Shown here in pieces: positions 1 to 64,000 of a stretch of 64,000 nt of DNA. The DNA comes from an uncultured Clostridia bacterium (GTDB taxonomy: Bacteria; Bacillota; Clostridia; TANB77; CAG-465), in assembly GCA_947630145.1 (NCBI GenBank), contig CANRGL010000001.1, forward strand, positions 17,289-81,288, read 5' to 3'. The position numbers were made by a program, and so were the translations under genes. How positions within the stretch are numbered: the first letter of the stretch is position 1; each line of letters begins with the position of its first letter. The notes under the pieces were generated by a model. It had not been told where the DNA came from and searched no databases. It worked only from the letters and a program-made list of their open reading frames with translations.

Positions 1-980
1 ACCCATTGGTCAACGAGATGCTGATATGGACAAACAATAATAACAGCTAATTTTCCACTTAGGTCTTTATATAATTGTGTTATAGCACCTAAACCTGTAT
101 ATGTTTTTCCAGTTCCTGTTGCCATATCAAATATTCCACGATAATTTTTTTCTTTCCAATTAGCTATCGCATTTTTTTGATAATTATGCAATAATACATC
201 TGCAGGTATTTCAGGACAATTAGTAACTGATTTTAATTTATTAATTTTCTCAGATTGAATTGACTGCTTTATTTTACTTGTAAATTCTTTTTCATCAATA
301 TTCCAATCTACGCATTCTTTTTTATAAGATAATATTCTATCTTTTGCAACTTTTGGAAAATCATATGTTACTGCACTTGTATCTTCATTATTCCATAATT
401 TATCAAATGCTTTTTCTTTTATCATTACTCTATCATTATCTTCCCATGATGTAAAAACATCCACTATTTCATAATTACTTATAAAAGCATTTTCTGTTTC
501 ATTCATAGAACCAGAAAAAGCAATTATATTATTTTCATTATCATACATTAAGCCAAGTTTTTCATGATATAAGCCTAATTTTTCATCTTTTAGTGAAAAA
601 GCAATTTTAATATCCAATTTTTCCTCAGCAATTAATGTTGCTAATAAGTTAAGTCTTTCTTCTTCAAAATAATTTTGAGGCTCTGTTATATATTGTAATA
701 ATGCTCTTTCAATAATGTTTTCTCTAACTTCATATCCTTTATTAATTGCCTCTATATCTTCTTCTGATAAATTTGGAGATACTATTAATTGAATTTTACC
801 TTTATTGTTCACTAATTTACTTATTCCATAAGAGATTTCTAACAAAGAAGATGATGAAAAAAAGCCAACACTTCTTTTATATAAAACTGATTCTTTTAAC
901 AAAGGAATATAAAATTCATTAACAATATCATCTCGTGGAGTTCTATATTCTTTTTTTAAATTAATATCTAATAGACTCAT
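1..980 (-). CDS. PLD-like nuclease domain + SF2 (DEAD/DEAH-type) helicase, N-terminal part; gene continues beyond window start
   Basis: The minus-strand reading frame starts with ATG at 980 (MSLLDINLKKEY...). It has an HxK...D...GSxN PLD-like motif (HEKLGLMYDNENNIIAFSGSMN). A Walker A motif (MATGTGKTYTG) lies near 1. It is not in the ORF track because it is truncated by the window edge. Confidence 0.6.
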   Translation of the reverse strand, partial: MSLLDINLKKEYRTPRDDIVNEFYIPLLKESVLYKRSVGFFSSSSLLEISYGISKLVNNKGKIQLIVSPNLSEEDIEAINKGYEVRENIIERALLQYITEPQNYFEEERLNLLATLIAEEKLDIKIAFSLKDEKLGLYHEKLGLMYDNENNIIAFSGSMNETENAFISNYEIVDVFTSWEDNDRVMIKEKAFDKLWNNEDTSAVTYDFPKVAKDRILSYKKECVDWNIDEKEFTSKIKQSIQSEKINKLKSVTNCPEIPADVLLHNYQKNAIANWKEKNYRGIFDMATGTGKTYTGLGAITQLYKDLSGKLAVIIVCPYQHLVDQW

Positions 981-1005
981 TTTTTACCATCCTTACATTT
1001 ATATA

Positions 1006-2142
1006 TTATAAACTATTTAATGCATTAATTAAAGTATCAATATCATCCTTATTATTAAAATAATTTAACCCAACTCTTACTGTTCCACCATACTCAAGAG
1101 AACCTATAAATTCATGTATAAGAGGTGCACAATGAAACCCTGTCCTTACACATATATCAAATTCCTCATCTAATATTTTACCAACATCTTCAGAAGTATA
1201 CTTATCTACGCTAAAAGAAACAACTCCAAAAATTTTAGATAAATCATCTGGGGCATAAACATTAACTCCTTTTATAGACGACAACTGTTCTATTAAATAC
1301 ATTGTTAAGTTGCTTTCATGTTCAAATACTTTTACTTGATTTAGCCAGTCAATACTAACATTTAAACTAGATATAGCTACAATATTTGGGCTTCCAGCTT
1401 CATATCCTTCTGGGAAACTACACGGCATATTTGGATTCATGGTGTCTGAACCTGTTCCACCAAATATATTAGGTTTTATTATATCATCCTTTAATTTTAT
1501 ATACCCAGCTACTCCAAAAGAAGCATATAATGATTTATGACCTGCAAAAACAATATAATTTATATTACTATAATCGTTTATTTTTACAATACCATATCCT
1601 TGAGATGCATCTAATATGTTTATAGAATTATAGGTCTTTCCCAATTCAAATACCTCATTATAAGGAAGTAAATATCCTGTCACATTACTTACTTGTGAAA
1701 TAAAAATTGCAGCTGGATTATTTAAAATAAATAAATCTTTTGTTTTTTCGATATCTAATTTCCAAGTTTTATTATTAAATGGAAGTACCTTAATTGTAAT
1801 TTGTATTCTCTTTTTTAGTTCTTCTAATGGTCTTATTATAGAGTTATGTTCAAAAGGACTTACATAGACACAATCTCCTTTTTTTAAATTTATTCCAAAA
1901 ATAATATCATTTAAAGAACTGGTAGCAGAACTTGTAAAAACAACATTACCCTTATTTATATTGTTTAATTCTAAAATCTTCTTTCTAACATTTTCTTTTA
2001 TTATAGAAGCTTCTCGAGCAGGCTTATAACTTCCTCTTCCAGTGTTGAAAGCATTTCTATTTGCTCTATCTAATTCTTTATATACAATTTCTGGTTTTGG
2101 ATATGTAGTCGCTGCATTATCTAAATAAATCATATTGTACAC
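1006..2142 (-). CDS. class V aminotransferase / cysteine desulfurase (SspA/DndA/IscS-like)
   Basis: 378 aa. PLP-lysine motif HKSLYASFGVAGY and DASQ motif, fold V architecture. Lies 1 bp downstream of the big ATPase gene. Confidence 0.75.
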   Translation of the reverse strand: MYNMIYLDNAATTYPKPEIVYKELDRANRNAFNTGRGSYKPAREASIIKENVRKKILELNNINKGNVVFTSSATSSLNDIIFGINLKKGDCVYVSPFEHNSIIRPLEELKKRIQITIKVLPFNNKTWKLDIEKTKDLFILNNPAAIFISQVSNVTGYLLPYNEVFELGKTYNSINILDASQGYGIVKINDYSNINYIVFAGHKSLYASFGVAGYIKLKDDIIKPNIFGGTGSDTMNPNMPCSFPEGYEAGSPNIVAISSLNVSIDWLNQVKVFEHESNLTMYLIEQLSSIKGVNVYAPDDLSKIFGVVSFSVDKYTSEDVGKILDEEFDICVRTGFHCAPLIHEFIGSLEYGGTVRVGLNYFNNKDDIDTLINALNSL

Positions 2143-2143
2143 C

Positions 2144-5100
2144 TCACATATATTTTTTTATTATATTAACTAAAACACTTATCTTTTCTTTTTCTGTTAA
2201 AGAATCTCCGTATTCATTTATTACCTCTTCGATATTATTTCTCATAGTGTTTCCAATTGCTGAGATTTCATCATTTGAAATAATATATTTCTCTATTTTT
2301 TCACTACCATTAACTAGCAACAATTTATTACTTTCCTCTTTACAGTTACTTTTGTCATTTTTAACATTTTTTATATTTCCAATCATTTCTTTTAAATTTT
2401 CATTAAAACTTGTATAGTCACTTGGCTGCCAATCTTCTATATAAAATCCTGTTAAAATTTTTGCAATTTTCTCAATAACATCGTATTCGTCATGAGATGT
2501 TAAATTTCTAACATAATCTATAAATTCTTTTGTTCTAAATTCATAAATTACATACGAATTGTCTAATTCATTATCTTCATAAAATTCTTTTAATAAAGAT
2601 GTTAAACTTCCTTTAAAGCTTTTATTAAGAATTTCTTTTGTCTTAATAACCAACTTTTCTGAATATGTTGAAATAAAATTATCAAAGATTTTTTTCATAT
2701 TTTTAATTTCTTCTACTATCTTTAGATAATTAGTTGTATTAAATATATCACATAAAATTTTATACACAAATTCATTATTATTTATATCTGGCTTTAACAA
2801 TTCATTTTTTACATAGATATATTCTTCTTTTATTCCAAGATTATTAGTTTCTAAAGAATATTCTCTTAATATTCTTGGTAATGCTAAAACCCATCTTCTC
2901 ATATTATCTATTAGCTTTTTTAAATTTATTCTTTGAGTATCTAAATTAGGTACATCAAATATGTACATTAAATTTGACAAATATTTAATTTTATCTGCAG
3001 TTCCTTTTTCTGTTAATATAAAATATTTTTCTGGATTTTCATTTATTTTTATTAAATTAGTAGCATCTAAGTCTATTTCTTTATTCATGAAATAAATAAC
3101 AATTATATCTGAATAATTATATAAGGCCATTGAAATTAAAATAGGAATAATTCCTTTTCTAACAGCATATGGTTTACTTTGTAATTTTTTATATATTTTA
3201 TCAAATCCAATTTTATTGTTTTCACTTTCAGAAATAAATTTATTTATTAATTTAATAGTTTCACTTATAGATGGATTATTCTTTTTTTCAACAATAGCTT
3301 TATATATTGTTGCTTCAGCACTAGTTTTACTTTTTATTAAACTTTCATCATTATTTAATATTGTTTCTATTACTATATCTCTTGCTTTCTTTATAGGAGC
3401 AGACAGATCTCTTTTATTTATCATTTCATTATTGATAATAGGAGTTTTATCAAAAATTTTCATACATATATTTGATAAAAAAGCACTTATATTACTAACC
3501 TTTTTAAATGTCTCATTTTTATATAAATATTCTTGTATATTATCGTTTGAAAAGTACAATTTAACTTGTTCATTTATTGCCTCAATATTTTCCTTTTTTA
3601 TTAATTCTAATTCATTACCAATTTCATCTTTATTATTTGAATTTAAAATAAGATATTCTACTGCCCTATATTCCCTTAATAAAGAAATTATTGTTTTTGG
3701 AAAAATTGTTTTTGGTATTTTTAATACTACTTGTTCATTATTTTTTTTAGAGAAGTAATCTCTAATTTCTTGTATATTTCTTGACTCTCTTATTAAGTTT
3801 ATTACAATTCCATCACAATATTTTTTTTCAAATAATAAATCAAATTTACTTAAAGAAATAAGTTCTCTTTCATTCATAAATATATTGGAGAAAAATCTCG
3901 TAATTTTGAATTCTTCATTATATCTTCTTGGCAAAGAATAAATAGGATTAATAATCTCATTTAAAGTTCCTATTATATCTATGTCATAAAATTCAGACTC
4001 ACTTAATCTTTTTATTTCTTTTGATATTTCTCTATTATATATAGTTGAAAAATCTATTTCATTTGTAATTTTTTTTCGTTTTACTATGCTTTTTTCTATT
4101 AAATTTTCAATAGTTGTTTCATATTGTTCTTGAGATAAATTTAAAGATTCTTTTATTGTTTTATCATCTGGAATTAAATTTTCTAAATCATTTATCATAT
4201 ATATAATAGCTATTGATTTTATAATATTTTCTTCATTCTCACTTCTACACTTACTAATTGCATTTTCAGACTTAACCCATATCTCTTTTACATGTTGTTC
4301 GTTCTCTTTTTTTAACAGAGGTTTAAAATAATCATATATTTTATTTATATTAAATAAATCACCTGTGTTTTTTTCATTTTCTATAAAGCTTTTTAAACTA
4401 TTTGCATCATCATCAGTTAAAAAAGTAAATAATGTTCTTTCGTTCTGTGCAATTTTTTCAGATAGTTCAATAAGTGAATATGTAGTTATTGGATTAAGTG
4501 GAAAACATCCTTTAAATAGTATTTCTTCTATATTTTCGACATTTTTAAATATATTATTTTCTTTTAAATTATCATAAAAATTTACATTTTTATCATAGTA
4601 ATTATTATAATATTTTTCAAATCCTTCTTTTTTCTGTATTGCATAAGAAACTATTTCATAATTTTGTTCTAAACCTCTATTAAAGTATATTTCTTTAAAT
4701 CTGCCTTCAACAGTCTTGAATGCATTAGCTCTATCTTCATCTAAATTATTTGCGTATTGATTCATAGTCTTATGAGTTATGCAACTTAACAAAATTTGTT
4801 CATTATTTCCAGTTCTATTAGCTAATTCTGCAAAATCTTGCAATAATTTTAAATCTCTCATCATATGAGAATTATCCAAATATTCAAGAAATTTACTAAA
4901 TTCATCAAATACAATAAATATTCCTTTGTATCCTTTTTTTCCTAATTCGTAAGCCATATCTTTATAAGTTTTTATAATATCTGAATTAACTAGTGGATTA
5001 AACTCCTGGCCATGCAAAATACAACTATACACATTTTTAAAAATTTCGTAGTGCCTCTCCGAATAATTTTTTAATCCTTGTTTTAATTCTTTTAAATTAC

Positions 5101-5653
5101 AATCATACTCTTTCAAACATTTTTTTATTTCATCAATTGCATCCTTATAATTTTCTTCCCATTTTTCTATTACCTTTATAGCCACATCAAAATATGTATT
5201 TATAATTACATCTGATAATTTTTCTCTTTCAAGTGCTTCAGATAATGCTAACAAAAAAGCTTGATTTAAATCTCCATAATTACTATTTATTATTACTGGC
5301 ATTATTTTTTGTTTTTCTTTTCTTATTTTGCTAATCATTTCATATAATTCATTATCAATTTTTTTTATTTTTAAAATAAAATCATTTATATATGAAATAT
5401 CTTCTTTTTCATAGTCATCTAATAAAGTAATTAAAACAAGTAATAAATGTGACTTTCCTTTTCCGTAAGGTCCTATCAAAGTCGTAGCTCTATTTTTCCC
5501 ACTAATTATACTATTTAAATAACTTTTTAATAGCTCACATCCATCTTTTGTAGGTATATATTCTTTTAATTTTTCTATATTATTTATATCAAATTGTAAA
5601 TTTACTGAATATTGAAAATTTTCATTTACTCCTATTAAGTCTGTATATTTCAT
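2144..5653 (-). CDS. large P-loop NTPase, BrxC/PglY (DUF499)-like; candidate SspC-type ATPase
   Basis: 1169 aa with an N-terminal Walker A (LIGPYGKGKSHLL). Its size and P-loop context resemble BREX BrxC. It overlaps the upstream gene by 4 bp (ATGA), which suggests translational coupling. Confidence 0.5.
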   Translation of the reverse strand: MKYTDLIGVNENFQYSVNLQFDINNIEKLKEYIPTKDGCELLKSYLNSIISGKNRATTLIGPYGKGKSHLLLVLITLLDDYEKEDISYINDFILKIKKIDNELYEMISKIRKEKQKIMPVIINSNYGDLNQAFLLALSEALEREKLSDVIINTYFDVAIKVIEKWEENYKDAIDEIKKCLKEYDCNLKELKQGLKNYSERHYEIFKNVYSCILHGQEFNPLVNSDIIKTYKDMAYELGKKGYKGIFIVFDEFSKFLEYLDNSHMMRDLKLLQDFAELANRTGNNEQILLSCITHKTMNQYANNLDEDRANAFKTVEGRFKEIYFNRGLEQNYEIVSYAIQKKEGFEKYYNNYYDKNVNFYDNLKENNIFKNVENIEEILFKGCFPLNPITTYSLIELSEKIAQNERTLFTFLTDDDANSLKSFIENEKNTGDLFNINKIYDYFKPLLKKENEQHVKEIWVKSENAISKCRSENEENIIKSIAIIYMINDLENLIPDDKTIKESLNLSQEQYETTIENLIEKSIVKRKKITNEIDFSTIYNREISKEIKRLSESEFYDIDIIGTLNEIINPIYSLPRRYNEEFKITRFFSNIFMNERELISLSKFDLLFEKKYCDGIVINLIRESRNIQEIRDYFSKKNNEQVVLKIPKTIFPKTIISLLREYRAVEYLILNSNNKDEIGNELELIKKENIEAINEQVKLYFSNDNIQEYLYKNETFKKVSNISAFLSNICMKIFDKTPIINNEMINKRDLSAPIKKARDIVIETILNNDESLIKSKTSAEATIYKAIVEKKNNPSISETIKLINKFISESENNKIGFDKIYKKLQSKPYAVRKGIIPILISMALYNYSDIIVIYFMNKEIDLDATNLIKINENPEKYFILTEKGTADKIKYLSNLMYIFDVPNLDTQRINLKKLIDNMRRWVLALPRILREYSLETNNLGIKEEYIYVKNELLKPDINNNEFVYKILCDIFNTTNYLKIVEEIKNMKKIFDNFISTYSEKLVIKTKEILNKSFKGSLTSLLKEFYEDNELDNSYVIYEFRTKEFIDYVRNLTSHDEYDVIEKIAKILTGFYIEDWQPSDYTSFNENLKEMIGNIKNVKNDKSNCKEESNKLLLVNGSEKIEKYIISNDEISAIGNTMRNNIEEVINEYGDSLTEKEKISVLVNIIKKYM

Positions 5654-6507
5654 AGTATTCCTCCTTCGAAATATTCTTTCATAATATCCTCAAGAGATAA
5701 TTTCTTTTGAAAATAAACCATATTCAAGCCTGCAGTTCTGTTAATAATAATTAAATTATTTCTTTTCATTTCATCTAAATATTCGTTTATTAAATTTTTA
5801 TCCAAATTTAATAACTTAGCAGGACTATTATCTAATTTTAGTAGTTCATCTATGCTTATATAGTCCTTGTCATTTACAAGTTGCTCTATTAAGTAAAAAA
5901 CAATTAAATAGTTCAAATTTCTATAATCTGGTCTATTCCTTTCATAAGTATCTCTATCTATTTTCTTTATTAAATTTAAATCTGATAATGGTGATATAAA
6001 GTTATTTTCAGGATTATCAATTTTCTCATCAATAGCATATGTTTTTATTATCATGTTCACTTCATCTTGTAATATATTTTCATTATATTCTAGTTTTTCA
6101 TTTTTTAGATTTGTAACCAACTGCTCATAAATATCTCTTTTTGAAAATGACTTTCTTAAACATTTATTAAAAAACATATTATATATATAAGCATCATCTA
6201 AATTTAGCATCATATTAACATGTACTAGCCACCATGAAAATATATCTTCTAAATATGGATCATAATTCCCTATTAAATTTCCAAATTCTGATAGTTTTAT
6301 TTCTCTGTTTTCTTCTTTAATTAAGCAAGTAGCACTCATCCAATATTTTAACGATTTAACCATATTGTTTCCAATTCCCAATATGTCTGTTGCTTCTGCA
6401 GAAGAAAAAACTTTATTATTATTTTTTACATTTCTTATTCCTTTAGCCAGCCATCCTTCTCTTATTGAAAAGCTTTCATGTCTTTTCAGTTTCAATTTTA
6501 TATCCAT
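5650..6507 (-). CDS. hypothetical protein, possible SspB-like (DUF4007-like) component
   Basis: 285 aa with an N-terminal HESFSIREGWLAKG motif. It sits between the PAPS-reductase-like gene and the ATPase gene with 5 bp and -4 bp spacing. Confidence 0.3.
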   Translation of the reverse strand: MDIKLKLKRHESFSIREGWLAKGIRNVKNNNKVFSSAEATDILGIGNNMVKSLKYWMSATCLIKEENREIKLSEFGNLIGNYDPYLEDIFSWWLVHVNMMLNLDDAYIYNMFFNKCLRKSFSKRDIYEQLVTNLKNEKLEYNENILQDEVNMIIKTYAIDEKIDNPENNFISPLSDLNLIKKIDRDTYERNRPDYRNLNYLIVFYLIEQLVNDKDYISIDELLKLDNSPAKLLNLDKNLINEYLDEMKRNNLIIINRTAGLNMVYFQKKLSLEDIMKEYFEGGIL

Positions 6508-6512
6508 TCATA

Positions 6513-8264
6513 TTACCCCTTACCTTGTTTTGTTCTTAAAACTTTTTTCATATAACATCCACCACTAAAGTGTTTAACGCATTCTAGACAACTTACACAT
6601 TTATTTTCATCTATTTTATATAAAATATTAAAATTATCTCCGACTTGCTTATCTAAATGCTTTATTGTAATTGCATTAAATTTACAAACACTTTCACATG
6701 CCATACATGCTATACACGTTTGAAATTTTGTAACTTGGTTTTTTATTAACATTTCTGTATTCTTACTATTATTAAATATTTTTGTTTCTTTTAATACTGA
6801 TATTTTTAACAAGTTTTGACCAAATTTTCCCCTAAGTTTCAATATAGGTTCTTTTGTTTTCTTATCCAAAACATATACCTCTCCTAGTCTTTTATTTCCA
6901 ATGCTAAAATCAATTATTCCAAAAGGTTTAAATAATTCATATAAGTTACTATCAATAGTTTTATTTAGCTCGAAATTATATGTATTTTCTTCCAAAACAC
7001 ATGGCTTAAAGCTTAAAATAGCATTAGAACTATATTTTAAGCCATTTCCTCCTTGTCTAGCTTTCCAACCACCAGAATTAATATATTCTTTTGGATCAGG
7101 TTTTCCAACTTGAGTTGCAAAATCTAATAAAACATTATGAAATTTATCATATTGTTCTTTCATATATATATTTGATAAATATTCTGACCAAGAAGAATTA
7201 TTTGGGCAACACCAACATCCAACTCTTGAAAATCCTTTTCTATATGCACTGTTGAAAGGTATTTTTTTTGTTAATATATATAACCATACATCAAAATCTA
7301 ACCAATCTATAATTGGTGCAATAGTCTGTTGTTTTGTAATTTTTGTGCCTACACTTTCTCTTTCATATTTACTTCTTGCTAATGATTCATTCCTTCTTAA
7401 TCCTTGAAATGTTAAAATTTTTAATTTATCTTTAAATGTAGATTCAATTTTTCTAGTAATTGCACCTGTTTTAAATATTGTACAACACCATCTCATAACT
7501 CTACTAGGAGGTCCTATAACTTTGCACAATTCATTAAAATTTTGTTCCTTATTCTTAGCTATCAATAATGGAGTTGCAGGGTGAGATTTTTTAAATTCAT
7601 TTATATATTCTTTTGTTTCAGGATATTCTAGTGTAGTATCTCCATATATATGTATTATTTTTTCAGTATTAAGAGCATTTATAACTAAATCACTTGTAAC
7701 AGTTGAATCTTTTCCACCAGAAAAAGATACAAACATTGTGTCAATAGTATATTGATTTGTAATTTTTTTTATATAATCATGTGCCTCCGTAACTATAGCA
7801 TTATATCTTATTTTATTAGCTTCAATAAATTTCAAAATATATTGTTGATTAAAAAAATTATCTTCATATACTCTGTTTTTTTCTTTATTTTCTATTATCA
7901 TGTTTCTAATTTCATTTGCATCTTTATTTTCGATTATGTCTTTAATAACAAATCTGTGTTTCTTTCCATCAATAAAGTAGTTATTACCTGATGTATTCCA
8001 TATTGATTTTTCAGCATATTTAAAAGGTTCTCCCTCTATTACTTCTATCAATAATCTTTCTTCAGGAAAAACAGGTCTAATATCTGTCCCTATATATACA
8101 CCATCACCATTACATATAGAACATTTTTTTTCAAAAATAGGAATATTACAATTTTTACAATAATATATTTCTGATTTATCAACATATGTTCTTCCATTGC
8201 AAACAGGACATGTACTTGTTTCGCACATTAAATTATCACAATTATTACATACATATCTAATCAT
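6513..8264 (-). CDS. PAPS reductase-family PP-loop ATP pyrophosphatase (SspD/DndC-like) with N-terminal Zn-ribbons and C-terminal 2x[4Fe-4S] ferredoxin domain
   Basis: PP-loop SFSGGKDS. Cys clusters CWCCP and CxxC x4 at the N-terminus. C-terminal CIACMACESVC...CVSCLECVKH. The ORF extends to 8327 but AGGAGG + ATG (MIRYV) at 8264 is the likely start. Confidence 0.7.
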   Translation of the reverse strand: MIRYVCNNCDNLMCETSTCPVCNGRTYVDKSEIYYCKNCNIPIFEKKCSICNGDGVYIGTDIRPVFPEERLLIEVIEGEPFKYAEKSIWNTSGNNYFIDGKKHRFVIKDIIENKDANEIRNMIIENKEKNRVYEDNFFNQQYILKFIEANKIRYNAIVTEAHDYIKKITNQYTIDTMFVSFSGGKDSTVTSDLVINALNTEKIIHIYGDTTLEYPETKEYINEFKKSHPATPLLIAKNKEQNFNELCKVIGPPSRVMRWCCTIFKTGAITRKIESTFKDKLKILTFQGLRRNESLARSKYERESVGTKITKQQTIAPIIDWLDFDVWLYILTKKIPFNSAYRKGFSRVGCWCCPNNSSWSEYLSNIYMKEQYDKFHNVLLDFATQVGKPDPKEYINSGGWKARQGGNGLKYSSNAILSFKPCVLEENTYNFELNKTIDSNLYELFKPFGIIDFSIGNKRLGEVYVLDKKTKEPILKLRGKFGQNLLKISVLKETKIFNNSKNTEMLIKNQVTKFQTCIACMACESVCKFNAITIKHLDKQVGDNFNILYKIDENKCVSCLECVKHFSGGCYMKKVLRTKQGKG

Positions 8265-8385
8265 TTTATCTCCTCCTATTTTATCTAAAATCAAAAAAAT
8301 TATATCATATTTTTTTTGGAGAAACAATTAATAAATAAAAATTTTCTCCAGTTTTTAAAAAATTTATAGACTAGTCTAAATTAGC

Positions 8386-11160
8386 CTAGTCTATGTATTT
8401 TAAAATATCCCACTGATTAATTTCATCCTCATATTTTTCTCTACTTTCATAAATGCAATCTGTACTTGAATCTAAATAAAATTTTTTTCTATTTATAAAC
8501 TGTCTAATATAAAATTCTTCAACATTAATATTATATTTTTCTTCTATTTCATTTTTTATCTCTTTTATATATTTTTTATTTTTATTAACAAAACTATTTA
8601 TAAACTTCTCTCTTGTAGCAGACTCTTCAGTTTTAATAAATATAGTATTATTTTTCATTCTGAATCTTTTTACTTTCGGAATAATCATAATCAAGTTTTC
8701 ATAAAAACAATCTGGAAAATTATTTTTTAAAATTTTATTTTTAAAATCAGTATTTAATGTATATAAATTAAAATATTCATTTTCAGGAATAACCTTTTCA
8801 ATTTCCTCAATAAAAAGATTTATATCTTCCATAAAAATGCCCATGTCATTAAGTTTTTTTATTGTAATATATTTTTCATCTGATATTTTAAATAATTTCT
8901 TATCATAAATAAATTTATACAAATAACTAAAAAATGTTGAGCCTATCTTTTTCATTTCTTCAGGTATTTCGTAATAATCGTTAGAAATAATTATATCTTT
9001 AAGATAGCTCTCTAAATTTACTATGTTGTCTTTTATAATATAATTTCCCCTTAATTTATATCCTAATTTACTCAAATTTAATGAATTTAAAAGTCTAAAA
9101 TCATTTACATCGAATAAATCTGTTAACATTTTTTTCATTGTAGCTATAGAATATATATCTTCTTTTAGTTTTTCTTTCATAACCTCAAATTGTTTATTAT
9201 CAAATAACTGTACATTACATATAAGCATACTTAAATTTATATAATGGCTAAAGTTATTAACTACATATGATTTGAATGTATTTAACTTATGACCATAATT
9301 GTTATACATATATTTAACAAAATCATCAATACTAATAGGAGAAAGTTCTTGAATTTTCTCATCAACAAACTCTAGTTTATTATTACAATTTATAAATATA
9401 TCTGGCATTCTTGAATAAACTATACCTTCATCAAATTTTCCTAACACCTTTTTACATAAATTATGAAGTTCGTATTCGTTTCTTATATCTAATTTTTTCA
9501 TTAATAAAGGATTATCTTTATAAAATAATTCTGCTGAATATATTCCTGGCTCAATATCAAACATTTCTTTAAGTTCAGCTATGTCATCTTCTTCTATTTC
9601 ATTACAATTATAATATCTAAAACTTTTTCCTATTGTATCTAATATATAGTTTGTCCTTGTTAGTCTCGAATCTATATTTCTAAAGTCTTCTGCTGTTAGA
9701 AAATCTAAATTAAGTTTATATTCAATAACTATTTGATTATAATTTATCATTAATTCATTATAATCTACTCTTCTGTCTTCTTTTTTTAAATAAGCAATAA
9801 TAATAGGAATCGTATCTGCAACAATATTTTCTTCATTATATCTTATAATATTGTACTCTTTTCTTAAAATTTCTATCTGCTCACTTGTTAGCCTATTATC
9901 TTCTAAAAGCTCTGATGGTTTTAACTCACCATGTTTACCTTTCTCTCGCAAATAATAATATACATAATTTTCTAAATTAAATAATTTGCAAAACAATTCT
10001 TCTTTAAAATCATATTTTTCAATATAATCTAAATATTTTTCTTCTTCAATATGGTTAATTTTTTTCAATTCACTTGCTATTATTTGCCTTATTCTTTCTC
10101 TAGTTAGGTTATACTCATTACCTATTTGCACTAATGTATAACCTGATAATTTTTTCATTACAATATCATAATGATTATTATTTTTTTTAATTTTATCTAA
10201 TTCTTCTATTAATTTTGGATAAGTACTTCTATATTTACCATTCTCATAAATAATTTCATTGTTTTCTAGTAATTCATTAAAGAATTTATCAAATTTTTCT
10301 ATATTATACCTTTTTGCTTCGATAATATTTTTAATTTCTTCTTTTAATGCGACTCCTGTTTTTAGCTCTTTTCTCATTATAGTTAATATAATTTTCTTAT
10401 CTAAATTCTTCTTTATGTCTAAATCAATTATCATTTGATTGTATGCATTTAATAATCTTTCTTTCTTTGCAGCAGTTAGGTGATATTTATCTCCAATTGT
10501 TTCATCTATATCTTCAAATCTAATATTTTTTTCAACAAGTAGCTTTTCTATTAAACACCTAGAAAGTCCATATCTTTCTAATTCATATACAGAATATGGC
10601 ACATTATAATTATCATTATTTTTACTTAATTTTTTCATTTCAACTAATTCAGATATAATCTTATTTAACTTTTCTGTTGTATATCCTTTTTTTTCTATTA
10701 TTTGTACAAGTTCTTCTATCGAAAAAGTATTATGTCTAAATGAATTATTTATTATTTCCAAAGTTTTTTGAGTAGTCAATCCAAGATTTATGTTTTTATT
10801 TTCAAAAAAAGCATTTAAAGATGTAATTATTTTAGCATATGTAGAATCTCCTATATTATATTTTTCTTTTATAGTTTCATTTATGTCTTCAATTTCTATT
10901 TTTTTGCTAAATAATTTATCTATTATATTTTTTGATAATCCGTACTTAATAAGTTCATATATAGAATATTTTTTCTTATCTTCACTTATCTTCATTAAAC
11001 TAGTTTTTATTTTTAACTTTTTTTCGCTATGTGAACCTAAATACTTATCTACACAATCTATATTACTATATATATCTTCTAGATTTATTCCTTCATTATC
11101 TAAATTCATTATAGTATTTAATGGTATACCGTATTCACAAAGCAAATAAATCGATTTCAT
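8386..11160 (-). CDS. large hypothetical DNA-binding protein: three alphaCTD-like helix-hairpin-helix repeats + sigma-70 region-4-like HTH
   Basis: 924 aa. A roughly 55-aa repeat occurs three times (YELxxYGLSxxxIxKLxxxxIxxEDIxETIxxKY). Residues about 335-365 (LSGYTLVQIGNEYNLTRERIRQI) match a sigma-70 r4.2 pattern. Confidence 0.4.
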   Translation of the reverse strand: MKSIYLLCEYGIPLNTIMNLDNEGINLEDIYSNIDCVDKYLGSHSEKKLKIKTSLMKISEDKKKYSIYELIKYGLSKNIIDKLFSKKIEIEDINETIKEKYNIGDSTYAKIITSLNAFFENKNINLGLTTQKTLEIINNSFRHNTFSIEELVQIIEKKGYTTEKLNKIISELVEMKKLSKNNDNYNVPYSVYELERYGLSRCLIEKLLVEKNIRFEDIDETIGDKYHLTAAKKERLLNAYNQMIIDLDIKKNLDKKIILTIMRKELKTGVALKEEIKNIIEAKRYNIEKFDKFFNELLENNEIIYENGKYRSTYPKLIEELDKIKKNNNHYDIVMKKLSGYTLVQIGNEYNLTRERIRQIIASELKKINHIEEEKYLDYIEKYDFKEELFCKLFNLENYVYYYLREKGKHGELKPSELLEDNRLTSEQIEILRKEYNIIRYNEENIVADTIPIIIAYLKKEDRRVDYNELMINYNQIVIEYKLNLDFLTAEDFRNIDSRLTRTNYILDTIGKSFRYYNCNEIEEDDIAELKEMFDIEPGIYSAELFYKDNPLLMKKLDIRNEYELHNLCKKVLGKFDEGIVYSRMPDIFINCNNKLEFVDEKIQELSPISIDDFVKYMYNNYGHKLNTFKSYVVNNFSHYINLSMLICNVQLFDNKQFEVMKEKLKEDIYSIATMKKMLTDLFDVNDFRLLNSLNLSKLGYKLRGNYIIKDNIVNLESYLKDIIISNDYYEIPEEMKKIGSTFFSYLYKFIYDKKLFKISDEKYITIKKLNDMGIFMEDINLFIEEIEKVIPENEYFNLYTLNTDFKNKILKNNFPDCFYENLIMIIPKVKRFRMKNNTIFIKTEESATREKFINSFVNKNKKYIKEIKNEIEEKYNINVEEFYIRQFINRKKFYLDSSTDCIYESREKYEDEINQWDILKYID

Positions 11161-11322
11161 TTCTACAACTCCTATCTAATTAATTTCTACTTCATATTCT
11201 TTTCAGATTTTATTTACAAGCATTATTATATAACAAAACTAAAAAAATACCAATAGATATACATTTTTATTCTATTTCGTAAAAAAATGCTCACAGTAAT
11301 TACCTATAAGCATCTAAATATT

Positions 11323-11562
11323 TTATTTTATTTCATTTAATATTCTTTTTATGTTTCTTGCTTGTCTTCCACTTATTCTATTATTAACTCTAGCTAGATT
11401 AACTAATGCTAAGACATTATCAAAAGTACAAACAGCTGTATTTCCTCTACTTTTTTTCTCATAATAATATTTCATCTCATCTATTACATAATCAGGTGTA
11501 TATTTGGGAAGTTTATCTAATTCAGATTCCATGATTTTTCCTCTTTCTACAATTTGTGTCAA
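11323..11562 (-). CDS. small hypothetical protein divergent from XRE regulator
   Basis: 79-aa ORF, divergently arranged to the HTH gene with a palindromic operator between them. Confidence 0.35.
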   Translation of the reverse strand: MTQIVERGKIMESELDKLPKYTPDYVIDEMKYYYEKKSRGNTAVCTFDNVLALVNLARVNNRISGRQARNIKRILNEIK

Positions 11563-11608
11563 TTTATTTTAGCATATTTTCAACTTTAATGCAACAAACT
11601 ACTTCTAT

Positions 11609-11638
11609 AAATTGAAAAAATTTGCATTTTTTCAATTT
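11609..11638. promoter_or_regulatory. perfect 13-bp inverted repeat (AAATTGAAAAAAT-ttgc-ATTTTTTCAATTT), candidate operator of XRE regulator
   Basis: Read directly from the sequence in the divergent intergenic region 11563..11698. Confidence 0.45.
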
Positions 11639-11698
11639 GCCAAAGTGGTATTTGATTTTAATTTTATATAATTTTATATGGAAAAGAGGTTATAAGTT

Positions 11699-11950
11699 AT
11701 GGAATTATCAGAAGCAATTAGAAAAAGAATTAAATATTATTTGGGAAAAAATAATATGAATGTCTGGGCTTTATGTAAGTCTTCAGGAGTACCATGTTCA
11801 ACTATTTCTACTTTTATGAGTCATAGGACAGATCTTATAAGAATGGATACTTTACTTCACATTTGTGAAGGATTTAGCATTACTTTAGAAGAATTTTTTT
11901 CTGACGATATATTTAATAATACATATCACGATATTAACAACAAAGACTAA
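11699..11950 (+). CDS. XRE/Cro-C1 family HTH transcriptional regulator
   Basis: 83 aa with a HTH_3-like core (NMNVWALCKSSGVPCSTISTFMSHRTDLIRMDTLLHICEGF). One of only two plus-strand genes. Confidence 0.7.
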   Translation: MELSEAIRKRIKYYLGKNNMNVWALCKSSGVPCSTISTFMSHRTDLIRMDTLLHICEGFSITLEEFFSDDIFNNTYHDINNKD

Positions 11951-11978
11951 TAGATTTTCTTTTCTATTAGTCTTTTCA

Positions 11979-12383
11979 TTATATAATTTCAATTATTTCA
12001 TCAATTAAAACTTCAGTTTTATTTTCTAAAATTATTTTTCTATTATACATATCTATTTTTTTCGCATTACCACTTATAGTTACATACTCTCCCCCTAATT
12101 TCTTTTTATCAGGTATATAATAAGTGATTGTAACTTTAGGACTATTTAACAAATTTAATTTAATTTCTTGTAATTTTAAATCAATTTTAGTTTTTTCTTC
12201 ATCGTCAAGTTCAATTCTATCTTCAGTAATTCTTGCAGTTTCTTTAATACTATCTCCATAACCAGTAAGTGCTGCAAATGGAGCAAATTGTGCTGCTCTT
12301 TGTTCTGAAGATAATCTTGGATGCTTTTTTGAAACATGATGTGGTAAATTTATTATATCATCATACTCGTTCATATTTCTCAC
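11979..12383 (-). CDS. YolD-like protein (accessory to Y-family polymerase)
   Basis: 134 aa with a RAAQFAPFAALTGYGDSI motif typical of the YolD family. Directly downstream of the polymerase gene. Confidence 0.65.
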   Translation of the reverse strand: MRNMNEYDDIINLPHHVSKKHPRLSSEQRAAQFAPFAALTGYGDSIKETARITEDRIELDDEEKTKIDLKLQEIKLNLLNSPKVTITYYIPDKKKLGGEYVTISGNAKKIDMYNRKIILENKTEVLIDEIIEII

Positions 12384-13883
12384 CTATTCCTTATGTCCTC
12401 CTATTTGAGAATTTCTTTCTATTGTTGTTCCATCTTTTTCTAAATTCATTCCTTTAAGAATAGAATTTTTACCAAATTTCTTTTTTATATCTATAATAGT
12501 ATGTTGCAAATTGTTTTCTTCTTTTAGTTTTTCTTTCATTTCAATTTTTTCTCTGTTTTGTTTATCATAATCTATAAAAAAACAAATTTGTTCATTTGGC
12601 TTTTTCTTTTCTGCCTCATATTCATTAACTACATTATTTGCTACAACATTTATTCTCCTTACAAGCAAATTTTTATTTATAATTCTTTCGTATAATTTTT
12701 CTATTGCCTCCATAATTATTTTTGTTGATGATGAATAATCTTCTAAATTTATTGTACCATGAGCATGTTTAGGAATTTCTCTACCATATCTATCTGTTGT
12801 AATTTCTCCATAATAAGATTCTTTTATCTTAGTATCTATTAAATTATCTATATCATAACCTATCGTCAAAACAAGTTGATTTGTTACTAAATGCTTTTCT
12901 ACCAAATCTAATACCAATAAATCTGTCATCTCTTTAACAATAAGTTTTGTTTGTTTATAATTATATGGGCAATGCAAAACTTGTCCTGAACTTATGCTAT
13001 TTGTGGACGGTTTAAAAGATTTTACTTCTTTCATAGTACAAGGCTCATATCCCCACGCATGATCTATTAAAAATTCTGCGTTTATTCCAAATAACTTATA
13101 TAATAATTCTTCATTATTTAAAGAACATCTAGCTATATCTCCCATAGTATATAAATGATGTTTTTCAAGTTTCTTTGCATATCCATTTCCCACTCTCCAA
13201 AAGTCTGTAATAGGTCTATGACTCCAAAGTAACTTCCTATAACTCATTTCATCCAATTCAGCAATCCTTACACCATTTTTATCTGCCACTTTATGTTTTG
13301 CCTCAATATCCATAGCAATTTTTGCTAAATACATATTAGTTCCTATTCCTGCTGTTGCTGTTATTCCAGTTAATTTATAAACATCATGTATCATTGTTGT
13401 TACCATTTCTTTTGGAGTCATTTTAGCATTTTTTAGATAATTAGTAATATCACAAAAGACCTCATCAATCGAATACGCATATATATCTTCACTAGCAACA
13501 TATTTCAAATATACATTATAAATTGTTGTACTATATTTCATATACAAAGACATTCTAGGTGGTGCAATAATATAGTCTAATTCTAAATTATTGTCTTGTT
13601 TTAATTCTCTATCATCATATGATTTTCCAGTAAATATATGATTTTTAGCTTTAAATCTTCTATTATTATTAACTTCCTTAACTCTTTGTATAACTTCAAA
13701 TAATCTAGCTCTACCTGATATTCCATAAGACTTTAATGAGGGAGTTACTGCTAAACATATTGTTTTTTCAGTTCTTGACTTATCTGCAACAACTAAATTT
13801 GTTCTTAACGGATCTAAATTTCTTTCCCTACATTCTACTGATGCGTAAAAACTTTTCAAATCGATACAACAAAAAACACTCAC
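12384..13883 (-). CDS. Y-family (UmuC/DinB/UvrX-like) translesion DNA polymerase
   Basis: IDLKSFYASVECRERNLDP N-terminal catalytic motif, about 500 aa. The ORF track extends to 13946 but AGGAGGG + GTG at 13883 is the likely start. Confidence 0.85.
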   Translation of the reverse strand: MSVFCCIDLKSFYASVECRERNLDPLRTNLVVADKSRTEKTICLAVTPSLKSYGISGRARLFEVIQRVKEVNNNRRFKAKNHIFTGKSYDDRELKQDNNLELDYIIAPPRMSLYMKYSTTIYNVYLKYVASEDIYAYSIDEVFCDITNYLKNAKMTPKEMVTTMIHDVYKLTGITATAGIGTNMYLAKIAMDIEAKHKVADKNGVRIAELDEMSYRKLLWSHRPITDFWRVGNGYAKKLEKHHLYTMGDIARCSLNNEELLYKLFGINAEFLIDHAWGYEPCTMKEVKSFKPSTNSISSGQVLHCPYNYKQTKLIVKEMTDLLVLDLVEKHLVTNQLVLTIGYDIDNLIDTKIKESYYGEITTDRYGREIPKHAHGTINLEDYSSSTKIIMEAIEKLYERIINKNLLVRRINVVANNVVNEYEAEKKKPNEQICFFIDYDKQNREKIEMKEKLKEENNLQHTIIDIKKKFGKNSILKGMNLEKDGTTIERNSQIGGHKE

Positions 13884-13938
13884 AAAATTCCCTCCTACTT
13901 TCTTAACAATACATATTATATAATAATATTTTTTATTT

Positions 13939-13950
13939 GTAAACATTTGT
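13939..13950. promoter_or_regulatory. Cheo/LexA box-like GAACAAATGTTT overlapping -35 of TTTACA-17-TATAAT promoter of the Y-family polymerase operon
   Basis: The minus-sense sequence GTGAACAAATGTTTACA-aataaaaaatattatta-TATAAT lies about 55 bp upstream of the GTG start. It matches the Gram-positive consensus GAAC-RNRY-GTTY. Confidence 0.5.
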
Positions 13951-14088
13951 TCACTATTTTACAAAAAAATATAATAGGGACATAACTGCCCCTATTTTAA
14001 TAATGTATGAAATAAACTTATAAAAAAGACTACTACAAATAATACACATCCCATTATAAATCCCATTTCTATCCCTCCTAACACTATA

Positions 14089-14316
14089 CTATCTTTTTGT
14101 GTCGAGAGTTCTAAATATGCTTTGATATTCATTTTGCAATTTACTTATACTTCCATCTTTAGAGCTATGACTCATAATATATTCTGATATTTCTCTTTCT
14201 ATATTTTTTAATTCCTCATCAGAATAATCTTTATTTTCTATATTTATTCCTGCATTTTTTACTAATTCAATCTCTTTATTAGTGCATTTATCTATTAAAT
14301 TCATATTACTTATCAT
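14089..14316 (-). CDS. hypothetical protein
   Basis: 75-aa ORF within the conjugation gene block. Confidence 0.3.
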   Translation of the reverse strand: MISNMNLIDKCTNKEIELVKNAGINIENKDYSDEELKNIEREISEYIMSHSSKDGSISKLQNEYQSIFRTLDTKR

Positions 14317-14373
14317 CCTTTCATTTTAAACCAGTATTATTATAACACATATTTTATTCTTATTCTATAATTT

Positions 14374-15483
14374 TTATTCGTATTTTGGACTGCCATAGCC
14401 CATAATCTGCCCATCATCAAAGGAATACACCCTTTCTGCACATTTATCATCTGTATTTCCCTCAATAGTGTATATAGTTCTATTTGTAATATCTGTTCGA
14501 GTAACAATACCAACATGATCTGATATTCCATCTTGATTATCGTTCCAATCGAAAAATATAATGTCCCCAATTATTGGATAATAACTTTCTCCTCTATCAT
14601 GCCATTCATTTTTTTCTTTAAACCAATTTATTCCATCAGAGCAAACAGAAAATTTTGGAATAATACCTTTTTCTATATACCCACATTCACTGGCACACCA
14701 ACTAACAAAACAAGCACACCATTCTACTCTAGAATCAAAGCCATACCAACTCCAAAACTTATCTCCACCCTCATTACCAATTTGAGATTTTGCAATTAGC
14801 ACAATTTCACTATTAGGTATTTGTGAAGAGTCATAATTATCATCTCCATCATTGTTAAAAATAGCAGCTACAAAACCTGCTATTAAAACAATAACCACAA
14901 TAATAACTACTGCTATCCAACCACCTGCTATAATTGCAGAAATAATAGCCTTTGTTGCTGCTATTATTGCCTTAACTGCAGTTATTGTTGCTTTTATAGT
15001 TGCTTTAATTCCTTGTGCAGTTATTTTAGCTATATGTTTTGTTAATTTTACTGCTTTTTGACTTGCCTTTATACTTTCTTTTGCAACTTTTTTCCCTGTT
15101 TTTGCAACATTTTCAGCAGTTTTTATACTTTTTTTTGTTAGTTCAGTGTTCTTTTTTAGATTATTTATTATTCTTTTTTCTTTTATTCTTGTTTTAAAAG
15201 TATTTATTTTTTTCTTTTCTTTTATAAAGTTATTTTGCGTTTCTTTTATAGATTTTTTTCCTAATTCATTTGTTTTTTCTAATCCTTTTCTAGATGTATA
15301 ACTTATACTATTCTGTATTTTTCTTCCTGCATATTCTTCACCTGAATTATTATCATCATCCATAGTAATTTCATTTATTCGTTCTTTTGTTGTTATCAAA
15401 TTGTTCTTTATTTTTTCAACTCCAACAATATTCTTATCTAATTTTCTTATTGTTTCTTTAGGTTTAATTTTTATTTCAGACAT
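14374..15483 (-). CDS. membrane-anchored CHAP-domain peptidoglycan hydrolase (conjugation-associated cell wall hydrolase)
   Basis: C-terminal CHAP Cys/His region (EWCACFVSWCAS...HVGIVT). Central TM segment and lysine-rich coiled region. Fits the PrgK/TcpG functional class. Confidence 0.7.
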   Translation of the reverse strand: MSEIKIKPKETIRKLDKNIVGVEKIKNNLITTKERINEITMDDDNNSGEEYAGRKIQNSISYTSRKGLEKTNELGKKSIKETQNNFIKEKKKINTFKTRIKEKRIINNLKKNTELTKKSIKTAENVAKTGKKVAKESIKASQKAVKLTKHIAKITAQGIKATIKATITAVKAIIAATKAIISAIIAGGWIAVVIIVVIVLIAGFVAAIFNNDGDDNYDSSQIPNSEIVLIAKSQIGNEGGDKFWSWYGFDSRVEWCACFVSWCASECGYIEKGIIPKFSVCSDGINWFKEKNEWHDRGESYYPIIGDIIFFDWNDNQDGISDHVGIVTRTDITNRTIYTIEGNTDDKCAERVYSFDDGQIMGYGSPKYE

Positions 15484-15556
15484 CTATTTATCACTCCCTT
15501 TCAATAATAAAAAAAGAAGTTGATTTTTCTCAACTTCCCTAATTTACTATAATATC

Positions 15557-16018
15557 TTATTTTGTTATATTAACAAGATAATCATAAAGTTTCTTAATAT
15601 CTGTCATATCTAACATTAAAGAAACCCCAATAACATCAATAGCACCATTATTATCTATTGGATATACTACTATTTCCATATTAGGCTCTTCGACCAATTT
15701 CTTATTTTCTAGACTTTCATAATATACTCCATATTCATCACCTTTAGGATAAAATCTTATCTTAAAAGTTTGTTCAATAGGAATAAAACATTTATAATCT
15801 TTCATATTTCCATCTAAAAAACTTTTTATATCTTCTCTTAATTCATCAACTTCATAACACATCAAATCATAACTACTATTTTCAAATTTTAATGTATAAT
15901 TACTAATTTTCCAATTAACATGAGCCCAACTATCATCTTCAACTTTTCTATATTTTTCATAACCATATATACACAGTTCAAGTTCGTCAAAACATAGTTT
16001 TACACTAACCTTATCCAT
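15557..16018 (-). CDS. hypothetical protein
   Basis: 153-aa ORF. Confidence 0.3.
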   Translation of the reverse strand: MDKVSVKLCFDELELCIYGYEKYRKVEDDSWAHVNWKISNYTLKFENSSYDLMCYEVDELREDIKSFLDGNMKDYKCFIPIEQTFKIRFYPKGDEYGVYYESLENKKLVEEPNMEIVVYPIDNNGAIDVIGVSLMLDMTDIKKLYDYLVNITK

Positions 16019-16046
16019 TTTTTCACTTCCTAATTATTTTACTTTT

Positions 16047-16469
16047 TTAATCCCAATTCATAATTTCTATATCTTCTATATTAAAATCTTTACCACATAT
16101 AGGACATTTACTTAAATTCTCTATAATATTCATTTTTTCATTACATTTAGAACATTTATATTCAGAAATGAAATCTTCATCATTTTTATCTAAAGCTATT
16201 AGTTTGAAGTAAAATTTATTTGTTATACTTTTACATTTTGGACATTGATATGTTTTATATCCATAATAATTTTCATCTAATATATATTTTTTTCCTTTTA
16301 ATATTTCGTTTAATTTTTCTCCATTTATTCCATCTTTATACCTTTTAATTAAATTAAATTTACTATCATATTTCATAAGTTCTGTCTTACTATCGAGCAT
16401 TCCTCTTCCTTCCATGAATTCAAATTCTTTTTTACATTTTTTACATACATATATCAAACCTTTTCCCAT
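16047..16469 (-). CDS. hypothetical zinc-ribbon protein
   Basis: 140 aa with several CxxC pairs (CKKCKK, CPKCKS, CSKCNE, CPICGK). Confidence 0.3.
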   Translation of the reverse strand: MGKGLIYVCKKCKKEFEFMEGRGMLDSKTELMKYDSKFNLIKRYKDGINGEKLNEILKGKKYILDENYYGYKTYQCPKCKSITNKFYFKLIALDKNDEDFISEYKCSKCNEKMNIIENLSKCPICGKDFNIEDIEIMNWD

Positions 16470-16571
16470 TTACATTCTCCTATTTTTATATTAAATTTAA
16501 TTATCTAGAAAAAATTTTTCTAAAAAATATTATAACACAATATTATTGCCGTTTCAAATATACTCTATTTT

Positions 16572-17351
16572 CTATATCTTTTTCGCAATTACAACCATTC
16601 TTCCATTTTTTTGTGAATATTCACAAGTAGATAGTGTTATATATTTATCCTTATGTGTTCCTACAACTCCTGTATAATAAAACTCAGTTTCTCTACATCC
16701 ATTTACAAACTCAATATAATCTGTTGAATTTTCAAAATCAGTATAACAATAATACTTAAATCCTAAATCTGTATATACAGTAGTTTTAAATGAAATCATA
16801 ACTTCATATACATTTTCGATAGTTTTTCCATTTTCTATTGTATATAACTTTATATATTTATGATTAAGATAAAAATTATAATTTTTATATTTTTCTAGCT
16901 GAGAAAACATTGTATTATCGCTCATATTATGACCATATATTATTAAATTATCTGATTTTTTTAAATCACAATAAAAAGCTAAATATGGTGTACCATGATT
17001 AGAATAATTTTTATAAATATCCTTATGAAGATAATAATCACCATTTTGCATTACAGGATAATTTATATTTGTTCCATCTATTTTTATCCAAGCAACTACA
17101 TCATCATTTATAAGTTTTACATTTTCTAAATTATAGTTATTATCTTCTTCATTATTTATTTTATTTTCTTGTTTCAATAAATTTTCTTTCTCATTTTGCG
17201 TATCATTCTCATCTACTTTTATAACTTCCTGTAAATCGACAAATATATCATTTTCTTTTTTATTTTCTATTAACTCTTTAATTAAAAAATAGCTACTAAT
17301 AGCTAATATAACTATTAGTAGCATTATAACTATTTTACCTAACTTATTCAT
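16572..17351 (-). CDS. sortase, class B-like
   Basis: N-terminal TM segment. Active-site His motif IIYGHN. TLSTC catalytic Cys motif. 259 aa. Overlaps the VirB4 gene by 8 bp. Confidence 0.7.
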   Translation of the reverse strand: MNKLGKIVIMLLIVILAISSYFLIKELIENKKENDIFVDLQEVIKVDENDTQNEKENLLKQENKINNEEDNNYNLENVKLINDDVVAWIKIDGTNINYPVMQNGDYYLHKDIYKNYSNHGTPYLAFYCDLKKSDNLIIYGHNMSDNTMFSQLEKYKNYNFYLNHKYIKLYTIENGKTIENVYEVMISFKTTVYTDLGFKYYCYTDFENSTDYIEFVNGCRETEFYYTGVVGTHKDKYITLSTCEYSQKNGRMVVIAKKI

Positions 17352-19686
17352 TTAATGCTTCACCTGGCTTTGTAGTCATCAACCTATATAGCTCAGTATT
17401 CTTTGGAAATCGATTTACAAAAGGAACATTTGCAGATCCTACACGCATTAAACCTTCTCCTACACCTACATTTGTTATAAAACTCATCTGTTCATCAGAT
17501 ATATTAAGTAATTTTCCAAGTTCTAATCTATCAGAATATGCTTGATTTAACATTATAATAAATTCAGAATTTGAAAGCATAGTTCGTGCTGTATGACTTT
17601 GTAATAAATCTTCCACGTTTTGTGTAATTCCAGTGCAATATGCTCCATATTTTCTTACTCTTTTCCAAAGTGTAAATAAAAAGTTTGCTGAATATTCATA
17701 TTGAAATAACAAATATATTTCATCGATAAAAACATAAGTATTTTTTCCTTTTGTTCTATTTGCAGTTATTCTATTAAAAATACTATCAAGCACTACCAAC
17801 ATTCCTATTGGAAGTAGTTGTTTTCCTAAATCCAATATGTCATAACAAATCAAATGATTATTAGTATCAACATTAGTATTAAGTGCAAAAGTATTTAGTG
17901 AGCCATTTGTAAATAACTCGATGGCAAGTGCTATTTCTTTGCTCTCATGTTCTTCCTGTTTTAATAATTCTTCTCTAAAGTCTTGTAGTGTTGGAGGTAT
18001 GCCTTGATAATTTCCCTGTTGGAATACTCTATAAACATTAGCAGTACATCTATCAATAATAGACTTTTGCTTTGGGCCAAGATTACCACTACCTATAAGT
18101 TGCTCACATAAAGACAAAATAAACTCTGATTTTAGGATTACTGGATTTGCTCCATCTCCATATTCAGAATTCAAGTCTAAAGGATTTATATGATTATTAC
18201 TAGACGCTGATATTTTTATTACTTCCCCACCTAATGCTTTTACAAGTGAAGAATATTCTGCCTCAGGATCTAAAATTATTATATCTGCCTCAGGATCTTT
18301 TAACTTTATAGTTGTTATTTCTTCTTTTGCAATAAACGATTTTCCTCCACCTGATACACCTAGAATAAAACTATTACCATTTAATAATTGTTTTCTATCT
18401 ACCATAATCATGTTCTTGCTAATTGCATTTTGACCATAAAAGCTACCATTTTCGTGCCTAATTTCCTGTACTTTGAATGGCATAAATACAGCAAGTGATT
18501 CTGTTGTAAGAGTTCTTAAAGCATTTATTTTTCTAATTCCAAATGGTAGTACAGTTTCTAATCCTTCTAATTGTTGGTATCTTAATACTCCCATTTGGCA
18601 TAAATTTTTTCCTGCAATTTGTTTAATAGTATCAGTTAATACATCAAGTTTTTCTTTCGTTTCTTCAGTTATTACCATTGTTAAAACAGATAAAAACATT
18701 CTTTGATCACGAGTTGTAAGGTCATCTAGAAATTCCTTACTTTGTTCTCTTTGTTGTTCCATATCATAAGGAATAATAGCTGAAAAGTTATTGTTCGCAT
18801 TTTGCTTTCTTTGCCAATTTGAAATATTTGTTTCTATTCCTAATCTTCTATTCTCTGCCTCTTTAACTGCCTCATCCATTGGGATTGGTATAATGTCAAG
18901 CGATAACATCATATTTTTGTTAAGTTCTGTAAGTTCGGTTACCATCGAATCTTTTATATAATTAGGATAATGTTTTAAAAATAGTACTCTACCATATCTA
19001 TTTCCAATTTTAAAATAGTCACTTTTAAATTTTGCACTATCTGGACAAATCATATCTTTAAAATTATGTCCTAACTTCATGTTTTCTTGAATATTAAATG
19101 AAAATGATGTTTCTTCACCTGTTCTATAAAAATCATGAGCAATCCTTAATCTTTCTTGTGTATCTAATCCTATACATTTTGAGCCTAATGCTGTAAAATG
19201 ATTATTTAACTCTGAGCCTATTCTTGAAAAATAGTTTCTCGCTTCCTCAATCGACCTTTTATATACTGAAATAGTTATTATTTTTTCTTGTACAATTTCA
19301 TTAGCATTTTTAGATTGAGAAATAAGCATTTCATTATACTCTTTTCTGTATTTATCTAGATCATCTCCTTTTTCTTTTAATAAAATTTTCTTTCTAAAAT
19401 CTAGTTTATTTATTCTTCTATTATTTATAGTTATTTTTGTTGTAGCACCTGTATCTAGAGAATTAAGTAATGCAGAATATTCTAAAAACATCGCCTCTTT
19501 ATCTTCTCCACTTGCAACTGCATAGTTTATATCTGTGAATATATATGATTTTGAATATTTATTTTTTCCAATTAAAAATATTCCATCTTCCCATATAGAT
19601 TTAATTGGAATAATATCTTGAACATATTTTGGTACTTTTATTTTTTCCTTGTCTAGTTTGATAATTCTACTAAGTGTTTTCAACAT
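17344..19686 (-). CDS. VirB4/TrbE/PrgJ-family type IV secretion ATPase
   Basis: 780 aa. Walker A GVSGGGKSF. IILDPEAEY and the C-terminal NTPase region are typical of VirB4. Confidence 0.85.
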   Translation of the reverse strand: MLKTLSRIIKLDKEKIKVPKYVQDIIPIKSIWEDGIFLIGKNKYSKSYIFTDINYAVASGEDKEAMFLEYSALLNSLDTGATTKITINNRRINKLDFRKKILLKEKGDDLDKYRKEYNEMLISQSKNANEIVQEKIITISVYKRSIEEARNYFSRIGSELNNHFTALGSKCIGLDTQERLRIAHDFYRTGEETSFSFNIQENMKLGHNFKDMICPDSAKFKSDYFKIGNRYGRVLFLKHYPNYIKDSMVTELTELNKNMMLSLDIIPIPMDEAVKEAENRRLGIETNISNWQRKQNANNNFSAIIPYDMEQQREQSKEFLDDLTTRDQRMFLSVLTMVITEETKEKLDVLTDTIKQIAGKNLCQMGVLRYQQLEGLETVLPFGIRKINALRTLTTESLAVFMPFKVQEIRHENGSFYGQNAISKNMIMVDRKQLLNGNSFILGVSGGGKSFIAKEEITTIKLKDPEADIIILDPEAEYSSLVKALGGEVIKISASSNNHINPLDLNSEYGDGANPVILKSEFILSLCEQLIGSGNLGPKQKSIIDRCTANVYRVFQQGNYQGIPPTLQDFREELLKQEEHESKEIALAIELFTNGSLNTFALNTNVDTNNHLICYDILDLGKQLLPIGMLVVLDSIFNRITANRTKGKNTYVFIDEIYLLFQYEYSANFLFTLWKRVRKYGAYCTGITQNVEDLLQSHTARTMLSNSEFIIMLNQAYSDRLELGKLLNISDEQMSFITNVGVGEGLMRVGSANVPFVNRFPKNTELYRLMTTKPGEALNE

Positions 19687-20119
19687 TTCTTTCAGCCTCC
19701 CTATTTTTTTTACTACCTTTTTTTAATTTCTTATCTTTCTTTTCTTTTTTTATTTTCTTAGGTTTTAAAATTCCTTGTTTCATTCTTTTATCAATTACTT
19801 CTCTAAATTCTTCAGCATATATATTTTGTGCATCAAATATTAAATGCTTAGGCATCATAACTATATTTTTTAAAAATGCAATAACAAATTCTTCTGCATT
19901 CATTCCATTATATTTTATGAAACCCAAAGCTGCAAAAGGAGCAGCTCCCAAAATACATAGCCATGATAATGTTTCTATTCCAAAAAAAGGTTTTAGAGTA
20001 AAGTATAAAACAATGGCAACTCCACAAGCCAAGATAGAAAAAATGAACTGTCTTAAAGACAGTCCAAAGAAAATACTTTCGCTAAATTCTCTAATTTCTT
20101 TGTTAATTTTAACTTCCAT
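19670..20119 (-). CDS. VirB3/PrgI-like small membrane protein
   Basis: 149 aa with two TM helices near the N-terminus. Overlaps the VirB4 start by 17 bp, the typical VirB3-VirB4 arrangement. Confidence 0.45.
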   Translation of the reverse strand: MEVKINKEIREFSESIFFGLSLRQFIFSILACGVAIVLYFTLKPFFGIETLSWLCILGAAPFAALGFIKYNGMNAEEFVIAFLKNIVMMPKHLIFDAQNIYAEEFREVIDKRMKQGILKPKKIKKEKKDKKLKKGSKKNREAERNVENT

Positions 20120-20122
20120 TTT

Positions 20123-21352
20123 TTATCTTGCCTCCCTATTTTTATTTTTATTTTTATTTTTGACTTTCTCCTGTTTCATATCATTCTTAATACATTCATA
20201 CATATCTTCATCAATTAGTTTATATGCTTTAGGCTCTATTTCGCCTGTCTGCAATTCAACTAACCTTTTTATAATTCTTTTTCTCAATTCTGGAGTTATT
20301 TTGTCTAAATACATTCCCATAGTTTTAATAACTGGTTCACTAGAAATACTATTTACATCATAAAACTTATAATCCTTCAAACCGTTATTTAGATTTGAGC
20401 TTACAATAAAATCAGGAATATCTTCGAATCTCAAAATAACTTCATTTATTCCATCATCTGCAAAATATAATTCATGATTTGATTTTATTAAATTTTTTAT
20501 TTCATCTTTTGTATAAAAAATATCATTATATTCTTTATTATCACTTTGACTATTCTCTCGCATTTCATCTAGTTTGCTTTCGCAAGAATTATTATCAATA
20601 ATACATATATTTTCCTTTTCTTGTTCTTCTTTTATCATTTGCTCAATTAAAATCATTTTTTTAATTTCATTTGCATATTCTTTTTCAAATCCTAACTTTG
20701 GTTCTTCACATAAAGTATTCTTAGAATAACATGTTATATTATAATTTATCATATCCTTTATTTCATTTAAAAATTCTAGCCTAGATAACTCTTTTTCATC
20801 TTCATTTAGTATTAAGTTAATAACTTTTTCAGTATATTTTTCATAATCATATAACATATAATATTCTTCTGTTTCTTTTATATACTCTGATATAGCTTTT
20901 AATTGCTTTATAGATGGATTTACATTATATTCTTCAGTAAATAATCTTTTTATAGATTCAACTGTTGTAAAAACTGTTCCATCATTAGCTTCATAATCAT
21001 AAGAAAGTGAAGCATTATAAACTTCTTCAGCCTCCTTATCATTTAAATCATATTTCTTCATTATTTGGCTTAACAATTTTCTACATTCTATGCTAGTATA
21101 ATCTCTTATAAAATTAAAATCTAATTCATTATTCATTATATTATTTTCTATTGTATCATCATTGAAACGAACAACATAAGAATCATGCTCTTTATCTCTA
21201 CCTTTTACTACTCCTAAAACATCTACAACTTCATCATAATGTCTCAAACTAGATGCAATTTTTGTTAAAAATAAAGCTTTCCTATTTTCAAATTTAATAT
21301 AGTTATTACTAGTTTCAATAATTTTTAAATCTTCTTCACTTATTTTACTCAT
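20123..21352 (-). CDS. acidic hypothetical protein of conjugation module
   Basis: 409-aa ORF with no recognisable motif. Confidence 0.3.
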   Translation of the reverse strand: MSKISEEDLKIIETSNNYIKFENRKALFLTKIASSLRHYDEVVDVLGVVKGRDKEHDSYVVRFNDDTIENNIMNNELDFNFIRDYTSIECRKLLSQIMKKYDLNDKEAEEVYNASLSYDYEANDGTVFTTVESIKRLFTEEYNVNPSIKQLKAISEYIKETEEYYMLYDYEKYTEKVINLILNEDEKELSRLEFLNEIKDMINYNITCYSKNTLCEEPKLGFEKEYANEIKKMILIEQMIKEEQEKENICIIDNNSCESKLDEMRENSQSDNKEYNDIFYTKDEIKNLIKSNHELYFADDGINEVILRFEDIPDFIVSSNLNNGLKDYKFYDVNSISSEPVIKTMGMYLDKITPELRKRIIKRLVELQTGEIEPKAYKLIDEDMYECIKNDMKQEKVKNKNKNKNREAR

Positions 21353-21396
21353 ATATATTCCTACCTTTCTATCAATTCATTATTATCTATATTTTT

Positions 21397-22233
21397 TTAT
21401 AATCCCATCATTTCTCTAACAATTCTATCTGATAATCTAATTGTTCCTACTAACACTAACATATTGAATATTAACTCTCCTACATATTTCCATACCATTG
21501 TTACTGGTGCAGCTCCTGTATCGACAACAGGTGGACTTGCAGCAAATGCAGAAAATATAATACAAGCAAGAACAATAATTGCTCCCTCTAGACATACTGC
21601 TATATAACTCTTTAAAAAACTTTTTCCAACATTTTGCGTACTCTCTCCAGCAAAACTTGACAAAGGTATAGGAGCAATAGCAGTATACATATATAATTTG
21701 AAAAATCTTCCATATACTGTTAATATTAAAATAAATGAAAGTACCATTATAAATAAGCCTCCAAGTAATGTAACAGCCCATAATGGTATACTTTCAAAAA
21801 AGCCACAATTATTTACAGCATCTATAATTGTTTCTGGTAAAGTAATACCACTTGCTTGAAATGTACTTTTTTCCATAATAGTCGTTACAATTCCTTGTAT
21901 AATTTTAAAAACTGCTAACATTAAATCCATTCCATAAGTAACTATTCCTTTTGCAATAGCAAATCTCAAAAATAATTTTAACGCTTGTTCAGGTCTTTTT
22001 ATTTCAGAAAAATTCCCCATTGTTTTCATTACTCCAACAACAAAAAACAAAACAAGTAATGCAAATCCTATTGCTTGTAATGCTCCGTTAATATTAACGA
22101 TAATTTCCCAAATTGCTCCATCTTTAAAATCTGCAGGACTTTGAGTTACTATTGTATAAATTTCTGCAAGTTTTCCATTCCAAGTATCTAACGCATTTTG
22201 CAAATTTCCTACTATCCAATTCAATATCTTCAC
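21397..22233 (-). CDS. polytopic membrane protein, VirB6/TrbL-like candidate
   Basis: 278 aa with at least 5 hydrophobic segments. Lies between the coupling protein and the VirB4 block. Confidence 0.4.
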   Translation of the reverse strand: MKILNWIVGNLQNALDTWNGKLAEIYTIVTQSPADFKDGAIWEIIVNINGALQAIGFALLVLFFVVGVMKTMGNFSEIKRPEQALKLFLRFAIAKGIVTYGMDLMLAVFKIIQGIVTTIMEKSTFQASGITLPETIIDAVNNCGFFESIPLWAVTLLGGLFIMVLSFILILTVYGRFFKLYMYTAIAPIPLSSFAGESTQNVGKSFLKSYIAVCLEGAIIVLACIIFSAFAASPPVVDTGAAPVTMVWKYVGELIFNMLVLVGTIRLSDRIVREMMGL

Positions 22234-22298
22234 CTCATTTCATTTTAAAAATTAAAAGGCAGATATGCTTTAAATACCTGCCTCTTACATTTTTTACT

Positions 22299-22628
22299 TT
22301 AGCCACCTGTGATTAGATTTAAAATCTCTTTTGCAAATGTTATAACTATTCCACCTGCAAGAGTCATAATTCCATTGGCTCGCTGTGTTGGATCATGAGA
22401 CTTTAAACTCATACCCACTTGTACCACTCCAAAGCCTAAAATAATCATTCCTACAGCTCTTATTAAGCCAAATATAAAATTTGACAAATTATTTACAACT
22501 GCTATTGGATCATCGGTTGCAAAAACAGTAGATACTTCTACAATACTTATAACAATTATATAAGCTATAATAAATAATTTCATAAATAAATTTTTCTTTT
22601 TATTAGTTTTATTTTGTTCTTTCATCAT
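22299..22628 (-). CDS. small two-TM membrane protein (possible T4SS pilin-like/TcpE-like)
   Basis: 109 aa with an N-terminal TM segment and a second hydrophobic hairpin. Confidence 0.3.
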   Translation of the reverse strand: MMKEQNKTNKKKNLFMKLFIIAYIIVISIVEVSTVFATDDPIAVVNNLSNFIFGLIRAVGMIILGFGVVQVGMSLKSHDPTQRANGIMTLAGGIVITFAKEILNLITGG

Positions 22629-22645
22629 TTTATCTCCTCTCTTTT

Positions 22646-24442
22646 TTATAAAAATAAATTTTCTATTTCTTCTTCAGATAATAATTCATAATTTTTATCT
22701 TTTAATTCTAAATCAGTAATATTTTCAGAATTTATATCATTATCAAAATCAAATGAAATACTACCTATTGCATTATCAGTATTACCATGTATATACGGCT
22801 TGATATTCTTATTTCCAATAGGTGTTCTAACACTATTAAAATGTTCTTTAAGATTAAATTTTAAATCTTTTACAGGTCTTTCTCCTCTTATAAAGAGTAA
22901 AGCATATCTATTATCTAACATTCTTACTTCATCAGGTGTTAGTAATTCTCTTCCTGCAATTTGGTCATTAGTAGAATAACTACCATGTGAGCCATAACTT
23001 CTTCCATAAGAATTGATATCAATAGTTTCTTTACCTAACAATTCTGATACATACTTATGCGTTGATTGTTCATTTCCACCTAAATATAAAAAAGAATCGC
23101 AGTTTCCGATTATACTTTCCCATTGCTTTTCAAATAAAGCCTTTAATTGTGCTAAATTTTGTAGAATGATAGAAACTGAAACTTCTCTTGAACGCATAAC
23201 TGAAAGTATTTTGTCAAAATCGTCAGGCAAACTTACATTAGCAAACTCATCCATTACAAAGTGAACATGTATTGGTAGACTTCCACCATATTTATAATCT
23301 GCTAAATAAAATAATTGTTGAAAGAGTTGTGTATATAATATACTTACAAGAAAATTAAATGAGGTGTCACTGTCTGGAATTATTGCAAATAATGCCACCT
23401 TTTTTTCTCCTAAACTTGCTAAATCTAGTTCATCTGTTTGTGTAAGCTGTGCCATACTTTCTAAATTAAACTTTTCAAGTCTTGCTGCTAAAGTTATTTG
23501 TATAGACTTTAAAGTTTTAGCACTTCCTGAATGATATGCCCTATAATATTTTAAAGCTATATGCTCTGGATTTCTTGTTTCTAGTCTATTAAAAAGCATA
23601 TCAAGTGGACTTACATAGTCATCATCATCTTCTTTAACATCTCCAGCTCTTAATAGTTCCATAACCATAACGAAGTTTTGCTCATCTTCTGGTGCTTCAT
23701 ACTTTAGATAAAAAATTAAAGCTAAAAGTAACATACTTGCTGCAGTATCCCAAAAAGGATCATTTGTTGTACTTCCTTTTGGAGTAGTAGATTTGAATAG
23801 GTTAGTTACTAATTTTTGAACATCATTGTCTGACTTCAAATATACAAATGGGTTATAGCAATAAGATTTTTCCATGTTTATTAAATCTAACACTTTTACT
23901 ACATATCCATTTTCTTCTAATAGATGTCCAGTATCTCTTACAATTTCTCCTTTCGGATCTAATACAACATATGAAGAATTACATTGAAGAACATTAGGCT
24001 TACAGTAGCTAAATGTTTTTCCTGCACCACTACCACCAACAACAATAGTATTAAGATTTCTTCTATGCTTTCTTCCATCTAATCCAATAGCAACATTTTT
24101 AGTTAGAATTTTATTATAATTATTAGGTTGTTTATATTTTTTATTTATTTCACTTGCCTCGCCCCATTTAGCAGAGCCATTTTCTTCTCTTCTCCTATAA
24201 TTTTTTTTAGTTGACTCATATAATAATATTGATAATATGTATATAAATAAAAAAATAAGAATAGTTCTTATACTATTCTCTGTAAATGTAATATGAAATG
24301 GATTATTTAAAGCAATACTACCGTTTTTTACAATTTCAATGAGTCCACCTTTAATATAAGGAGCAATTAGAAGTGCTATCCATATAACAGGTATTAAACC
24401 AAAAAAATATAAAACTCTAATAATTTTCTTTTCATCTTTCAA
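22646..24442 (-). CDS. VirD4/TraG-family type IV coupling protein
   Basis: 598 aa with N-terminal TM helices. Walker A VVGGSGAGKTF and the TraG/VirD4 core. Confidence 0.85.
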   Translation of the reverse strand: MKDEKKIIRVLYFFGLIPVIWIALLIAPYIKGGLIEIVKNGSIALNNPFHITFTENSIRTILIFLFIYILSILLYESTKKNYRRREENGSAKWGEASEINKKYKQPNNYNKILTKNVAIGLDGRKHRRNLNTIVVGGSGAGKTFSYCKPNVLQCNSSYVVLDPKGEIVRDTGHLLEENGYVVKVLDLINMEKSYCYNPFVYLKSDNDVQKLVTNLFKSTTPKGSTTNDPFWDTAASMLLLALIFYLKYEAPEDEQNFVMVMELLRAGDVKEDDDDYVSPLDMLFNRLETRNPEHIALKYYRAYHSGSAKTLKSIQITLAARLEKFNLESMAQLTQTDELDLASLGEKKVALFAIIPDSDTSFNFLVSILYTQLFQQLFYLADYKYGGSLPIHVHFVMDEFANVSLPDDFDKILSVMRSREVSVSIILQNLAQLKALFEKQWESIIGNCDSFLYLGGNEQSTHKYVSELLGKETIDINSYGRSYGSHGSYSTNDQIAGRELLTPDEVRMLDNRYALLFIRGERPVKDLKFNLKEHFNSVRTPIGNKNIKPYIHGNTDNAIGSISFDFDNDINSENITDLELKDKNYELLSEEEIENLFL

Positions 24443-24620
24443 ATGTATAATTACCTCTGAATTTCTTTTTTAATGGGGCATCTAAAATCTTTTTTATTAA
24501 CTTATCAATAATTTCTGTATCAATATTTTCTGCTATTTTTTTATTTCTAAATTCATTTAAGGCATTTATCATCAGTTTAAAATCATAAATATCTAAATCG
24601 ATTGTTCTTATATCTTCCAA
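24432..24620 (-). CDS. hypothetical protein
   Basis: 62-aa ORF overlapping the coupling protein start. Confidence 0.25.
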   Translation of the reverse strand: MEDIRTIDLDIYDFKLMINALNEFRNKKIAENIDTEIIDKLIKKILDAPLKKKFRGNYTFER

Positions 24621-24632
24621 TTTATATACCTC

Positions 24633-25376
24633 CTATCTTTCTTTAGTTTTATTTTCTTTAAGATTTGAAACTTTTAAATCAGCTTTTTCTTTTGCTTTGT
24701 TTTCTTCACGTATTTTAACTTCATTTTTTAGTTTTACAAGTTCTTTTCTAACGGATTTTCTTTGTCCTTTAGATACCCCTTCTTGTTTCTTTGAAGTTTC
24801 TGAGGAAAGCTCGGACTGAGGGCTTTTTGTCTTTGCTAAATTGAAATTTTCTACTTTAGTTTCTTCCTTTTGAATTGGCTTTTCTGATAAAACTTCTTCA
24901 AGTTGTTCTTCTTTTGACTTTTCTTGTACTCCAAGTTCCTTTCTTTGAGATTCTCTTTTCTCAATAGACTTTGTAACTTCAGTATCAACTCTTGCAGTAT
25001 CAACTGCAGTCAGTTTAAATCTTTCTACAATTCTGTTTATTCTTGCTGCGTCTTCCTCTTTAACTAATATATCAACCATACCATCAAAATCTTTATTATT
25101 GTCTTTTAAAGCACAATATGAAATAAGGTATTTTTTTGACTCTTTTGCAAAAACTTTTAAATCTTCTTGCTTTATTGTAAATATTTTTAAAGGTCTTCCT
25201 GTTCTTAACATACTATTAAGTCTAGTTTTCCCTTTTGTATACTGTGAGTCTTTCATTATAGTATATAACATAGCAGCTACATTTTTTGCTCCACTACCAG
25301 TTAATCTTGCTAACACCTCAAATCCCTCTAAACTTAATCTGACAATTTCTTCTGATACATCACCATTTACACTCAT
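24633..25376 (-). CDS. PcfB-like (DUF3801-like) relaxosome accessory candidate
   Basis: 247 aa. Sits between the relaxase and the coupling protein as in pCF10-type elements. The N-terminal region is conserved and the C-terminus is charged and low-complexity. Confidence 0.35.
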   Translation of the reverse strand: MSVNGDVSEEIVRLSLEGFEVLARLTGSGAKNVAAMLYTIMKDSQYTKGKTRLNSMLRTGRPLKIFTIKQEDLKVFAKESKKYLISYCALKDNNKDFDGMVDILVKEEDAARINRIVERFKLTAVDTARVDTEVTKSIEKRESQRKELGVQEKSKEEQLEEVLSEKPIQKEETKVENFNLAKTKSPQSELSSETSKKQEGVSKGQRKSVRKELVKLKNEVKIREENKAKEKADLKVSNLKENKTKER

Positions 25377-25381
25377 AATAA

Positions 25382-26773
25382 TTACTCCTTTCTATTTTCA
25401 ATTTTTTCTTTCTTACTTTTTTCTTTTGTTTCTTTTTCCAATTCTTCTTGTGTATCAAGTTCTGTTAAATTTTTATCAATTTTTATACTTCTAATTCTTA
25501 TATTCTCACATATATCTACCTCCTTTCGTAATTTATATATATCATTTGTCAAAGTTGAAATTTGTTCAGAAAGTTTTTTTCTATCTTCTTCATTCTTTGA
25601 CAATTTTCTAGTTGTCCATAGCCTTTCTCTTTGACATGATAATTCATTTATTTTAAAATTAGTTTCATCTTTATACAATAATAAATCATCTAGTGTTTTA
25701 ATTTTATTTATAGATAAAAATTTTGCCTCTAAAGATAGTTCATCCATTTTTGAAACATCAGCTCTAATACTTGCAGGTAGTTTTTGTTGTGGTACATTAT
25801 TTGGAAAAACTTTCAATATATAACAATAATGGTAATATAATGCAATAAATCCTTTTGCTTTAGCTCTTTTGTGCCTTTTAGCAAAAGGATAATATGTTTT
25901 TCTGCTATAAACATTTTCTACAAATGGAATTCTTATAGCTTGTTCTTCTATAATTCTTCTTTTTATATTTTCTATTGTATAATTTTCTCCAAATCTTCTT
26001 TCAATTCTTATATTTCTATTGTAATTACTTTTTCTAATACTTAATTTCCCTGCTCTAAAAATTACCTCATAATCTAATTTTTTCATCAGATATATAAAAT
26101 CATCAAAGGAATATGCTTGTCTTATTGCTAAATCTATATCTCTTTTTGCATCTTTTGAATAAGTATCATTGTATAATGACTTTTTATAAAAATTTTCATA
26201 ATTTATTTTTCTTTTTGTAGGTTTTTCGCTAAGTGTATGTAATCCATATTCTTTACAAAGTTCATCAGAAAAATGTCTTATACGAGAATATGTTGTATGA
26301 TTATCGTAATATTTTAGCCCATCTGCAAATGAAACTGAATTTAATACAAAATGATTATGAATATGATTTGTATTTAAATGAGTTGTAACTATAACTTGAA
26401 ATCTATCTCCCCATATTTCTCTTGCTAGTTCAACCCCTATTTTGTGTGCAATCTCAGGAGAAACTTTTTCTTTGAATGATTGATAACCATGAAATGCTAA
26501 TATTTTATCTCTTTTATTATAAAAGTCTTTTACATTATTCATTTCTTCATAAGCAGATTCTACTTCACAATTTATTCCTGTAACATAAAATTGCTTTTCA
26601 GTTTTATCATAATTCATAGCATAATCTAATATATCCTTTAAATCATTTACCATAATTTGATATTTGCCATTTTCAAGTTTATAATTTATATTTTTAGTTT
26701 TATCTTTATTAGCTGCATAATCAATTACATGATCTATTCTTTTTACAACTTTCCAAATTCTAGTAGTTGCCAT
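25382..26773 (-). CDS. MOBP-type relaxase (MobA/MobL family)
   Basis: 463 aa with the histidine triad HLNTNHIHNHFVLN and an N-terminal relaxase fold. Directly downstream of mobC. Confidence 0.8.
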   Translation of the reverse strand: MATTRIWKVVKRIDHVIDYAANKDKTKNINYKLENGKYQIMVNDLKDILDYAMNYDKTEKQFYVTGINCEVESAYEEMNNVKDFYNKRDKILAFHGYQSFKEKVSPEIAHKIGVELAREIWGDRFQVIVTTHLNTNHIHNHFVLNSVSFADGLKYYDNHTTYSRIRHFSDELCKEYGLHTLSEKPTKRKINYENFYKKSLYNDTYSKDAKRDIDLAIRQAYSFDDFIYLMKKLDYEVIFRAGKLSIRKSNYNRNIRIERRFGENYTIENIKRRIIEEQAIRIPFVENVYSRKTYYPFAKRHKRAKAKGFIALYYHYCYILKVFPNNVPQQKLPASIRADVSKMDELSLEAKFLSINKIKTLDDLLLYKDETNFKINELSCQRERLWTTRKLSKNEEDRKKLSEQISTLTNDIYKLRKEVDICENIRIRSIKIDKNLTELDTQEELEKETKEKSKKEKIENRKE

Positions 26774-26790
26774 TTTACATTTCTCCTTTC

Positions 26791-27102
26791 TTATAAATAT
26801 TTTCGTTTTAAATCTTTTACAAGACTAAATAATGTATTTGACTCCTTATTATATTTATCTGTTTCAATTTTTCCAGTTGCATTTGCAATATGTGCAATTT
26901 GATTTATATTAACTCCTATTTTAGATAATTGATTTAATATTTTTAAGAATTCATAATCAGGCTTTTCTTTTACTTCTTTATTTAAAATCAGCTTTCTAAT
27001 ATAATCAGAAATATTACTTTTGCTTTTTGAAATATCATCTAATAATTTTGCATATTCTATATCATTTAGCCTTACTTGTATTCTTATATTTCTTTTTCGC
27101 AT
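26791..27102 (-). CDS. MobC-family relaxosome accessory protein
   Basis: GVNINQIAHIAN motif and an RHH-like N-terminus. The ORF track extends to 27153 but the second Met (MRKRNIRIQV) is the likely start. Confidence 0.65.
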   Translation of the reverse strand: MRKRNIRIQVRLNDIEYAKLLDDISKSKSNISDYIRKLILNKEVKEKPDYEFLKILNQLSKIGVNINQIAHIANATGKIETDKYNKESNTLFSLVKDLKRKYL

Positions 27103-27129
27103 CTTTACCTCCTTTGCAAAATAAACACT

Positions 27130-27155
27130 GGGGATTGGGGCAAGTAGCCCCATAA
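27130..27155. promoter_or_regulatory. candidate oriT: GC-rich hairpin TGGGGC-aagta-GCCCCA
   Basis: A perfect 6-bp inverted repeat in an otherwise AT-rich context, 35-50 bp upstream of mobC/relaxase. Confidence 0.35.
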
Positions 27156-27233
27156 AATAGAATTTGGAAAGAACGATTTTCGGTCTCCCAAATTCAGTGC
27201 TTGCTAATACAAGAAATCAATATAATAACATTT

Positions 27234-28226
27234 TTATCTTACCCCAATTTTTTCCTTATTATTTTCTATTTTATTTTTATATAATTCAATTTCTTGTTTA
27301 CTTTTTAATCCTAATTTAAAACATAAGTAATCATTTATATCTTTACCATAAGGTGCAGGTATATCATACACATTGTACTTGCTTAATGCAATTATCATTG
27401 CTTTTGTTGCTTGTCTTCCAGCTCTGTCATTATCAAAATGTAACACTATATCTTGTACATCTTGATACTTGTTTAAGTAATTTTGTATTGCTATTGGTAC
27501 TTTACTTTGTTCTATATTACTACTAGGTTGATACACTCCTGCAAGTGCAATTAAGTTATGACTTTTATAGTCATATCCTTTTAATTTTAATAATGTAGCA
27601 TACGATAATAAATCTATTGCACTTTCAAAAATATGCAATGTATCATTTTTTAAATTACTCAACAATCTAAAAGAAAACTCTTTTGTACTTCCCTTTGCAT
27701 CTCTCATTATTCTTTTATAACCTGTACTTCGACATCCTGCATACTTAACATTACCCTCGTTATCATAACCTAAAAAAACAACATTATTTGTTTTATCTTC
27801 CTGATAAATCAGATTTTTTTCAATACATTCTTTAATTATTTCTTCATCAATACCACGATATTTTAAATAACTTATAACTTTTTTATTACTACTTGATTTA
27901 CTAGGAATAATAATTTTTCTGTCTTGATTTTGTATATTTTTAGGTACATCATACTCTATTATTTCTTTATTTAAAATACTTCTTACTGCTTCTTGTAATG
28001 TCATTTTTTCAACTTTAATCAAATAATCTAGAGCTGTTTTTCCACCCTCACCAGTAGAAAATCTATGCCACATTCCGTTGCTTATAATAACACTATCATG
28101 AGACTTTAATGAATATGTGTTTATACCTTTCTTTACTAATTCGTCAGGATTATAATTCATAAAATATGTAAATAAATCAATTTCTTTTGCTTTTTTTACT
28201 AACTCTTGTGATACATAATTAGACAT
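27234..28226 (-). CDS. DUF3991 + Toprim domain protein (primase/topoisomerase-like)
   Basis: 330 aa. Toprim DxD (LHFDNDRAGRQA) at the C-terminal end. The N-terminal region is typical of DUF3991 proteins of Gram-positive ICEs. Confidence 0.6.
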   Translation of the reverse strand: MSNYVSQELVKKAKEIDLFTYFMNYNPDELVKKGINTYSLKSHDSVIISNGMWHRFSTGEGGKTALDYLIKVEKMTLQEAVRSILNKEIIEYDVPKNIQNQDRKIIIPSKSSSNKKVISYLKYRGIDEEIIKECIEKNLIYQEDKTNNVVFLGYDNEGNVKYAGCRSTGYKRIMRDAKGSTKEFSFRLLSNLKNDTLHIFESAIDLLSYATLLKLKGYDYKSHNLIALAGVYQPSSNIEQSKVPIAIQNYLNKYQDVQDIVLHFDNDRAGRQATKAMIIALSKYNVYDIPAPYGKDINDYLCFKLGLKSKQEIELYKNKIENNKEKIGVR

Positions 28227-28236
28227 TTTTTTCCTC

Positions 28237-28572
28237 CTAACGCTCTTGCGATTTTTCTTTTTTGTGCTCTTTTTTATAATCTTCAGATATTATTCTTACA
28301 CTTTTTTCTATCGAATAGCCTATATCTTCACGCATATTTCCATCAAAACTTATCCAGTCATTATACAATTCTTCAAGTAAATTTTCTCTTGATAAAAGTG
28401 CTTTAATTTCTGCATTTGATAGAGTAATATCATATTCCAAACTATCAATGATTTCTTGTTTTGCTGTTATTTCATAAGCTCTATCTATTGCATAATCAAC
28501 ACCATTTTCTTTTACAAACTCTTTATATTTTTTCATTTCATTATCTAATTTATCTAATAATTTATCTTCCAT
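28237..28572 (-). CDS. hypothetical protein
   Basis: 111-aa ORF. Confidence 0.3.
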   Translation of the reverse strand: MEDKLLDKLDNEMKKYKEFVKENGVDYAIDRAYEITAKQEIIDSLEYDITLSNAEIKALLSRENLLEELYNDWISFDGNMREDIGYSIEKSVRIISEDYKKEHKKEKSQER

Positions 28573-28592
28573 TTGTCTATTCTCCTTTCATT

Positions 28593-28636
28593 CAAACATA
28601 AAAAAAGAAGTCAATTTATTATTAAATCAACTTCTT
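28593..28636 (-). terminator. rho-independent terminator candidate
   Basis: Hairpin AAGAAGTCAATTT-attatt-AAATCAACTTCTT followed (minus sense) by a U-tract, downstream of the 215-aa gene. Confidence 0.4.
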
Positions 28637-28649
28637 TTTATAACAAAAT

Positions 28650-29297
28650 TTATTTAATTGATGTTTCTTTTAACCCTGCTTTAAATGCTATTTTAAATTC
28701 AAGTGAACGAATGTCAAATTCTATTTTTAAATACTCAATAAATGCTTTTGTTTCTTCTTTATTTAATTCTACTTCCTCAAAATTCTCATACAATTTTGCT
28801 ATATTGGGATATTTATCAACAATATTTCCTGACAACTTTCTCAACCTTTTATATTCTCTAGAACGAGAATAATAATTATTATATAAATACTCATCTAAAT
28901 CACCCTCTGCATAATCCAAAAATGTTTCTTCATATTTTTTTGAATTATCATTGATATCTGCAATTTCATATTTTAATTTTGATAAGTCTTTCATTCCTAA
29001 TTTATAATATTCTTTGCTCCAAAAATAAATTTCTTTAGAAAATTCCAAATCATAATCTGTAAACATATCAGAAAACTTTTGATAATCTTCTTCATTTAAA
29101 ATATGTTTTTTTACAAAGTCTAAAATTTCTTCATTTTTTTTGCAGACTGATTTTTCAATTTTCTTTATTTCGTCATCATTATTATAAGTACTCTGTTCAA
29201 AATCCTCCTTTCTATTTTCATACATTAATTCAATTATTGAATCATTTATTTTATCCATTTTTATTACCTCCATATTATTTATATTATAATACTTCAA
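28650..29297 (-). CDS. hypothetical protein
   Basis: 215-aa ORF, acidic. Confidence 0.3.
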   Translation of the reverse strand: MKYYNINNMEVIKMDKINDSIIELMYENRKEDFEQSTYNNDDEIKKIEKSVCKKNEEILDFVKKHILNEEDYQKFSDMFTDYDLEFSKEIYFWSKEYYKLGMKDLSKLKYEIADINDNSKKYEETFLDYAEGDLDEYLYNNYYSRSREYKRLRKLSGNIVDKYPNIAKLYENFEEVELNKEETKAFIEYLKIEFDIRSLEFKIAFKAGLKETSIK

Positions 29298-29349
29298 TAA
29301 ATAAAAATGTACAATTATTTATTTTGTACTTTTGACATTATAAAATATA

Positions 29350-32300
29350 TTAGCATCGAACTAAATTATCCTTATCTATATACTTTTCCTGTTTTTCTTC
29401 TACTTCATCTTCTAAAATTTCATGATCGTCATCCTTTATTTTTAATTCAGCATTTATTTTTTCAACTTTTCTTTGCTTTTCTTTAAGTTCTTGTTCTTGT
29501 GGAAATTCTTTTTGACTTTCTACTTTAGCATTTTCTAATTGAAACTTTGTATTATCTAACTTCTCTTTTTCAAGTGGAATATTTTTTTCAATATTCTCTA
29601 AACAATTATTTATTCTTATGATATTACCACCTGCATCTGCTCCCAAATCAATTATATAACTAAATTTATTCTTTAACTTTAATTTTATATTTCTTGTAAT
29701 AGAGTCAAAGCTAATTTCCATTTTAAATCCTCTATATTCTCCTATTTCTTTTACATCCATACTCTTTAATAACTGTGTACATTCTAAAAGTTTTTTACCT
29801 GCATCTGCTTTCTCAGAATACTCTTTTCCATCAATAATCATTGGAGAAAATCCATCTTTATTATTTTTTGTATATTCTTTAAGCCTTTTTATATCTTCTT
29901 CCATTGCTGTTATTTTATTATTTAATCTTGTAATTTCTTCAGGAAAATATTTAATTACTTTATCTTGCAAAGCATATTTTGTATTTAAAAAATTTGCTTT
30001 TAATAGTTTTAATTTTGATATTTCACTATCTAGATTAGTTTTCTCCAAAATTAAAGGATTACCTGTTGCTAATGCCTTTATTTCTCCATAGGAAAGAGCC
30101 TTTTCATCCACATCCTCCATTGTTCTTGCAGGTGTTTTTGATGTCATAATTTGCGAAATAAATTTTTGCTTTTGCTCTACCAACTGATACATATAAGCAT
30201 CAAATGTTTTTTCAGTGACATATGTATAAACATAAACTTTTTCATTTTCATTACCTTGCCTTATCATTCTTCCGTTTCTTTGTGTAAGATCGCTAGGTTT
30301 CCAAGCACAATCTAAATTATGCAATGCAATTAGCTTATTTTGAACATTTGTACCTGCTCCCATCTTAGCAGTAGAGCCAATTAAAATTCTTACTTCTCCT
30401 TCTCTTACTTTTCTGAATAATTCTTTTTTCTTTGCTTCATTATCTGCCTCGTGGATAAATCTTATTTCTTCTTCAGGTATTCCTTTTTGCATAAGTTTAA
30501 TTTTTAATTCATTATATACATCTAAAAATTCTTCTTTTTCATACCCTTTCATATCTTTTGGAGTAGATAAGTCACAAAATACAAGTTGTGTAGCTTTTAT
30601 TTCTGTGTTTTCTTTCCATATTTTATATACATTTTCGGCACATGAATTTACTTTGCTTGTATCAGAATCAGGTAGTAAAGGATTCATAAGTCTTTGTTCT
30701 AAGGCTAATTTTCTTCCCTCACTTGTAATTTTTAACATGTTATCCTTTGAAGCATCAACTGAGCCATTTCTTATTGCATCTGCTCTTTCCCCAAGTTTTG
30801 CTACCATTTCTTTCTGTATCTCACTTGGTATAACAACTACATTTATATTTTCAAATTCAGGAGTTGGAAGATTTAGTGTTTCTGATGTTTGAATATCTGC
30901 TATTTGCTTAAACATGGACATCAATTCAGGAAGATTATGAAATTTTGCAAATCTTGTTTTTGCTTTATATCCAGTTCCTTCAGGTGCTAATTCTATTGCT
31001 GTAACAGTTTCTCCAAATGTACTAGCCCAATTATCAAAGTGTTCCAATTCATTTTTCCTTAATTCGTTATATTGTAAATAACGTTGCATAGTATAAAGTT
31101 CAGCCATACTATTTGACACAGGTGTACCTGTTGCAAACACTACACCTTTTCCACCTGTAATTTCATCTAAATATCGACATTTCATAAATAAATCTGAACT
31201 TTTTTGAGCTTCAGTTTGTGCAATTCCTCCCACATTTCTCATTTTTGTATATAAAAATAAATTTTTATAATTATGAGCTTCATCTACAAATAATTTATCA
31301 ACACCCAATTCCTCAAATGTAACAACATCATCTTTTCTTTCTTGCTTATTAAGTTTATCAAGTTTTGTTTCTAATACTTTTTTTGTTTTTTCCATTTGTT
31401 TTATAGTATAATTTTCACCACGATTTTCTTTTTCTGCTGCAATTCCTCTAGTAATATCTTCAAGTTGTTCTTGTAAAAGATTTTTTTGCCTTTCTAATGA
31501 CATCGGTATTCGTTCAAATTGACTATGTCCTATAATTACAGCATCAAAATCTCCAGTTGCTATTCTACTACAAAACTTCTTTCTATTTTTAGTTTCAAAG
31601 TCTTTTTTAGTAGCAACTAAAAGATTTGCAGAAGGATATAATTGTAAAAACTCACTTGCGAATTGCTCTATAATATGATTAGGTACAACAAAAAGCGACT
31701 TATTACAAAGTCCTAGTCTTTTGCTTTCCATAGCTGCAGCTACCATTTCGTAAGTCTTACCTGCCCCTACCTCATGAGCAAGTAAAACATTATTACCATA
31801 TAAAATATGTGCAACAGCATTTAATTGGTGAGAACGAAGTTTAATTTCAGGATTCATTCCAACAAAATTTATATGAGAGCCATCATATTCACGAGTTCGT
31901 ATTGAGTTGAATTTATCATTGTATATTCTTACCAACTTATTTCTTCTATCTGGATCATTCCATATCCAATTTAAGAATTCTTCCTTTATTGCATCTTGTT
32001 TTGCACTTGCTATTGCTGTTTCTTTTTTGTTTAAAATTCTTTGTTTTCTTCCATCATCATCAATAATTGTATCAAAAATCTTTACATCTTTTAAATTAAG
32101 TGTATTCTCAATTATTTTATAAGCATTCATCCTGTATGTACCATAAGTAGAATATGCTTTAACATTATCTCTATCAGAACTTTTATTTTCAATATACCAT
32201 TCTCCAGTTATATTAGAATATTTAACTTTTATGTCAAATTGATAATATCTAGGTGTATCAAGTAATTCAAATATAAATTGGCGAATTATTTCTGTCGGTA

Positions 32301-35300
32301 TCCATGTCGAGCCAAGTTTTACTCCTATTTCACTTGCATTTAAGTCTTGTGGTATAACTTCTTTAAGTTTATCCACATTTATTTGATATTCAGGATGATC
32401 TGTTAACTGACTTTCAGCAATTTTTAGCTTTTCTCTAACATTTCCTGATAAATATTCATCTTGAGTTACATATATTTCTTCTATTGGTACTTTAAATATA
32501 ATTCCTTTTAGTTCGTTAATAATTGTATCTTTGTCTTTTTTTGTCAATTCAGACATATAATCTAAATCAACTTTTGCTTTTTCCTGTATAGATAAGATAA
32601 GTGCCTCATCTGAAGTATCAACTTCTTTTATTTCTTTTTTTGCTTTAATAGTTCGTTTGGTAAACATATCTGCTTTTCCAATAAATTTACCTTCACCATC
32701 AAGTTTTTCAAGTGAACATAAAAGGAAATAACTACTATCATTTGAAAAAGCATTTTCACATGCTCTGGAGTTAATTAAACCATATTCTTTAGTAAATTTA
32801 TCATACAACTGATTAAGTTTAGCTTGTTCTAAATAAATATCTCCGTCAGAATAATCTTCTATTTGATAATCTATAAGTTTTCTAACTTGTTCCCTTAACT
32901 CTATTAACCCTTTAATTCTATTTTTACTTGTAAGTGGCAAATCATCTTGTAATATCATTTTTGAGTTTTCTCTAAAATATATTTTATTATCAATTACTGT
33001 ATAAGAAAAATTCTTGACATCAGGTGTTGCTGGAATTGATGTATCTTCATTATCTAATTCATTTTCAACAGAAGTTACTTTAATCTCGCCATGAATATTA
33101 GAAATCGCCTTATTTAGTCTATCTTGTAAATCTTGTCCATCTATTGCTTTACAAGAAAAATCAAAGCCATATTGTGTGCTTTCTCTTTCCATTCTTCCTA
33201 ATACCATTTCAGGATTATCAATGAAATATTTATTCATTGTAATGTCATTTTCATCTTTGTCTAAATATACCCAATCAGGCATTATATCAGTTAAGTTTTC
33301 TCTTTTTTGTAAAAATATAATGTCTGAAGTAACTTTTGTTCCTGCGTTTTTAGTAAAAGTATTATCAGGTAATCTAATTGCTCCTAGTAAATCAGCTCTT
33401 TGTGCTATATACTTTCTAACTTCAGGATTTGCCTTATCCATTGTTCCTTTGCTTGAAATAAATGCTATTACACCATTAGGTCTAACTTTATCTAATGTTT
33501 TTGCAAAAAAGTAATCGTGAATAAGAAAATTATTTTTGTCATATTTTTTATCATTTACTTTGAAATCGCCAAAAGGCACATTTCCAATAGCAACATCATA
33601 AAAAGAATCTGGTAAATCAGCTTTTTCATATCCTTGTATTTTAATATTTGCATCTTGATATAACTGCTTTGCAATTCTGCCACTAATACTATCTAATTCA
33701 ACACCATATAACTTTGATTTTTGCATTTCTTGTGGCAACATTCCTAAAAAATTTCCTGTTCCACAGCTTGGTTCTAATATATTTACTTCTTCAGCTCCCA
33801 TATTTTGAATTGCTTTATATATTGCATTTATAACAATAGGTGGTGTATAAAAAGATGTTAGTGTACTTGCTCTTGCAGATTCGTATTCTTCAGCTGTTAA
33901 TAATGATTTTAATTCGTTATATTCTTGCGACCAATTATCTTTTTTCTCATCAAATACATCAGGAAATCCACCCCAACCTACATATTGCGAAAGTATTTCT
34001 TGTTCTTCTTGATTTGCAAGTCTTTTATTATCTTCAAGTTCTTTTAATAATTTTATAGCCTCTATATTTCTTTTAACTTTTTCTTTTGGAGTTCCTTCTC
34101 CTAAAAAATTATTGTCAATATGATAATTTATTTTATCTTGACTTTTATAATATTCATCTCTATTTAGAGGCTTTCCATTTTCTTCTCTTGCTTTAAATAA
34201 GTTTATTACATTTTGAGCTTGTTGTATTTCTTCTTTATTTATAACATCATTATCTTTAAAATTAAGTTCATTTTCCTTATATAGAGATATTGCTTGTAAT
34301 AAACTAATATTTCTTGATATTGGATAATGTGCTGTTTCAAGCATTGTCATATCTAACAATACTAAAGAATCTAAATCTTTATTTATTGCTTCAACTCTAT
34401 ATTTTCTATCACTTTCCAAATAAATAATTTGTCCAATTTTAAACTCTACATCTTCATCTTGTAATTCTTCTTTTAATTCATTTACAGCATTTATTGTATT
34501 ATTAACGGCAACATGTTCTACTTCTTTAAATTCATCATCTGCTTTTTGACCACTTGTTATATTATCAAAATCTTCTTGAGAAATTTCTTCTAATTTAGGA
34601 TCTGTAAGTTCTTCAATATCAGTAAATTCTGCTAATCTTTTTCTGATACTCATAATATTTTCATTTTCTTCATTATCAGAATATTCTAATAATCCACCAT
34701 CTTGCTCAACTCCTAAATTATCATATATTTCATAATAATAGCCTTCTTCATTAGTATGGAAATGAAAGTAACTACCATTTTTTAATTTATAATTTTTATC
34801 TATATTTTGAATATCAAATTCTTCATTTTCACTTGATTTTTCATTTTTGAATATTTTATCAAACATCCACTTTTCATTTTCATAGTCTTTATCAAGCCAA
34901 TGCTGATATTCTTCTTTTTCATTATCAACAAAATACCTATCTAATGAAATAAGTTCTCCAATTCGTTTTTCAATAGTATTCCAATTTATTTGCATTGTAT
35001 CTTTAACATCTCTTTTAGAAAGTTTTAGCCCTTTGCTTGGACTATATTCAACCCAAATACCATCTAGTCCTTTTACACCGTTAGTCCCATAATAGTTAAA
35101 CTCACTTTTCAAAAATTCTTGTCTTTCCTTAGAAGAAAAAGTTTCTTGATATAATCTATATACTCTAAACTTTCCGTTTTGATGTCCTGTTCCATCTTGT
35201 AATGTTTTATCAATCATTTCTTGAGTAAAAGAAAAAGCAGGAGTATTTTCTACTTCTGCTTGTTTATCAATATTTTCAATTTGTTTTTTCACACTTGGTA

Positions 35301-36525
35301 ATTCTTTAATCGGTGGTACATAGCTGTCAGAAAATAAATCTAATTGTAAATCAGCTCCTGCATCACTATTTCTTGTGCTTGATTTTTTATTGAATTCATT
35401 TGACCTACCCACTCCATCTGATTGTTGGCTTTCATCTCCTCGTTTACTTTGTATTTTTGGGCTAATTGTTGAATTATTTGTTTCACTCTCATTTGAGCTG
35501 TTTGTTCTATCTCTCCCAAATGTTCCTCCATTTTTCCTTCCATCATTAGTTCCTCGTAAAGCCCCTTCTTGTACTCCCTCAAATAATTCAATCTCATCCT
35601 TGAGTACATTCCTTGTTTCATTTTCTTTGTTTGTGGTAGTGTTACTTGTGGTATTTGATAATCTCCCATTTGTTTGTAAGTTATTTCTTTCATAATTTTC
35701 ACTTCCCCTTTCATTTTCTTTAATATCATGATAACCCATATTTTTTTCTTTTGCAAATGTGTAATTTTTATTATTTATAGATTTTTCTATATTTAAGACA
35801 GTAGAATATATTTCTCGTAGTTCTAATTCAGCAATATCACTAATTGCAGCACCTAATCTTGAAATTACTTGTCTAGTATCAAAGTTTACTATTGAATTAA
35901 ATGCTTCTATGCTAAAATTTTTTGTCGGATCTAGTCCACACCTTTTCATTACCATATAAGTAATAGAATTTACTAATAAAGTTATAAATTCTCCATCTAT
36001 TTCACTTTCTTCCAATCTTTTCAAAGAGCTATTATTTATTACTTCTTTTAGGTCTTTTAAATAATCAGAAAGATTATCTTCTACTAAATTATGCGTTGCA
36101 GAATAAATAGCCTCACCTAAATTATTTTTTATAGTAAGTTCTCCAAAACTATTTTCTAATGTGTCTATAATTCCATTATGATATGATTCCTTAACTTCCC
36201 ATAATTTTATTTCTTTATTTATTCCACTATAAGTATCAGATATATCAAAAACATGTCTTATAATATTCCTTCCATCTTGCAAAGAAATAAGAGCAATACC
36301 TTTTGCACCTTTAGTAACCCATCTTTTTAATCTTTTATTCCAAATTTCTATTTCTGCACAAGCAGTTGCGTCAGGTTTTTGTGCATGTATCAAAACTTGT
36401 TCATTAAAATCATATTTATAATTGTTACTAGCAGTATTAAGAAAATTTATCCATTCTTCAGGTTTTGTAATGTTTTTTAATGTTTCTCTAGCCATTTCAT
36501 TTATAAGTTGATATTTGTTAGGCAT
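29350..36525 (-). CDS. polyvalent protein: N6-adenine DNA methyltransferase + SNF2/SF2 helicase with additional N-terminal domains
   Basis: MTase motif I EPSCGTGNFL and motif IV IGNVPFG. Helicase motif I LLAHEVGAGKT, motif II DEAHNYKN and motif III ATGTPVSN. About 2390 aa. AAAGGAGG + ATG (MPNKYQ) at 36525 is the likely start. Confidence 0.8.
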   Translation of the reverse strand: MPNKYQLINEMARETLKNITKPEEWINFLNTASNNYKYDFNEQVLIHAQKPDATACAEIEIWNKRLKRWVTKGAKGIALISLQDGRNIIRHVFDISDTYSGINKEIKLWEVKESYHNGIIDTLENSFGELTIKNNLGEAIYSATHNLVEDNLSDYLKDLKEVINNSSLKRLEESEIDGEFITLLVNSITYMVMKRCGLDPTKNFSIEAFNSIVNFDTRQVISRLGAAISDIAELELREIYSTVLNIEKSINNKNYTFAKEKNMGYHDIKENERGSENYERNNLQTNGRLSNTTSNTTTNKENETRNVLKDEIELFEGVQEGALRGTNDGRKNGGTFGRDRTNSSNESETNNSTISPKIQSKRGDESQQSDGVGRSNEFNKKSSTRNSDAGADLQLDLFSDSYVPPIKELPSVKKQIENIDKQAEVENTPAFSFTQEMIDKTLQDGTGHQNGKFRVYRLYQETFSSKERQEFLKSEFNYYGTNGVKGLDGIWVEYSPSKGLKLSKRDVKDTMQINWNTIEKRIGELISLDRYFVDNEKEEYQHWLDKDYENEKWMFDKIFKNEKSSENEEFDIQNIDKNYKLKNGSYFHFHTNEEGYYYEIYDNLGVEQDGGLLEYSDNEENENIMSIRKRLAEFTDIEELTDPKLEEISQEDFDNITSGQKADDEFKEVEHVAVNNTINAVNELKEELQDEDVEFKIGQIIYLESDRKYRVEAINKDLDSLVLLDMTMLETAHYPISRNISLLQAISLYKENELNFKDNDVINKEEIQQAQNVINLFKAREENGKPLNRDEYYKSQDKINYHIDNNFLGEGTPKEKVKRNIEAIKLLKELEDNKRLANQEEQEILSQYVGWGGFPDVFDEKKDNWSQEYNELKSLLTAEEYESARASTLTSFYTPPIVINAIYKAIQNMGAEEVNILEPSCGTGNFLGMLPQEMQKSKLYGVELDSISGRIAKQLYQDANIKIQGYEKADLPDSFYDVAIGNVPFGDFKVNDKKYDKNNFLIHDYFFAKTLDKVRPNGVIAFISSKGTMDKANPEVRKYIAQRADLLGAIRLPDNTFTKNAGTKVTSDIIFLQKRENLTDIMPDWVYLDKDENDITMNKYFIDNPEMVLGRMERESTQYGFDFSCKAIDGQDLQDRLNKAISNIHGEIKVTSVENELDNEDTSIPATPDVKNFSYTVIDNKIYFRENSKMILQDDLPLTSKNRIKGLIELREQVRKLIDYQIEDYSDGDIYLEQAKLNQLYDKFTKEYGLINSRACENAFSNDSSYFLLCSLEKLDGEGKFIGKADMFTKRTIKAKKEIKEVDTSDEALILSIQEKAKVDLDYMSELTKKDKDTIINELKGIIFKVPIEEIYVTQDEYLSGNVREKLKIAESQLTDHPEYQINVDKLKEVIPQDLNASEIGVKLGSTWIPTEIIRQFIFELLDTPRYYQFDIKVKYSNITGEWYIENKSSDRDNVKAYSTYGTYRMNAYKIIENTLNLKDVKIFDTIIDDDGRKQRILNKKETAIASAKQDAIKEEFLNWIWNDPDRRNKLVRIYNDKFNSIRTREYDGSHINFVGMNPEIKLRSHQLNAVAHILYGNNVLLAHEVGAGKTYEMVAAAMESKRLGLCNKSLFVVPNHIIEQFASEFLQLYPSANLLVATKKDFETKNRKKFCSRIATGDFDAVIIGHSQFERIPMSLERQKNLLQEQLEDITRGIAAEKENRGENYTIKQMEKTKKVLETKLDKLNKQERKDDVVTFEELGVDKLFVDEAHNYKNLFLYTKMRNVGGIAQTEAQKSSDLFMKCRYLDEITGGKGVVFATGTPVSNSMAELYTMQRYLQYNELRKNELEHFDNWASTFGETVTAIELAPEGTGYKAKTRFAKFHNLPELMSMFKQIADIQTSETLNLPTPEFENINVVVIPSEIQKEMVAKLGERADAIRNGSVDASKDNMLKITSEGRKLALEQRLMNPLLPDSDTSKVNSCAENVYKIWKENTEIKATQLVFCDLSTPKDMKGYEKEEFLDVYNELKIKLMQKGIPEEEIRFIHEADNEAKKKELFRKVREGEVRILIGSTAKMGAGTNVQNKLIALHNLDCAWKPSDLTQRNGRMIRQGNENEKVYVYTYVTEKTFDAYMYQLVEQKQKFISQIMTSKTPARTMEDVDEKALSYGEIKALATGNPLILEKTNLDSEISKLKLLKANFLNTKYALQDKVIKYFPEEITRLNNKITAMEEDIKRLKEYTKNNKDGFSPMIIDGKEYSEKADAGKKLLECTQLLKSMDVKEIGEYRGFKMEISFDSITRNIKLKLKNKFSYIIDLGADAGGNIIRINNCLENIEKNIPLEKEKLDNTKFQLENAKVESQKEFPQEQELKEKQRKVEKINAELKIKDDDHEILEDEVEEKQEKYIDKDNLVRC

Positions 36526-36760
36526 TATTATTCCTCCTTTCTTCCTTTTTAGCAGGTTCTTTTTCATCTTTTAAATATTGCAATGTGTTTTTTTCTTTTA
36601 CATATTTTCTTAATAATATGATATTTTTTACATCAATATCTTCTGTGATAGTTTCTAAATCTTCTATTTGCAATTTTAAAATTGAACTTTCATCTCCTTT
36701 TCCAATTTTAAATAATTTCATTAGTGTAGAATATCTTGAATTATTTTCTTTTCTTGGCAC
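36518..36760 (-). CDS. small hypothetical protein
   Basis: 80-aa ORF upstream of and overlapping the polyvalent gene start. Coding status is uncertain. Confidence 0.25.
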   Translation of the reverse strand: MPRKENNSRYSTLMKLFKIGKGDESSILKLQIEDLETITEDIDVKNIILLRKYVKEKNTLQYLKDEKEPAKKEERRNNNA

Positions 36761-36776
36761 TTTTACACCTCCAATT

Positions 36777-36818
36777 CTATAAAAAAATAAAGAGCTAGAT
36801 TATTTTTTCTAGCTCTTT
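36777..36818 (-). terminator. rho-independent terminator
   Basis: Perfect hairpin AAAGAGCTAGA-ttatttttt-CTAGCTCTTT followed in minus sense by AUUUUUUUAUAG, just downstream of the 70-aa gene. Confidence 0.55.
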
Positions 36819-36822
36819 ATAA

Positions 36823-37035
36823 CTACAAGGATTTAGCTTTATTCTCTACTATTTCGTATGTACTATCTAGTATTTCATCAGGTACAGAATTTTCACCAAA
36901 TTCTTCTATATATTCTATATATTTTTTTAATGTATTTGAGTTATTTATAAAGTCTGAATAATTTTTTTCTTTTAATTTTATTCTAATTATAACTAGATAG
37001 CTTTCAACTATTTGTACTTTATCGTCTTTACTCAT
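36823..37035 (-). CDS. hypothetical protein
   Basis: 70-aa ORF. Confidence 0.3.
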   Translation of the reverse strand: MSKDDKVQIVESYLVIIRIKLKEKNYSDFINNSNTLKKYIEYIEEFGENSVPDEILDSTYEIVENKAKSL

Positions 37036-37095
37036 TTTTTTACCTCCTAAGAAAATTATACATTAGAAGTCAAATATATTTATTAACATTAAATT

Positions 37096-40000
37096 TTAAT
37101 TACTTTTTTTACCTCTTTTATAATTATATATAGAAAATACAATAATACTTAAAATAGATAGCATAACAATTCCACCAATAAAGAATAGCTTATTTTCATC
37201 TCCAGTTTTTGGAACTTCAATTTTAACATTTTCAAAAGAAAACTCTATTGTACTATTTTTTTCTTCAACTTTATTATCATCAATAAAAATTCCTTTGTCA
37301 TTTATTTCTACTTTTATAATTTTACTAGATAATTCATATCCTTTTGGAGCTTTTGTTTCTTTTATATAATAAACACCATATCTTAATTCTTCAAATAATG
37401 CTGTTCCATCATCCTTATTTGAATTTACTTCTTTTATCAATTTAGTACATTCAGGATCTTCGTATATAGCAAATGTAAATTTATCTTTAATAGTTTCTTT
37501 TGTTTTACTATCTACTTTTATAACCTTAATATTTTTTAATATAGGCATATCTTTCATTTCTACTTTTTGTATTTCTTTATCAGAAGTAACAACAAATGTT
37601 ATTTCTTCAGTAACTTCATAACCATAAGGAGCAGTTGTTTCTCTTAATACATAAGTTTTTCCTTCTTCTAATCCTCTAACTTTATGACTTTCTTTTGTTG
37701 ATGTCCATTTATCAACAATTTCTCCATTCTCATCAATAACTTCTAATTCTGCTCCTTCTATTTCTTCAGAAGTTATAAAATCTGTTTTTGATACTTCTAA
37801 AATTTTGTCTATCATTACTACTTTTTGTATATCATTATTATTATTTACTCTAAACTTTATTTCTGTTGCTTTTACAAATCCGTCTGGTGCAATTTTTTCT
37901 CTTAATGTGTACTCTTTATTTACTAATAATCCCTCAATTTTATGTGATTCTTTTGTTGATGTCCACTTATCAACAATTTCTCCATTTTCATCAATAACTT
38001 CTAATTCTGCTCCCTCTAATTCTTCATCTCCAGTTATTGTAGTCTTAGATATTTCTACTTCAGTTGGTTTATTTTCAACTTCTCTTGTTTCAGTATAAAC
38101 CTTAGTTGTATTATCTTTCTTTTCAAACACAACCTCTATTGGATCATCATTTAATACTACACCATCTAAAGTTTTAATTTCTTTTAATTCATATTTTCCC
38201 ATTGGAAGATTATTTATTTCTAATTTTCCATCTTTTGATAATTTATAATTTCCTACTTTTGCTCCTTTTTCATAAATTGTAGATCCATCTGCCATATCTA
38301 TTATTTTTTCTTTTGCAACAAGAGTAAACTCTATTTTACTTAAATCAGAAACATCAACAAGTGATGTATCTACATTATCTTTTAATGCAACTGATTTATC
38401 AAGTATTATAGTTCCAGTTGGTTGTTCATTACCAACTTTTATTGTAATATACGCATCGTAATCACTATCAAATTCAAGATTTTTATTACTTCTATTTATT
38501 TCAAATATTATTTCATCTTCTAATTCTAAAAATCCCTTTGGAAGTTTTATTTCATCTATCTTATATGTGCCACATTGTAATTTATCTTCTGTAACTGCAA
38601 CACCTGTTTTATCAGTTTTCCATTTATCAGAATAGAATAATCCTGTTTTACATTTTACTTTTTCCCATTCCCCATTATCATTCAATCTATAAAGACTAAA
38701 TGTAGTATCAGAAAATGTTACTACTTTTCCAGTTTTTTTATCAACTTTTATCATTTTTATATAGCTCTCAAATGGTAAATCATTTTCCACAAATTCTTTA
38801 ATTATACCATCGGAGTCTTTATCTATATTTATATAAAAAGGCTCGACTGTTTCAATTTCATCATTTGGTGTATATGTTTCTTCTACCATATATTCTCCAT
38901 AAGCAAGAGCTTTTGAAATTCCATGTCCGTCTTCTCCAGTTTTAAAAATAGAATATTCATCATCTGCATATTCATTTATATGTTCTTTTGCTTTTTCAAA
39001 GCTACCATAATAATCAACATATTTATTTAATATTGCAGTAAATTCTGCATTTGCAACTTTATTTGCAGTATTATTATCATTTGTAGAAACTTTTATAACT
39101 TCAAATTTTGCTCTTTGAACATCATTTGTAACCACATAGTTTTCTACTATTTTATCTGTATTTTGGTCTTTATATTTTAATTCATAATCGTAAATTTTTG
39201 TGTCTAATTTATATCCCTTAGGAGCAGTTGTTTCTTTAGCATAATATTTTCCCATTGGAATCCCATCCAAATAATCTTCATTTACTTTTAATTCTGCCTT
39301 TGTATCTGTATTTGTAATATTTATTTTTGCATTTCCATATTCATCAAAAGTAAATGTGGCTATTTCATCATTTGCATTAAAAAATTGCTTTGAATGACTT
39401 ACATTATAAATATTTTCTTTTGCATATAAAGTATATATAGCTCCTTTAAGAGTTGCATCTCCATGATGTGATGTTCCATCTACTCTATTTGAATTACCAG
39501 TAATAATATCTGTTTTATTTATTTTAATTTTTCCAGTAGGCTCACTATTAACTATTGCCTTACTTGCTGTTTGGTTAGGTTTTACTTCTACATTGTAACT
39601 TTTTACATCTAATAAATATCCTTTAGGAGCATTTTTTTCTTTAATGGTATATGTTCCCTTTTTTAACTTTTCAATAGTTATTTTTCCATTTTCAACAACG
39701 ACATCTTTATTATAGTTATTACCACTTACATTATAAGTAGCTCCATCAACAAGTTCCCCTGTTGTATCTAGTTTTTGTAATTCTAACTTACCAAATAATT
39801 CTATTTTTAAAGATAATTTCATTGATACAGGATCGTTATAGTGCATATTATATAATTGATTCTGAATTCCATCTCTAAATTCAAAATAAATCATAGTACC
39901 ATTGTCTTGAGTTCCTTCTTTTACTAATCCCCAAGATTTAAATGTACTATCTGAAATATTATAATTTTCTATATTAGTATTTTCATCAACAGAAATAGTT

Positions 40001-40677
40001 AATGTATTTTCTCCCTTATTATGTACAAATGTTATTCCATCTTGTGTTCTATTTATACTCTCATATTTTGAAAATACACCATTTGTGTCATTTAAAGTTT
40101 TACTTTCTCCTGCTTGAATTGTAAGTGTTGAGCTATCAAAACTAGGTCTTTTATCCATTTCATCAATTTGTCTATTTATATTATTTTTAAAATTAACATA
40201 TTCTGCTTGATATGTTGGCTCTAAAAATGTTGCATTACTTTGTCCTAATGTTTCCCATATATATTGTTGTGTATATACATAGTCTTTTTTCACACTCATC
40301 ATTTCAGGTGATGTTATTCTTTCATCAATTACATAATTTTGGTGTTTTGAATACCATCCTAAATATGCTATCTTACAAGCCTTTCTTATTGTTGGATCTG
40401 ATGGAGTATAAAATTCTCCATTATATGATTGACTAGTGGTAAATTCAACTAAAAATTCAGCACAAAAAACAGTTCTTCTTTCTCCTGTACTCAAATCAGT
40501 TAAATTTCTAATAAGTACACCATATTCTCCCATCAAACCAGTAGTCCTCATATAAGATGCAAATTGACCACCTGTCCATGTACCTGATGTAGCTAATATA
40601 GGTTGTGCAGTACTAAAAAGTATTGCAATTAGCATTAAAAATGCTGTTATTTTTTTAAATTTTATTTTTTTCATCAT
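37096..40677 (-). CDS. cell-wall-anchored surface adhesin: signal peptide, thioester-like N-terminal domain, CnaB/prealbumin-fold repeats, VPKTG sorting signal
   Basis: 1193 aa with an N-terminal signal peptide. FCAEF and TQQYIW resemble the Cys and TQxA motifs of thioester domains. EGAELEVIDENGEIVDKWTSTKESHK is repeated twice. C-terminus has VPKTGD + TM + KRGKK. Confidence 0.7.
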   Translation of the reverse strand: MMKKIKFKKITAFLMLIAILFSTAQPILATSGTWTGGQFASYMRTTGLMGEYGVLIRNLTDLSTGERRTVFCAEFLVEFTTSQSYNGEFYTPSDPTIRKACKIAYLGWYSKHQNYVIDERITSPEMMSVKKDYVYTQQYIWETLGQSNATFLEPTYQAEYVNFKNNINRQIDEMDKRPSFDSSTLTIQAGESKTLNDTNGVFSKYESINRTQDGITFVHNKGENTLTISVDENTNIENYNISDSTFKSWGLVKEGTQDNGTMIYFEFRDGIQNQLYNMHYNDPVSMKLSLKIELFGKLELQKLDTTGELVDGATYNVSGNNYNKDVVVENGKITIEKLKKGTYTIKEKNAPKGYLLDVKSYNVEVKPNQTASKAIVNSEPTGKIKINKTDIITGNSNRVDGTSHHGDATLKGAIYTLYAKENIYNVSHSKQFFNANDEIATFTFDEYGNAKINITNTDTKAELKVNEDYLDGIPMGKYYAKETTAPKGYKLDTKIYDYELKYKDQNTDKIVENYVVTNDVQRAKFEVIKVSTNDNNTANKVANAEFTAILNKYVDYYGSFEKAKEHINEYADDEYSIFKTGEDGHGISKALAYGEYMVEETYTPNDEIETVEPFYINIDKDSDGIIKEFVENDLPFESYIKMIKVDKKTGKVVTFSDTTFSLYRLNDNGEWEKVKCKTGLFYSDKWKTDKTGVAVTEDKLQCGTYKIDEIKLPKGFLELEDEIIFEINRSNKNLEFDSDYDAYITIKVGNEQPTGTIILDKSVALKDNVDTSLVDVSDLSKIEFTLVAKEKIIDMADGSTIYEKGAKVGNYKLSKDGKLEINNLPMGKYELKEIKTLDGVVLNDDPIEVVFEKKDNTTKVYTETREVENKPTEVEISKTTITGDEELEGAELEVIDENGEIVDKWTSTKESHKIEGLLVNKEYTLREKIAPDGFVKATEIKFRVNNNNDIQKVVMIDKILEVSKTDFITSEEIEGAELEVIDENGEIVDKWTSTKESHKVRGLEEGKTYVLRETTAPYGYEVTEEITFVVTSDKEIQKVEMKDMPILKNIKVIKVDSKTKETIKDKFTFAIYEDPECTKLIKEVNSNKDDGTALFEELRYGVYYIKETKAPKGYELSSKIIKVEINDKGIFIDDNKVEEKNSTIEFSFENVKIEVPKTGDENKLFFIGGIVMLSILSIIVFSIYNYKRGKKSN

Positions 40678-40742
40678 TTTTTTGTTCCTCCTTAATCAAA
40701 AAAAAGAACAAGTCATTTCAACTTGTTCCATATATAGTTTTA

Positions 40743-41399
40743 TTATCTATAATAAAAATTTATTGTCCACATATTACAATAAGGACAAGACCATACTTCA
40801 TATCCATAAGGGCAATTTTTATCATAAGTTTCTGTATCTATTTCATTCTTCTCCCATTGCTCTCCCCATTTTTTTTGAATACTATCATAGTAATTTATAG
40901 CACTTTGTTCTGAATTAAACCATAGATTAGTATTACCAGCTCCTATAAAATGTTTATCTGTACATTGAGGAGCAATGTTCTTTTTTTCTTGTTCATTTTT
41001 GTTTTCTTCAACTTTAGGTTGCACTTGTGGTATTGTTTCAACAGCCTTATTCTCTTGTTTTGTTACTTCATAATTATTATTTTCATTTTCCCTTTCATTT
41101 TCTACTTTTGTTATTTCTATTGGTGTTGTTGGAGTATTATCATATCGTTTTATTTCTACATTTTCTTTGTTAGAAGTATTTTTTTCTTCTTCTAACATTT
41201 CAGATACTTTATTTTCACTAACTACTTTTTCATCTTCTAAATCACTACTATTTTCTACATTATCTTCTGTATCAAAACTTGGAATATTTAAATCATTTTC
41301 TAATACATCTTTTTTACCAAATTTTATTACTAAAGCACTCAGTACACAAACTAATATAACAGCAATTACAATTAAAAATATAATAGCTTTTCTTTTCAT
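40743..41399 (-). CDS. membrane-anchored secreted hypothetical protein
   Basis: 218 aa with an N-terminal TM anchor, an acidic low-complexity linker and a Cys-containing C-terminal domain. Confidence 0.3.
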   Translation of the reverse strand: MKRKAIIFLIVIAVILVCVLSALVIKFGKKDVLENDLNIPSFDTEDNVENSSDLEDEKVVSENKVSEMLEEEKNTSNKENVEIKRYDNTPTTPIEITKVENERENENNNYEVTKQENKAVETIPQVQPKVEENKNEQEKKNIAPQCTDKHFIGAGNTNLWFNSEQSAINYYDSIQKKWGEQWEKNEIDTETYDKNCPYGYEVWSCPYCNMWTINFYYR

Positions 41400-41565
41400 A
41401 ATTTACCATCTCCTATTTTTATTATAATTTCTATCAGCTTTAATAACAAATCTATAAATTTAATATTATTTATAATTTAATTTATATATTATTTCTCTTT
41501 TAGTATGTATAGTAAGTATTTTAAAAGGGTTTGTAAGGGAAAAATTTGTAATGTGGACACACAAA

Positions 41566-42495
41566 CTATCTTAAATCTCTTTCTTGTTTTAATCGTTCTC
41601 TTTTGTTATGTTCTTGGACACACAAAATTATAAAGTCCTCCACATTTCCTGTTTCTTTAATCTTTGTTGGTATATACTTATCAATTCTTTCGTTATGTAT
41701 TTTTATAAATTCCTTTTGATTTGGCTTTTCCTTATCAAGTAATTCTTCTATCTTTTCTTCTGATATAGTTCCTTCTTGTTGCATTTTCTTTAATGTTATG
41801 GCTTGACTCAAACTAGGGGAAACTTCATCATAATCTAATTTATTTAGAATGACATATTGATAATCTTCTTCTAAATATGATAGTTCAACAGCAGGTCTAA
41901 ATGCTATTCTTTTACTATCGACTTCATCTAATAATTCAGGTATTAGTTTAGTAAGTCTAATGTATCTTCTTATATTTTCCCTACTTTCTCCAACTTCTTC
42001 GCCTAATCTTTCTCTTGATGTTAACTTCGGCACCACTGGTGCATAAGTTTCATTTTCTTCAAATTCTACATTTTTTCCTTGATGTTTCATAGCTTCTAAC
42101 TTCATTTTATAGGCATAAGCCTTTTCACTTGGTAAAATTTCCTCTCTTTGAATATTACTATCTACCATTAAAATTGTTGCCTCATCATCAGATAAATTTT
42201 TAACAATACATCTTATCTTTTTTATTCCTGCTAATTCACAAGCTCTCTTTCTTCTATGACCTGAAATCATTTCATAAGTACCATCATTTTTTGGTCTAAC
42301 AATAACAGGAATTATTACACCATATTCCTTAACACTATTTACCATTTCTCTCATTTTATCATCATCATTTACTTTAAATGGATGATTAGGGAATTCTGAT
42401 ATTCTATTTATTTCAATTTCCTCTACCTTTTCAGCATTATTGAAATCTCTTTCTTCTTGTGTTGTAAAAAAATCATCTAACTTTGGAAGTTTCAT
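41566..42495 (-). CDS. ParB/Spo0J-like nuclease-partition protein
   Basis: ParB box GHRRKRA. The ORF extends to 42516 and overlaps the parA end. Confidence 0.7.
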   Translation of the reverse strand: MKLPKLDDFFTTQEERDFNNAEKVEEIEINRISEFPNHPFKVNDDDKMREMVNSVKEYGVIIPVIVRPKNDGTYEMISGHRRKRACELAGIKKIRCIVKNLSDDEATILMVDSNIQREEILPSEKAYAYKMKLEAMKHQGKNVEFEENETYAPVVPKLTSRERLGEEVGESRENIRRYIRLTKLIPELLDEVDSKRIAFRPAVELSYLEEDYQYVILNKLDYDEVSPSLSQAITLKKMQQEGTISEEKIEELLDKEKPNQKEFIKIHNERIDKYIPTKIKETGNVEDFIILCVQEHNKRERLKQERDLR

Positions 42496-43291
42496 TTCTA
42501 GATTTTGCTCTTTCATTTTCTACTACCTCCTTTGCTAGATTTTTATAAGCATTCGCAACAGGATTATTTTTATCAAATTCAAATATACTTTTACCAGTCA
42601 AACTTGATTTTGCAGTATTAACAGCTTTAGGAATTTCTGTATTATAAATATTTATATGTTGACCATAATTATTTTCTAATGTATCTCTTACTTGCTTTGA
42701 TAAATTTGTTCTTTTATCAACTAAAGTAAGTAAAACTCCACCTATTTTTAAATTAGGGTTTATTTGTTTATGAATTTTTGATACTGTTTGTAATAAATGT
42801 CCCATTCCTTTTGCAGCTAAATATTCTCCTTGAACAGGGATTATTATATTATCACTACATGCTAAGGCATTTATTGTTATCATACCTAAACTTGGCATAC
42901 AATCAATTAAAATATAATCATATTTATCTATAATGCTACTAATAGAATTTTTTAATGTATATTCTCTACTCATAGCATTAACTAAATACATTTCTAATGC
43001 AGATAAATCTAAATTTGATGGAATTAAGTCTATTCCTTCGGAGTGATGAAGAATAGTATTCTTAATATTTGTTTCTTTATCTTGAATTGCATTGTTCATT
43101 AAAGTTCCAATTGTATTTTGTAGTTCATCTTGATTATAATATCCCATACAAGTTGTTAAATCTCCTTGTGGATCTGCATCAATAAGTAAAACTTTTTTGC
43201 CTTGTTTTGCAAGTGCAACACCTAAAGAAAAAGTAGTTGTTGTTTTACCAACTCCACCCTTTTGATTAGCAATAGCAATAATCTTACTCAT
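42473..43291 (-). CDS. ParA/Soj-family ATPase
   Basis: Deviant Walker A KGGVGKTT, 272 aa. Confidence 0.85.
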   Translation of the reverse strand: MSKIIAIANQKGGVGKTTTTFSLGVALAKQGKKVLLIDADPQGDLTTCMGYYNQDELQNTIGTLMNNAIQDKETNIKNTILHHSEGIDLIPSNLDLSALEMYLVNAMSREYTLKNSISSIIDKYDYILIDCMPSLGMITINALACSDNIIIPVQGEYLAAKGMGHLLQTVSKIHKQINPNLKIGGVLLTLVDKRTNLSKQVRDTLENNYGQHINIYNTEIPKAVNTAKSSLTGKSIFEFDKNNPVANAYKNLAKEVVENERAKSRNETSKVR

Positions 43292-43889
43292 TTTTTTCCT
43301 CCTTTCCTATTTTTTCTAAACGGACAAAAGGAAATGATGAATTAAAAGTATCTATATAATTTATATCATTATCTATACAATCCACATATTTTTCTATCGA
43401 ATAATTTAATGCTTTTAATACATCAGTTTCTGTTAAAAAGTCTTCATCAAACTTTTTTAAGTATATAAAAATATCATTTACTAATATCATATCATCAAAC
43501 TCAAATGTATACCATTTTTCCAAAGCTGGTAAGTCTTTTTCAAATAAATCAATATCTAATATCTTATATACCAGTTCCATTGTGTTCATAACAGATGCTA
43601 TGTATTTATTACCTAACATTTCATCTTCTTTTTCAAATACTGACAAAAGATTTTTTACATCTTTCTCATTTTTAAATTGTTTAGCATACTTATTCATTAT
43701 TTTTTTAAATTTACTTGAATTTGATATTGTTAATTGCATTAGCTTTAATAAGCCCTTTGCTTTTACAACTTCATTTAATAATTGTTTTCTGTATGAATAA
43801 TATTCTTCCAAACAACATATTTTTCTTTGTGTTTCTATATATTTTTCTAGTTCTTCATTTGTTAATTCCTTATCATTTTCTTCTTCCAT
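43284..43889 (-). CDS. hypothetical protein (last gene of the element before the uvrB junction)
   Basis: 201-aa ORF. It has no recombinase motifs. Confidence 0.3.
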   Translation of the reverse strand: MEEENDKELTNEELEKYIETQRKICCLEEYYSYRKQLLNEVVKAKGLLKLMQLTISNSSKFKKIMNKYAKQFKNEKDVKNLLSVFEKEDEMLGNKYIASVMNTMELVYKILDIDLFEKDLPALEKWYTFEFDDMILVNDIFIYLKKFDEDFLTETDVLKALNYSIEKYVDCIDNDINYIDTFNSSFPFVRLEKIGKEEKNE

Positions 43890-43906
43890 TTTTACCTCTC
43901 TTTCTG

Positions 43907-43945
43907 AGGCAAAAAAAAACTAATTTATTTCTAAATTAGTTTTTA
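43907..43945 (-). terminator. terminator/attenuator hairpin immediately upstream of 201-aa gene
   Basis: AAAAACTAATTTA-tttc-TAAATTAGTTTTT followed in minus sense by a U8 tract. It lies only about 20 bp before the RBS of the 201-aa gene. Confidence 0.45.
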
Positions 43946-44132
43946 ATGTTAGATATTATTTCAATAATCATATACTTATTTTGATGAGGACGAATCAGGA
44001 CGAATACAGGTCACAAATTTTATTTTTTTCATTTAATTTTCTTTAATATCATTAAATGTTATATTGTTCATTTTTGCTGTATTTTCAAGCATTAAACGGT
44101 ACTAAACATCATTAGAATTTTTGCTATTCATT

Positions 44133-44417
44133 CTAACTGATAAAATATTCTACTGCATTTTCTGGAAAAAATTCTTTAAACTCTGAATAAAGTTGTCCTG
44201 CAAGTGTTTTATTGTGTGTCATAATTATAGTAGGTTTTTGCACCTGTTCAATAACATTTGCTATTGTAAATGTCTTTCCACTACCTGTAACTCCAAGTAG
44301 TGTTTGATCCTTATACCCTTTATTTATTCCATCTACAAGCTTTGAAATTGCTTGTGGTTGATCTCCTGTTGGTTTAAATTTGGAATGTAATTTAAATAAT
44401 TTTTTTTCTTCTTTCAT
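44133..44417 (-). pseudogene. uvrB: uvrB 5' fragment (first ~95 codons) truncated by insertion junction
   Basis: [23 protein letters not shown]...[17 protein letters not shown]...[17 protein letters not shown] is the conserved UvrB N-terminus. The conserved YYDYYQPE continuation is replaced by IS-stop at 44133-44141. Confidence 0.8.
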
Positions 44418-44639
44418 TTTTTCCTTTCTTTGTGACCTAATTAAATTTTTAAAAGATAACAATCAACCAGACTTTCGTACCCAAAATACAAATTTTTATT
44501 GGTTAATAGTGAATTTTTTGATGAGTACAAATACAGGTCACAAATTTTATTTTGTATAACTAAATAATAAGTGTACAAAACATTATGTTTATAAATAATT
44601 AATTTTATCGTTTTTTCTAGATAATCTAATCTTTTTTTA

Positions 44640-44990
44640 TTAATTGCATATTTTTTTAAAATATAATATTTTAAGAATTTTGTTGCCCATTTTCTTAACT
44701 TAATACCATTTTTAGATTTTACACGATAACCAACAGATATAATCATATCCAAATTATAATAATTAGTTAGCTTATCAGAAAATTCAGAATTTCCGAATTT
44801 AGTTAAAGTTTCACTTTCCAATAGTTCCCCATCTTTATAAATATTTTTTCATTTATTGTAGATTTATCTTTTTGGAATAATTATGCCATTTGTTCTCGTG
44901 TTATACCTTCTATTTCATCTTTAATATTAGCATCTAATTTTACATTTTGATTTTCAAATATAATAATATCATTTTTTCGTATTTATTTAT
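44640..44990 (-). pseudogene. degenerate RhuM-family paralog (in-frame stop and frameshift)
   Basis: Translation in two frames parallels the intact RhuM copy (DIIIFENQNV...; LDMIISVGYRVKSKNGIKLRKWATKF). A TAA interrupts it after REQMA. Confidence 0.5.
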
Positions 44991-46005
44991 TTTCATTTAA
45001 ATATCTCTTATACATTTCATCCATACTTGAAATATATTGTTCGTCTTGTTTTATTCTATACTTTTCATATTCTGCATTAGCTTTATTAATTGCTTGTTTA
45101 TGAGATATTTTTCCAGAATCTTTTAGGAGTTCTTTTTTTCTAAATTTTAATAAATTATCCGTTTCATTTATCCAGTCTCTCATAGTCATAACTTGATTTT
45201 CTTCTGCCATTGTTTCTGCATAATCTAAAAATAATGTAGTTAAATTGTTTAGTTTCTTTAGTTCTTCTTCTCTTAAATAATTTTTTGCAATAGTTACATC
45301 ATATTTATATATCATTCCATCTGGAGCTTCTTTCCAAGTTGTAAGTCCCATATTAGTTTTACTTGCATCTACTCTTTCAAAAATAAGTTCAGCAGCAGTG
45401 TGTCCTGTTATTGCATAATGTAACTTATTTTGTACGATTTTAAAAAATGTATATGCTTCTTCAGAATTTTTATCATAATCAATTGATGTACTTATAAAGA
45501 TATCTGTTATTTTTTGATATGCCATTCTTTCACTTGTACGAATTACTTTTATTCTTTCTAATAATTCATCAAAATATTTTTGATTTACTTTTTCACCTTT
45601 TAGAAATCTTTCATCATCTAAAGCGAATCCTTTTGTCATATATGAATTTAATATTTTTGTTGCCCATATTCTAAATTCTGTTGCTTTTTTAGAATTAACT
45701 CTATATCCAACAGATATTATAACATCTAAGTTATAAAATTCTGTATTATATTTCTTCCCATCATTTGCAGTATGTGCAAATTTTGCACATACTTGATTTT
45801 TATCTAATTCACCTTCATTAAAAATATTTTTTAAATGTTTTGTTATCACACTTCTATCTATATCAAATATTTCAGACATAGTCTTTTGAGATACCCATAA
45901 AGTTTCGCCGTTTATCAATAACTCAATATTAGTATCACCATTATCTTTTTTATAAAACACTATATCACTATTAGAAGCAATCATTTTATTATCCATAAAT
46001 ATCAC
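44983..46005 (-). CDS. RhuM-family protein
   Basis: 340 aa with the DVIISVGYRVNSKKATEFRIWATKIL core typical of the RhuM/DinD-like family. Confidence 0.65.
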   Translation of the reverse strand: MIFMDNKMIASNSDIVFYKKDNGDTNIELLINGETLWVSQKTMSEIFDIDRSVITKHLKNIFNEGELDKNQVCAKFAHTANDGKKYNTEFYNLDVIISVGYRVNSKKATEFRIWATKILNSYMTKGFALDDERFLKGEKVNQKYFDELLERIKVIRTSERMAYQKITDIFISTSIDYDKNSEEAYTFFKIVQNKLHYAITGHTAAELIFERVDASKTNMGLTTWKEAPDGMIYKYDVTIAKNYLREEELKKLNNLTTLFLDYAETMAEENQVMTMRDWINETDNLLKFRKKELLKDSGKISHKQAINKANAEYEKYRIKQDEQYISSMDEMYKRYLNENK

Positions 46006-46273
46006 CTTCTTTTATATATCATTTTTATTATAACTTAATAACTTTCAAAAATCCTTACACGAATTTTATATAAATCAAGTCATAAACTTTTTTGTTCGTT
46101 TAACTTTATTTAGTTTTTTAGCGTTATTTTATAATTTTTTTCTTTCTTTATGATATTAAATAATACAAAATAACATTTTTTACTATATAATAATATCATT
46201 TTTTGCTTGAAAAAACAAGGATTTAAAAAAATCCTTGTTAATATTATTTTAACTAATTTCAAATATCATAAGT

Positions 46274-48049
46274 TTATTTTAATTTCCCATAATACATATC
46301 ACTAAATATCCCATTTTTTTCAATTAATTCATCATATTTTCCTTGTTCTTCTATCTTTCCTTTATTTAAAACAATTATTTTATCACAATTTTTTAAAGTT
46401 GTTAATCTATGTGCTATGGAAATTATTGTTGTATTATTTTCCTTTTGTAATTTTTCTATTTCTGTTTGAATATATTTTTCAGAAGTATTATCTAATGCAG
46501 ACGTTGCCTCATCTAAAATTAATATTTTTGGTTTTCTTAAAAATATTCTAGCTATTGCAATTCTTTGCCTTTGACCACCAGATAAGTTATTTCCACCTTC
46601 TGAAATATTAGAATTAAATTTATCTGGTAAACTATTTATATAATCGTAAATATACGCTTTTTTAGCAGCTTCTTCAACTTCAGTTTTGCTAACTTCTCTA
46701 TCTATACCATAACATATATTTTCATAAATAGTTCCTGCAATTAAGAAAGGACTTTGTGGAACTAATGCTATTAATTTTGATATATCTTTTCTACTTAAAG
46801 ATTCTATTTTATTAGAATCTATTATTATATCACCATATCCTTTTTCTAATTTACAAATTGCCTTTATTAATGATGACTTACCACATCCACTTGGTCCAGC
46901 AACTCCTAAAAACATTCCTTTTTCTATTGATAAATTAAAATTATCTAATATTAATTTATCTTTATTCTCATTATAATAAAACATTAAATTTTCTATTTTA
47001 ATTATTGGTTTTGTTTTTATTTCTTCATTTTTTCCTGATAATTCTTTATATGAAAAATCATTTGGTATTTCTACCATTTTAAAGAAATCTGTAGCTAGTA
47101 CTGTACATTCTGATAATTCATCAAATATTCTATGTAATTCCTCTAATGGTTTTATTAATTGATTAAAACATAAATATGCTGTTAAAACACTACCAACTGA
47201 AATAATGTTTTTAGTTGCTAAATATGTTGAAATTCCTATTATTAATACTGTAAAAAATGCTTGGTTTATAAACTTCAAACAATCGTATAATGCCATAGCT
47301 TTATGATGTTTCATTTCTTTTTTTCTTAAAAATTCTGATTTATTATCAAATCTGTTTATCTCAAAGTCTACACTATCACTAATCCTTATTACCTCTATAC
47401 CATTTATTAATTCTACAATAGTACCATCCATTTGAGATTTACTTTCTAGTAATTCTACTCTAATTCCTTTTTGACTTTTTATTTGTTTAAATACAATAAA
47501 TATTCCTATTGGTATTACTAACATCATAGGAAGTGCTAAAATAAATGGCAATGTTATGAATATTGTAATAATTGCTGCTATACTATTAAAAATTGCTGGA
47601 GCAAAATCCATAAATAACAATTTTTCTAATTTTACTGTGCCTTCTAAACATCTATTCATTCTTCCATGTATATTTCCTGTCATATTTTCTCTAAAATATG
47701 ATAAAGGTGCCATAAGAAGAGATTTTATAACCATTCCTCTTGCACGTTTTTCTGTTCTTGTTGCAGTATCTTCTACCATAACTCTTCTAATTATTTTTAT
47801 AATTTCATTTACAACATTTACAATTAAGATTAAAATTAGAAAAGGTATTACCTTTAAAAACGCGATTTTACTTTCAGTTAAAATATCATCTGTTAACCAA
47901 CCAATTGCTTTTGGAGTTATTTGAGTTAACATTGCTGAAATAATCATAATTATTACAATTATTGCAAAAGATATTTTTTGTTTTTTAGTAAGTATAGAAT
48001 ATAATTTTTTTAATACAGATTTAATAGACTCATCTTTTACTTTTTTCAT
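46274..48049 (-). CDS. ABC transporter, fused permease/ATP-binding exporter
   Basis: N-terminal 6-TM domain. Walker A GPSGCGKSS, signature LSGGQRQRIAIAR and Walker B ILILDEATSALD. Confidence 0.85.
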   Translation of the reverse strand: MKKVKDESIKSVLKKLYSILTKKQKISFAIIVIIMIISAMLTQITPKAIGWLTDDILTESKIAFLKVIPFLILILIVNVVNEIIKIIRRVMVEDTATRTEKRARGMVIKSLLMAPLSYFRENMTGNIHGRMNRCLEGTVKLEKLLFMDFAPAIFNSIAAIITIFITLPFILALPMMLVIPIGIFIVFKQIKSQKGIRVELLESKSQMDGTIVELINGIEVIRISDSVDFEINRFDNKSEFLRKKEMKHHKAMALYDCLKFINQAFFTVLIIGISTYLATKNIISVGSVLTAYLCFNQLIKPLEELHRIFDELSECTVLATDFFKMVEIPNDFSYKELSGKNEEIKTKPIIKIENLMFYYNENKDKLILDNFNLSIEKGMFLGVAGPSGCGKSSLIKAICKLEKGYGDIIIDSNKIESLSRKDISKLIALVPQSPFLIAGTIYENICYGIDREVSKTEVEEAAKKAYIYDYINSLPDKFNSNISEGGNNLSGGQRQRIAIARIFLRKPKILILDEATSALDNTSEKYIQTEIEKLQKENNTTIISIAHRLTTLKNCDKIIVLNKGKIEEQGKYDELIEKNGIFSDMYYGKLK

Positions 48050-48169
48050 ATCATTCTCCTCTTTAAATATTTTTTATATAAAATTAAACAAACTTATTTA
48101 CATATAAAGCCCATATTAATAAATTCTACATTTAATAATATGGGCAAATTTAATTGTATTTTTATTAAA

Positions 48170-51100
48170 TTATGATTTTTTATTTAATAGTTTTATTGTT
48201 GTAAATCCTGCTACACTAAGTCCTGCTACTACAAGCATTATAAGTAAATCTAGACTTAATGTTCCACCAGTTACTGGTAATGTTTTTGGTTCATTATACA
48301 CTGTTGTTTCAAATATTTCACCATTCTCACTTAATGTAAATGATTTTTCTTTATTATTTACAATATATTTGTCTGGTGCTGATATTTCTCTATAATAGTA
48401 TTTACCTACTGTTAATGGTTTACTTTCAGCAATACCTTGAGCATTTGTAACTATTGTGTCTATTACTTGTTTATTCTCATCAAGTATTTCAAAAGTTACT
48501 CCTTCAATTGGTGCTTTAGTTTGTTTATCTAGTTTTATAATTCTTAATGTTCCAGTTGATTTTTTATTTTCTACTGTTTTTAAAACTTGAGTATTTTTTG
48601 AAGTTACTTCAAATTCATATTCATTAGTATCCATTACATATTCTTTTGGTGCACTTACTTCTTTGTAATAATATGTTCCTATTAATAATTCTTTAGAAGT
48701 TGCTTTACCATTTGAATCAGTAGTTATTGTATCTACTACTTTATGATCCTTATCTAATATATCAAATTTTACTCCTTTAATTGGTTCATTTGAATCATCT
48801 ACTTTTGTTATTTCGATAAATCCTCTAACGCGTTCATTTTTTACTATCTTTTTAATCATTTGGTTAACATTTTTAACTTCAAATTTATATATATCAGAAT
48901 CCATTATATATCCATCTGGTGCTGATATTTCTTGATAAGTATATACGCCTTTTACTAAAGGTACATTTGATACAGCAATACCATTTTTGTCTGTTGTTAT
49001 TGTATCAACTACTTTTCCTTCTGTATCTTTTATTTCAAATACAACACCTTCAACTGGATTTTTAGCATCATCTATTTTTGTGATTTGAATTGTTCCAGTT
49101 ATTTTTTTATTTGTTACTGTTTGTTTTATAACTTCATTATTTGTATTTATTTCAAATTTAACTTTTTTATCGCTAAATTCATAATATGCTGGTGCTTCTA
49201 TTTCTTGATAATAATATGTTCCTTTTAGTAAATCTTTTACTTCAGCCTTACCTTCTTTATTTGTTGTAACTGTTTTTATAACTTTTTTATTTGAATCTAA
49301 AATATTAAATTTTACTCCTTCTATTGGTGCCTTTGTATCTTCATCTACTTTTAATATTTCTAAACTTCCTTTTATTCTATAGTTTATTACTTCTCTTTTT
49401 ACTACTTCATTGTCTTCATTTATTTTAAATTCAAAAATTTCTTCATCTTTTATATATCCATCTGGTACTTCTACTTCTTGATAATAATATGTTCCTTTTG
49501 CTAATGCTTTAGTTGTTGCATATCCTGTTTTATCTGTTACTAAAGTTTCAATTACTGTTTTCTTATCACTTGCTAATATATTAAATTTTACTCCTTTAAT
49601 ACCAACTCTTGTATCATCTAGTTTTGTTATTTCTAATTTTCCTTTTATTTTTTTGTTTATTACTTCTCTTTTTACTACTTCATTATCATCATTTATTTTA
49701 AATTCAAAGATTCCTTCATCTTTTATATATCCATCTGGCACTTCTACTTCTTGATAGTAGTATGTTCCTTTTTCTAATTTCTTTGTTGTTGCATATCCTC
49801 TACTGTCTGTTACTAATGTTTCTATTACTGTCTTTTTATCACTTGCTAGTATATTAAATTTTACTCCTTCTATTCCTACTCTACTATCATCTAGTTTTGT
49901 TATCTCTAGTCTTCCTCTTATCTTTTTGTTTGTTACTGTTGCTTTTGCTATCTTATTTTCATCTGTTATCTTAAATTCTTTCATACTATTATCTACTATA
50001 TATCCATTTGGTGCACTTATCTCTTTGTAATAGTATGTTCCATTTGCCATATTGTCTATCTTTAATACTGCTTTTCCGTCTTTTCCTGTTGTTATTTCAC
50101 TTATCTTTTCTTTCTTTGAATTATATACTTCAAATTTTACTCCTTCTATTGGTTCTTTTGTTTCTTCATCTATCTTTAATAGCTCTAAACCACCTATTAT
50201 TTTCTCATTTACTGCTTTTATTGTTACTGTCTTTGATATATCTACTTGTACTGTCTCTTTCTTATAGTTCATTATATATCCTTCTGGCGCACTTACTTCT
50301 TCTACTGTATATTTACCTACTGGTATTCCTGTTATTGTTATCTTTCCTTCTTTATTTGTTTTCTTATCTGCTACTACTTCTCCTGCTTCATTTGTTACTT
50401 TAAATTCTGCTCCTTCTACACTTGCTCCATTTTGGTCTACTTTTATTATCTCTATATTTCCTTCTCTTTTTTCCCATGTAAATGTTGTATTTGCACTTAT
50501 TGTTTTTTGCTCAAAATCTAAAAATACATAGTTTTGCAATGTGTTTCCACTTGCTCCATATATTACACCAACTTTCTCATTTGCTACTGCTTTTATATTT
50601 AATGTTACTTTTGTTGGTGCTGCATTTTTATCTACTAATACGTATACATCTTCACCTTTATTAAATTTATCTCTTATTCTATTATCTTTATCTACTACTA
50701 ATGTTCCTTTTGGTGCATTACTTACACTTGCTTCATATACTGTATAGTTATAGTCTACTACATTTACTTTAAATGGTCCTATCTTGTTCATCTCTACATA
50801 ACTATTATAGTCTACATTTCCTCCACTTACACTTATTGATGGATTATATGTATTCTTTGCTAGTATGTTTGCTGCTACTTTCTTTGCACTATTTACTACT
50901 TCTGTATATCCTCCTGCTGCATTTGGTTGAATATTATTTAAATTAAATGTTTTTCCTTTTGTATATGATGTTCCACTTACTGTTTGCCATACTGCCATTT
51001 GTGTTCCCAAGTATGCTGCTTCTACATTTATTGCTCCTAACTGAGCTACTGTTTTATTTGGATATCCATTACTTATTACTGATACTAATTTATTTGATCT

Positions 51101-51373
51101 TACTGTTTTTATATATGATAATGATGACATCTCTTTTGGTGCCCTTACTCCATAATCTATACAATATGCTTGATTTCCTCCTATTGTAGTTATTGCATAT
51201 TCATGGTATGCATTATTTAGATTATCATACATTGCAGCCTTGTATGGCGCATGTGAATATGCTAGATTTTCCCTTCCTGCGTTTACAGAAAATGGATTTA
51301 AATCTGCTATCATTACAAAAAGTACTGCAAATATTACCAATATTTTGCTTTTTATATTTTTCATCTTTTTCAT
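48170..51373 (-). CDS. LPVTG-anchored TQXA thioester-domain adhesin with CnaB/SpaA-type repeat shaft (copy 1)
   Basis: Signal peptide. AYCIDYG Cys motif and LGTQMAVWQ (TQxA). Many prealbumin-fold repeats (GKYTVEEVSAPEGYI). C-terminal LPVTGG + TM + KKS. Confidence 0.8.
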   Translation of the reverse strand: MKKMKNIKSKILVIFAVLFVMIADLNPFSVNAGRENLAYSHAPYKAAMYDNLNNAYHEYAITTIGGNQAYCIDYGVRAPKEMSSLSYIKTVRSNKLVSVISNGYPNKTVAQLGAINVEAAYLGTQMAVWQTVSGTSYTKGKTFNLNNIQPNAAGGYTEVVNSAKKVAANILAKNTYNPSISVSGGNVDYNSYVEMNKIGPFKVNVVDYNYTVYEASVSNAPKGTLVVDKDNRIRDKFNKGEDVYVLVDKNAAPTKVTLNIKAVANEKVGVIYGASGNTLQNYVFLDFEQKTISANTTFTWEKREGNIEIIKVDQNGASVEGAEFKVTNEAGEVVADKKTNKEGKITITGIPVGKYTVEEVSAPEGYIMNYKKETVQVDISKTVTIKAVNEKIIGGLELLKIDEETKEPIEGVKFEVYNSKKEKISEITTGKDGKAVLKIDNMANGTYYYKEISAPNGYIVDNSMKEFKITDENKIAKATVTNKKIRGRLEITKLDDSRVGIEGVKFNILASDKKTVIETLVTDSRGYATTKKLEKGTYYYQEVEVPDGYIKDEGIFEFKINDDNEVVKREVINKKIKGKLEITKLDDTRVGIKGVKFNILASDKKTVIETLVTDKTGYATTKALAKGTYYYQEVEVPDGYIKDEEIFEFKINEDNEVVKREVINYRIKGSLEILKVDEDTKAPIEGVKFNILDSNKKVIKTVTTNKEGKAEVKDLLKGTYYYQEIEAPAYYEFSDKKVKFEINTNNEVIKQTVTNKKITGTIQITKIDDAKNPVEGVVFEIKDTEGKVVDTITTDKNGIAVSNVPLVKGVYTYQEISAPDGYIMDSDIYKFEVKNVNQMIKKIVKNERVRGFIEITKVDDSNEPIKGVKFDILDKDHKVVDTITTDSNGKATSKELLIGTYYYKEVSAPKEYVMDTNEYEFEVTSKNTQVLKTVENKKSTGTLRIIKLDKQTKAPIEGVTFEILDENKQVIDTIVTNAQGIAESKPLTVGKYYYREISAPDKYIVNNKEKSFTLSENGEIFETTVYNEPKTLPVTGGTLSLDLLIMLVVAGLSVAGFTTIKLLNKKS

Positions 51374-51491
51374 CTTTTTTTCCTCCTATATTTTTATATA
51401 TATTCTTTTTTTATTGCTTTTTTTACTCTACATTTATATTATAGCACATTTAATTAACTTTGTCAACATAATATTTAAAATTATGTAAAAT

Positions 51492-51520
51492 AAACGACCG
51501 TATTTATATTACGATCGTTT
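51492..51520 (-). terminator. intergenic hairpin terminator between the two adhesin paralogs
   Basis: AAACGACCGTA-tttatat-TACGATCGTTT (one G-U in minus sense) followed by a U-rich tract. Confidence 0.45.
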
Positions 51521-51533
51521 ACCTACATTAAAA

Positions 51534-54500
51534 TTATGATCTTTTAGCTTTAATAAGTTTTACTGTTGTAAATCCTGCTACACTAAGTCCTGCTACTACA
51601 AGCATTATAAGTAAATCTAGGCTTAATGTTCCACCAGTTACTGGTAATGTTTTTGGATCATTATATACTGTTGTTTCAAATATCTCACCATTCTCACTTA
51701 ATGTAAATGATTTTTCTTTATTATTTACAATATATTTGTCTGGTGCTGATATTTCTCTATAATAGTATTTACCTACTGTTAATGGTTTACTTTCAGCAAT
51801 ACCTTGAGCATTTGTAACTATTGTGTCTATTACTTGTTTATTCTCATCAAGTATTTCAAAAGTTACTCCTTCAATTGGTGCTTTAGTTTGTTTATCTAGT
51901 TTTATAATTCTTAATGTTCCAGTTGATTTTTTATTTTCTACTGTTTTTAAAACTTGAGTATTTTTTGAAGTTACTTCAAATTCATATTCATTAGTATCCA
52001 TTACATATTCTTTTGGTGCACTTACTTCTTTGTAATAATATGTTCCTATTAATAATTCTTTAGAAGTTGCTTTACCATTTGAATCAGTAGTTATTGTATC
52101 TACTACTTTATGATCCTTATCTAATATATCAAATTTTACTCCTTTAATTGGTTCATTTGAATCATCTACTTTTGTTATTTCGATAAATCCTCTAACGCGT
52201 TCATTTTTTACTATCTTTTTAATCATTTGGTTAACATTTTTAACTTCAAATTTATATATATCAGAATCCATTATATATCCATCTGGTGCTGATATTTCTT
52301 GATAAGTATATACGCCTTTTACTAAAGGTACATTTGATACAGCAATACCATTTTTGTCTGTTGTTATTGTATCAACTACTTTTCCTTCTGTATCTTTTAT
52401 TTCAAATACAACACCTTCAACTGGATTTTTAGCATCATCTATTTTTGTGATTTGAATTGTTCCAGTTATTTTTTTATTTGTTACTGTTTGTTTTATAACT
52501 TCATTATTTGTATTTATTTCAAATTTAACTTTTTTATCGCTAAATTCATAATATGCTGGTGCTTCTATTTCTTGATAATAATATGTTCCTTTTAGTAAAT
52601 CTTTTACTTCAGCCTTACCTTCTTTATTTGTTGTAACTGTTTTTATAACTTTTTTATTTGAATCTAAAATATTAAATTTTACTCCTTCTATTGGTGCCTT
52701 TGTATCTTCATCTACTTTTAATATTTCTAAACTTCCTTTTATTCTATAGTTTATTACTTCTCTTTTTACTACTTCATTGTCTTCATTTATTTTAAATTCA
52801 AAAATTTCTTCATCTTTTATATATCCATCTGGTACTTCTACTTCTTGATAATAATATGTTCCTTTTGCTAATGCTTTAGTTGTTGCATATCCTGTTTTAT
52901 CTGTTACTAAAGTTTCAATTACTGTTTTCTTATCACTTGCTAATATATTAAATTTTACTCCTTTAATACCAACTCTTGTATCATCTAGTTTTGTTATTTC
53001 TAATTTTCCTTTTATTTTTTTGTTTATTACTTCTCTTTTTACTACTTCATTATCATCATTTATTTTAAATTCAAAGATTCCTTCATCTTTTATATATCCA
53101 TCTGGCACTTCTACTTCTTGATAGTAGTATGTTCCTTTTTCTAATTTCTTTGTTGTTGCATATCCTCTACTGTCTGTTACTAATGTTTCTATTACTGTCT
53201 TTTTATCACTTGCTAGTATATTAAATTTTACTCCTTCTATTCCTACTCTACTATCATCTAGTTTTGTTATCTCTAGTCTTCCTCTTATCTTTTTGTTTGT
53301 TACTGTTTGTTTTATAACTTCATTATTTGTATTTATTTCAAATTTAACTTTTTTATCGCTAAATTTATAATATGCTGGTGCTTCTATTTCTTGATAATAA
53401 TATGTTCCTTTTAGTAAATCTTTTACTTCAGCTTTACCTTCTTTATTTGTTGTAACTGTTTTTATAACTTTTTTATTTGAATCTAAAATATTAAATTTTA
53501 CTCCTTCTATTGGTGCCTTTGTATCTTCATCTACTTTTAATATTTCTAAACTTCCTTTTATTCTATAGTTTATTACTTCTCTTTTTACTACTTCATTGTC
53601 TTCATTTATTTTAAATTCAAAAATTTCTTCATCTTTTATATATCCATCTGGTACTTCTACTTCTTGATAATAATATGTTCCTTTTGCTAATGCTTTAGTT
53701 GTTGCATATCCTGTTTTATCTGTTACTAAAGTTTCAATTACTGTTTTCTTATCACTTGCTAATATATTAAATTTTACTCCTTTAATACCAACTCTTGTAT
53801 CATCTAGTTTTGTTATTTCTAATTTTCCTTTTATTTTTTTGTTTATTACTTCTCTTTTTACTACTTCATTATCATCATTTATTTTAAATTCAAAGATTCC
53901 TTCATCTTTTATATATCCATCTGGCACTTCTACTTCTTGATAGTAGTATGTTCCTTTTTCTAATTTCTTTGTTGTTGCATATCCTCTACTGTCTGTTACT
54001 AATGTTTCTATTACTGTCTTTTTATCACTTGCTAGTATATTAAATTTTACTCCTTCTATTCCTACTCTACTATCATCTAGTTTTGTTATCTCTAGTCTTC
54101 CTCTTATCTTTTTGTTTGTTACTGTTGCTTTTGCTATCTTATTTTCATCTGTTATCTTAAATTCTTTCATACTATTATCTACTATATATCCATTTGGTGC
54201 ACTTATCTCTTTGTAATAGTATGTTCCATTTGCCATATTGTCTATCTTTAATACTGCTTTTCCGTCTTTTCCTGTTGTTATTTCACTTATCTTTTCTTTC
54301 TTTGAATTATATACTTCAAATTTTACTCCTTCTATTGGTTCTTTTGTTTCTTCATCTATCTTTAATAGCTCTAAACCACCTATTATTTTCTCATTTACTG
54401 CTTTTATTGTTACTGTCTTTGATATATCTACTTGTACTGTCTCTTTCTTATAGTTCATTATATATCCTTCTGGCGCACTTACTTCTTCTACTGTATATTT

Positions 54501-55559
54501 ACCTACTGGTATTCCTGTTATTGTTATCTTTCCTTCTTTATTTGTTTTCTTATCTGCTACTACTTCTCCTGCTTCATTTGTTACTTTAAATTCTGCTCCT
54601 TCTACACTTGCTCCATTTTGGTCTACTTTTATTATCTCTATATTTCCTTCTCTTTTTTCCCATGTAAATGTTGTATTTGCACTTATTGTTTTTTGCTCAA
54701 AATCTAAAAATACATAGTTTTGCAATGTGTTTCCACTTGCTCCATATATTACACCAACTTTCTCATTTGCTACTGCTTTTATATTTAATGTTACTTTTGT
54801 TGGTGCTGCATTTTTATCTACTAATACGTATACATCTTCACCTTTATTAAATTTATCTCTTATTCTATTATCTTTATCTACTACTAATGTTCCTTTTGGT
54901 GCATTACTTACACTTGCTTCATATACTGTATAGTTATAGTCTACTACATTTACTTTAAATGGTCCTATCTTGTTCATCTCTACATAACTATTATAGTCTA
55001 CATTTCCTCCACTTACACTTATTGATGGATTATATGTATTCTTTGCTAGTATGTTTGCTGCTACTTTCTTTGCACTATTTACTACTTCTGTATATCCTCC
55101 TGCTGCATTTGGTTGAATATTATTTAAATTAAATGTTTTTCCTTTTGTATATGATGTTCCACTTACTGTTTGCCATACTGCCATTTGTGTTCCCAAGTAT
55201 GCTGCTTCTACATTTATTGCTCCTAACTGAGCTACTGTTTTATTTGGATATCCATTACTTATTACTGATACTAATTTATTTGATCTTACTGTTTTTATAT
55301 ATGATAATGACGCACTTTCTTTTGGCGCTCTTATACCATAATCTATACAATATGCTTGATTTCCACCTATTGTGGCTATTGCATATTCATAGTATGCATT
55401 ATGTAGATTATCATACATTGCTGCCTTATATGGCGCATGTGAATATGCTAGATTTTCCCTTCCTGCGTTTACAGAAAATGGATTTAGATCTGCTATCATT
55501 GCAAAAAATACCGCAAGTATTACCAATATTTTGCTTTTTATATTCTTCATCTTTTTCAT
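51534..55559 (-). CDS. LPVTG-anchored TQXA thioester-domain adhesin (copy 2, with extra 274-aa internal repeat block)
   Basis: 1341 aa. Identical to copy 1 over most of its length. The N-terminal domain differs at about 10 positions. An internal 822-bp tandem duplication is present. Confidence 0.8.
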   Translation of the reverse strand: MKKMKNIKSKILVILAVFFAMIADLNPFSVNAGRENLAYSHAPYKAAMYDNLHNAYYEYAIATIGGNQAYCIDYGIRAPKESASLSYIKTVRSNKLVSVISNGYPNKTVAQLGAINVEAAYLGTQMAVWQTVSGTSYTKGKTFNLNNIQPNAAGGYTEVVNSAKKVAANILAKNTYNPSISVSGGNVDYNSYVEMNKIGPFKVNVVDYNYTVYEASVSNAPKGTLVVDKDNRIRDKFNKGEDVYVLVDKNAAPTKVTLNIKAVANEKVGVIYGASGNTLQNYVFLDFEQKTISANTTFTWEKREGNIEIIKVDQNGASVEGAEFKVTNEAGEVVADKKTNKEGKITITGIPVGKYTVEEVSAPEGYIMNYKKETVQVDISKTVTIKAVNEKIIGGLELLKIDEETKEPIEGVKFEVYNSKKEKISEITTGKDGKAVLKIDNMANGTYYYKEISAPNGYIVDNSMKEFKITDENKIAKATVTNKKIRGRLEITKLDDSRVGIEGVKFNILASDKKTVIETLVTDSRGYATTKKLEKGTYYYQEVEVPDGYIKDEGIFEFKINDDNEVVKREVINKKIKGKLEITKLDDTRVGIKGVKFNILASDKKTVIETLVTDKTGYATTKALAKGTYYYQEVEVPDGYIKDEEIFEFKINEDNEVVKREVINYRIKGSLEILKVDEDTKAPIEGVKFNILDSNKKVIKTVTTNKEGKAEVKDLLKGTYYYQEIEAPAYYKFSDKKVKFEINTNNEVIKQTVTNKKIRGRLEITKLDDSRVGIEGVKFNILASDKKTVIETLVTDSRGYATTKKLEKGTYYYQEVEVPDGYIKDEGIFEFKINDDNEVVKREVINKKIKGKLEITKLDDTRVGIKGVKFNILASDKKTVIETLVTDKTGYATTKALAKGTYYYQEVEVPDGYIKDEEIFEFKINEDNEVVKREVINYRIKGSLEILKVDEDTKAPIEGVKFNILDSNKKVIKTVTTNKEGKAEVKDLLKGTYYYQEIEAPAYYEFSDKKVKFEINTNNEVIKQTVTNKKITGTIQITKIDDAKNPVEGVVFEIKDTEGKVVDTITTDKNGIAVSNVPLVKGVYTYQEISAPDGYIMDSDIYKFEVKNVNQMIKKIVKNERVRGFIEITKVDDSNEPIKGVKFDILDKDHKVVDTITTDSNGKATSKELLIGTYYYKEVSAPKEYVMDTNEYEFEVTSKNTQVLKTVENKKSTGTLRIIKLDKQTKAPIEGVTFEILDENKQVIDTIVTNAQGIAESKPLTVGKYYYREISAPDKYIVNNKEKSFTLSENGEIFETTVYNDPKTLPVTGGTLSLDLLIMLVVAGLSVAGFTTVKLIKAKRS

Positions 55560-55685
55560 CTTTTTTTCCTCCTATATTTCTATATATATTCTTCTTTTAT
55601 TACTTTTTTTACTCTACATTTATATTATAGCACATTTAAATTGTAATCGTCAACATAATTTTGAAACATTTTTGAAATTTTTACA

Positions 55686-56291
55686 CTATATTAATTCACC
55701 TTTTAAAACTACTCTTGCACTAGCATTATAATTACATGTAATTAAAGTGATCTCTCTTTTATCAGAATTGTTTATAACTTCTATACTAGTTGGAGAAACT
55801 GTTTGTTTTGAAGTAATTTTATACGTATATGTAGTAGTCTTAGTTGTAACCTTTACTTCATCTCCAATATTTACTTTATTTAAGTTTCTAAATATTTCAG
55901 TATATATATTATTGTGAGCTGCTACACTAAAGTTTCCTATTTGTCCTGGCATAGCTGCTCCTTTAAACATACCTATATAATTTTTTAAAGTTTGATTATC
56001 TGTACCTTCTTTTACAACACCTTTTATTCCCTGAGATGGTATCTGAATAACGGCTATTGCATTTCCTGTAACTTGAATATTTTCATCTGCTGAAGAAGAT
56101 GTAGCTTCACCTGTTGCTGAGCCAACATCAGTACCTGGAGTACCATTAAACTCAACATTAAGAAGTGCCTCAATCTCCTTTTCTTGTTTTTTATCTCTTA
56201 TCATATTCTTAATAAATATTGCTGTAGCTGAAACAACTACAATAAAAATTACTAAAATTACAATTTCTTTTACTTTTACTTTAATTTTCAT
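55686..56291 (-). CDS. sortase (TLITC active site)
   Basis: 201 aa with an N-terminal TM segment, His in AAHNNIY and TLITCN catalytic Cys. Directly upstream of the LPVTG adhesins. Confidence 0.7.
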   Translation of the reverse strand: MKIKVKVKEIVILVIFIVVVSATAIFIKNMIRDKKQEKEIEALLNVEFNGTPGTDVGSATGEATSSSADENIQVTGNAIAVIQIPSQGIKGVVKEGTDNQTLKNYIGMFKGAAMPGQIGNFSVAAHNNIYTEIFRNLNKVNIGDEVKVTTKTTTYTYKITSKQTVSPTSIEVINNSDKREITLITCNYNASARVVLKGELI

Positions 56292-56429
56292 ATAATCTAC
56301 CCTCTTTACATAGAATATATTTTAACATATATATATATTTAAGTCAATAAAATTTATAAATCTTTTTCTTTAAAACACTAAATTGTTTCGACAAAATAAT
56401 TATTTTGTTTACATATTATTGAAATATTA

Positions 56430-56458
56430 TTGACATTTAAACTTTAAAATTATATAAT
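56430..56458 (+). promoter_or_regulatory. consensus sigma-A promoter TTGACA-17-TATAAT
   Basis: A perfect -35 and -10 with a 17-bp spacer, read directly. It sits upstream of the plus-strand membrane protein gene. Confidence 0.5.
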
Positions 56459-56525
56459 CAATATAACTAATACGAAAATGATGTTTTTTGACATTTTATT
56501 TTTTGATTATATAGGAGTTGAAAAA

Positions 56526-57080
56526 ATGCTTATTGTTAATTTTGTAATATCAATTGTAATAATTATAATAATATTCATGTTAATATCATTTATAATAAAA
56601 TCACTAATACATGTTTTTACGCAATATGAATATCCTTCATATTATCTGTTCTTACCAACTTTTTTAATTCTTGGTATATGGAGCTTAAATTTTATATTAT
56701 GGTATTTTAGCATAACTTACATTTTAAAAATAGATATAATTAAAGTAATCATAGGAATAATAATTAAAGAAGGAATTATTGAAAGAAATATTATATTTAT
56801 TACACTAATATTTACATTTATTTCGCTATTAATGCAAGCATTTGCAATCATGACAATAAATATAGATTATAAAAAAATAACAGGAAACACTAGATTCTTT
56901 TTTAAAAAAATTCTTAAAATAAGAACAAAAAGCAACAAAACATTAGTTATTAAAGATGATCCTGAAAAATTAGGATTTGTATCATCATTACTAATAAGTA
57001 TACTATCCTTCATAATAATAATCTTCTTTATTCTAATTTCATTACTTATAGGTTTCCTAATTAGTAAAAAATTAACCTAG
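56526..57080 (+). CDS. hypothetical polytopic membrane protein
   Basis: Several TM helices. TAGGAG RBS 8 nt before ATG at 56526. The ORF track start at 56478 is probably upstream of the RBS. Confidence 0.35.
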   Translation: MLIVNFVISIVIIIIIFMLISFIIKSLIHVFTQYEYPSYYLFLPTFLILGIWSLNFILWYFSITYILKIDIIKVIIGIIIKEGIIERNIIFITLIFTFISLLMQAFAIMTINIDYKKITGNTRFFFKKILKIRTKSNKTLVIKDDPEKLGFVSSLLISILSFIIIIFFILISLLIGFLISKKLT

Positions 57081-57110
57081 GGCTAACTTTGTAAAAAATT
57101 TACTATAAAA

Positions 57111-57150
57111 AATGCGGCTTTAAACATTTAAGTTTAAAACCACATTTTTT
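57111..57150. terminator. bidirectional rho-independent terminator between convergent genes
   Basis: A 15-bp stem (AATGCGGCTTTAAAC / GTTTAAAACCACATT) with U-tracts on both sides. It is a perfect stem with 2 G-U pairs in the recG sense. Confidence 0.55.
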
Positions 57151-59225
57151 TATGCTCCTATATTACTAAGTTTATCTCCATATTTATCGTATAATTCTTT
57201 TTTTAATTTATTATTTTCTTCCTTTTCTAAATATTTATCTTCTTCTAATAATTCCTTTGCAGCCACTTGTGCATTTTGCAAAACCTTAATATCAGTTAAT
57301 AGATTGGTAAGTTTAAATTCAGGAAGTCCAGACTGTCTTATTCCAAAAAAATCTCCAGGGCCTCTTAATTCTAAATCTTTTTGTGCAACATCAAAACCAT
57401 TATTGCTTTTTTCCATTATTTTTAATCTTTCTCTAGATTTTATAGACTTATTATTAGACTTTAATATACAAAAAGATTGATAGTCACCTCTTCCAACACG
57501 TCCACGTAATTGATGAAGCGCTGCAAGTCCAAATCTATCAGCGTTTTCTATAACCATTAAAGTTGCATTACTTACGCTAATTCCAACTTCAATTACAGTT
57601 GTAGAAATTAGTATATTAATTTTATTTTCCTTAAAAGCTTGCATAATTTCATCTTTTTCTTTATTTTTCATTTTACCATGTATTATACCAACGTTATATT
57701 CTCTAAAATATTCATTTTTATATTTATCATATATTTTCTCCACTGATTTTAGATTAAGTTCCTCATTTTCTTCAACCAATGGGCACACCACATATACTTG
57801 CCTTCCTTCATCAATATTTCTTTTAATAAATTTAACTATTCTTTGTTCGTAACTATCATCAACTGCATACGTTTTAACTATTTTTCTACCTGGGGGCATT
57901 TCATCTATTATAGATAAGTCAAGATCACCATATAACATTATAGCAAGAGTTCTAGGTATGGGTGTAGCTGTCATTACTAAAGTTTCAACATTATTACCTT
58001 TATTAGAAAGCTTAAGTCTTTGTTTTACTCCAAATCTATGTTGTTCATCAGTTATAACTAAGCCTAAATTATTAAAATGTATATCTTCTTCTATTAAAGA
58101 ATGCGTACCAATTATTATATCTATTTCATTATTTTCCAATTTTTCACAAATTATTCTTTTATTTTTCTTAGTAGTGCTTGATGTTATAATTTCTACATTT
58201 ATACCAAGTAGAGAAAAATATTTATTTAACTCCTCAAAATGTTGATTTGCAAGTATTGTAGTAGGTGCCATCATAGTAGCCTGATAACCATTTTTTACAG
58301 CAATATACATGGCAACTGCAGCCACTATAGTTTTACCGCTTCCTACATCTCCTTGCAATAATCTATTCATTACTTTATCACTTAACATATCTTTTTTTAT
58401 TTCATCTATTACTTTATTTTGTGCATTTGTTAATTTAAATGGAAGTAAATCTAGAAATTCATCTATATTTACGTTAGTAAACTTTTTTACCTTTTTTTCT
58501 TGTAATGATATGTTTTTAACAGACATAAGAGCTAATTGTAGCAAAAATAATTCATCGAATATTAATCTTTTACGTGCATCATTTACAGCATTAAAAGTCT
58601 TCGGAAAATGCACATTTTGCATAGCATAGTTTAATTCACAAAGTCCATATTTTTTTCTAAATTTATCATTTAAAAATTCTGGCAATAGTGGTTTATTCAT
58701 ATATGCTAAAGTTTCTAATTTAAATAAATAATTTTGTGTAATACCAGATGTAAGAGGATAAATAGGATAGATTCCTTGTATTTTATCTATATCATTTAAA
58801 TTATATATTTGAGGGGATTCCATTGAAACAACACCATAATTTTTAATAGCTTTACCATAAAATAAATACTTATCTCCTTTATGAAGTTTTGTATTAATAT
58901 ATTTTTGATTAAACCATGTCATTTTGCATTCTCCCGTATCATCATATACGAATGTTGAATATATTGTAAGATTTTTTCTTATTCTTTGTATATGAATACT
59001 ATCGCTTATTGTAGCAACAAAAAGATAATATTCTCCATCAATAAACTCTATTATATTAGAAAGTTTTGTTCTATCTTCATAATTTCTAGGATAGTATTCC
59101 AATAAATCTTTTATAGTATATATTCCAAGTTTGTTTAATAGTTCAACTTTCTTAGGTCCAACTCCTTTTAAATATTGTATATTCTCATCAAGTTTAATAT
59201 TATAATCTAATTTTCCCTCACTCAT
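57150..59225 (-). CDS. recG: ATP-dependent DNA helicase RecG
   Basis: 691 aa with LLQGDVGSGKT, DEQHRFGV and MTATPIPRTL helicase motifs and an N-terminal wedge domain. Confidence 0.9.
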   Translation of the reverse strand: MSEGKLDYNIKLDENIQYLKGVGPKKVELLNKLGIYTIKDLLEYYPRNYEDRTKLSNIIEFIDGEYYLFVATISDSIHIQRIRKNLTIYSTFVYDDTGECKMTWFNQKYINTKLHKGDKYLFYGKAIKNYGVVSMESPQIYNLNDIDKIQGIYPIYPLTSGITQNYLFKLETLAYMNKPLLPEFLNDKFRKKYGLCELNYAMQNVHFPKTFNAVNDARKRLIFDELFLLQLALMSVKNISLQEKKVKKFTNVNIDEFLDLLPFKLTNAQNKVIDEIKKDMLSDKVMNRLLQGDVGSGKTIVAAVAMYIAVKNGYQATMMAPTTILANQHFEELNKYFSLLGINVEIITSSTTKKNKRIICEKLENNEIDIIIGTHSLIEEDIHFNNLGLVITDEQHRFGVKQRLKLSNKGNNVETLVMTATPIPRTLAIMLYGDLDLSIIDEMPPGRKIVKTYAVDDSYEQRIVKFIKRNIDEGRQVYVVCPLVEENEELNLKSVEKIYDKYKNEYFREYNVGIIHGKMKNKEKDEIMQAFKENKINILISTTVIEVGISVSNATLMVIENADRFGLAALHQLRGRVGRGDYQSFCILKSNNKSIKSRERLKIMEKSNNGFDVAQKDLELRGPGDFFGIRQSGLPEFKLTNLLTDIKVLQNAQVAAKELLEEDKYLEKEENNKLKKELYDKYGDKLSNIGA

Positions 59226-59243
59226 TTTATCACCACTTTTAAT

Positions 59244-59272
59244 AGTATACCAAAAAACATTTGTTTATTCAA
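59244..59272 (-). promoter_or_regulatory. candidate recG promoter TTGAAT-17-TATACT
   Basis: Minus-sense -35 and -10 with a 17-bp spacer. GTGGTGA RBS 4 nt before the ATG. Confidence 0.35.
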
Positions 59273-59371
59273 GTGTATTATATATTTTTGTTAAACTTAT
59301 TTTTTTATAAAGTTAGCCCTATAATAGAAAAACGAGAATGAAAAACATTCTCGTTTTAGTTGAATTGATTT

Positions 59372-59830
59372 TTATATTGTCATCAATAATTCATTATTTA
59401 TAACTTTTATAATTCGTTTTTTATCGTTTATAGTAAATTCAAAATATTCATTTTCTTTTAGAACTACTACAAACTCAGTTGCTCTTCCATCAATTATTGT
59501 ACCAGTAGTTGACGGATCATAAACATGATCTATAAATACAATATACCCATCAATTTTTTCTGTTTCATCAGACACAAATAAATTAAGCTCTTTATTTTTG
59601 GCTATAATTTCAAAGCTTTCTATATGTGTGCATAAATACCTGCTCTTATCAATTATATTCTTTTCATTAAATATTTTACGTACATTAACATTAATTTTTA
59701 AGCTTGAGAAGTAAATAGGGATAGTTTTTGGTAAAAATGATTCTGAGTCTATTATAGCAAACTCAATACCATCAATAGTTTTAATAGTTTCCTTTAAGTT
59801 GTCTACAAAAATTCTTTTAATTAAGTACAT
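59372..59830 (-). CDS. hypothetical protein
   Basis: 152-aa ORF. Confidence 0.3.
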   Translation of the reverse strand: MYLIKRIFVDNLKETIKTIDGIEFAIIDSESFLPKTIPIYFSSLKINVNVRKIFNEKNIIDKSRYLCTHIESFEIIAKNKELNLFVSDETEKIDGYIVFIDHVYDPSTTGTIIDGRATEFVVVLKENEYFEFTINDKKRIIKVINNELLMTI

Positions 59831-59987
59831 AGAAAATCCTCCTAATAATGTTAATTGATTGTTTATTGCAATAATATTTGCAATACTTACATATGATTTA
59901 CGTTAACATATTATCATACTTTTACTTATATGTCAAGGATAATCTATTATTTTTATATTTTCAAGTATATTTTTTACAAAGTTAGCC

Positions 59988-60482
59988 CTATGATAATAAT
60001 TTTATAATTTTATCTGGATTTTCAGATATTACCATATATACATAATTTCCTATTATTCCAATTTTTCTATTTTTTACTAATTCATATTGATCTGGAAGGT
60101 ATGTAGACCATTCTGTTTCATATTCTTTTGAATAGCTTTCTAATGCTAAGCGTACGTCTTGTAAATTTTCTTTTTGTGTTTTAATTATTACATACATAGA
60201 TGGTTTTGTATTTATTATTGGTGATTTTCCTATTATATCTTGAATTTTATTTACATCAATTAAAAAAGTTGAAGTGGCAAAGTCTTTATCTATGTCTTGC
60301 ATCTTTTTATAATCGAATTCGTTTGTTTCTTGTATTTTTTTGCTAAGTTCTTGAAGTGAAATATTAATCTCTTTATTTTCTTTTTTATTATTATTTTTAT
60401 ATACAAAAATAACAACTAAAAAAATTAATATTGATAATATTGCTAATAAAGATATAATTATTAGGATATTTCTTTTTTTCAC
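59988..60482 (-). CDS. membrane-anchored hypothetical protein
   Basis: 164 aa with an N-terminal TM anchor. Confidence 0.3.
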   Translation of the reverse strand: MKKRNILIIISLLAILSILIFLVVIFVYKNNNKKENKEINISLQELSKKIQETNEFDYKKMQDIDKDFATSTFLIDVNKIQDIIGKSPIINTKPSMYVIIKTQKENLQDVRLALESYSKEYETEWSTYLPDQYELVKNRKIGIIGNYVYMVISENPDKIIKLLS

Positions 60483-60499
60483 CTTATCACCCCGTATTG

Positions 60500-61933
60500 T
60501 TATTTATTTAAAATTTCTAATAAGAATTTATTTACAACGCCTGGATTTGCTTTTCCATGAGTTTCTTTCATAACTTGACCTACTAAGAAACCTAAAGCTC
60601 TATCTTTTCCTGCCCTATAATCTTCTATAGATTTAGGATTAGCACTTACTACTTTTTCAACAATTTCTTTTATTGCACCTTCATCTGACATTTGAACCAT
60701 TCCATTATCTTCTACTATCTTATTTGCGTCTTTTCCAGTTTCAAACATTTCATCAAATACTTTTTTTGCAATTTTAGAACTTATTGTTCCTTTATCAATA
60801 AGCATAATTAAATGTGCTAAATTTTCTGGTGTTATTTTACTTTCATTAATTTCTAATTGGGCGTCATTTAATTTTTTTGTAAAGTCAACCATTATCCAGT
60901 TTGATACGGCTTTTGGATTATTACAAATACTTGTTGCTTCTTCAAAATATTTTGCTGTATTTTTTGAAGATGTAAGTATATCTGCATCATATTCTGGTAA
61001 AGAATATTCTTTTACATATCTTTCCCTTTTTATATGTGGAAGTTCTGGTAAATTATTTTTTATATTTTCTACATATTCATCAGATAAAACAATTGGTGCA
61101 AGATCTGGCTCTGGAAAATATCTGTAATCATTTGCGTCTTCTTTTGTACGCATAGCATATCCTATTCCTTTTGCATCATCAAATCTTCTTGTTTCTTGGT
61201 ATATTACACCGCCTTTTTCTAGTTCTTCTATTTGTCTTTTTGTTTCAAATTCTATTGAATCTTTTATTGATTTAAATGAATTTAAATTTTTTGTTTCAGT
61301 TCTTGTTCCAAATTCCTTGCTACCTTTTTCTCTTACAGATAAATTAACATCACATCTTAAAGATCCTTCTTGCATTTTACAATCACATACTTCAAGATAT
61401 TCTAAAATTGATTTTAAAGTTTGCATATATGAAACTGCCTCATCAGCACTTCTAATGTCAGGCTCTGATACTATTTCTATTAACGGTACAGCACATCTAT
61501 TCATATCTACAAGTGTTGCACCAGTATATGCATCGTGAATAAGTTTACCTGCATCTTCTTCTATATGTATTCTTGTAATACCAACTCTTTTTTTGTAATC
61601 GTTAACATTAAATTCTAAATATCCATGTTCACATAATGGTAAATCATATTGTGATGTTTGATATGCTTTTGGTAAGTCTGGATAAAAGTAATTTTTTCTA
61701 TCTTGTTTAGAAAATCTAGATATTTCACAATTTGTTGCAAGACCTGCTTTTACAGCATATTCAACAACTTTTTTATTTAATACTGGTAAAGTTCCAGGCA
61801 TTCCAGTACATATTGGACAACAATGAGTATTTGGATCTGCTCCAAATTCAGTTGAACAATTACAATATATTTTTGTATTAGTTGAAAGTTCTGCATGAAC
61901 TTCGAGTCCAATTACCACTTCATATTCTTTCAT
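60500..61933 (-). CDS. gatB: aspartyl/glutamyl-tRNA(Asn/Gln) amidotransferase subunit B
   Basis: IGLEVHAELSTNTKIYCNCSTEFGADPNTHCCPICTGMPGTLPVLN is the conserved GatB N-terminus. 477 aa. Confidence 0.9.
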   Translation of the reverse strand: MKEYEVVIGLEVHAELSTNTKIYCNCSTEFGADPNTHCCPICTGMPGTLPVLNKKVVEYAVKAGLATNCEISRFSKQDRKNYFYPDLPKAYQTSQYDLPLCEHGYLEFNVNDYKKRVGITRIHIEEDAGKLIHDAYTGATLVDMNRCAVPLIEIVSEPDIRSADEAVSYMQTLKSILEYLEVCDCKMQEGSLRCDVNLSVREKGSKEFGTRTETKNLNSFKSIKDSIEFETKRQIEELEKGGVIYQETRRFDDAKGIGYAMRTKEDANDYRYFPEPDLAPIVLSDEYVENIKNNLPELPHIKRERYVKEYSLPEYDADILTSSKNTAKYFEEATSICNNPKAVSNWIMVDFTKKLNDAQLEINESKITPENLAHLIMLIDKGTISSKIAKKVFDEMFETGKDANKIVEDNGMVQMSDEGAIKEIVEKVVSANPKSIEDYRAGKDRALGFLVGQVMKETHGKANPGVVNKFLLEILNK

Positions 61934-61936
61934 TTA

Positions 61937-63670
61937 TTATTCTACCTCCTTTAATAACAAAGTAAATTTTTCTTGTATATAATTTAACAATTCATCTTTA
62001 TTAACAAGAGACTCGTTATCTTCATTTGATATTTTTACTTCAAATACTCCCTCTGATAAATTTCTAGGACTTATTACTACTCTTATTGGAGCACCAATTA
62101 AATCTGCATCTTTAAATTTTACTCCTGCACTTTTATTTCTATCGTCTAAAAGTACATCATATTTACGTTTTGTAAGAGTATTATACAACATATCAGTTTC
62201 TTTTTTTACATCTTCATTTTTTGTATAGTCGATTGGACATATATGAATATCAAATGGTGCAATACTTGCAGGCCAATTGATTTTATTTTCAGTTGATTTC
62301 TTTTCAACAACTGAGGCCATTAAACGTCCTACGCCAATACCATAACATCCCATAATAGGATTTTTTGATTTTCCATTTTCATCTAAATATGTCATATTCA
62401 TTTGTTTTGTATATTTATCTGATAATTTAAATATGTTTGCTACTTCAATTCCTTTTTCTATTTTAAGAGATTTTTTTAAGCACTCTGGGCAATAATCTTC
62501 ATCAGTTACTTTTGCTACATCTACAAATTCTACTTCTCCTACATCTCTTTTTATATTAAGCCCTGTATAATGATAATCTATTTCATTTGCACCAAAAACA
62601 AGACTTTCCTCATTTTCTAAAGATTTGTCATATACAACTATAGCTTTTTGATTTAAGTCTTTTGGACCTACAAAACCATATGCTATATTATCAGATTTTT
62701 CTTCTTTTCTTGGTATAAGTTTTTCATCATCAATTTTTAATAAATTACGTAATTTAGTTTCATTTACTTCTCTATCTGCACGAATAAACACTATTACTAT
62801 TTCATTTGTATCAAGCCTTGTGTATATAACAGCTTTCCCCATTTTTGATATAGGAATATTAGTAAACTGATGTAAGCTTTCAATCGTTTTTATACCTGGT
62901 GTATTTATTTTTTTTAGTTCTTCTATATTATCTGAAGCTATATCGTATTTTGAAGTATATGCAACCTCCATATTGGCACTATAATTACATTCATCACATA
63001 TAACAATTTTATCTTCACCAGCATCGCATAATAACATATATTCATGTGCACCACTACCACCCATCATACCAGTATCAGATGCTACTGCTATAACTTCTGG
63101 AATTCCTACTCTTCTAAATATTTTATTATATGCTTCATAAAATTTATCATATTCTTTGTCTAAACTTTTGCTATCAGTATGAAATGAATAAGCATCTTTC
63201 ATTGTAAATTCTCTTGCACGTATAAGTCCTGCACGTGGTCTTGCTTCATCTCTAAATTTTGTTTGAATTTGATATACACTAAATGGATACTTTTGATAAG
63301 AAGAAGCTTCATTTAAAAGTGAGAAAACAGTTGCTTCTTCATGAGTCATTGAAAGTACCATATCAGCATCTGTTCTATCTTTAAATCTTAAAAGTTCAGA
63401 ACCAATACTTGAGTACCTATCTGCCATTTCCCATAATTTTCTAGTTGCAACAAGTGGCATTAATATTTCTTGAGCTCCAAGTAAATCCATTTCTTCTCTT
63501 ATTATTTTTTCTATTTTTTTAGTTACTCTTCTTGCAAGTGGCATAAGAGTATACATTCCACTTGCCATTTGCTTTATATATCCACCTTTTAAAAGTAGGC
63601 CATGAGATTTTATTGTAGCTTCACTTGGCCATTCTTTTTTAGTTGTTGCAATAAGTTTTGATTGTAGCAT
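61937..63670 (-). CDS. proS: prolyl-tRNA synthetase (bacterial type)
   Basis: YQIQTKFRDEARPRAGLIRAREFTMKDAYSFH class II motif 2. AAAGGAGG + ATG (MLQSK) at 63670 is the likely start. Confidence 0.9.
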   Translation of the reverse strand: MLQSKLIATTKKEWPSEATIKSHGLLLKGGYIKQMASGMYTLMPLARRVTKKIEKIIREEMDLLGAQEILMPLVATRKLWEMADRYSSIGSELLRFKDRTDADMVLSMTHEEATVFSLLNEASSYQKYPFSVYQIQTKFRDEARPRAGLIRAREFTMKDAYSFHTDSKSLDKEYDKFYEAYNKIFRRVGIPEVIAVASDTGMMGGSGAHEYMLLCDAGEDKIVICDECNYSANMEVAYTSKYDIASDNIEELKKINTPGIKTIESLHQFTNIPISKMGKAVIYTRLDTNEIVIVFIRADREVNETKLRNLLKIDDEKLIPRKEEKSDNIAYGFVGPKDLNQKAIVVYDKSLENEESLVFGANEIDYHYTGLNIKRDVGEVEFVDVAKVTDEDYCPECLKKSLKIEKGIEVANIFKLSDKYTKQMNMTYLDENGKSKNPIMGCYGIGVGRLMASVVEKKSTENKINWPASIAPFDIHICPIDYTKNEDVKKETDMLYNTLTKRKYDVLLDDRNKSAGVKFKDADLIGAPIRVVISPRNLSEGVFEVKISNEDNESLVNKDELLNYIQEKFTLLLKEVE

Positions 63671-63836
63671 TTTATTCCTCCTTTTAAAGTTAGTAAAAAA
63701 CATTTAAAATACGCGTTTTTATTTATTAATATTTCAATTTATTTTTTTATAAAATATTAAATTAAAATTCTGTATCTTGTTAATATGTATCTATTTTTAA
63801 AATTTTTTCTTCATCAAATACTTTAGTTATAATTTA

Positions 63837-64000
63837 TTAAGCATTATTTAATTTATCATATACATTCTTTATTATTTCATATCTTAATCTAATTATTTTT
63901 TTATAAAACTCTTTTCTTTCTAGAGATATACAATCTATATTATCTATAAATTTATTTATTTTATCAATATCAACTTTAGGAAATATTTTTATTATAGCAT
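63837..64000 (-). CDS. C-terminal end of an unidentified gene continuing beyond window end
   Basis: Open minus-strand frame from the window edge to a TAA at 63837 (…KEFYKKIIRLRYEIIKNVYDKLNNA*). It is not in the ORF track because it is truncated. Confidence 0.25.
   Translation of the reverse strand, partial: AIIKIFPKVDIDKINKFIDNIDCISLERKEFYKKIIRLRYEIIKNVYDKLNNA

Follow-up and report, generated by a model that had tools for sequence, protein, structure and literature searches.

A predicted Ssp/BREX-4-type phosphorothioation gene set combined with a PbeABCD cassette and a sigma-like protein in a conjugative element of a gut Clostridia bacterium

The first 11 kb of the 64,000-nucleotide stretch of DNA analyzed here (the window) hold, as judged from sequence matches, Ssp/BREX-4-type genes for writing phosphorothioate (PT) into DNA, followed by the start of a PbeABCD cassette and headed by a 924-aa sigma-like protein (Table 1). 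All of the parts, the Ssp-type writer and PbeABCD included, are already known, and what we describe is therefore a new combination of writer, Pbe cassette, and sigma-like protein and not a new kind of system; the proposal of a new modification-plus-restriction variant in the initial annotation holds for the combination and fails for its components. In the literature searched, we found no description of an Ssp-Pbe pairing or of a sigma-like partner of the 924-aa type. We think it probable that the genes act as one composite PT modification-restriction locus, carried as cargo of an integrative conjugative element (ICE), with the 924-aa protein most likely serving the restriction side or regulating the operon.

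Table 1. Features of the locus and its upstream edge, in window coordinates
Feature	Position	Strand	Basis
PbeA N-terminal 326 aa (HKD/PLD nuclease and start of SF2 helicase)	1..980	-	PADLOC PbeA 3.8e-113
SspA/DndA-type class-V PLP cysteine desulfurase	1006..2142	-	Aminotran_5, SspA HMM
SspC/BrxC-family P-loop ATPase	2144..5653	-	1169 aa, SspC HMM, Walker A
SspB (DUF4007), DNA-recognizing/nicking component of Ssp-type PT writers	5650..6507	-	285 aa, DUF4007
SspD/BrxP-type PP-loop sulfurtransferase (predicted)	6513..8327	-	PAPS_reduct, BrxP HMM, cysteine positions
924-aa sigma-like multi-HTH protein (family c0)	8386..11160	-	Sigma70_r4, AF2 model, Foldseek
69-aa ORF immediately 5' of the 924-aa gene, membership uncertain	11323..11532	-	Gene call in L001/L095
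83-aa HTH protein of Cro/C1 type, transcribed divergently from the cluster, membership uncertain	11699..11950	+	Pfam HTH_26 5.3e-07

All four components of an SspABCD module are matched by HMM. The PAPS-reductase-type protein is 604 aa long from a TTG start, or 583 aa from the ATG at 8264 that the gene callers chose. It carries the PAPS_reduct domain that had been looked for (residues 198 to 376, Pfam 1.2e-34), with the PP-loop SGGKDS at residues 203 to 208, as well as N-terminal CxxC zinc ribbons, read from the cysteine positions, and a C-terminal 4Fe-4S ferredoxin motif at 537 to 585 (Pfam Fer4_7, 1.2e-06). Among the PADLOC models it matches BrxP (3.6e-83) far better than DndC (1.6e-12) or SspD (2.6e-11). 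The 285-aa protein matches Pfam DUF4007 over its full length (2.1e-76) and PADLOC SspB (2.1e-52). For the 1169-aa protein, the initial annotation had expected DUF499, and here the expectation fails, as a Pfam scan gave no match even at E<=1, DUF499 included. The same protein matches PADLOC SspC at 6.6e-104 and BrxC at 1.7e-30, has a Walker A motif, GPYGKGKS, at residue 61, and is labeled PF19557 BrxC-PglY_N in precomputed annotation; we take the SspC/BrxC matches as decisive for its predicted identity. The cysteine desulfurase (378 aa from GTG, 375 aa from the ATG at 2133) is matched by Pfam Aminotran_5 (6.2e-64), NCBIfam TIGR01977 (3.2e-106), and, in PADLOC, by SspA (5.8e-28) and DndA (3.3e-27), and contains AGHKSLY with the PLP lysine and GFHCAP with the catalytic cysteine. 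All four motifs (PP-loop, Walker A, PLP lysine, and catalytic cysteine) are intact. Thus, the Pfam and PADLOC matches support the initial grouping of these four genes as a PT-type set, and we infer that the set, of Ssp/BREX-4 type, writes PT. BrxP, BrxC, and a cysteine desulfurase are sufficient to make PT in Bacteroides, and CpsC dinucleotides have been obtained from gut Clostridiales with sspBCD (PMC12914056).

By the ORF calls, all six genes from the 924-aa gene to the PLD-helicase gene lie on the minus strand. The tight packing first noted for the four core genes, -4 to +5 bp, is confirmed by the ORF coordinates on that strand, with +5 nt between the PAPS-reductase and 285-aa genes, an overlap (-4 nt) between the 285-aa and 1169-aa genes, and +1 nt, or +10 nt from the ATG start, before the cysteine desulfurase. 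A further 25 nt separate the latter from the PLD-helicase gene, and 58 to 121 nt, according to the choice of TTG or ATG, separate the 924-aa and PAPS-reductase genes. We saw no terminator-like hairpins between 11160 and 1.

The PLD-helicase ORF begins at 980 and is cut by the start of the window, so that only 326 aa are visible; to read past this point we used a metagenome contig, L001, that is 100% identical to window positions 1 to 16507. The truncated ORF matches Pfam PLDc_2 and ResIII, and the earlier description of a PLD nuclease joined to an SF2 helicase is correct. It had also been placed outside the published repertoire of restriction partners, and this view has to be abandoned, as the protein is PbeA. 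The full protein in L001 has 726 aa and matches PADLOC PbeA at 7.1e-247 and NCBIfam dnd_restrict_1 at 4.1e-155 (517 bits, below the 600-bit cut-off); its domains are PLDc_2, ResIII, and Helicase_C, with HxK at 139 and DEAH at 398. Beyond the window, L001 also encodes PbeC (674 aa; PADLOC PbeC 4.9e-106), with the CxC zinc hook CLC at 345 to 347. A 52-aa ORF that lies between PbeA and PbeC and overlaps both is the candidate for PbeB, a small and rapidly evolving protein; it is known by position only, as it has no HMM match. The PbeD candidate, a 185-aa ORF after PbeC, is in the right position; it had no match in Pfam, PADLOC, or NCBIfam scans, carries a precomputed PF27807 DNA_S_mod_dnd_assoc_4 label marked weak, and has weak BLAST matches (1e-5 and 2e-3) to proteins annotated as DNA phosphorothioation-associated protein 4. 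With PbeC and the PbeB and PbeD candidates just outside the window, the unit comprises at least nine genes rather than the six first proposed. To our knowledge, PbeABCD, a published PT-dependent defense cassette, has so far been described with Dnd genes or methylases, and its action has been shown only with Dnd-type (double-strand) PT and not with Ssp-type PT. The DndCDEA-PbeABCD system confers PT-dependent virus resistance (PMC6459918), and Rakesh et al. question the view of Pbe as a module devoted to PT-dependent restriction (PMC10853773).

The four activities of the writer are the same as in SspABCD of V. cyclitrophicus, V. anguillarum, and E. coli 3234/A (Xiong 2020; Wang 2021, PMC8092258), and the SspB and SspC HMM matches are strong; however, the PAPS reductase is BrxP-type, with zinc ribbons and an Fe-S tail, and matches the SspD HMM weakly, and the gene order is D-B-C-A. 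The restriction partner is Pbe instead of SspE (DUF262 plus DUF1524) or SspFGH: precomputed Pfam annotation of L001/L095 shows no DUF262, DUF1524, or SspFGH-like trio from the HTH_26 gene to the integrases, and a direct scan from the 924-aa gene through a 59-aa ORF gave no match to SspE or SspFGH HMMs. BREX type 4 (BrxP-BrxC-PglZ-BrxL; Goldfarb 2015; PMC12914056; PMC12839542), whose PT-writing core has been validated experimentally, shares the BrxP-like PAPS reductase, the BrxC/SspC ATPase, DUF4007, and the linked cysteine desulfurase. There DUF4007 is fused to BrxP, whereas here it is a separate gene, and PbeABCD takes the place of PglZ and BrxL. A close precedent for the restriction side is DndCDEA-PbeABCD of Haloterrigena jeotgali (PMC6459918), a type also termed CxC ABC-ATPase/DndE-anchored (PMC10853773), in which the Pbe cassette, in canonical order, also stands directly beside PT-writing genes. 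In our locus, however, the writer is of Ssp/BREX-4 type (SspB/SspC) and not DndCDE, the extra 924-aa gene heads the block, and the locus resides in a gut Clostridia ICE and not in a haloarchaeon. DndABCDE itself was considered and rejected, since the only DndD-like protein is PbeC (DndD 4.1e-35 versus 4.9e-106 for PbeC) and the DndC match is only 1.6e-12.

The 924-aa protein had been described as built from RNA-polymerase-like DNA-binding modules, and closer analysis agrees. We recognize three alphaCTD-like repeats, a sigma-70 region-4 HTH at 338 to 368 (Pfam Sigma70_r4, 9.4e-06, 25.5 bits), and about nine winged helices; residues 63 to 117 can be aligned with genuine RNA_pol_A_CTD domains in distant relatives. 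An AF2 model (pLDDT 85.4) returned only tandem winged-helix arrays and no enzyme fold in Foldseek, indicating that this is a catalytically inert DNA-binding protein. Only region 4 of sigma factors is matched, RpoD models aligning through just their last 30 to 60 residues; as regions 2 and 3 were not found, the protein is not a true sigma factor. Its best named match is MzaA (6.4e-07; NCBIfam NF041931), which belongs to the sigma-70 family and to the MZA anti-phage system. Like the 924-aa protein, MzaA is a large sigma-like HTH protein of a defense cassette, but the likeness is limited to ~70 residues around the region-4 HTH, at the MzaA C terminus. We rejected assignment as MzaA, the match scoring 28.6 bits against an 800-bit cut-off, with no other Mza genes present. 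Sigma factor-like HTH proteins of similar size (1026 to 1080 aa) stand directly upstream of PbeA in Ruegeria pTHAF33_d and in L. plantarum plasmids (RefSeq). Their similarity to the 924-aa family HMM (7.6e-14 and 1e-7) covers its N-terminal third, but their C-terminal ~570 residues are without detectable kinship to the family; moreover, their genes abut PbeA, whereas the Ssp genes stand between the two here, and the L. plantarum PbeA has no HKD domain.

The family is large, with 1132 clusters at E<=1e-30 when counted at 50% identity. The commonest arrangement, in 29 of 80 species-level loci, places a ParB-like gene and an SNF2 helicase after the relatives, and in 18 of these 29 the helicase bears a PbeA-type HKD domain (PADLOC PbeA 4.8e-74), 33 to 42% identical to that of the PbeA in the window. 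This three-gene arrangement, in which the sigma-like protein is followed by a ParB-like protein and an HKD-SNF2 helicase, is absent from PADLOC v2. The relatives overlap or abut the next gene (-26 to +5 nt). Around 30 of the 80 have heterogeneous neighbors, including housekeeping genes (about a third have no conserved partner), so nuclease partnership is not obligatory for the family.

At closer range, the block is inherited as a whole. The order 924aa-SspD-B-C-A-PbeA-B-C is common to eight distinct sequences, across which the 924-aa protein is 49 to 100% identical and the upstream context and flanks differ. Relatives of the protein at >=49% identity always have Ssp-Pbe downstream, and its gene is the first of the block in every case. 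A relaxase, a T4CP, and VirB4 are encoded at 17 to 27 kb of the window, chromosomal genes begin at about 57 kb, and two tyrosine recombinases lie ~3.2 kb past PbeD, bearing out the earlier suggestion that a conjugative element, here an ICE in a low-GC gut Clostridia bacterium, carries the cluster as cargo. Two small genes lie at the upstream edge. A homologue of the 83-aa HTH gene (cluster c25), a possible local regulator, is upstream of the 924-aa homologue in locus L008 and not in L003 or L010-L012; L008 also has a homologue (c26) of the 69-aa ORF.

Other explanations of the four core genes can be weighed against this background. PAPS-reductase/PP-loop enzymes and cysteine desulfurases also act in sulfur assimilation and tRNA thiolation, the alternative raised in the initial annotation, and weak CysH and CysD matches (~1e-11 to 1e-15, far under cut-offs) point the same way. 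Such an operon is effectively refuted by the full-length DUF4007/SspB and SspC matches, the adjoining PbeABCD, and the ICE setting, and we found no sulfate-activation or tRNA-binding domains in the cluster. A BREX type 4 system in degenerate or variant form appears highly improbable. The PAPS reductase does lie closer to BrxP than to SspD, its C-terminal Fe-S region is BrxP-style (PMC12839542), and the ATPase also matches BrxC, but the best scores go to the SspB and SspC HMMs; a true BREX-4 locus, in Methanosphaera (L089), has an unlike layout; and neither PglZ nor BrxL, present in 100% and 96% of type-4 loci, respectively (PMC12839542), was found in the block or ~9 kb downstream in L001/L095.

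More serious is the prospect of two or three independent systems lying side by side in ICE cargo, a solitary PT writer serving epigenetic or redox functions and a standalone Pbe, the 924-aa protein belonging with Pbe or with neither. Pbe cassettes are also found alone on plasmids, those of Lactobacillales carrying them without any modification genes; 165 of 553 PbeAC pairs are solitary (PMC6459918), ~85% of sspBCD clusters are without a known restriction partner (PMC8092258), and Treponema pairs the same D-B-C-A writer with an unrelated helicase/ATPase/PLD trio. We nevertheless consider this unlikely, given co-inheritance of the whole block in the same order and with tight spacing in eight sequences whose 924-aa proteins range down to 49% identity and whose flanks differ, the short sspA-pbeA gap, and the lack of a terminator-like site inside the block. 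A separate question is whether the 924-aa protein is a transcription factor only, sigma-like or a repressor, acting on the defense operon or on ICE genes. BrxR/CapW-type regulators, which it would resemble, stand at the 5' end of defense cassettes, and our protein has only DNA-binding folds, the region-4 HTH among them, is encoded at the head of the block without exception, and has relatives that precede several different cassettes and sometimes unrelated genes. Yet 924 aa and ~13 DNA-binding modules are very large for a repressor, overlapping or abutting the next gene is common for subunits of one complex, and the missing regions 2 and 3 exclude a true sigma factor, so that a purely transcriptional role is conceivable but doubtful.

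Under the composite modification-restriction reading, SspA would strip sulfur from cysteine, and the BrxP-type SspD, a PP-loop ATP pyrophosphatase with Fe-S cysteines, would relay it; SspB would recognize and nick a short motif and SspC, an ORC/Cdc6-like ATPase, would drive the reaction, the four jointly marking host DNA with PT. PbeA (HKD nuclease plus SF2 helicase), the small PbeB, PbeC (CxC ABC ATPase), and the DndE-like PbeD would then restrict unmarked incoming DNA, with the 924-aa protein most likely as a targeting or scaffold subunit on the restriction side or as regulator of the operon.

The recurrence of PbeA-type HKD domains beside this unnamed large family allows a broader and more tentative suggestion, that its members, assembled from polymerase-like modules (alphaCTD repeats and a sigma region-4 HTH) and arrays of winged helices, may form a dedicated front-end for PbeA-type HKD nuclease-helicases. 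They might be the DNA-targeting subunit or, alternatively, a decoy for phage factors directed against the host polymerase at its alphaCTD and sigma region 4, which they would sense. If this were true, the family would mark two undescribed defense architectures, one the Ssp-writer/Pbe hybrid of this locus and the other the sigma-like protein with a ParB-like protein and an HKD-SNF2 helicase, seen in 29 of 80 species-level loci.

The four core genes are tightly packed, with intergenic gaps of +5, -4, and +1 nt, as the initial annotation had reported, and matches to SspB, SspC, BrxP/PAPS_reduct, and SspA uphold its view of them as a phosphorothioate (PT)-writing set. The 604-aa SspD carries a Pfam PAPS_reduct domain (1.2e-34) and a C-terminal 4Fe-4S motif. 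Its PP-loop, SGGKDS, lies at residue 203; the N-terminal part has two CxxC...CxxC ribbons, and paired cysteines (CC) occur at 281/282 and 373/374. Its best PADLOC match by far is BrxP (3.6e-83), ahead of DndC (1.6e-12) and SspD (2.6e-11), and the protein fits the published account of BrxP-type enzymes, which have one more domain and an Fe-S region rich in Cys (PMC12839542). The 285-aa protein is DUF4007 over its full length (Pfam, 2.1e-76; PADLOC SspB, 2.1e-52), and the 378-aa protein is a class V desulfurase (6.2e-64; PADLOC SspA, 5.8e-28); the latter has 378 aa from a GTG start and 375 aa from the ATG start under which it is listed on the identical contig. The 1169-aa ATPase, with Walker A GPYGKGKS, matches SspC (6.6e-104) and BrxC (1.7e-30) in PADLOC. 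DUF499 had been expected in this protein. An hmmscan against Pfam-A gave no family, DUF499 included, even at E<=1, but the expectation held in intent, through the SspC and BrxC models and through PF19557 (BrxC-PglY_N) in the precomputed annotation of an identical protein. The conflict between scan and precomputed table looks like a library-version discrepancy, which is relevant wherever DUF499 serves as a test for the SspC ATPase.

BrxP is in effect SspD fused to SspB, and in Bacteroides, BrxP, BrxC, and a cysteine desulfurase are enough for PT writing, while gut Clostridiales bearing sspBCD yield CpsC dinucleotides (PMC12914056). From its sequence, we predict with high confidence that the core is an Ssp/BREX-4-type PT writer. 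Homologue searches with SspB returned only a near-identical clade (at least 73% identity), and distant Ssp contexts were sampled by plasmid tblastn instead. The identical SspD-SspB-SspC-SspA order is found on Treponema saccharophilum pTS1 (L088:7392-19312), with SspD 41.6% identical; that SspD is absent from the PLSDB gene table. There, the genes after the writer encode a DEAD/DEAH helicase, an ATP-binding protein, and a PLD protein of its own, and this trio, no member of which resembles Pbe, may be another unnamed restriction partner. As the same writer stands beside an unrelated trio in Treponema, it is a mobile module able to combine with more than one kind of effector.

Coordinates of the defense block, its flanks, and related plasmid loci (window positions unless a locus is named)
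Feature	Coordinates	Strand	Remark
924-aa ORF	11160..8386	-	
604-aa ORF	8327..6513	-	TTG start; gene callers use ATG at 8264 (583 aa)
285-aa ORF	6507..5650	-	
1169-aa ORF	5653..2144	-	
378-aa ORF	2142..1006	-	
PbeA ORF	start 980	-	continues past window edge
Y-family DNA polymerase (520 aa, IMS domains) and YolD-like 134-aa gene	11979-13946	-	immediately upstream of defense block
ICE body	14374-56291		
VirB4-like ATPase	17344-19686		ICE
T4 coupling protein	22646-24442		ICE
Relaxase (MobA/VirD2)	25382-26773		ICE
Ruegeria pTHAF33_d, sigma-like gene and PbeA	L090:5921-13783		next to dndCDE
L. plantarum plasmid, sigma-like gene and PbeA	L091:5759-13034		without modification genes

The gene downstream of the writer had been taken for an unusual partner outside the published Ssp and Dnd restriction repertoire. 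That was mistaken, as it is PbeA of the published PbeABCD cassette. The ORF truncated by the window edge matches PADLOC PbeA (3.8e-113), and a metagenome contig (L001/L095) that is 100% identical to window positions 1-16507 continues further. On it, the complete PbeA has 726 aa, with HxK at 139 and DEAH at 398 (PADLOC, 7.1e-247; NCBIfam "DNA phosphorothioation system restriction enzyme," 4.1e-155), followed by a 52-aa ORF at the PbeB position, a 674-aa PbeC (4.9e-106; CxC motif at 345-347), and a 185-aa ORF at the PbeD position. The last has a weak precomputed PF27807 match and a BLAST match (1e-5) to a protein annotated "phosphorothioation-associated protein 4."

PbeABCD, together with DndCDEA, gives a PT-dependent block of a haloarchaeal virus (PMC6459918), and the cassette has been redescribed as a CxC ABC-ATPase/DndE-anchored system occurring with Dnd genes, with cytosine methylases, or alone (PMC10853773). 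In the literature searched on Pbe, Ssp, BREX-4, and gut PT, we found no description of an Ssp/BREX-4-type writer paired with Pbe. The 2019 Pbe survey is earlier than the discovery of Ssp, the 2021 Ssp survey sought only SspE and SspFGH as restriction partners (PMC8092258), and the 2026 gut PT paper nowhere mentions Pbe. The six-gene defense variant proposed in the initial annotation is confirmed as a gene set and partly upheld as an interpretation: it is a new combination, made of known parts, with PbeA and its cassette already published. The novelty is the joining of an Ssp/BREX-4 writer, a Pbe cassette, and a sigma-like partner.

The sigma-like partner is the 924-aa protein that opens the block, whose description as built from RNA-polymerase-like DNA-binding modules proved correct, with Sigma70_r4, alphaCTD repeats, and winged helices. 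Its sole direct Pfam match is Sigma70_r4 (residues 338-368, 9.4e-06), and its closest named relative is the MzaA C-terminal HTH, with a score of 28.6 bits where the cut-off is 800. By eye, three N-terminal repeats of the form YS[IV]YEL..YGLS....I.KL.....I..EDI.ETI..KY are apparent. BLAST of the protein against itself and against an approximate alphaCTD sequence gave nothing significant; the alphaCTD assignment comes from distant relatives with two or three bona fide RNA_pol_A_CTD domains (1e-30 to 1e-33), which in alignment fall on residues 63-117 of the 924-aa protein. The AlphaFold model (pLDDT 85.4) has helix-hairpin modules and then about nine helix-helix-helix-strand-strand units. All Foldseek matches in the PDB were to tandem winged-helix arrays (UFL1/DDRGK1, SelB, STK19, TFIIIC; best E=3.5e-3) or to sigma region 4, with no enzyme fold among them. 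By hhalign, the family showed no relationship to SspB/DUF4007 (probability 0.2%).

In three settings, a large sigma-like HTH protein is encoded next to a PbeA-type HKD helicase, and on these grounds we assign the 924-aa protein to the restriction side. In its closest relatives (at least 49% identity; eight distinct sequences, found in gut MAGs that carry the labels Clostridia, Eubacteriales, Bacilli, and Firmicutes), the gene is always followed by SspD-SspB-SspC-SspA-PbeA-PbeB-PbeC, with differing upstream flanks: a Y-family polymerase and YolD-like gene, a SWIM protein, and others. On the Ruegeria and L. plantarum plasmids, which carry canonical Pbe cassettes, the gene immediately next to PbeA (product of 1026-1080 aa) is annotated by RefSeq as a "sigma factor-like helix-turn-helix DNA-binding protein," whereas here the Ssp genes intervene; the L. 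plantarum PbeA is a helicase only, of 458 aa, without HKD. By an HMM of 79 family sequences, these plasmid proteins match in the N-terminal third (7.6e-14 and 1e-7, respectively) and show no similarity to the C-terminal part, and pairwise BLAST and hhalign likewise place the likeness around the HTH only. The Pbe literature searched makes no mention of such a fifth, sigma-like gene beside PbeA.

The family is far broader than this arrangement: of sequences clustered at 50% identity, 1132 representatives match at E<=1e-30. Its link to PbeA-type helicases is not obligate. Across 80 species-level genome loci, the Ssp-Pbe arrangement accounts for 6, and 29 have a ParB-like gene of about 400 aa and an SNF2 helicase gene. 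In another nine, the ParB-like gene precedes some other gene or the contig end (at least five with a long form of 540-570 aa); in three, the helicase lies within three genes and the ParB-like gene does not adjoin the sigma-like one. Neighbors are heterogeneous, some of them housekeeping genes, in 30, and three end at the contig. The triad genes abut or overlap, with a sigma-like protein of about 900 aa and often type II R-M genes alongside, in Bacillota, Leptotrichia, and other hosts (for example, L006:10001-16553, L019, L041, L048, L062, and L070). In 18 of the 29 triads, the helicase bears an N-terminal PbeA-type HKD domain (PADLOC PbeA, 4.8e-74), 33-42% identical to that of the window PbeA. 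Lactobacillales PbeA, at 35-38%, is no closer to the window protein, and Ruegeria PbeA, at 25%, is more distant. In the ParB-like protein, the motif DGxxRR is invariant and the ParB-superfamily signal is weak, with a weak ddrB-ParB Pfam match in only 3 of 19 members and no match of its profile to solved structures. PADLOC v2 has no models for the sigma-like and ParB-like families, and we regard the triad as a candidate undescribed defense system. The family and this triad are a more novel lead than the Ssp-Pbe combination.

Variants of the triad were also seen. Tandem sigma-like paralogues (905 and 660 aa) precede ParB-like and HKD-SNF2 genes in Flavonifractor/Pseudoflavonifractor (L025:10001-15074 and L036:10001-15074), the long ParB-like form (540-570 aa) follows the sigma-like gene in L026, L055, L074, L079, L083, and L084, and a 577-588-aa form lies upstream of it in L076, L078, and L087. 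Pfam found a HIRAN domain in 4 of 60 scanned proteins downstream of the sigma-like gene; these are probably long ParB-like forms, the scan having given no member names.

The suggestion that the block is cargo of a conjugative element is borne out by the relaxase, coupling protein, and VirB4-like ATPase in the window and by two tandem tyrosine recombinases about 3.2 kb past PbeD, outside it (L095:19293-21128); with ICE genes on one side and recombinases on the other, the block is internal cargo. The element also encodes a CHAP hydrolase, a sortase, three large SpaA/thioester adhesins, ParB, RhuM, an ABC exporter, a Toprim/DUF3991 primase-like protein, and a 2405-aa SNF2/LPD16 polyvalent protein, and the chromosomal genes RecG, GatB, and ProS follow from about 57 kb on. 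No tRNA gene marking an integration site was found within the window. GC content is about 25%, GC skew is negative in each 2-kb bin of positions 1-64000 (cumulative, -9.1), and almost all ORFs of at least 100 aa with a family assignment lie on the minus strand, which indicates that the ICE is co-directional with the flanking chromosomal genes. A terminator-like hairpin (11975..11942) follows the YolD-like gene and separates that pair from the defense cluster, within which none was found. The polymerase and YolD-like pair also lies upstream of the block in L012. A promoter scan was uninformative in DNA of this composition (101 sites observed, 112 expected).

We consider it fairly probable that these genes work jointly: SspA-D would mark host DNA with PT, PbeABCD would act against unmarked DNA, and the 924-aa protein would supply DNA targeting, scaffolding, or regulation. 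Coupling of Pbe to the writer is itself probable, and mere adjacency of two uncoupled systems is unlikely. That the 924-aa protein is a working subunit is a tentative view. A pure regulator, which is not exclusive with the other readings, seems doubtful. The heterogeneous third of the family's contexts would fit regulation, or DNA binding independent of any partner, equally well. Decay from BREX-4 is highly improbable, as BREX-4 needs PglZ (100% of loci) and BrxL (96%) (PMC12839542), both absent from the block and its flanks, and a true BREX-4 locus on a Methanosphaera plasmid has a different appearance. A role in sulfur metabolism has a negligible chance, since the SspB and SspC matches exclude sulfate assimilation and tRNA thiolation, the operon types that the initial annotation had named as fatal to its proposal.

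A recognised restriction partner is present in only ~15% of sspBCD clusters (PMC8092258), Pbe function has been shown with Dnd-type PT only (PMC6459918), and the mechanism and PT dependence of Pbe are disputed (PMC10853773). A naturally joined writer and Pbe cassette would cleanly test whether Pbe reads PT whichever enzymes introduced it. A candidate for a missing component, in targeting, sensing, or regulation, is the recurrent sigma-like partner, which might help account for the odd experimental behavior of PbeABCD alone. Ssp-Pbe-type loci are abundant in gut metagenomes, in human and animal gut Clostridia, and as this defense locus is carried on a conjugative element, it may affect how genes spread, and how susceptible bacteria are to phages, in the gut microbiome.

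Follow-up and report, generated by a model that had tools for sequence, protein, structure and literature searches.

The first 980 positions of the window, the 64,000-nucleotide stretch of DNA analysed here, hold the start of a gene that lies directly behind a cysteine desulfurase and is cut off by the window edge, and the question raised by this locus is whether that gene encodes a new kind of restriction partner for a DNA phosphorothioation (PT) module. A first-pass annotation had read the protein as a PLD-type (HKD) nuclease fused to an SF2 helicase, an architecture that is borne out by Pfam matches and by invariant motifs. The features of the fragment are as follows:

1..980, minus strand: 5' part of pbeA, codons 1-326 of 726 (translation; PADLOC PbeA PDLC02704; identical contig L116)
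393..821, minus strand: PLD/HKD nuclease domain, PbeA residues 54-196 (Pfam PLDc_2, 31.1 bits against a cut-off of 27)
501..566, minus strand: HKD catalytic motif H139-x-K141...D147...G157-S158-x-N160 (PbeA alignment)
3..191, minus strand: start of the SF2 (XPB/Rad25-like) helicase core, PbeA residues 264-326 (Pfam ResIII; TIGR04095)
102-122, minus strand: Walker A ATGTGKT of PbeA (sequence)

The open reading frame begins with an ATG at 980-978 on the minus strand and leaves the window at position 1 after 326 codons. This fragment matches the PADLOC PbeA profile PDLC02704 with an E-value of 3.8e-113, covering profile positions 3-320 of 682, a score far beyond chance. ResIII recognizes the helicase portion over residues 264-326 with 48.6 bits (cut-off 22.5; E=1e-12), and this portion also matches positions 2-70 of TIGR04095. 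In an alignment of nine PbeA sequences with 33-86% identity, the residues H139, K141, D147, G157, S158, and N160 of the nuclease motif are invariant, as are Q268 and the Walker A stretch A287-TGxGKT-293. Compared with the textbook HxK(x)4D arrangement, the nuclease motif has one extra residue between Lys and Asp.

The truncation is real. The public contig L116 is identical to the window over 14,999 compared bases, and the pbeA reading frame runs on there beyond the window edge to give a full-length protein of 726 amino acids, with ResIII, DEAD, and Helicase_C following the HKD domain. The full protein scores 819 bits against PDLC02704 (positions 3-680 of 682). It also matches positions 2-451 of the 451 in NCBIfam TIGR04095, a model named "DNA phosphorothioation system restriction enzyme", at 517 bits. 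The curated equivalog cut-off of this model is 600 bits; PbeA falls short of it, which marks the protein as related to the Dnd-linked ones but diverged from them. Judged by these sequence matches, the truncated gene is pbeA, a member of the known nuclease-helicase family of the PbeABCD anti-virus system and not a new type of protein.

Other family assignments were tried and rejected. Membership in PLD_Helicase (E=3e-16 against 3.8e-113 for PbeA) and in NF042964 (100 bits; cut-off 1100) does not hold, nor does membership in DISARM or type III restriction-modification systems, where neither a DrmA/B/C set nor a Mod methyltransferase together with Res was found. The DISARM (Drm) models gave no matches and the operon has no methyltransferase and no Mod subunit; the analogy once drawn with DISARM and type III systems is one of shared domains only, with generic models scoring low. 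It could also be proposed that the protein is a housekeeping repair helicase of the XPB/Rad25 kind that adjoins the PT genes by chance. The closest solved relatives by sequence of a full-length PbeA homologue are indeed XPB/Rad25 helicases; no solved structure of PbeA was found, the matches being XPB helicase cores alone. This explanation is nevertheless very improbable, as membership in the NCBIfam XPB family is rejected on a score of 46 bits (cut-off 610), PbeA carries an N-terminal HKD nuclease, and the gene is carried as cargo by an integrative conjugative element (ICE), always linked to pbeBCD in patchy, mobile contexts. No conserved synteny was seen in genomes that lack the PT and pbe genes, which is what a housekeeping helicase would be expected to display.

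The surroundings of pbeA within the window are made up of the following features:

981..1005, minus strand: sspA-pbeA spacer, 25 bp, with ribosome-binding site AAGGATGG at 987-994 (sequence)
1006..2133, minus strand: sspA/dndA-like cysteine desulfurase, 375 aa from the database ATG (Aminotran_5; PADLOC; TIGR01977; gene call in L116)
2144..5653, minus strand: sspC-like ATPase, 1169 aa (PADLOC SspC E=6.6e-104, BrxC 1.7e-30; Pfam BrxC-PglY_N)
5650..6507, minus strand: sspB (DUF4007), 285 aa (Pfam DUF4007 E=2e-76; PADLOC SspB E=2e-52)
6513..8264, minus strand: PAPS-reductase-type sulfurtransferase, 583 aa from ATG (PAPS_reduct E=1e-34 and Fer4_7)
8386..11160, minus strand: accessory head gene, encoding a 924-aa multi-winged-helix protein (Sigma70_r4 E=9e-6)
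11942..11975, minus strand: terminator-like hairpin, upstream cassette boundary (terminator scan; the sole one in 1-12,000)

The same-strand, operon-like position of pbeA after the desulfurase is thus confirmed. The gap between the two genes is short, as had been reported, but measures 25 bp (981-1005) rather than 26 because the TAA stop of the desulfurase lies at 1006-1008; the ribosome-binding site ends 6 nt before the pbeA ATG. The desulfurase frame itself reaches 2142 with a GTG start, and the protein scores E=6e-64 against Aminotran_5, 6e-28 against PADLOC SspA, 3e-27 against DndA, and 355 bits against TIGR01977. No terminator-like site was found on the minus strand within 1-11,900, and a promoter scan told little in this AT-rich DNA, with 97 sites where 113 were expected.

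A set of SspABCD genes is present in this one cluster: sspB, sspC, a PAPS-reductase gene in the place of sspD, and sspA. The PAPS-reductase frame reaches 8327 with a TTG start, and its database homologues are 583 amino acids long. This protein matches PADLOC BrxP (E=3.6e-83) far better than DndC (1.6e-12) or SspD, whose model matches it weakly (2.6e-11), and is of the BrxP type, with a C-terminal 4Fe-4S region and without a fused DUF4007. DndD and DndE were not found upstream of pbeA with Pfam and PADLOC, and the DndCDEA module with which the family was originally described is absent. SspE, SspF, SspG, and SspH had no match among the scanned cassette or neighbouring proteins, and PglZ and BrxL had none in the cassette or the rest of the window.

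The head of the cassette is less easily placed. The 924-amino acid protein has a sigma-70 region-4-like HTH at residues 338-368, and it is in this segment alone that it resembles the "sigma-like HTH" proteins found beside other pbe modules. Its AlphaFold2 model (pLDDT 86) gave weak matches to folds of the tandem-winged-helix type and to nothing else, with no match below E=1e-3. The gene is kept at the start of most cassettes and is missing in two (L121 and L123).

Following the sequence of L116 past the window edge provides the remainder of the module. The 726-amino acid pbeA is followed, with an 8-bp overlap, by a 52-amino acid frame (pbeB), which in turn overlaps by 10 bp a 674-amino acid PbeC (E=5e-106) with the CxCG motif KTCLCG. 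A 185-amino acid frame (pbeD), carrying a weak Pfam tag for DNA_S_mod_dnd_assoc_4, starts 1 bp past pbeC, and an HMM built from cassette PbeD sequences also matches an L013 protein that PGAP names "DNA phosphorothioation-associated protein 4". The pbeD assignment is a tentative one, made from position, size, and weak profile matches. The module here thus appears to be a complete pbeABCD, with a small pbeB, a CxC-hook ABC ATPase as pbeC, and a DndE-like pbeD after pbeA, and the earlier picture of a helicase acting as a solitary effector gives way to one in which three further genes follow just outside the window. We consider it probable that pbeA belongs to such a complete module and that this forms one operon with a predicted PT module of the Ssp/BREX-4 type and the multi-winged-helix head protein.

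PbeABCD has been studied in Haloterrigena jeotgali A29, where it works experimentally with DndCDEA PT modification (Xiong et al. 2019, PMC6459918). Protection by that combination was about 10^4-fold and depended on PT of the host, and virus carrying PT escaped it (PMC6459918). The claim that the nuclease-helicase was not a described partner of either Ssp or Dnd modules is therefore wrong for Dnd, since PbeABCD is the published partner of DndCDEA; for Ssp it stands, as no description of the pairing was found in the literature searched, with a mention in the 2020 SspABCD-SspE paper still possible. Genes encoding HKD plus SF2 proteins directly 3' of Dnd modification genes had already been catalogued (PMC10853773), and BrxP with BrxC has been shown to make PT in BREX type 4 (Yuan et al. 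2026, PMC12914056; PMC12839542). Earlier papers already cover the gene family, the domains it has, and the principle of mix-and-match modules, so the advance is incremental; the new part is the pairing of a pbe module with Ssp/BREX-4-type instead of Dnd-type genes, a widespread combination that apparently has not been reported.

The archaeal work also bears on how PbeA might act. A nuclease of this kind could be a classical ATP-dependent restriction endonuclease, similar to those of type I, type III, or ISP systems, that cleaves unmodified targets by itself and for which PbeBCD would be dispensable. An HKD nuclease with a ResIII helicase is the architecture of a restriction subunit, the HKD motif of PbeA is intact, and the protein weakly matches LlaBIII/LlaGI as well as R subunits of the type I, IIG, and ISP kinds. 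Against this, pbeA is always inherited together with pbeB, pbeC, and pbeD, and the PbeA protein has neither a target-recognition nor a methyltransferase domain. The archaeal system could not do without pbeB, pbeC, or pbeD and needed pbeA only in part, and neither DNA degradation nor toxicity in the absence of PT was seen (PMC6459918). We regard an autonomous restriction endonuclease as distinctly unlikely for these reasons; the partial requirement for pbeA and the lack of degradation likewise leave the nuclease role of PbeA unproven.

Whether the modification genes and the pbe module belong together is best judged from their recurrence. Among 12 genome contigs at 62-86% identity, every sufficiently long locus has the order sspD-B-C-A-pbeABCD, which is also found at 49-61% identity, and the cassette keeps a size of 8-9 genes across related loci that are long enough. 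A search from the PAPS reductase found the cassette in 7 places, drawn from 3 clusters and lying in three different genomic settings. The window cassette is itself ICE cargo. At E≤1e-20 the same search matched 7645 proteins, the majority of which probably belong to the broader family; the best 120 of these all share 67% identity or more with the protein of the window. In a metagenome sample skewed to the window's clade by the choice of search patterns, an automatic classifier counted 15 Ssp-linked and 7 Dnd-linked PbeA loci, the latter becoming 7-9 as two loci (L052 and L055) also have DndC/DndD-like neighbours; the well-flanked loci comprise 7 Ssp, 2 Dnd, and 5 with neither. Ssp linkage is spread over two or more separate PbeA clades, probably three, and comes in no fewer than 4 gene orders, and in L068 and L077 canonical SspBCD is followed directly by PbeA. 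The pbeA gene is split or decayed in several relatives.

It is possible that the two halves are nothing more than neighbours, pbeABCD being self-contained with its own self/non-self logic and the Ssp genes an unrelated or "orphan" epigenetic PT system, brought together because defence genes cluster on mobile elements. CxC/Pbe modules occur on plasmids without any PT genes, the same holds for all 12 full-length PbeA loci in a set of 19 viral-contig matches, and pbe modules are also found with methyltransferases or without modification genes (also PMC10853773), so the effector is not obligatorily PT-dependent. Rakesh et al. have emphasised the decoupling of PT modification and restriction modules, and 84% of sspBCD loci have no known restriction partner and may stand alone (PMC8092258). 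However, the cassette is intact, with gaps of 1-25 bp or overlaps and no internal terminator, it recurs in an ICE, at a chromosomal site beside RNase J, and in a Thoeris/NERD island, and the linkage turns up with varying gene order in two or more PbeA clades, probably in three. Given that about 3% of genomes have sspBCD (PMC12914056), chance alone would seldom bring the two together. Independent neighbours are on balance unlikely, if less so than an autonomous endonuclease. The co-occurrence of pbeA with sspBCD-like operons instead favours the original suggestion of a restriction or effector partner for the PT genes, which holds up at the level of gene content.

If the operon does work as a unit, its families suggest a division of labour. 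The desulfurase would pass cysteine sulfur to the PAPS-reductase protein, which together with SspB for DNA recognition and the SspC ATPase would install PT on host and conjugative-element DNA alike. A Pbe complex of the CxC ABC ATPase PbeC, the DndE-like PbeD, and the small PbeB may then scan DNA, and on incoming PT-free DNA PbeA would translocate with ATP while its HKD domain nicks, cuts, or blocks replication. As there is one HKD motif per chain, this domain presumably acts as a dimer.

A broader proposal, which we advance tentatively and hold at slightly below even confidence, is that Ssp-Pbe may constitute a distinct, widespread, and unreported PT-based defence architecture, a further choice of Ssp effector after SspE, SspFGH, and the PglZ/BrxL of BREX-4. 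The conserved cassette is abundant in gut Firmicutes and would fill part of the sspBCD partner gap (84%, PMC8092258). Such cassettes are easily missed, or split into "orphan Ssp" and "incomplete Pbe/Dnd", as a PbeA below the TIGR04095 cut-off is named by annotation pipelines only as a "DEAD/DEAH box helicase". One effector found with three unrelated modification machineries also offers a natural experiment on self/non-self recognition by PbeABCD. If the proposal is correct, PbeABCD would be agnostic to the machinery behind the mark, be it double-strand Dnd PT, asymmetric Ssp/BrxP PT, or cytosine methylation, and PbeCD would then read the mark or its absence directly and not through the target recognition of DndDE paralogues. 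As part of an ICE, such a cassette would protect its host and also exclude competing mobile elements.

The closest known relative of the locus is the DndCDEA-PbeABCD system of H. jeotgali (PMC6459918). PbeA shares its PLD/HKD, ResIII, and Helicase_C architecture, the four genes follow in the same order (pbeA, a tiny pbeB, a CxC-hook ABC ATPase as pbeC, and a DndE-like pbeD), and both modules lie directly 3' of a PT operon that ends in a cysteine desulfurase. The partner here is made up of a PAPS reductase with 4Fe-4S, DUF4007, and SspC instead of DndC-DndD-DndE. The cassette resides in bacteria (gut Firmicutes), is carried on an ICE, and has an extra multi-winged-helix head gene. The SspABCD-SspE and SspABCD-SspFGH systems (Xiong 2020; Wang 2021, PMC8092258) have the same kind of modification genes with an adjoining effector, but that effector is SspE (DUF262-HNH) or SspFGH where it is PbeABCD here, and the PAPS reductase of the window's clade is nearer to BrxP than to canonical SspD, which is the form paired with PbeA in L068 and L077. 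Like BREX type 4 (brxP-brxC-pglZ-brxL), the locus has an associated cysteine desulfurase, an ATPase of the BrxC/SspC family, a DUF4007, and a PAPS reductase that resembles BrxP and contains a Cys-rich, ferredoxin-like region; it differs in having no PglZ or BrxL, a DUF4007 that is separate and not fused to BrxP, and PbeABCD as effector. The Type-2 BREX-related (BR) systems also place an HKD endoDNase-SF2 helicase effector beside a DUF499-family ATPase and use an N6-adenine methyltransferase, DUF3780, and a Swi2/Snf2-type helicase (PMC12839542), whereas the locus here has a predicted PT mark, an XPB-like helicase, and an ABC ATPase with a DndE-like pair. DISARM DrmC, type III Res, and the PLD_Helicase and NF042964 families share PLD and SF2 domains with PbeA at the level of the superfamily alone.

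A single long open reading frame fills region 1-980 on the minus strand, running from an ATG at 980-978 through 326 codons until it exits the window at position 1. A ribosome-binding site, AAGGATGG, lies 6 nt 5' of the ATG, and the desulfurase gene ends 25 bp before it. The first-pass annotation had placed an ORF with a PLD motif and a Walker A helicase after the desulfurase on the same strand, and the ORF, Pfam domains and motifs bear this out; the gap had been given as 26 bp, and the strand had gone unstated. The Pfam domains of the fragment are as follows:

residues 54-196, minus strand: PLD-like domain (31.1 bits against a cut-off of 27)
residues 264-326, minus strand: start of a ResIII/DEAD helicase core (63 residues)

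The PLD motif reads H139-E-K141...D147...G157-S158-M-N160 and the Walker A motif A287-TGTGKT-293. The residues of both motifs, along with Q268, do not vary across nine aligned family members sharing 33-86% identity with the window protein. PADLOC PbeA profiles match the fragment across the opening 320 of their 682 positions (E=3.8e-113), compared with only E=3e-16 for the generic PLD_Helicase, and the fragment also matches the N-terminal 70 positions of the NCBIfam model TIGR04095, 'DNA phosphorothioation system restriction enzyme'. DISARM membership was rejected, as the PADLOC DISARM models give no match to the fragment.

The remainder of the gene came from L116, a 65.5-kb public metagenome contig found by searching for the exact sequence of the adjacent SspC protein; L116 is identical to the window at 14,999 of 14,999 compared positions and extends past window position 1. 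The gene is thus cut off by the window edge, as had been supposed, and continues on L116 to 726 aa with Pfam PLDc_2, ResIII, DEAD, and Helicase_C domains. This protein covers the PADLOC PbeA profile in full at 819 bits. It matches TIGR04095 end to end at 517 bits, under the NCBI curated cut-off of 600, so that it fails the equivalog threshold, and the original Dnd context is missing. Three genes follow pbeA on L116:

8-bp overlap with pbeA: 52-aa ORF (L116 gene calls)
10-bp overlap with the 52-aa ORF: PbeC, a 674-aa ABC ATPase (E=5e-106) with the CxCG hook motif KTCLCG
1 bp after the PbeC gene: 185-aa ORF with a weak precomputed Pfam tag, DNA_S_mod_dnd_assoc_4

By sequence, this is the pbeABCD arrangement, and the window protein belongs to the PbeA family on three counts: its domain architecture, its match along the whole profile, and its operon partners. 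In sequence, its helicase core resembles XPB/Rad25, and a search of solved structures by sequence found none for PbeA. The family is large, with matches at E≤1e-30 in 963 representative clusters (50% identity), and a length of 700-750 aa is usual among its full-length members.

The defining work on PbeABCD was done in haloarchaea, where it lies directly 3' of dndCDEA, and the eight genes together gave ~10^4-fold protection against virus SNJ1 (PMC6459918). Virus carrying phosphorothioate (PT) modification escaped this defence, which required PT on the host DNA; pbeABCD without PT was non-toxic, and pbeB, pbeC, and pbeD were indispensable while pbeA was partly dispensable in this archaeal system (PMC6459918). 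In the re-annotation by Rakesh, Aravind, and Krishnan, PbeA is an HKD endoDNase fused to an SF2 helicase, PbeB a small fast-evolving protein, PbeC a CxC-type ABC ATPase, and PbeD a cognate of DndE (PMC10853773). The first-pass annotation was therefore incorrect in holding that the PLD-helicase had not been described as partnering Dnd modules (PMC6459918, PMC10853773). Pbe modules pair with Dnd PT genes or cytosine methylases, or stand alone (PMC10853773), and the plasmid pbeABCD loci that we inspected, alone or adjoining methyltransferases, agree with this picture.

The genes upstream of pbeA in the window are:

8386-11160, minus strand: operon head, 924-aa protein with a sigma-70 region-4-like HTH
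6513-8264, minus strand: PAPS-reductase-type sulfurtransferase with a C-terminal 4Fe-4S region (PADLOC BrxP E=3.6e-83, SspD 2.6e-11, DndC 1.6e-12)
5650-6507, minus strand: sspB (DUF4007/SspB, E=2e-76)
2144-5653, minus strand: sspC (SspC E=6.6e-104, BrxC 1.7e-30)
1006-2142, minus strand: sspA, class-V aminotransferase/cysteine desulfurase (E=6e-64)

Two mechanical ORFs start at rare codons, 6513-8327 at TTG and 1006-2142 at GTG; database calls and homologues use internal ATGs, with starts at 8264 (583 aa) and 2133 (375 aa). No terminator-like hairpin lies within the cassette; the sole one in 1-12,000, at 11,942-11,975, is 5' of the first cassette gene. No DndD, DndE, PglZ, BrxL, SspE, or SspFGH was found among the proteins scanned by profile. 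The PAPS reductase of BREX type 4 has an additional Cys-rich ferredoxin-like region and is missing the DndC cysteine dyad; the window enzyme fits this description, although DUF4007 is here a separate gene (PMC12839542). As BrxP and BrxC with a desulfurase are enough for PT synthesis in Bacteroides (PMC12914056), the modification half is, by this resemblance, of Ssp/BREX-4 type.

The confident AlphaFold2 model of the 924-aa protein (pLDDT 86) predicts a chain of winged-helix modules plus the sigma-70 region-4-like HTH, and a fold search of the model against the PDB had no match under E=1e-3. Most cassettes contain the gene, but loci L121 and L123 do not; it is missing from two of three sampled PAPS-reductase clusters and is thus accessory. 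Sigma-70 region-4 HTH proteins of other architecture, sharing the HTH segment alone with the 924-aa protein, adjoin Ssp-less pbe modules at loci L019, L037, L039, L041, L054, L102, and L104.

The linkage of Ssp genes to pbe genes is conserved. In all 12 genome-collection relatives (MAGs of gut Clostridia and Bacilli, with PbeA identities of 62-86%), the order HTH-sspD-sspB-sspC-sspA-pbeA-pbeB-pbeC-pbeD is kept wherever the contig is long enough. The same order occurs at 61% and 49% PbeA identity in loci where pbeA is split, and one locus is a decayed remnant (L015, 10001-11338). In otherwise intact cassettes, pbeA is broken into two ORFs or cut short at L014 (10001-12200), L016 (9983-12180), and L120 (17262-19458). 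Such splits could reflect recurrent inactivation of the nuclease-helicase, perhaps through a fitness cost, or assembly errors. Close PAPS reductase homologues are abundant, the best 120 listed clusters all being at least 67% identical, and the full sspDBCA-pbeABCD set was present in 7/7 places sampled from three clusters. Their surroundings are unrelated: the integrative conjugative element (ICE) of the window, a chromosomal site by RNase III/RNase J, and a ThsB-TIR/NERD/SIR2/SLFN-helicase island.

A metagenome scan with a diverse PbeA alignment gave 77 loci, classified by locally built HMMs, in a sample that leans to the window's clade through the way the search patterns were derived. The automatic classifier called 15 Ssp-linked and 7 Dnd-linked, most others lying on contigs too short to judge; L052 and L055 also have DndC/DndD-like neighbours, bringing the Dnd-linked count to 7-9. 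Of the well-flanked loci, 7 are Ssp-linked, 2 are Dnd-linked, and 5 have neither link. The co-occurrence check proposed by the first-pass annotation thus came out in its favour, with Ssp-type genes beside PbeA in the relatives, the PAPS-reductase-seeded places, and the metagenome loci. Since sspBCD is found in only ~3% of genomes (PMC12914056), we infer, from frequency rather than a computed statistic, that this adjacency is not chance.

When 82 full-length PbeAs are placed in a neighbour-joining tree, the Ssp-linked ones occupy at least two, probably three, separate positions: the window's clade, L068 alone, and a distant clade (L071, L075, L077, L079, and L087) that is 28-30% identical to the window protein and neighbours Dnd-linked members. 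Gene orders include D-B-C-A-pbeA, B-C-D-A-pbeA, pbeABCD-HTH-sspBCD, and B-C-D-pbeA without sspA. The last is seen in L068 (4647-12100) and L077 (1524-11389), where canonical SspB-SspC-SspD is followed directly by PbeA (PADLOC bits, respectively: SspD 449 and 286, SspC 1324 and 1232, PbeA 643 and 1105), and similarly in L075, L079, and L087. The ABC ATPase after PbeA carries no CxC motif in the distant clade, and that of L077 scores as well with LmuB as with PbeC; the PbeC-like protein of L068 has CVC. Viral contigs gave 19 matches, 12 full-length PbeA relatives and 7 short helicase-only, with no Ssp- or Dnd-type modification genes nearby (none within 10 kb of the 12 full-length loci). These 12 IMG/VR contigs (L097-L108) all have a pbeC-like gene except the truncated L101, and Pbe-like modules may also reside on prophages or phages.

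The conjugative element spans window positions 11,979-57,100 (start about 12,000) and, on L116, runs from 22,813 on, beyond the window start. It encodes a VirB4-like ATPase, VirD4 coupling ATPase, MobA relaxase, Toprim primase, ParA/ParB, RhuM, UmuC/YolD, a CHAP hydrolase, a WapI-like immunity protein, and two sortases. Coordinates within the element include:

29350-36567, minus strand: 2405-aa polyvalent protein with LPD16 and a SNF2/ResIII/Helicase_C core
37096-40677, 48170-51373, and 51534-55559, minus strand: three large SpaA-repeat surface proteins
55686-56291: sortase gene adjoining the SpaA-repeat genes

Large polyvalent proteins with such domains are typical of conjugative elements. 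Two of the three SpaA-repeat proteins are closely paralogous and carry a thioester (TED) domain at the N terminus; all three are probably adhesins or pilins of the element. Chromosomal recG, gatB, and proS occupy 57,150-63,703. With conjugation genes on one side and a tyrosine recombinase (integrase) gene ~3 kb past pbeD on L116, the gene layout places the ssp-pbe cassette as ICE cargo at the integrase-proximal end.

In the working that we propose, the desulfurase would mobilise sulfur and the BrxP-like ATP-pyrophosphatase/4Fe-4S protein would pass it to DNA at sites set with the SspC ATPase and SspB, a triple-wHTH protein, leaving PT marks on the DNA of host and ICE. PbeC and PbeD, paralogues of the DNA-scanning DndD/DndE pair, would survey DNA together with PbeB. 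PbeA would then act on unmarked incoming DNA through ATP-driven dsDNA translocation by its XPB-like core and its HKD phosphodiesterase. With one HKD motif per chain, it is presumably dimeric, as are Nuc and BfiI, and its intact catalytic residues argue for an active nuclease. By analogy, the archaeal data would be compatible with cleavage, nicking, or replication block, and host PT may possibly serve as an activating signal. Because the Ssp recognition proteins are unrelated to DndDE, target recognition is not simply shared with the modification partner, and Pbe must, we infer, either recognise the mark itself or bring a specificity of its own.

Among known systems, BREX type 4 is ruled out for the cassette (no PglZ, no BrxL), as are SspE- or SspFGH-type Ssp and DISARM. 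Type-2 BR resembles it in having an HKD-helicase but uses a methyltransferase, so the cassette is not type-2 BR. Wang et al. found 84% of sspBCD loci to be without a known partner (PMC8092258). In a 2025 review, the restriction branches are given as dndFGH/sspFGH, sspE, and pbeABCD, the last being tied to dnd, and the 2026 BREX-4 and BREX-diversity papers make no mention of Pbe or CxC systems (PMC12914056, PMC12839542). Our literature search, which did not cover the 2020 SspABCD-SspE paper, found no described Ssp-Pbe pairing. Against these systems, the cassette joins a known gene family and known modules in a widespread and apparently unreported combination.

Follow-up and report, generated by a model that had tools for sequence, protein, structure and literature searches.

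A long SspD with zinc-ribbon and ferredoxin-type extensions, probably of the BrxP type, encoded on a conjugative element of a gut Clostridia genome

Introduction

The closest described systems to the one considered here are the phosphorothioation (PT) systems built around BrxP, SspD and DndC. BrxP of BREX type 4, found for example in Bacteroides salyersiae (PADLOC PDLC02510), is genetically needed for PT synthesis. [quoted passage not shown] BrxP, along with "a subset of SspD", was described in January 2026 with a layout of PAPS reductase, alpha/beta and Fer4 domains (NAR 2026 gkag035, PMC12839542); in that article the characteristic Cys dyad of DndC is stated to be absent from BrxP-type enzymes. 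Canonical SspD, of the type found in Vibrio cyclitrophicus FF75 (PADLOC PDLC02782), fulfils the same role from an operon that likewise contains SspB (DUF4007), SspC and SspA, yet it is a protein of just 268-299 aa with its PP-loop at about residue 12 and a terminal CxxC tail, without zinc ribbons, N-module, alpha/beta domain or ferredoxin domain. DndC, a PP-loop ATP pyrophosphatase, adopts the PAPS-reductase fold, has one [4Fe-4S] centre and obtains its sulfur from a cysteine desulfurase (PMC10853773).

Points still debated in the chemistry of sulfur insertion into DNA are the adenylated intermediate, what the DndC cluster does and a claimed use of SAM. In this context, a very abundant class of PT enzymes from gut anaerobes carries three predicted Fe-S clusters as compared to one set of cysteines in the model Vibrio enzyme, and this makes the long class a natural test case for an electron requirement. 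An earlier note, made on the DNA analysed here, had described a DndC/SspD-like enzyme decorated with additional metal-binding regions, and had suggested that it has a distinct arrangement for electron transfer or else may not be a standard phosphorothioation enzyme.

The gene and its family

ORF translation placed the gene on the minus strand of the 64-kb window (the whole stretch of DNA that was analysed), with a coding sequence at 6513..8264 that specifies 583 aa plus a stop codon. The earlier note had extended the ORF from 6513 to 8327, and while the locus is right the start is not, as TTG 8327 is merely the first TTG past a stop codon and an ORF call from this position overshoots. The true start, as judged from the sequence, is almost certainly ATG 8264, because a GGAGGAG Shine-Dalgarno ribosome-binding site is located 6 nt 5′ of it and because 83 of the 88 closest homologues (at least 74% identity) are exactly 583 aa in length; one database protein of 583 aa is 100% identical.

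The gene very probably encodes a long BrxP-type SspD, that is, a predicted PP-loop ATP-pyrophosphatase/sulfurtransferase belonging to an SspD-SspB-SspC-SspA PT module that is carried with a PbeABCD-like restriction module on a conjugative element. The basic reading of the earlier note, a DndC/SspD-like PP-loop enzyme, was borne out by the presence of SFSGGKDS and CWCCP, by a match to PAPS_reduct and by hhalign, which aligned the long family with short SspD at 99.2% probability over the core only, with C260, C350 and C353 shared. The short SspDs used for comparison were taken from plasmid records, with classical sspA/B/C/D(/E) loci of Vibrio scophthalmi, Acinetobacter baumannii and Trichormus. 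A PAPS-reductase-like ORF on an E. coli IncC plasmid was without Ssp context and was dropped as unrelated.

The best profile match of the long SspD was to PADLOC BrxP, at 3.6e-83; residues 78-602 (604-aa numbering) were aligned with model positions 23-517 of 779, the part of the model outside DUF4007. Canonical PADLOC SspD gave 2.6e-11 across model positions 4-128 of 277 only and PADLOC DndC 1.6e-12. With the DndC model TIGR03183, for which the cut-off is 290.4 bits, the protein reached 42.9. Genuine short SspDs, on the other hand, match the PADLOC SspD model end to end at 1e-119 to 1e-137. Owing to the far better BrxP than SspD scores, stand-alone D-B-C-A (+Pbe) operons with a long SspD may be under-called as Ssp systems.

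Searches for relatives returned 3118 clusters at 50% identity with E<=1e-3, of which 399 reached E<=1e-30, and a relative is encoded in at least 405 species genomes, the hosts being nearly all anaerobes. The C-terminal dicluster motifs were present in every complete relative examined, and one or two N-terminal zinc ribbons in most. The layout extended by zinc ribbons and Fe-S motifs is thus normal for a large family, mainly of gut anaerobes, and the impression of an unusual architecture conveyed by the earlier note did not hold, all the more so as the layout of PAPS, alpha/beta and Fer4 domains has been published (PMC12839542). Its observation that the canonical types are without such extensions does stand, since short SspD has no ferredoxin domain and DndC just one [4Fe-4S] (PMC10853773), and accordingly the architecture comparison proposed in that note has a divided outcome, the three-domain layout being common among homologues of the BrxP kind and not among Vibrio-type SspD or DndC. 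Nothing in the present locus departs from already described systems.

Domain layout

The order of domains, as established by sequence and profile comparisons, begins with two predicted zinc ribbons and an N-module, continues with the PAPS-reductase core and an alpha/beta domain, and closes with a predicted dicluster ferredoxin domain that has eight cysteines; all coordinates below are on the minus strand. Zinc ribbon 1 (8190..8255) is formed by the CxxC pairs C6/C9 and C19/C22, with an extra C14, and zinc ribbon 2 (8103..8168) by C36/C39 and C48/C51. The 4xCxxC region noted earlier is real: these cysteines are among the 24 of 24 that are invariant across 50 homologues of 67-100% identity, and both sets are predicted by AF2 as beta-hairpins, although Pfam zinc-ribbon matches were sub-threshold only. 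The second ribbon, with the consensus WCxxCxxPLLxxxCxxCG among 75 cluster representatives, is the one common to most of the family, as most representatives align from query residue ~30, and it gave local Foldseek matches to the zinc ribbons of Nop10, Spt4 and aIF2-gamma with an rmsd of 0.7-0.9 A but at E>1. Of the 79 related genome loci compared, 46 had the 4xCxxC arrangement and another 16 a degenerate form. Most BrxP representatives of ~770-800 aa are without N-terminal CxxC pairs, as compared to the four of the long SspD, and the accessible part of the published BrxP/SspD layout description (gkag035) makes no mention of N-terminal zinc ribbons.

In the conserved N-module (residues 57-175; 7740..8096), the motif D-x-RPVFPEERLL is accompanied by a small beta unit and a bundle of helices. 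P64, F66 and E69 are conserved in at least 90% of the 75 diverse representatives, the AF2 model has a pLDDT of about 90 in this region, and the alignment to the BrxP model begins here. When the N-terminal 178 residues were compared with PDB structures by Foldseek, none matched significantly, the lowest E being 0.4, and the only matches were local ones to zinc ribbons.

The PP-loop ATP pyrophosphatase/PAPS-reductase domain (residues 177-355; 7200..7736) matches Pfam PF01507 at 1.2e-34 and contains the PP-loop SFSGGKDS (residues 180-187; 7704..7727) as well as the core cysteines C260/C261 (7482..7487) and C350-x-x-C353 (7206..7217), the latter within CWCCP (residues 350-354). Foldseek of the core retrieved APS/PAPS reductases, TtuA and LarE, and the APS reductase CysH of P. 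aeruginosa (PDB 2GOY) shares both the fold and, in aligned positions, the CC...CxxC pattern of [4Fe-4S] ligands, with RWCC falling on ECC and GCWCCP on GCEPCT. This resemblance, the PAPS_reduct match and a fused ferredoxin that might act as electron donor would together be compatible with a housekeeping, ferredoxin-dependent APS/PAPS reductase of sulfate assimilation that lies beside defence genes by chance. We nevertheless regard such a role as highly improbable and rejected it, as the CysH and APS-reductase models scored far below their cut-offs (NF002537 57.2 bits versus 154, TIGR00434 52.9 versus 165 and TIGR02055 51.7 versus 235), and ECG[LI]H, the C-terminal catalytic motif of sulfonucleotide reductases, is missing from the translated sequence. 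Moreover, the gene resides on a conjugative element and its operon with SspB, SspC and SspA is kept in about 60 genomes, which speaks against chance proximity.

Downstream of the core in the long SspD, a conserved GGWKARQGG loop (7047..7073) precedes the alpha/beta domain in the gene, with W400 invariant and R403 conserved in at least 90% of the 75 diverse representatives, and C422 (6999..7001) also lies ahead of this domain. The alpha/beta domain itself (residues ~427-515; 6720..6986) is seen as AF2 strands and helices with a pLDDT of 72-86; the equivalent domain of BrxP is termed Mog1p/PsbP-like in PMC12839542. The predicted 2x[4Fe-4S] ferredoxin-type domain (residues 516-572; 6549..6719) was recognized by Pfam Fer4 (33.2 bits, cut-off 21.1) and Fer4_7 (32.4 bits, cut-off 27), and its sequence is similar to the NuoI/TYKY subunits of complex I (3.6e-6). 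Two CxxCxxCxxxC motifs had been reported in the earlier note, and the first is exact (CIACMACESVC, 6684..6716; C517, C520, C523 and C527), whereas the second, CVSCLECVKHFSGGC (6555..6599; C556, C559, C562 and C570), reads CxxCxxCx7C. Across the 75 cluster representatives (24-50% identity), no substitution occurs at C260, C350, C353 or six of the eight ferredoxin cysteines, and C261, C559 and C562 are conserved in at least 90%. The presence and conservation of these motifs in long SspD, judged at the level of the sequence, is far above chance. The AF2 model has a pLDDT below 50 at residues 402-426 and 516-583.

BrxP resembles the long SspD in having the N-module, the PAPS-reductase core, the alpha/beta domain and a Cys-rich Fer4 region (PMC12839542). 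It differs in that DUF4007 is fused to its C-terminus (model positions ~517-779), whereas the long SspD ends at residue 583, past the ferredoxin domain, and DUF4007 is specified by the separate sspB gene.

The operon and its genetic context

The operon, which forms part of an integrative conjugative element from the AT-rich genome of a gut Clostridia bacterium, has the order SspD-SspB(DUF4007)-SspC-SspA followed by PbeA/B/C/D, with SspD as the first gene and SspB, SspC and SspA contiguous on the same strand. SspB (5650..6507, minus strand, 285 aa; Pfam DUF4007 2.1e-76, PADLOC SspB 2.1e-52) begins 6 nt downstream of SspD, and its stop is overlapped by the start of SspC, a BrxC/PglY-like ATPase of 1169 aa (2144..5653, minus strand; PADLOC SspC 6.6e-104). 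The SspA-type cysteine desulfurase (375-378 aa; 1006..2142, minus strand) was identified by Aminotran_5 (6.2e-64), TIGR01977 (3.2e-106) and PADLOC SspA (5.8e-28). The first ~326 codons of PbeA, an HKD/PLD nuclease-SF2 helicase fusion (PbeA 7.1e-247), occupy 1..980 on the minus strand, and the identical ENA contig supplies, past the window edge, the rest of PbeA, a PbeB-like 52-aa gene, PbeC (4.9e-106) and a dnd_assoc_4 gene.

The D-B-C-A gene order recurs across related loci and is also found on pTS1 of Treponema saccharophilum, whereas the canonical order is B-C-D. SspB adjoins a long SspD in 68 of the 74 loci where the neighbourhood is visible; SspC is present in 63 of 71 related loci and SspA in 53 of 59, and PbeA or PbeC was detected in 33 of the 57 with enough downstream DNA. 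In BREX type 4 the neighbourhood is brxC-pglZ-brxL, as compared to a BrxC-like SspC here, without PglZ or BrxL and with SspA and PbeA/PbeC instead. The partners of DndC are DndD and DndE, as opposed to SspB and SspC here, and the DndD-like PbeC found further downstream is part of the Pbe module. Functional coupling of Ssp and Pbe is suggested by adjacency only, because Pbe-type modules occur also without PT genes (PMC10853773), and Jian et al. 2021 make no mention of an ssp-pbe coupling.

This context bears on the suggestion of the earlier note that the protein is not a standard phosphorothioation enzyme. In view of the BrxP match, the Ssp-type operon and the need for BrxP in PT formation (PMC12914056), this suggestion is not supported. 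A related possibility is that the long SspD does not make the classical Rp phosphorothioate and installs another sulfur modification, or that its substrate is RNA or a nucleotide, with its redox domain serving a different chemistry. The kinship to canonical SspD and DndC is only distant, and a layout with PAPS and Fer4 domains is also seen in archaeal "hypothetical proteins" of the PRK13795 type (NCBIfam NF010366-NF010369), which have a PAPS-reductase core and a C-terminal ferredoxin region. Matches to these models (4e-58 to 8e-48) reach the profile ends, but all are below the curated cut-offs (best 197 versus 456 bits), and the N-terminal ~200 residues of the archaeal proteins do not match the N-module of the long SspD; a literature search on the archaeal MJ0066 PAPS-reductase/ferredoxin protein found nothing. 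We consider a different modification improbable, given that BrxP of the same layout yields PT dinucleotides in B. thetaiotaomicron, that none of the partners SspB, SspC and SspA is missing and their synteny is kept, and that a PT-associated Pbe module lies downstream.

Proposed mechanism and role of the additional domains

From what is known of DndC, SspD, BrxP, TdpC and TtuA, it may be envisaged that SspA makes a persulfide from cysteine and passes it to SspD, the two being known to form a complex (PMC7188994). At its PP-loop, SspD would then spend ATP on activating the phosphate of the target DNA, which would probably become adenylated in an intermediate like the one established for TdpC by An et al. 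(2025), and sulfur would be delivered through the core [4Fe-4S] cluster, whose predicted ligands C260, C261, C350 and C353 align with those of assimilatory APS reductase, while binding, nicking and choice of the DNA site would fall to SspB and the ATPase SspC. By analogy, TtuA/Ncs6 tRNA thiolase would offer the best mechanistic parallel for an adenylation step after which a cluster donates the sulfur, as it combines a PP-loop, flanking zinc fingers and a Cys-ligated, sulfur-carrying [4Fe-4S] (Foldseek E about 1e-5), although its substrate is a tRNA uridine, it is without a dicluster ferredoxin domain and the sequence similarity is remote.

The most speculative step of this scheme concerns the C-terminal 2x[4Fe-4S] domain, which might act as a built-in electron wire to the catalytic cluster and so would stand in for a free ferredoxin or flavodoxin, the relayed low-potential electrons being used, for instance, to convert the persulfide that arrives into sulfide or to hold the cluster in its reduced state; the zinc ribbons and the N-module would represent a docking surface for DNA or a partner. 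An oxygen-labile, low-potential redox module fits the biology of the family because the hosts are nearly all anaerobes. As soon as sulfide has been formed, its exchange for a phosphate oxygen needs no net input of electrons. For this reason, and since short SspD works without a ferredoxin domain, an electron relay is not demanded by the chemistry. It is only tentatively, and with the odds against it, that we propose a reductant-dependent, ferredoxin-fed sulfur insertion for the long SspD/BrxP class, unlike the short Vibrio-type SspD, in which the electrons reaching the catalytic cluster would serve for cleavage of the persulfide derived from SspA, with the ribbons and the RPVFPEERLL N-module as a new docking unit for DNA or a partner. 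If this is true, PT in gut anaerobes would be tied to the redox state of the cell and shut off by oxygen.

With enzyme and operon as above, the dicluster domain could have a role other than electron relay, namely that of a structural scaffold, of an element that binds DNA or senses its charge, or of a sensor for oxygen or redox state by which modification is turned off. To this reading we likewise assign well under an even chance. Fe-S glycosylases and primases are precedents for clusters that function in DNA binding or charge sensing. The two points just raised, namely function of short SspD without the domain and the lack of net reduction in PT chemistry once sulfide is present, are in its favour, the strict conservation of the eight cysteines suits any cluster-dependent role, and the roles of the alpha/beta and Fer4 domains "remain unclear" in the published assessment (PMC12839542). 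However, the domain is of the classical low-potential 2x[4Fe-4S] type, nearest to the electron-transfer subunit NuoI/TYKY, it is joined to an enzyme that already holds a predicted cluster, and the strongly anaerobic hosts suit a redox function.

The region upstream of the operon

Directly upstream of SspD and on the same strand lies a gene for a 924-aa protein (8386..11160, minus strand) with a sigma-70 region-4-like HTH, the sole hit being Sigma70_r4 at aa 338-368 (9.4e-6), in addition to a weak similarity to the C-terminus of MzaA. As a counterpart was found in just 1 of 80 related loci, this HTH protein was rejected as a conserved component and is probably outside the conserved system. A scan of 8150-8500 for promoters and terminators gave nothing above shuffled expectation and Rfam returned no RNA families across the whole window; an extended -10 element, TGATATAAT, can be discerned at 8307..8299, by eye only.

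Identity and start of the long SspD gene

The interval 6513..8327 of the window, which the earlier note had taken in full as the gene, contains one open reading frame on the minus strand, listed from a TTG at 8327. An ATG at 8264 is preceded by GGAGGAG, a ribosome-binding site at 8277..8271; one database protein with 100% identity to the window SspD is 583 aa long, which is also the exact length of 83 among the 88 closest homologues (at least 74% identity). The coding sequence is therefore 6513..8264 (minus strand, 583 aa). An extended -10 element, TGATATAAT (8307..8299, minus strand), lies between the TTG and the ATG and was unlisted in a consensus promoter scan because its -35 match is weak; 8264..8327 looks like a 5′ leader with a putative promoter.

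The protein matched the PADLOC model of BrxP, the PAPS reductase of type 4 BREX, at 3.6e-83 (model positions 23-517 of 779), as compared to 1.6e-12 for DndC and 2.6e-11 for canonical SspD, the latter restricted to model positions 4-128 of 277. A 797-aa BrxP-type cluster representative (P0146) matched BrxP end to end while its last 260 residues also matched SspB, and the tail of the BrxP model left unmatched by the window protein therefore represents a DUF4007 fusion. PMC12914056 (Nat Commun 2026) shows BrxP to be effectively an SspD-SspB fusion, demonstrates that brxP and brxC, with SufS, are sufficient for phosphorothioate (PT) synthesis in Bacteroides, and records C-ps-C in ssp-bearing gut isolates. 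All NCBIfam matches fell below cut-off, including archaeal PRK13795 'hypothetical proteins' (4e-58), the models for CysH and APS reductase (52-57 bits, cut-offs 154-235) and that for DndC (42.9 bits, cut-off 290).

Cysteine motifs and domain architecture

The zinc-ribbon, PP-loop/CWCCP and ferredoxin motifs noted earlier are all present. The protein has four N-terminal CxxC pairs (C6/C9, C19/C22, C36/C39 and C48/C51), SFSGGKDS (residues 180-187), RWCC (258-261), GCWCCP (349-354), and the ferredoxin motifs CIACMACESVC (517-527) and CVSCLECVKHFSGGC (556-570). The second of these had been read as CxxCxxCxxxC; seven residues, rather than three, precede its last cysteine. In other respects the earlier description of the motifs was accurate. 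Each of the 24 cysteines is invariant across 50 homologues (67-100% identity), and among 75 cluster representatives of 24-50% identity C260, C350, C353, C517, C520, C523, C527, C556 and C570 remain invariant while C261, C559 and C562 are conserved in at least 90%. Conservation in both near and distant homologues indicates that the motifs are under selection and not due to chance, and the conserved sets are consistent with a single core cluster site plus two sites of the ferredoxin type.

Pfam assigned PAPS_reduct (1.2e-34) and Fer4_7, the C-terminal piece alone scoring above cut-off for both Fer4 (33.2 bits) and Fer4_7 (32.4 bits), and the ferredoxin domain is NuoI-like in sequence. The AlphaFold2 model (pLDDT 74.6) is confident at residues ~30-400 and poor at 402-426 and in the cofactor-dependent ferredoxin region; in it, two ribbons of beta-hairpins are followed by the N-module (57-175; a helical bundle and a small beta unit), the PP-loop core with its Rossmann-like fold and, at 427-515, an alpha/beta unit. 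In Foldseek the core falls among APS/PAPS reductases, TtuA and LarE. In an alignment to the APS reductase 2GOY, RWCC falls on ECC and GCWCCP on GCEPCT, whose cysteines ligate the [4Fe-4S] cluster of that enzyme (CC...CxxC); the core cluster site thus aligns with that of APS reductase, and three of its predicted ligands, C260, C350 and C353, are shared with short SspD. The N-terminal 174 residues gave sub-threshold zinc-ribbon matches only, and the N-terminal module, modelled separately (pLDDT 81), had no significant neighbour in the PDB, with local matches only, to the Nop10, Spt4 and aIF2-gamma zinc ribbons. No structural analogue of the zinc-ribbon/N-module was thus detected, and no PDB entry matched the window protein outside the generic APS/PAPS-reductase-like, zinc-ribbon and ferredoxin-type domains.

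Classical Ssp loci were located by tblastn with SspC and their annotated regions read. The PAPS-reductase gene encodes 299 aa in Vibrio scophthalmi pVS127 (sspA, sspB, sspC, sspD and a DUF262 sspE), 280 aa in Acinetobacter baumannii and 268 aa in Trichormus variabilis. These three short SspDs match PADLOC SspD end to end (1e-119 to 1e-137), carry the PP-loop at residue ~12 and a single RWC cysteine together with two CxxC motifs, the second at the C-terminus, and, unlike long SspD, lack ferredoxin motifs; profile-profile comparison with the long family gave 99.2% probability across the core only (window-protein residues 177-375). DndC is described with one [4Fe-4S] (PMC10853773), and the contrast drawn in the earlier note with canonical SspD and DndC was therefore correct.

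Spread of the long family

Long SspD proteins form a large and uniform family: of 1.84 billion cluster representatives searched exhaustively with HMMER, 3118 were relatives at E<=1e-3, 399 of them at E<=1e-30. Full-length members among the best 150 are about 520-600 aa, besides BrxP fusions of about 770-800 aa, and nearly all carry both ferredoxin motifs; N-terminal CxxC motifs mostly number two (one ribbon), with four in the closest few and usually none in the fusions. At least 405 genomes (one scanned per species) encode a relative, the best 80 including Clostridia, Erysipelotrichaceae, Lachnospiraceae, Treponema, Prevotella, Coriobacteriia, Mucispirillum, Methanobrevibacter, Anaerolineae and one Heimdallarchaeote. 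At the loci of these 80, every complete gene has two ferredoxin motifs and nearly all genes have the D-x-RPVFPEERLL motif of the N-module, while N-terminal CxxC motifs number four in 46 of 79 genes, three in 16 and one or two in 17. SspB adjoins long SspD in 68/74 loci, SspC is present in 63/71 and SspA in 53/59, PbeA or PbeC follows the operon in 33/57, and Treponema saccharophilum pTS1 has the window order, SspD-SspB-SspC-SspA-helicase-ATPase.

With this layout family-wide and the Ssp operon conserved, the idea of an unusual layout or a non-standard PT enzyme was not supported, so that the interpretation in the earlier note holds in part: judged by sequence, the window protein is one ordinary representative of the BrxP-type/long SspD class, and its PT operon is a standard one. 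That class was already described in PMC12839542 (NAR 2026, in its section on type 4 BREX), according to which the type 4 PAPS reductase is without the cysteine dyad of DndC and carries in its place a Mog1p/PsbP-like alpha/beta domain and, after it, a conserved Fer4-type region rich in Cys; N-terminal zinc ribbons are not mentioned in the passages of PMC12839542 or PMC12914056 that were consulted.

The long, ferredoxin-bearing form occurs almost entirely in strict anaerobes (gut and rumen Clostridia, Treponema, Prevotella, Coriobacteriia, methanogens and Anaerolineae), and Vibrio, Acinetobacter and cyanobacteria are the sources of the short SspD loci recovered, which suggests that the two forms may divide by host oxygen tolerance. 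Five related loci (L079, L083, L084, L085 and L087) have the order SspB-SspC-SspD-SspA-PbeA-PbeC, canonical for the Ssp genes, and their long SspDs have one zinc ribbon only, with CNPVF(K/L)QE instead of RPVFPEE; these loci look like intermediates between the classical order and SspD-SspB-SspC-SspA.

Proposed mechanism

By analogy with known families, SspA would form a persulfide and dock on SspD, the PP-loop would activate the target phosphate with ATP, the core cluster would handle the sulfur, and SspB and SspC would provide DNA binding, nicking and target selection, with unmodified DNA presumably restricted by the Pbe module. SspA and SspD pull down together (PMC7188994), and for TdpC an adenylated DNA intermediate has been reported (An et al. 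2025). Most speculatively, the dicluster domain may pass electrons to the catalytic cluster as a wire within the enzyme, a role favoured by its resemblance to NuoI, its strict cysteine conservation and the almost exclusively anaerobic hosts. Short SspD works without this domain and sulfur insertion has no stoichiometric need for electrons, both of which count against a wire and in favour of a serious rival, namely a structural, DNA-sensing or redox-sensing role.

Operon and genomic setting

SspB/DUF4007 (5650..6507), SspC (2144..5653) and an SspA-type cysteine desulfurase (1006..2142) are encoded on the minus strand, as is long SspD. An identical ENA contig (L001) runs beyond the left edge of the window and encodes a Pbe module at 17285..21752 (PbeA, 7.1e-247; a 52-aa PbeB-like gene; PbeC, 4.9e-106; a dnd_assoc_4 gene); window positions 1..980 (minus strand) are therefore the beginning of PbeA. 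A PbeABCD-like module thus lies directly downstream of an Ssp-type modification operon, a pairing for which no description was found in the literature searched; earlier reports place Pbe alongside DndCDEA and alongside methylases.

The gene immediately upstream of SspD (8386..11160, likewise on the minus strand) encodes a 924-aa protein that has a sigma-70 region-4-like HTH (aa 338-368) as its sole recognisable feature and weak similarity to the MzaA C-terminus; it is present in only one of 80 related loci and so is probably element-specific cargo or a regulator. The defence operon is itself cargo of a conjugative element, which in the interval 12384..55559 encodes a Y-family polymerase with a YolD-like protein, a CHAP hydrolase, a sortase, a VirB4-like ATPase, a T4 coupling protein, a MobA/VirD2 relaxase, a DUF3991-Toprim protein, a 2405-aa SNF2/LPD16 polyvalent protein and three large SpaA/thioester-domain (TED) adhesins. 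An Rfam scan of the window found no RNA family. The chromosomal genes recG (57150..59225) and proS (61937..63703) lie next to the element on its far side, and the GC content of the window is 25.6%.

Follow-up and report, generated by a model that had tools for sequence, protein, structure and literature searches.

A sigma-70 region 4 and degenerate alphaCTD-like repeats on a large winged-helix protein encoded next to an Ssp-Pbe cluster: a possible adaptor of phosphorothioate restriction

In this article, we describe a 924-aa protein, encoded by a gene that we call X, which combines a sigma-70 region 4 with alphaCTD-like repeats and a long array of winged helices (WH), and which is found beside an Ssp-Pbe phosphorothioate cluster in a 64,000-nt stretch of DNA from an uncultured Clostridia bacterium (the whole of which is hereafter termed the window). 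X consists solely of small nucleic-acid- or protein-binding modules. The reading that we tentatively favor is that X would be a non-catalytic adaptor, or "reader" subunit, whose origin lies in a nuclease-helicase system and which has been taken up as an accessory by an SspDBCA-PbeABCD phosphorothioate restriction-modification (R-M) cluster borne by an integrative and conjugative element (ICE). The "sensor or regulator of the defence locus" proposed in the initial annotation seems a fair description, as it would cover the two leading hypotheses on X. The phosphorothioate systems (Dnd, Ssp, Pbe and BREX type 4) are under active study, and a component of the X type is absent from the literature searched.

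Domain make-up of the X protein

Gene X is a real ORF that occupies positions 8386..11160 on the minus strand, as supported by its translation, by 71 homologues and by AF2 models of high confidence (pLDDT 87.5 and 88.6). It starts with an ATG preceded by a ribosome-binding site, AGGAG. From its N-terminus, the protein is made of three alphaCTD-derived repeats and two winged helices, followed by sigma region 4 and then by a tandem winged-helix array. In all, nine winged helices are thus present beside the three degenerate (HhH)2 repeats and the single sigma region 4. The combination of RNAP-derived modules (sigma-4 and alphaCTD-derived repeats) on one large multidomain protein, which had been reported as unusual, is thus borne out. 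No enzyme fold was detected in the Pfam scan, the AF2 models or the Foldseek searches. The only Pfam domain called is Sigma70_r4, and the Pfam, NCBIfam and PADLOC profiles gave nothing further than sigma-4 and a weak match to MzaA. In particular, Pfam detected neither a WYL nor any other sensor domain, and no match was found in PADLOC or Pfam to the models of the phosphorothioate-sensing effectors SspE, SspFGH and DndFGH (DUF262/DUF1524 etc.). Relatives of X are labelled at NCBI as "sigma factor-like helix-turn-helix DNA-binding protein". X carries the features that define this family, namely a TRERIRQI helix followed by a winged-helix array of ~550 aa with the motif (D/N)EYELHNLxxK, R515 and P586.

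A sigma-70 region 4 outside of a sigma factor

Sigma region 4 (4.1 and the 4.2 HTH) lies at 10021..10197 on the minus strand (residues 322-380), as judged from Pfam, from matches to PDB sequences and from conserved columns. The match to region 4.2 that was first read from the translation is confirmed by Pfam Sigma70_r4 (PF04545; residues 338-368, E 9.4e-6), with a score of 25.5 bits for a cut-off of 24.1. When compared to PDB sequences, residues 315-387 retrieve only the region 4 of RpoD, SigA and RpoS (best E 4.9e-6). The recognition helix TRERIRQI (residues 353-360) is invariant or nearly so across the X family, and has the same sequence as the 4.2 helix of primary sigma factors. Since the residues with which primary sigma factors read the -35 are kept, this helix would be expected to bind -35-like DNA or, possibly, the beta-flap of RNAP. 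The rest of a sigma factor was not detected: there is no Pfam match to Sigma70_r2 or r3, AF2 places HhH units and winged helices over the remaining sequence, and the NCBIfam sigma models align to X over only their last 40-70 positions. While X shares region 4.1/4.2 with sigma-70, and members of its family share two to three clear alphaCTDs with the alpha subunit, X lacks sigma regions 1-3 as well as the alpha N-terminal domain, and so cannot be an RNAP subunit.

This resemblance raises the question of a decoy, or of a sensor docked on RNAP. The mimicry of sigma-4 and alphaCTD would bait the anti-sigma or alphaCTD-targeting factors of an invader, or X would dock onto the RNAP core through the beta-flap, so that a transcription takeover, or the transcription of foreign DNA, would trigger the associated nucleases. 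We consider this unlikely as a whole. In its favor, region 4.2 is a near match to the one found in primary sigma factors and not to the HTHs of ECF or LuxR type, and the PDB entries matched by region 4 include the sigma-4 complexes 1tlh, 4g6d and 4g8x, in which sigma-4 is bound by phage proteins (AsiA and gp67). It is, however, built purely by inference, its trigger and its contact with RNAP being both hypothetical.

A sigma region 4 is also present in MzaA, a sigma-70-like protein of the MZA anti-phage system, which is the sole PADLOC or NCBIfam defence model touched by X. This match is nevertheless limited to about 45-70 residues of region 4, and its score is 28.6 bits for an equivalog cut-off of 800. 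Among the scanned proteins of the window cluster, PADLOC gave no Mza match besides X region 4, the neighbors being Ssp and Pbe genes.

The N-terminal repeats and their likeness to alphaCTD

Three repeats of ~57 aa precede region 4, as initially described, but they are not contiguous, since a winged helix separates the second from the third. On the minus strand, these modules are R1 (10981..11154, residues 3-60; a degenerate (HhH)2/alphaCTD-like unit, from BLASTP against R2, AF2 helices and HHalign), R2 (10795..10968, residues 65-122; BLASTP against R3, HHalign), the winged helix WH1 (10600..10779, residues 128-187; H-H-H-E-E pattern in AF2), R3 (10423..10596, residues 189-246; BLASTP against R2, HHalign, AF2) and a second winged helix, WH2 (10222..10404, residues 253-313; AF2 secondary structure). 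R2 and R3 are 50% identical over 56 aa (BLASTP E 5e-14), and R1 is related to R2 with an E of 2e-5 (BLASTP). The helices in the AF2 models of the repeats (4-10, 14-22, 27-32, 34-41 and 46-60 for R1) are compatible with an (HhH)2 unit.

The reported resemblance to alphaCTD is an indirect one. On the one hand, HHalign aligns the repeats with the family alphaCTD profile over the full length and in register (P = 0.002 for R1, 0.02 for R2 and 0.003 for R3), and in distant full-length homologues, the places of the repeats ahead of sigma-4 are taken by two to three PF03118 domains (E about 1e-30 to 1e-33). On the other hand, no profile calls the repeats themselves alphaCTD. Pfam finds no PF03118 in X, and the family alphaCTD HMM, which was iterated to convergence to reach 139 clear domains from 65 proteins, misses the X repeats even at E<=10 and never reaches the window clade. 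A profile of 33 repeat units returned no alphaCTD among PDB sequences (the best match, to a haemagglutinin, has an E of 0.46), and no alphaCTD is present in the top 50 of Foldseek when the N-terminal model is compared to the PDB, which instead gives weak matches to tandem-WH proteins and sigma factors. When only the first 320 residues were used to search for homologues, just 4 fragments came back, which added nothing.

The canonical alphaCTDs of the family align closely with that of B. subtilis (1z3e_B, E 1.9e-6) and keep its signature residues. In the 139 domains, the equivalents of R265, N268, G296, K298 and S299 are conserved at 93%, 88%, 89%, 70% and 61% (86% for S or T), respectively, and the columns that we take to contact DNA are the equivalents of E. 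coli R265 and N268. As read from the alignment, both are replaced in all three window repeats (N/M, N/D and C/E). The X repeats are degenerate and have lost these DNA-contact residues, and their likeness to alphaCTD is only indirectly supported. For the decoy, these data cut both ways: the canonical alphaCTDs of the family do retain their signature residues, but the window repeats are too degenerate for alphaCTD mimicry, and the conservation of DNA-contact residues is equally consistent with plain DNA binding. An alphaCTD-like HhH module is also shared by the X family with PglW, the BREX type 2/Pgl kinase, as the first alphaCTD of the family member P0065 matches positions 802-863 of the PADLOC PglW model (1.5e-9). 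PglW, however, is a kinase-containing enzyme, whereas neither a kinase nor any other catalytic domain is present in X.

The C-terminal winged-helix array

The last ~550 aa, which had been set aside as unknown sequence, are instead confidently modelled as an array of about seven winged helices and a three-helix unit (8443..10005 on the minus strand, residues 386-906; AF2 pLDDT 88.6, pTM 0.83; also Foldseek, identity and tree). The best Foldseek matches of this half are the tandem-WH proteins UFL1, Pol III C82, SelB and STK19, in which chains of winged helices (at the C-terminus in SelB) serve as protein or nucleic-acid scaffolds. The likeness is only that of a repeated fold (TM 0.1-0.2, 10-15% identity), and there is no evidence for a common descent or function with these proteins. 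Closer to defence, the multi-wHTH modules of the SspB, DndG, BrxA and FokI type are fast-evolving arrays of winged helices that have been proposed to scan or recognize DNA for enzymes (PMC10853773, PMC12839542). X is likewise an array, with nine winged helices, but no sequence relation was detected, and it is much larger and bears RNAP-derived modules. The match of the X C-half to the FokI-like N.BspD6I is non-significant (Foldseek E 0.75), and a canonical SspB coexists with X in one cluster.

Within the array, helix 3 of WH5 carries the near-invariant motif D-I-R-(D/N)-E-Y-E-L-H-N-L-x-x-K (9448..9489 on the minus strand, residues 558-571), whose columns Y563, E564 and L565 are conserved at 100% and H566 at 97% in 85 family members. 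The winged helix that bears it has a net charge of -6, and most X domains are not basic, which weakens a picture of X as a pure DNA-binding protein. That this acidic EYELHN winged helix is invariant hints at a single partner in all contexts, a point that suits a docked sensor. Residues 515-590, which are conserved, were considered as a possible nuclease of the PD-(D/E)xK or His-Me type, but this was set aside, as their predicted secondary structure appears to be that of a canonical winged helix.

A family mostly found with a ParB-like protein and an SNF2 helicase

The C-half of X matches 969 clusters at 50% identity (E<=1e-3), and a pattern of the EYELHN motif retrieves 158 relatives in species-representative genomes. 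No description of this family was found in the literature searched, and tblastn of phage genomes gave no match. The main context of the family is not phosphorothioation, but a cassette formed by X, a ParB-like protein (Y) and an SNF2 helicase: Y adjoins X in 47 of 80 loci, and Y is accompanied by SNF2 in 32 of them. The X-Y and Y-SNF2 gaps are mostly of -4 to +5 nt, i.e., the genes are translationally coupled. Y has a ParB-type motif, DGxxIDGNRR, is named in UniRef as a ParB/Sulfiredoxin domain protein, and weakly matches ddrB-ParB in 18 of 43 members; its profile has no significant match among PDB sequences. BLASTP found no Y homologue in the contig identical to the window (L001) or in the other Ssp-linked loci. 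The SNF2 partner often comes with, or is fused to, a PbeA-type PLD nuclease, whose PLD domain is 42% identical to PbeA over 219 aa (E 4e-42). The effectors vary: HEPN_Swt1-Y fusions are accompanied by UvrD and an exonuclease-like gene, and an SLFN-type helicase and a weak SIR2-like match are also seen. A 2013 survey of HEPN proteins lists the Swt1-like HEPN-ParB fusions, and X is absent from it (PMC3710099).

The X-Y-SNF2 cassette is found in defence-rich regions. It is present in Clostridia and Fusobacteria of the gut, and Enterococcus plasmids carry it as well. Defence genes near other X loci include MutH/Dcm and Mrr, and a type IV REase, GajB, PifA and PDC-S48 occur in 4 of 10 sampled neighbors. 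The three-gene cassette, with its SNF2/PLD partner, is a candidate defence system that is absent from PADLOC 2.0.

Sequence comparisons across the family show that the two halves of X evolve apart, the C-terminal half covarying with the partner system and the N-terminal half being exchanged between lineages. In the Ssp-linked clade, the C-half is 55-82% identical in 4 of the 5 members compared (36-68% for P0038), and the N-half is 30-50% identical, with a WH2 segment that can fall below detection. The reverse is seen in P0056, from a Y-SNF2 context (N-half 45-70%, C-half 25-35%). A neighbor-joining tree of the C-halves groups them by partner set, with the Ssp clade beside the members that have Y and a PLD-SNF2.

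In the adaptor reading, the C-terminal array would dock X onto the effector machinery, and the N-terminal head would supply the targeting. The docking partner here would most plausibly be the PbeA-type nuclease-helicase, as the sole component shared with the ancestral context. X could then direct or license the restriction of incoming DNA, while SspABCD would mark the self DNA. The family data also lend something to the decoy, namely a head that evolves faster and is swapped between lineages, and an SNF2 partner that recalls RapA, which associates with RNAP.

A broader proposal, which we regard as improbable, is that X would be the common subunit of an undescribed defence class that uses detached RNAP promoter-recognition modules (a sigma-4 with an intact -35 helix, and alphaCTDs) on a winged-helix scaffold. 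These modules would act as a bait for transcription-hijacking proteins, or as a handle onto RNAP or promoter DNA, and would couple takeover or foreign-DNA transcription to ParB-like, SNF2, PLD, HEPN or Pbe effectors; the window would then show such a sensor grafted onto an ICE-carried phosphorothioate R-M system. If this were true, promoter-recognition modules reused outside of RNAP would represent a novel way to sense foreign DNA or a takeover of transcription.

The neighboring Ssp-Pbe cluster

The genes that follow X, all on the minus strand, are an sspD-like gene (6513..8264; a 583-aa PAPS reductase with a 4Fe-4S ferredoxin domain, Pfam PAPS_reduct 1.2e-34), sspB (5650..6507; Pfam DUF4007 2.1e-76, PADLOC SspB 2.1e-52), sspC (2144..5653; a BrxC-like ATPase, PADLOC SspC 6.6e-104), the cysteine desulfurase gene sspA (1006..2142; Pfam Aminotran_5 6.2e-64, PADLOC SspA 5.8e-28) and the 5' part of pbeA (1..980; a PLD/HKD nuclease with an SF2 helicase, from its translation), which continues outside of the window. 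In PADLOC, SspA, SspB, SspC and the SspD-like protein make up an SspABCD modification module. The cluster is not limited to modification, as it continues into pbeABCD, its restriction part. Indeed, on the identical contig, the full-length PbeA is recognized by PADLOC (7.1e-247), and it is followed by a 52-aa ORF and by two proteins, one of 674 aa with AAA_23/SMC_N and one of 185 aa with PF27807. These correspond to PbeA (PLD and helicase), a small PbeB, the ABC-type ATPase PbeC and a DndE-like PbeD. The SspD-like protein scores best in PADLOC on BrxP (3.6e-83, against 2.6e-11 for SspD). Yet, despite this BrxP-like PAPS reductase, the cluster on the contig inspected (L093) has neither PglZ (BrxZ) nor BrxL, both of which would be expected of BREX type 4, and DUF4007 is encoded by a gene of its own, as is the case for Ssp systems. 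The Ssp-Pbe cluster with X is carried as cargo on conjugative elements.

The gap between X and sspD

The initial annotation had X heading a putative modification operon, 58 bp ahead of the sspD-like gene. X does lie directly upstream of the Ssp genes, but the cluster also includes restriction genes, as seen above, and X is probably a separate unit. The 58-bp gap rests on a TTG at 8327, which is the -35-like hexamer of a promoter. The start of sspD is probably the ATG at 8264, which is preceded by AGGAGG and yields the 583-aa product given by gene callers. With this start, the gap is 121 bp long and contains a terminator-like hairpin and a promoter. The hairpin, as read from the sequence, is ATAGACTAG...CTAGTCTAT followed by a T-run (8357..8394, minus strand) and overlaps the X stop codon. 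Its stem covaries in 8 homologous loci, and the scan tool missed it because its loop is of 11 nt. The sspD promoter region (8299..8351, minus strand) is a conserved block in these 8 loci, with an inverted repeat, TGGAGAAA-N18-TTTCTCCA, that overlaps a -35-like TTGTTT, followed by a 17-nt spacer and an extended -10, TGATATAAT. We examined this repeat as an X-specific operator and rejected it, since related repeats are present in X-less Ssp-Pbe loci. Upstream of X itself, a promoter-like site, TTGGTA-17-TATAAT, is found by match to the consensus (11225..11253, minus strand), and no element conserved between loci would indicate an autoregulatory site there. Because of the terminator and promoter in the gap, X is probably transcribed on its own, and would not be the leading gene of an ssp operon.

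In this lineage, X is translationally coupled to no gene, and the covarying terminator and conserved promoter that part it from sspD speak against a subunit of the adaptor type and for a factor with an expression of its own, for instance a regulator. X would then be a large analogue of BrxR, DndB or the R-M controllers that binds a promoter through its sigma-4.2 HTH or its winged helices, and that might, for instance, set the timing of restriction relative to modification once the ICE has entered a new host. We hold this to be somewhat doubtful. It fits the position of X upstream of the enzymes, set off by the hairpin and with its own promoter-like site, and the strong conservation of the sspD promoter region, whose inverted repeat overlaps the -35. 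The sigma-4.2 helix retains the -35-reading residues, solo X genes exist, and the cluster is the cargo of conjugative elements, for which establishment control matters. However, the inverted repeat is also found upstream of sspD where X is missing, nothing conserved upstream of X points to autoregulation, and X is mostly coupled to Y and the helicase in its family, like a stoichiometric subunit. Moreover, with 924 aa and 13 domains, X is far above known defence regulators, and the WYL or other sensor domain sought with Pfam was not found.

As with X, the known regulators DndB and the BrxR/CapW WYL proteins are encoded upstream of defence genes, are transcribed separately from them, and accompany systems of more than one type. 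In contrast to BrxR/CapW (wHTH, WYL and WCX, about 300 aa), the 924-aa X has no WYL, and in contrast to DndB, it has no DGQHR/ParB domain, the ParB-like protein being the separate partner Y. Furthermore, and unlike these regulators, X is usually translationally coupled to effectors in its family.

X with and without Ssp-Pbe

The association of X with modification genes in other genomes holds always in its own lineage, but the main context of the family differs. When searched from the X side, X adjoins sspD in all 8 loci of its lineage (L001, L007 and L013-L018), and three more such loci were found from the SspD side (L095, L097 and L098). X precedes sspD-sspB-sspC-sspA-pbeABCD in one sub-lineage only, always on mobile elements. 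Conversely, X is missing from Ssp-Pbe clusters that share this gene order and have an SspD of 38-67% identity, and they show no compensating domain difference in the lengths of SspD, SspC or PbeA. X is thus an optional accessory of one lineage. Solo X genes are also found beside housekeeping genes, which means that X may act alone. Both the clusters without X and the solo genes count against an adaptor.

One could then see X as a functionally unlinked neighbor, co-inherited by chance. It would be a DNA-binding or nucleoid-associated protein of general use that mobile elements carry. The related clusters that manage without X, its separate transcription unit and its solo copies all go in this direction. 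We nonetheless deem it very unlikely, as sspD follows X throughout the clade in spite of different genes on the other side of X, the X-sspD intergenic architecture is kept where the identity of the X proteins to that of the window is only 49-76%, and the Ssp-linked C-half forms its own well-conserved clade. The constant position of X before sspD and the clade formed by the C-half also sit well with the adaptor that we favor. If X targets or licenses the Pbe nuclease-helicase, this would explain how a layer of invader recognition, or of establishment control, is added to a phosphorothioate R-M system in one ICE-borne lineage.

The X protein: a sigma-like domain and three repeats

In this very AT-rich window (G+C about 22-30%), X is encoded on the minus strand by a single ORF (8386-11160, 924 aa) with an ATG start and an AGGAG ribosome-binding site upstream. 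Its sole Pfam match is to sigma-70 region 4 (residues 338-368, E 9.4e-6), barely over the gathering score. In PADLOC and NCBIfam, the same stretch weakly matches MzaA and the C-terminal ends of the RpoD and RpoS models, and X has no other match in these two databases. When residues 315-387 are compared with PDB sequences, the matches are restricted to region 4 of primary and RpoS-type sigma factors (best 4.9e-6). The matched sigma factors have exactly the same recognition helix, TRERIRQI, and throughout the X family this helix is invariant or nearly so.

The N-terminal part carries three repeats of about 57 aa that are related to each other: R1 (residues 3-60), R2 (65-122) and R3 (189-246). 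R2 and R3 are 50% identical (E 5e-14), and R1 matches R2 at E 2e-5. Their link to the alphaCTD of RNA polymerase is an indirect one. The Pfam search gave no PF03118 (alphaCTD) match in X, a profile of the repeats matched nothing relevant among PDB sequences, and the window repeats were not reached by an HMM made from 139 clear X-family alphaCTDs. In profile-profile comparison, the repeats align with alphaCTD over its full length and in register (P = 0.002, 0.02 and 0.003), and the helices predicted for them by AlphaFold2 fit an (HhH)2 unit. Distant full-length X homologues carry two to three canonical alphaCTDs in the same place, before the sigma-4 domain (PF03118 E ~1e-30 to 1e-33), and these also match RpoA CTDs in the PDB. 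The equivalents of R265, N268, G296, K298 and S299 are kept at 61-93% in the canonical alphaCTDs of the family; those of R265 and N268 are substituted in the window repeats, which are probably degenerate alphaCTD descendants that have lost the alphaCTD mode of DNA binding.

In five Ssp-linked loci (L016, L017, L018, L097 and L098), X has 800-805 aa and an N-terminus about 120 residues shorter, so that the sigma-4.2 helix lies at residue ~230, versus 353 in the window protein. As the full C-half is kept, the number of alphaCTD-like repeats varies inside the Ssp-linked clade.

Predicted structure

AlphaFold2 models of X, built from a 36-sequence alignment, are confident for both halves (pLDDT 87.5 for the N-half; pLDDT 88.6 and pTM 0.83 for the C-half, residues ~386-924). 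The modelled order is R1, R2, a first winged helix (WH1), R3, a second (WH2), sigma-4, about seven more winged helices, a three-helix unit and a terminal helix. In a Foldseek search against the PDB, the C-half retrieved the tandem winged-helix proteins UFL1 (1.7e-4), Pol III C82, SelB and STK19, and no enzyme fold was found among the matches of either half. Across 85 members, conservation reaches 97-100% in the most conserved motif of the family, (D/N)EYELHNLxxK (residues 561-571), and at R515 and P586. A single net-acidic winged helix carries the motif on its helix 3 and P586 on its wing.

In the literature on Ssp, Dnd, Pbe and BREX type 4 systems, SspB/DUF4007, DndG and BrxA are described with multi-wHTH modules, and BrxL and DndH with sigma-like HTHs; a protein joining alphaCTD, sigma-4 and a winged-helix array is absent from the searchable papers (PMC10853773, PMC12914056, PMC12839542). 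The window system belongs to an already known kind, phosphorothioate restriction-modification; the X family is without a described function in the literature searched.

The X family and its gene contexts

The C-half of X matches 969 clusters at 50% identity, 704 of them at E<=1e-10. Species-representative genomes hold 158 relatives, mostly in Bacillota, with some in Fusobacteriota and a few elsewhere. ORFs were called in 80 loci and compared with reference neighbours. The order X-sspD-sspB-sspC-sspA-pbeA occurs in 6 of the 80, in all of which X is 49-72% identical to the window protein. In 32 of the 80, X is followed by Y, a ParB-like protein of ~400 aa, and then by an SNF2 helicase of ~620 aa, or ~860 aa when an N-terminal PLD domain is present. 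Y occurs without the helicase in a further 15 of the 80, and in 11 of these 15 it is long, with a fused N-terminal Swt1-like HEPN domain (5 of 11) or a C-terminal extension (6 of 11). No partner was recognised in the remaining 27, where about half of the contigs end too early to judge; the other X genes adjoin glycolysis genes, peptidases, a type I restriction-modification system or a Dcm methylase.

Most X-Y and Y-helicase gaps fall between -4 and +5 nt, indicating that the three genes are translationally coupled. Y has an invariant motif ...DGRIIDGNRRFTCLR..., its UniRef name is ParB/Sulfiredoxin domain protein, and a weak match to ddrB-ParB was obtained for 18 of 43 members. The X-Y-SNF2 cassette, with or without the PbeA-like PLD domain, is widespread in Bacillota and Fusobacteria (L010:10001-16553; L003:10001-16031; L124:6206-11881, the E. 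faecalis plasmid pQZ076-2). It is found on 48 Enterococcus plasmid records with only generic annotation, and it was not found in the phage collection searched. F. pseudoperiodonticum (CP024705) also carries the cassette. PADLOC 2.0 has a model for neither X nor Y, and the cassette is a candidate for an undescribed defence system. Neighbours of the family include MutH/Dcm and Mrr, and in a sample of ten neighbour genes four code for a type IV restriction enzyme, GajB, a PifA-like protein or PDC-S48, which suggests that the family may be located in defence islands.

The HEPN-Y variant, in which Y lies upstream of X, is found at L091:3614-11842 (Swt1-like HEPN, E 7e-28) and also in L081, L083, L085 and L092. 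A survey of HEPN domains includes Swt1-like HEPN-ParB fusions and does not mention the X partner (PMC3710099). L091 is the one such locus examined; ahead of Y it encodes a helicase of the UvrD type and an exonuclease with a weak likeness to RNase_T. Elsewhere, the gene after a C-terminally extended Y encodes a weak SIR2-like protein (L060), and an SLFN-type helicase follows X (L086). Two Flavonifractor / Pseudoflavonifractor loci carry a second, shorter X-like paralogue (~660 aa, E ~1e-30 to X) between X and Y (L030:11863-13854; L041:11872-13854).

Modularity and proposed recruitment of X

In the Ssp-linked clade, the C-half of X is 55-82% identical in four of the five members compared (36-68% in P0038), and the N-half is 30-50% identical, or below detection in its WH2 segment. 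The pattern is reversed when P0056, from an X-Y-PLD-SNF2 cassette, is compared with the window protein: 45-70% for the N-half and only 25-35% for the C-half. In a neighbour-joining tree, the C-halves cluster by partner set, and solo and Y+PLD-SNF2 members are the neighbours of the Ssp clade. The PLD domain of the SNF2 partner is 42% identical to PbeA over 219 aa (E 4e-42), which makes the PbeA-type PLD nuclease the sole effector module that the window cluster shares with the ancestral context.

Metagenomes were also scanned with the SspD-like protein for the presence of X. Where SspD is at least 75% identical and upstream sequence is present (L095, L097, L098), X lies before sspD. The upstream genes are unrelated to X in the sspD-B-C-A(-pbeA) loci (42-67% SspD identity), and likewise in the sspB-C-D-A-pbe loci (38-40%). 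From this distribution, X is taken to be an accessory gained by a single lineage. It could also be a mere bystander, but sspD follows X at every clade locus while the genes upstream of X vary, and this makes such a role very improbable.

The reading that best fits, held tentatively, is that X serves as an adaptor or reader subunit without catalytic activity. The winged-helix array of its C-half would be matched to the effector machinery, and its N-terminal head, derived from the promoter-recognition modules of RNA polymerase, would provide the contact with DNA (or with the polymerase). One X lineage would have shifted from a ParB-like/SNF2-PLD system to the Ssp-Pbe system borne by an integrative conjugative element (ICE). 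That the polymerase-derived modules instead make X a decoy, or a sensor docking on RNA polymerase, seems improbable.

Transcription of X and sspD

sspD likely starts at 8264 with an ATG that has AGGAGG upstream, which leaves a gap of 121 bp after X. This gap holds a hairpin, an inverted repeat and a predicted promoter-like site with an extended -10, TGATATAAT. The hairpin overlaps with the stop codon of X, a T-run follows it, and its stem co-varies in eight homologous loci. With such a hairpin and promoter in the gap, X is probably a transcription unit of its own. This separation, together with the existence of solo X copies, would suit the main alternative to an adaptor, a regulator dedicated to transcription of the cluster. 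We nevertheless consider that role rather unlikely, since X is translationally coupled elsewhere in the family and no X-specific operator was found. The conserved inverted repeat TGGAGAAA-N18-TTTCTCCA (8299-8351, minus strand), which overlaps the -35 of the promoter, was rejected as such an operator because a related repeat, TGGAAGAA...TTCTTCCA, lies upstream of sspD in loci that lack X (L100, L106 and L107). It is probably an operator for some other ssp-pbe regulator.

Comparison of the regions upstream of X across loci revealed no conserved element. In the window, a 69-aa ORF (11323-11531, minus strand) lies immediately upstream of X, and an 83-aa XRE-type HTH protein (weak HTH_26; 11699-11950, plus strand) is oriented divergently nearby. 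The equivalent place in L007 holds a different pair, an HTH_3 protein and a 208-aa ORF. Such pairs may regulate X or the ICE.

The Ssp-Pbe cluster and its mobile element

Downstream of X, on the same strand, lie the sspD-like gene, sspB (DUF4007), sspC, sspA and pbeA (PbeA match 7.1e-247, PADLOC), of which the 5' part is inside the window. The identical contig continues with pbeB, pbeC, pbeD and two tyrosine integrases. The SspD-like product joins a PAPS reductase to a C-terminal 4Fe-4S ferredoxin domain, its top PADLOC model is BrxP, and it is closer to the BrxP-type PAPS reductase of BREX type 4 than to the canonical short SspD. Its N-terminus (8202-8264) has a Cys-rich zinc-ribbon-like motif, CNNCDNLMCETSTCPVC. 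An Ssp-type module with a split BrxP-like SspD, SspB, SspC and SspA is here directly joined to PbeABCD (window 1-8264, then L093:11154-16059). The Pbe papers retrieved link Pbe to Dnd modules or methylases. Many metagenome loci show the same combination of Ssp with Pbe, with the ssp genes ordered either D-B-C-A or B-C-D-A.

In the ICE backbone (12384-36567), UmuC- and YolD-like genes are accompanied by genes for a CHAP hydrolase and a sortase. VirB4 is encoded at 17344-19686, a coupling protein at 22646-24442 and a relaxase at 25382-26773; the gene at 29350-36567 specifies a polyvalent protein of 2405 aa that has SNF2 helicase and LPD16 domains. Thioester adhesins also lie upstream of X, and the chromosomal recG, gatB and proS stand at the far end. 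With conjugation genes upstream and these chromosomal genes at the far end, the Ssp-Pbe cluster is, judging by gene order, cargo near one end of the element. Three large surface proteins with SpaA repeats are encoded in the window (37096-40677, 48170-51373 and 51534-55559). Two of them have thioester (TED) domains, and the domain coordinates of these two match across the first ~760 residues (TED 69-163, SpaA 669-757), which suggests a recent duplication with a change in repeat number.
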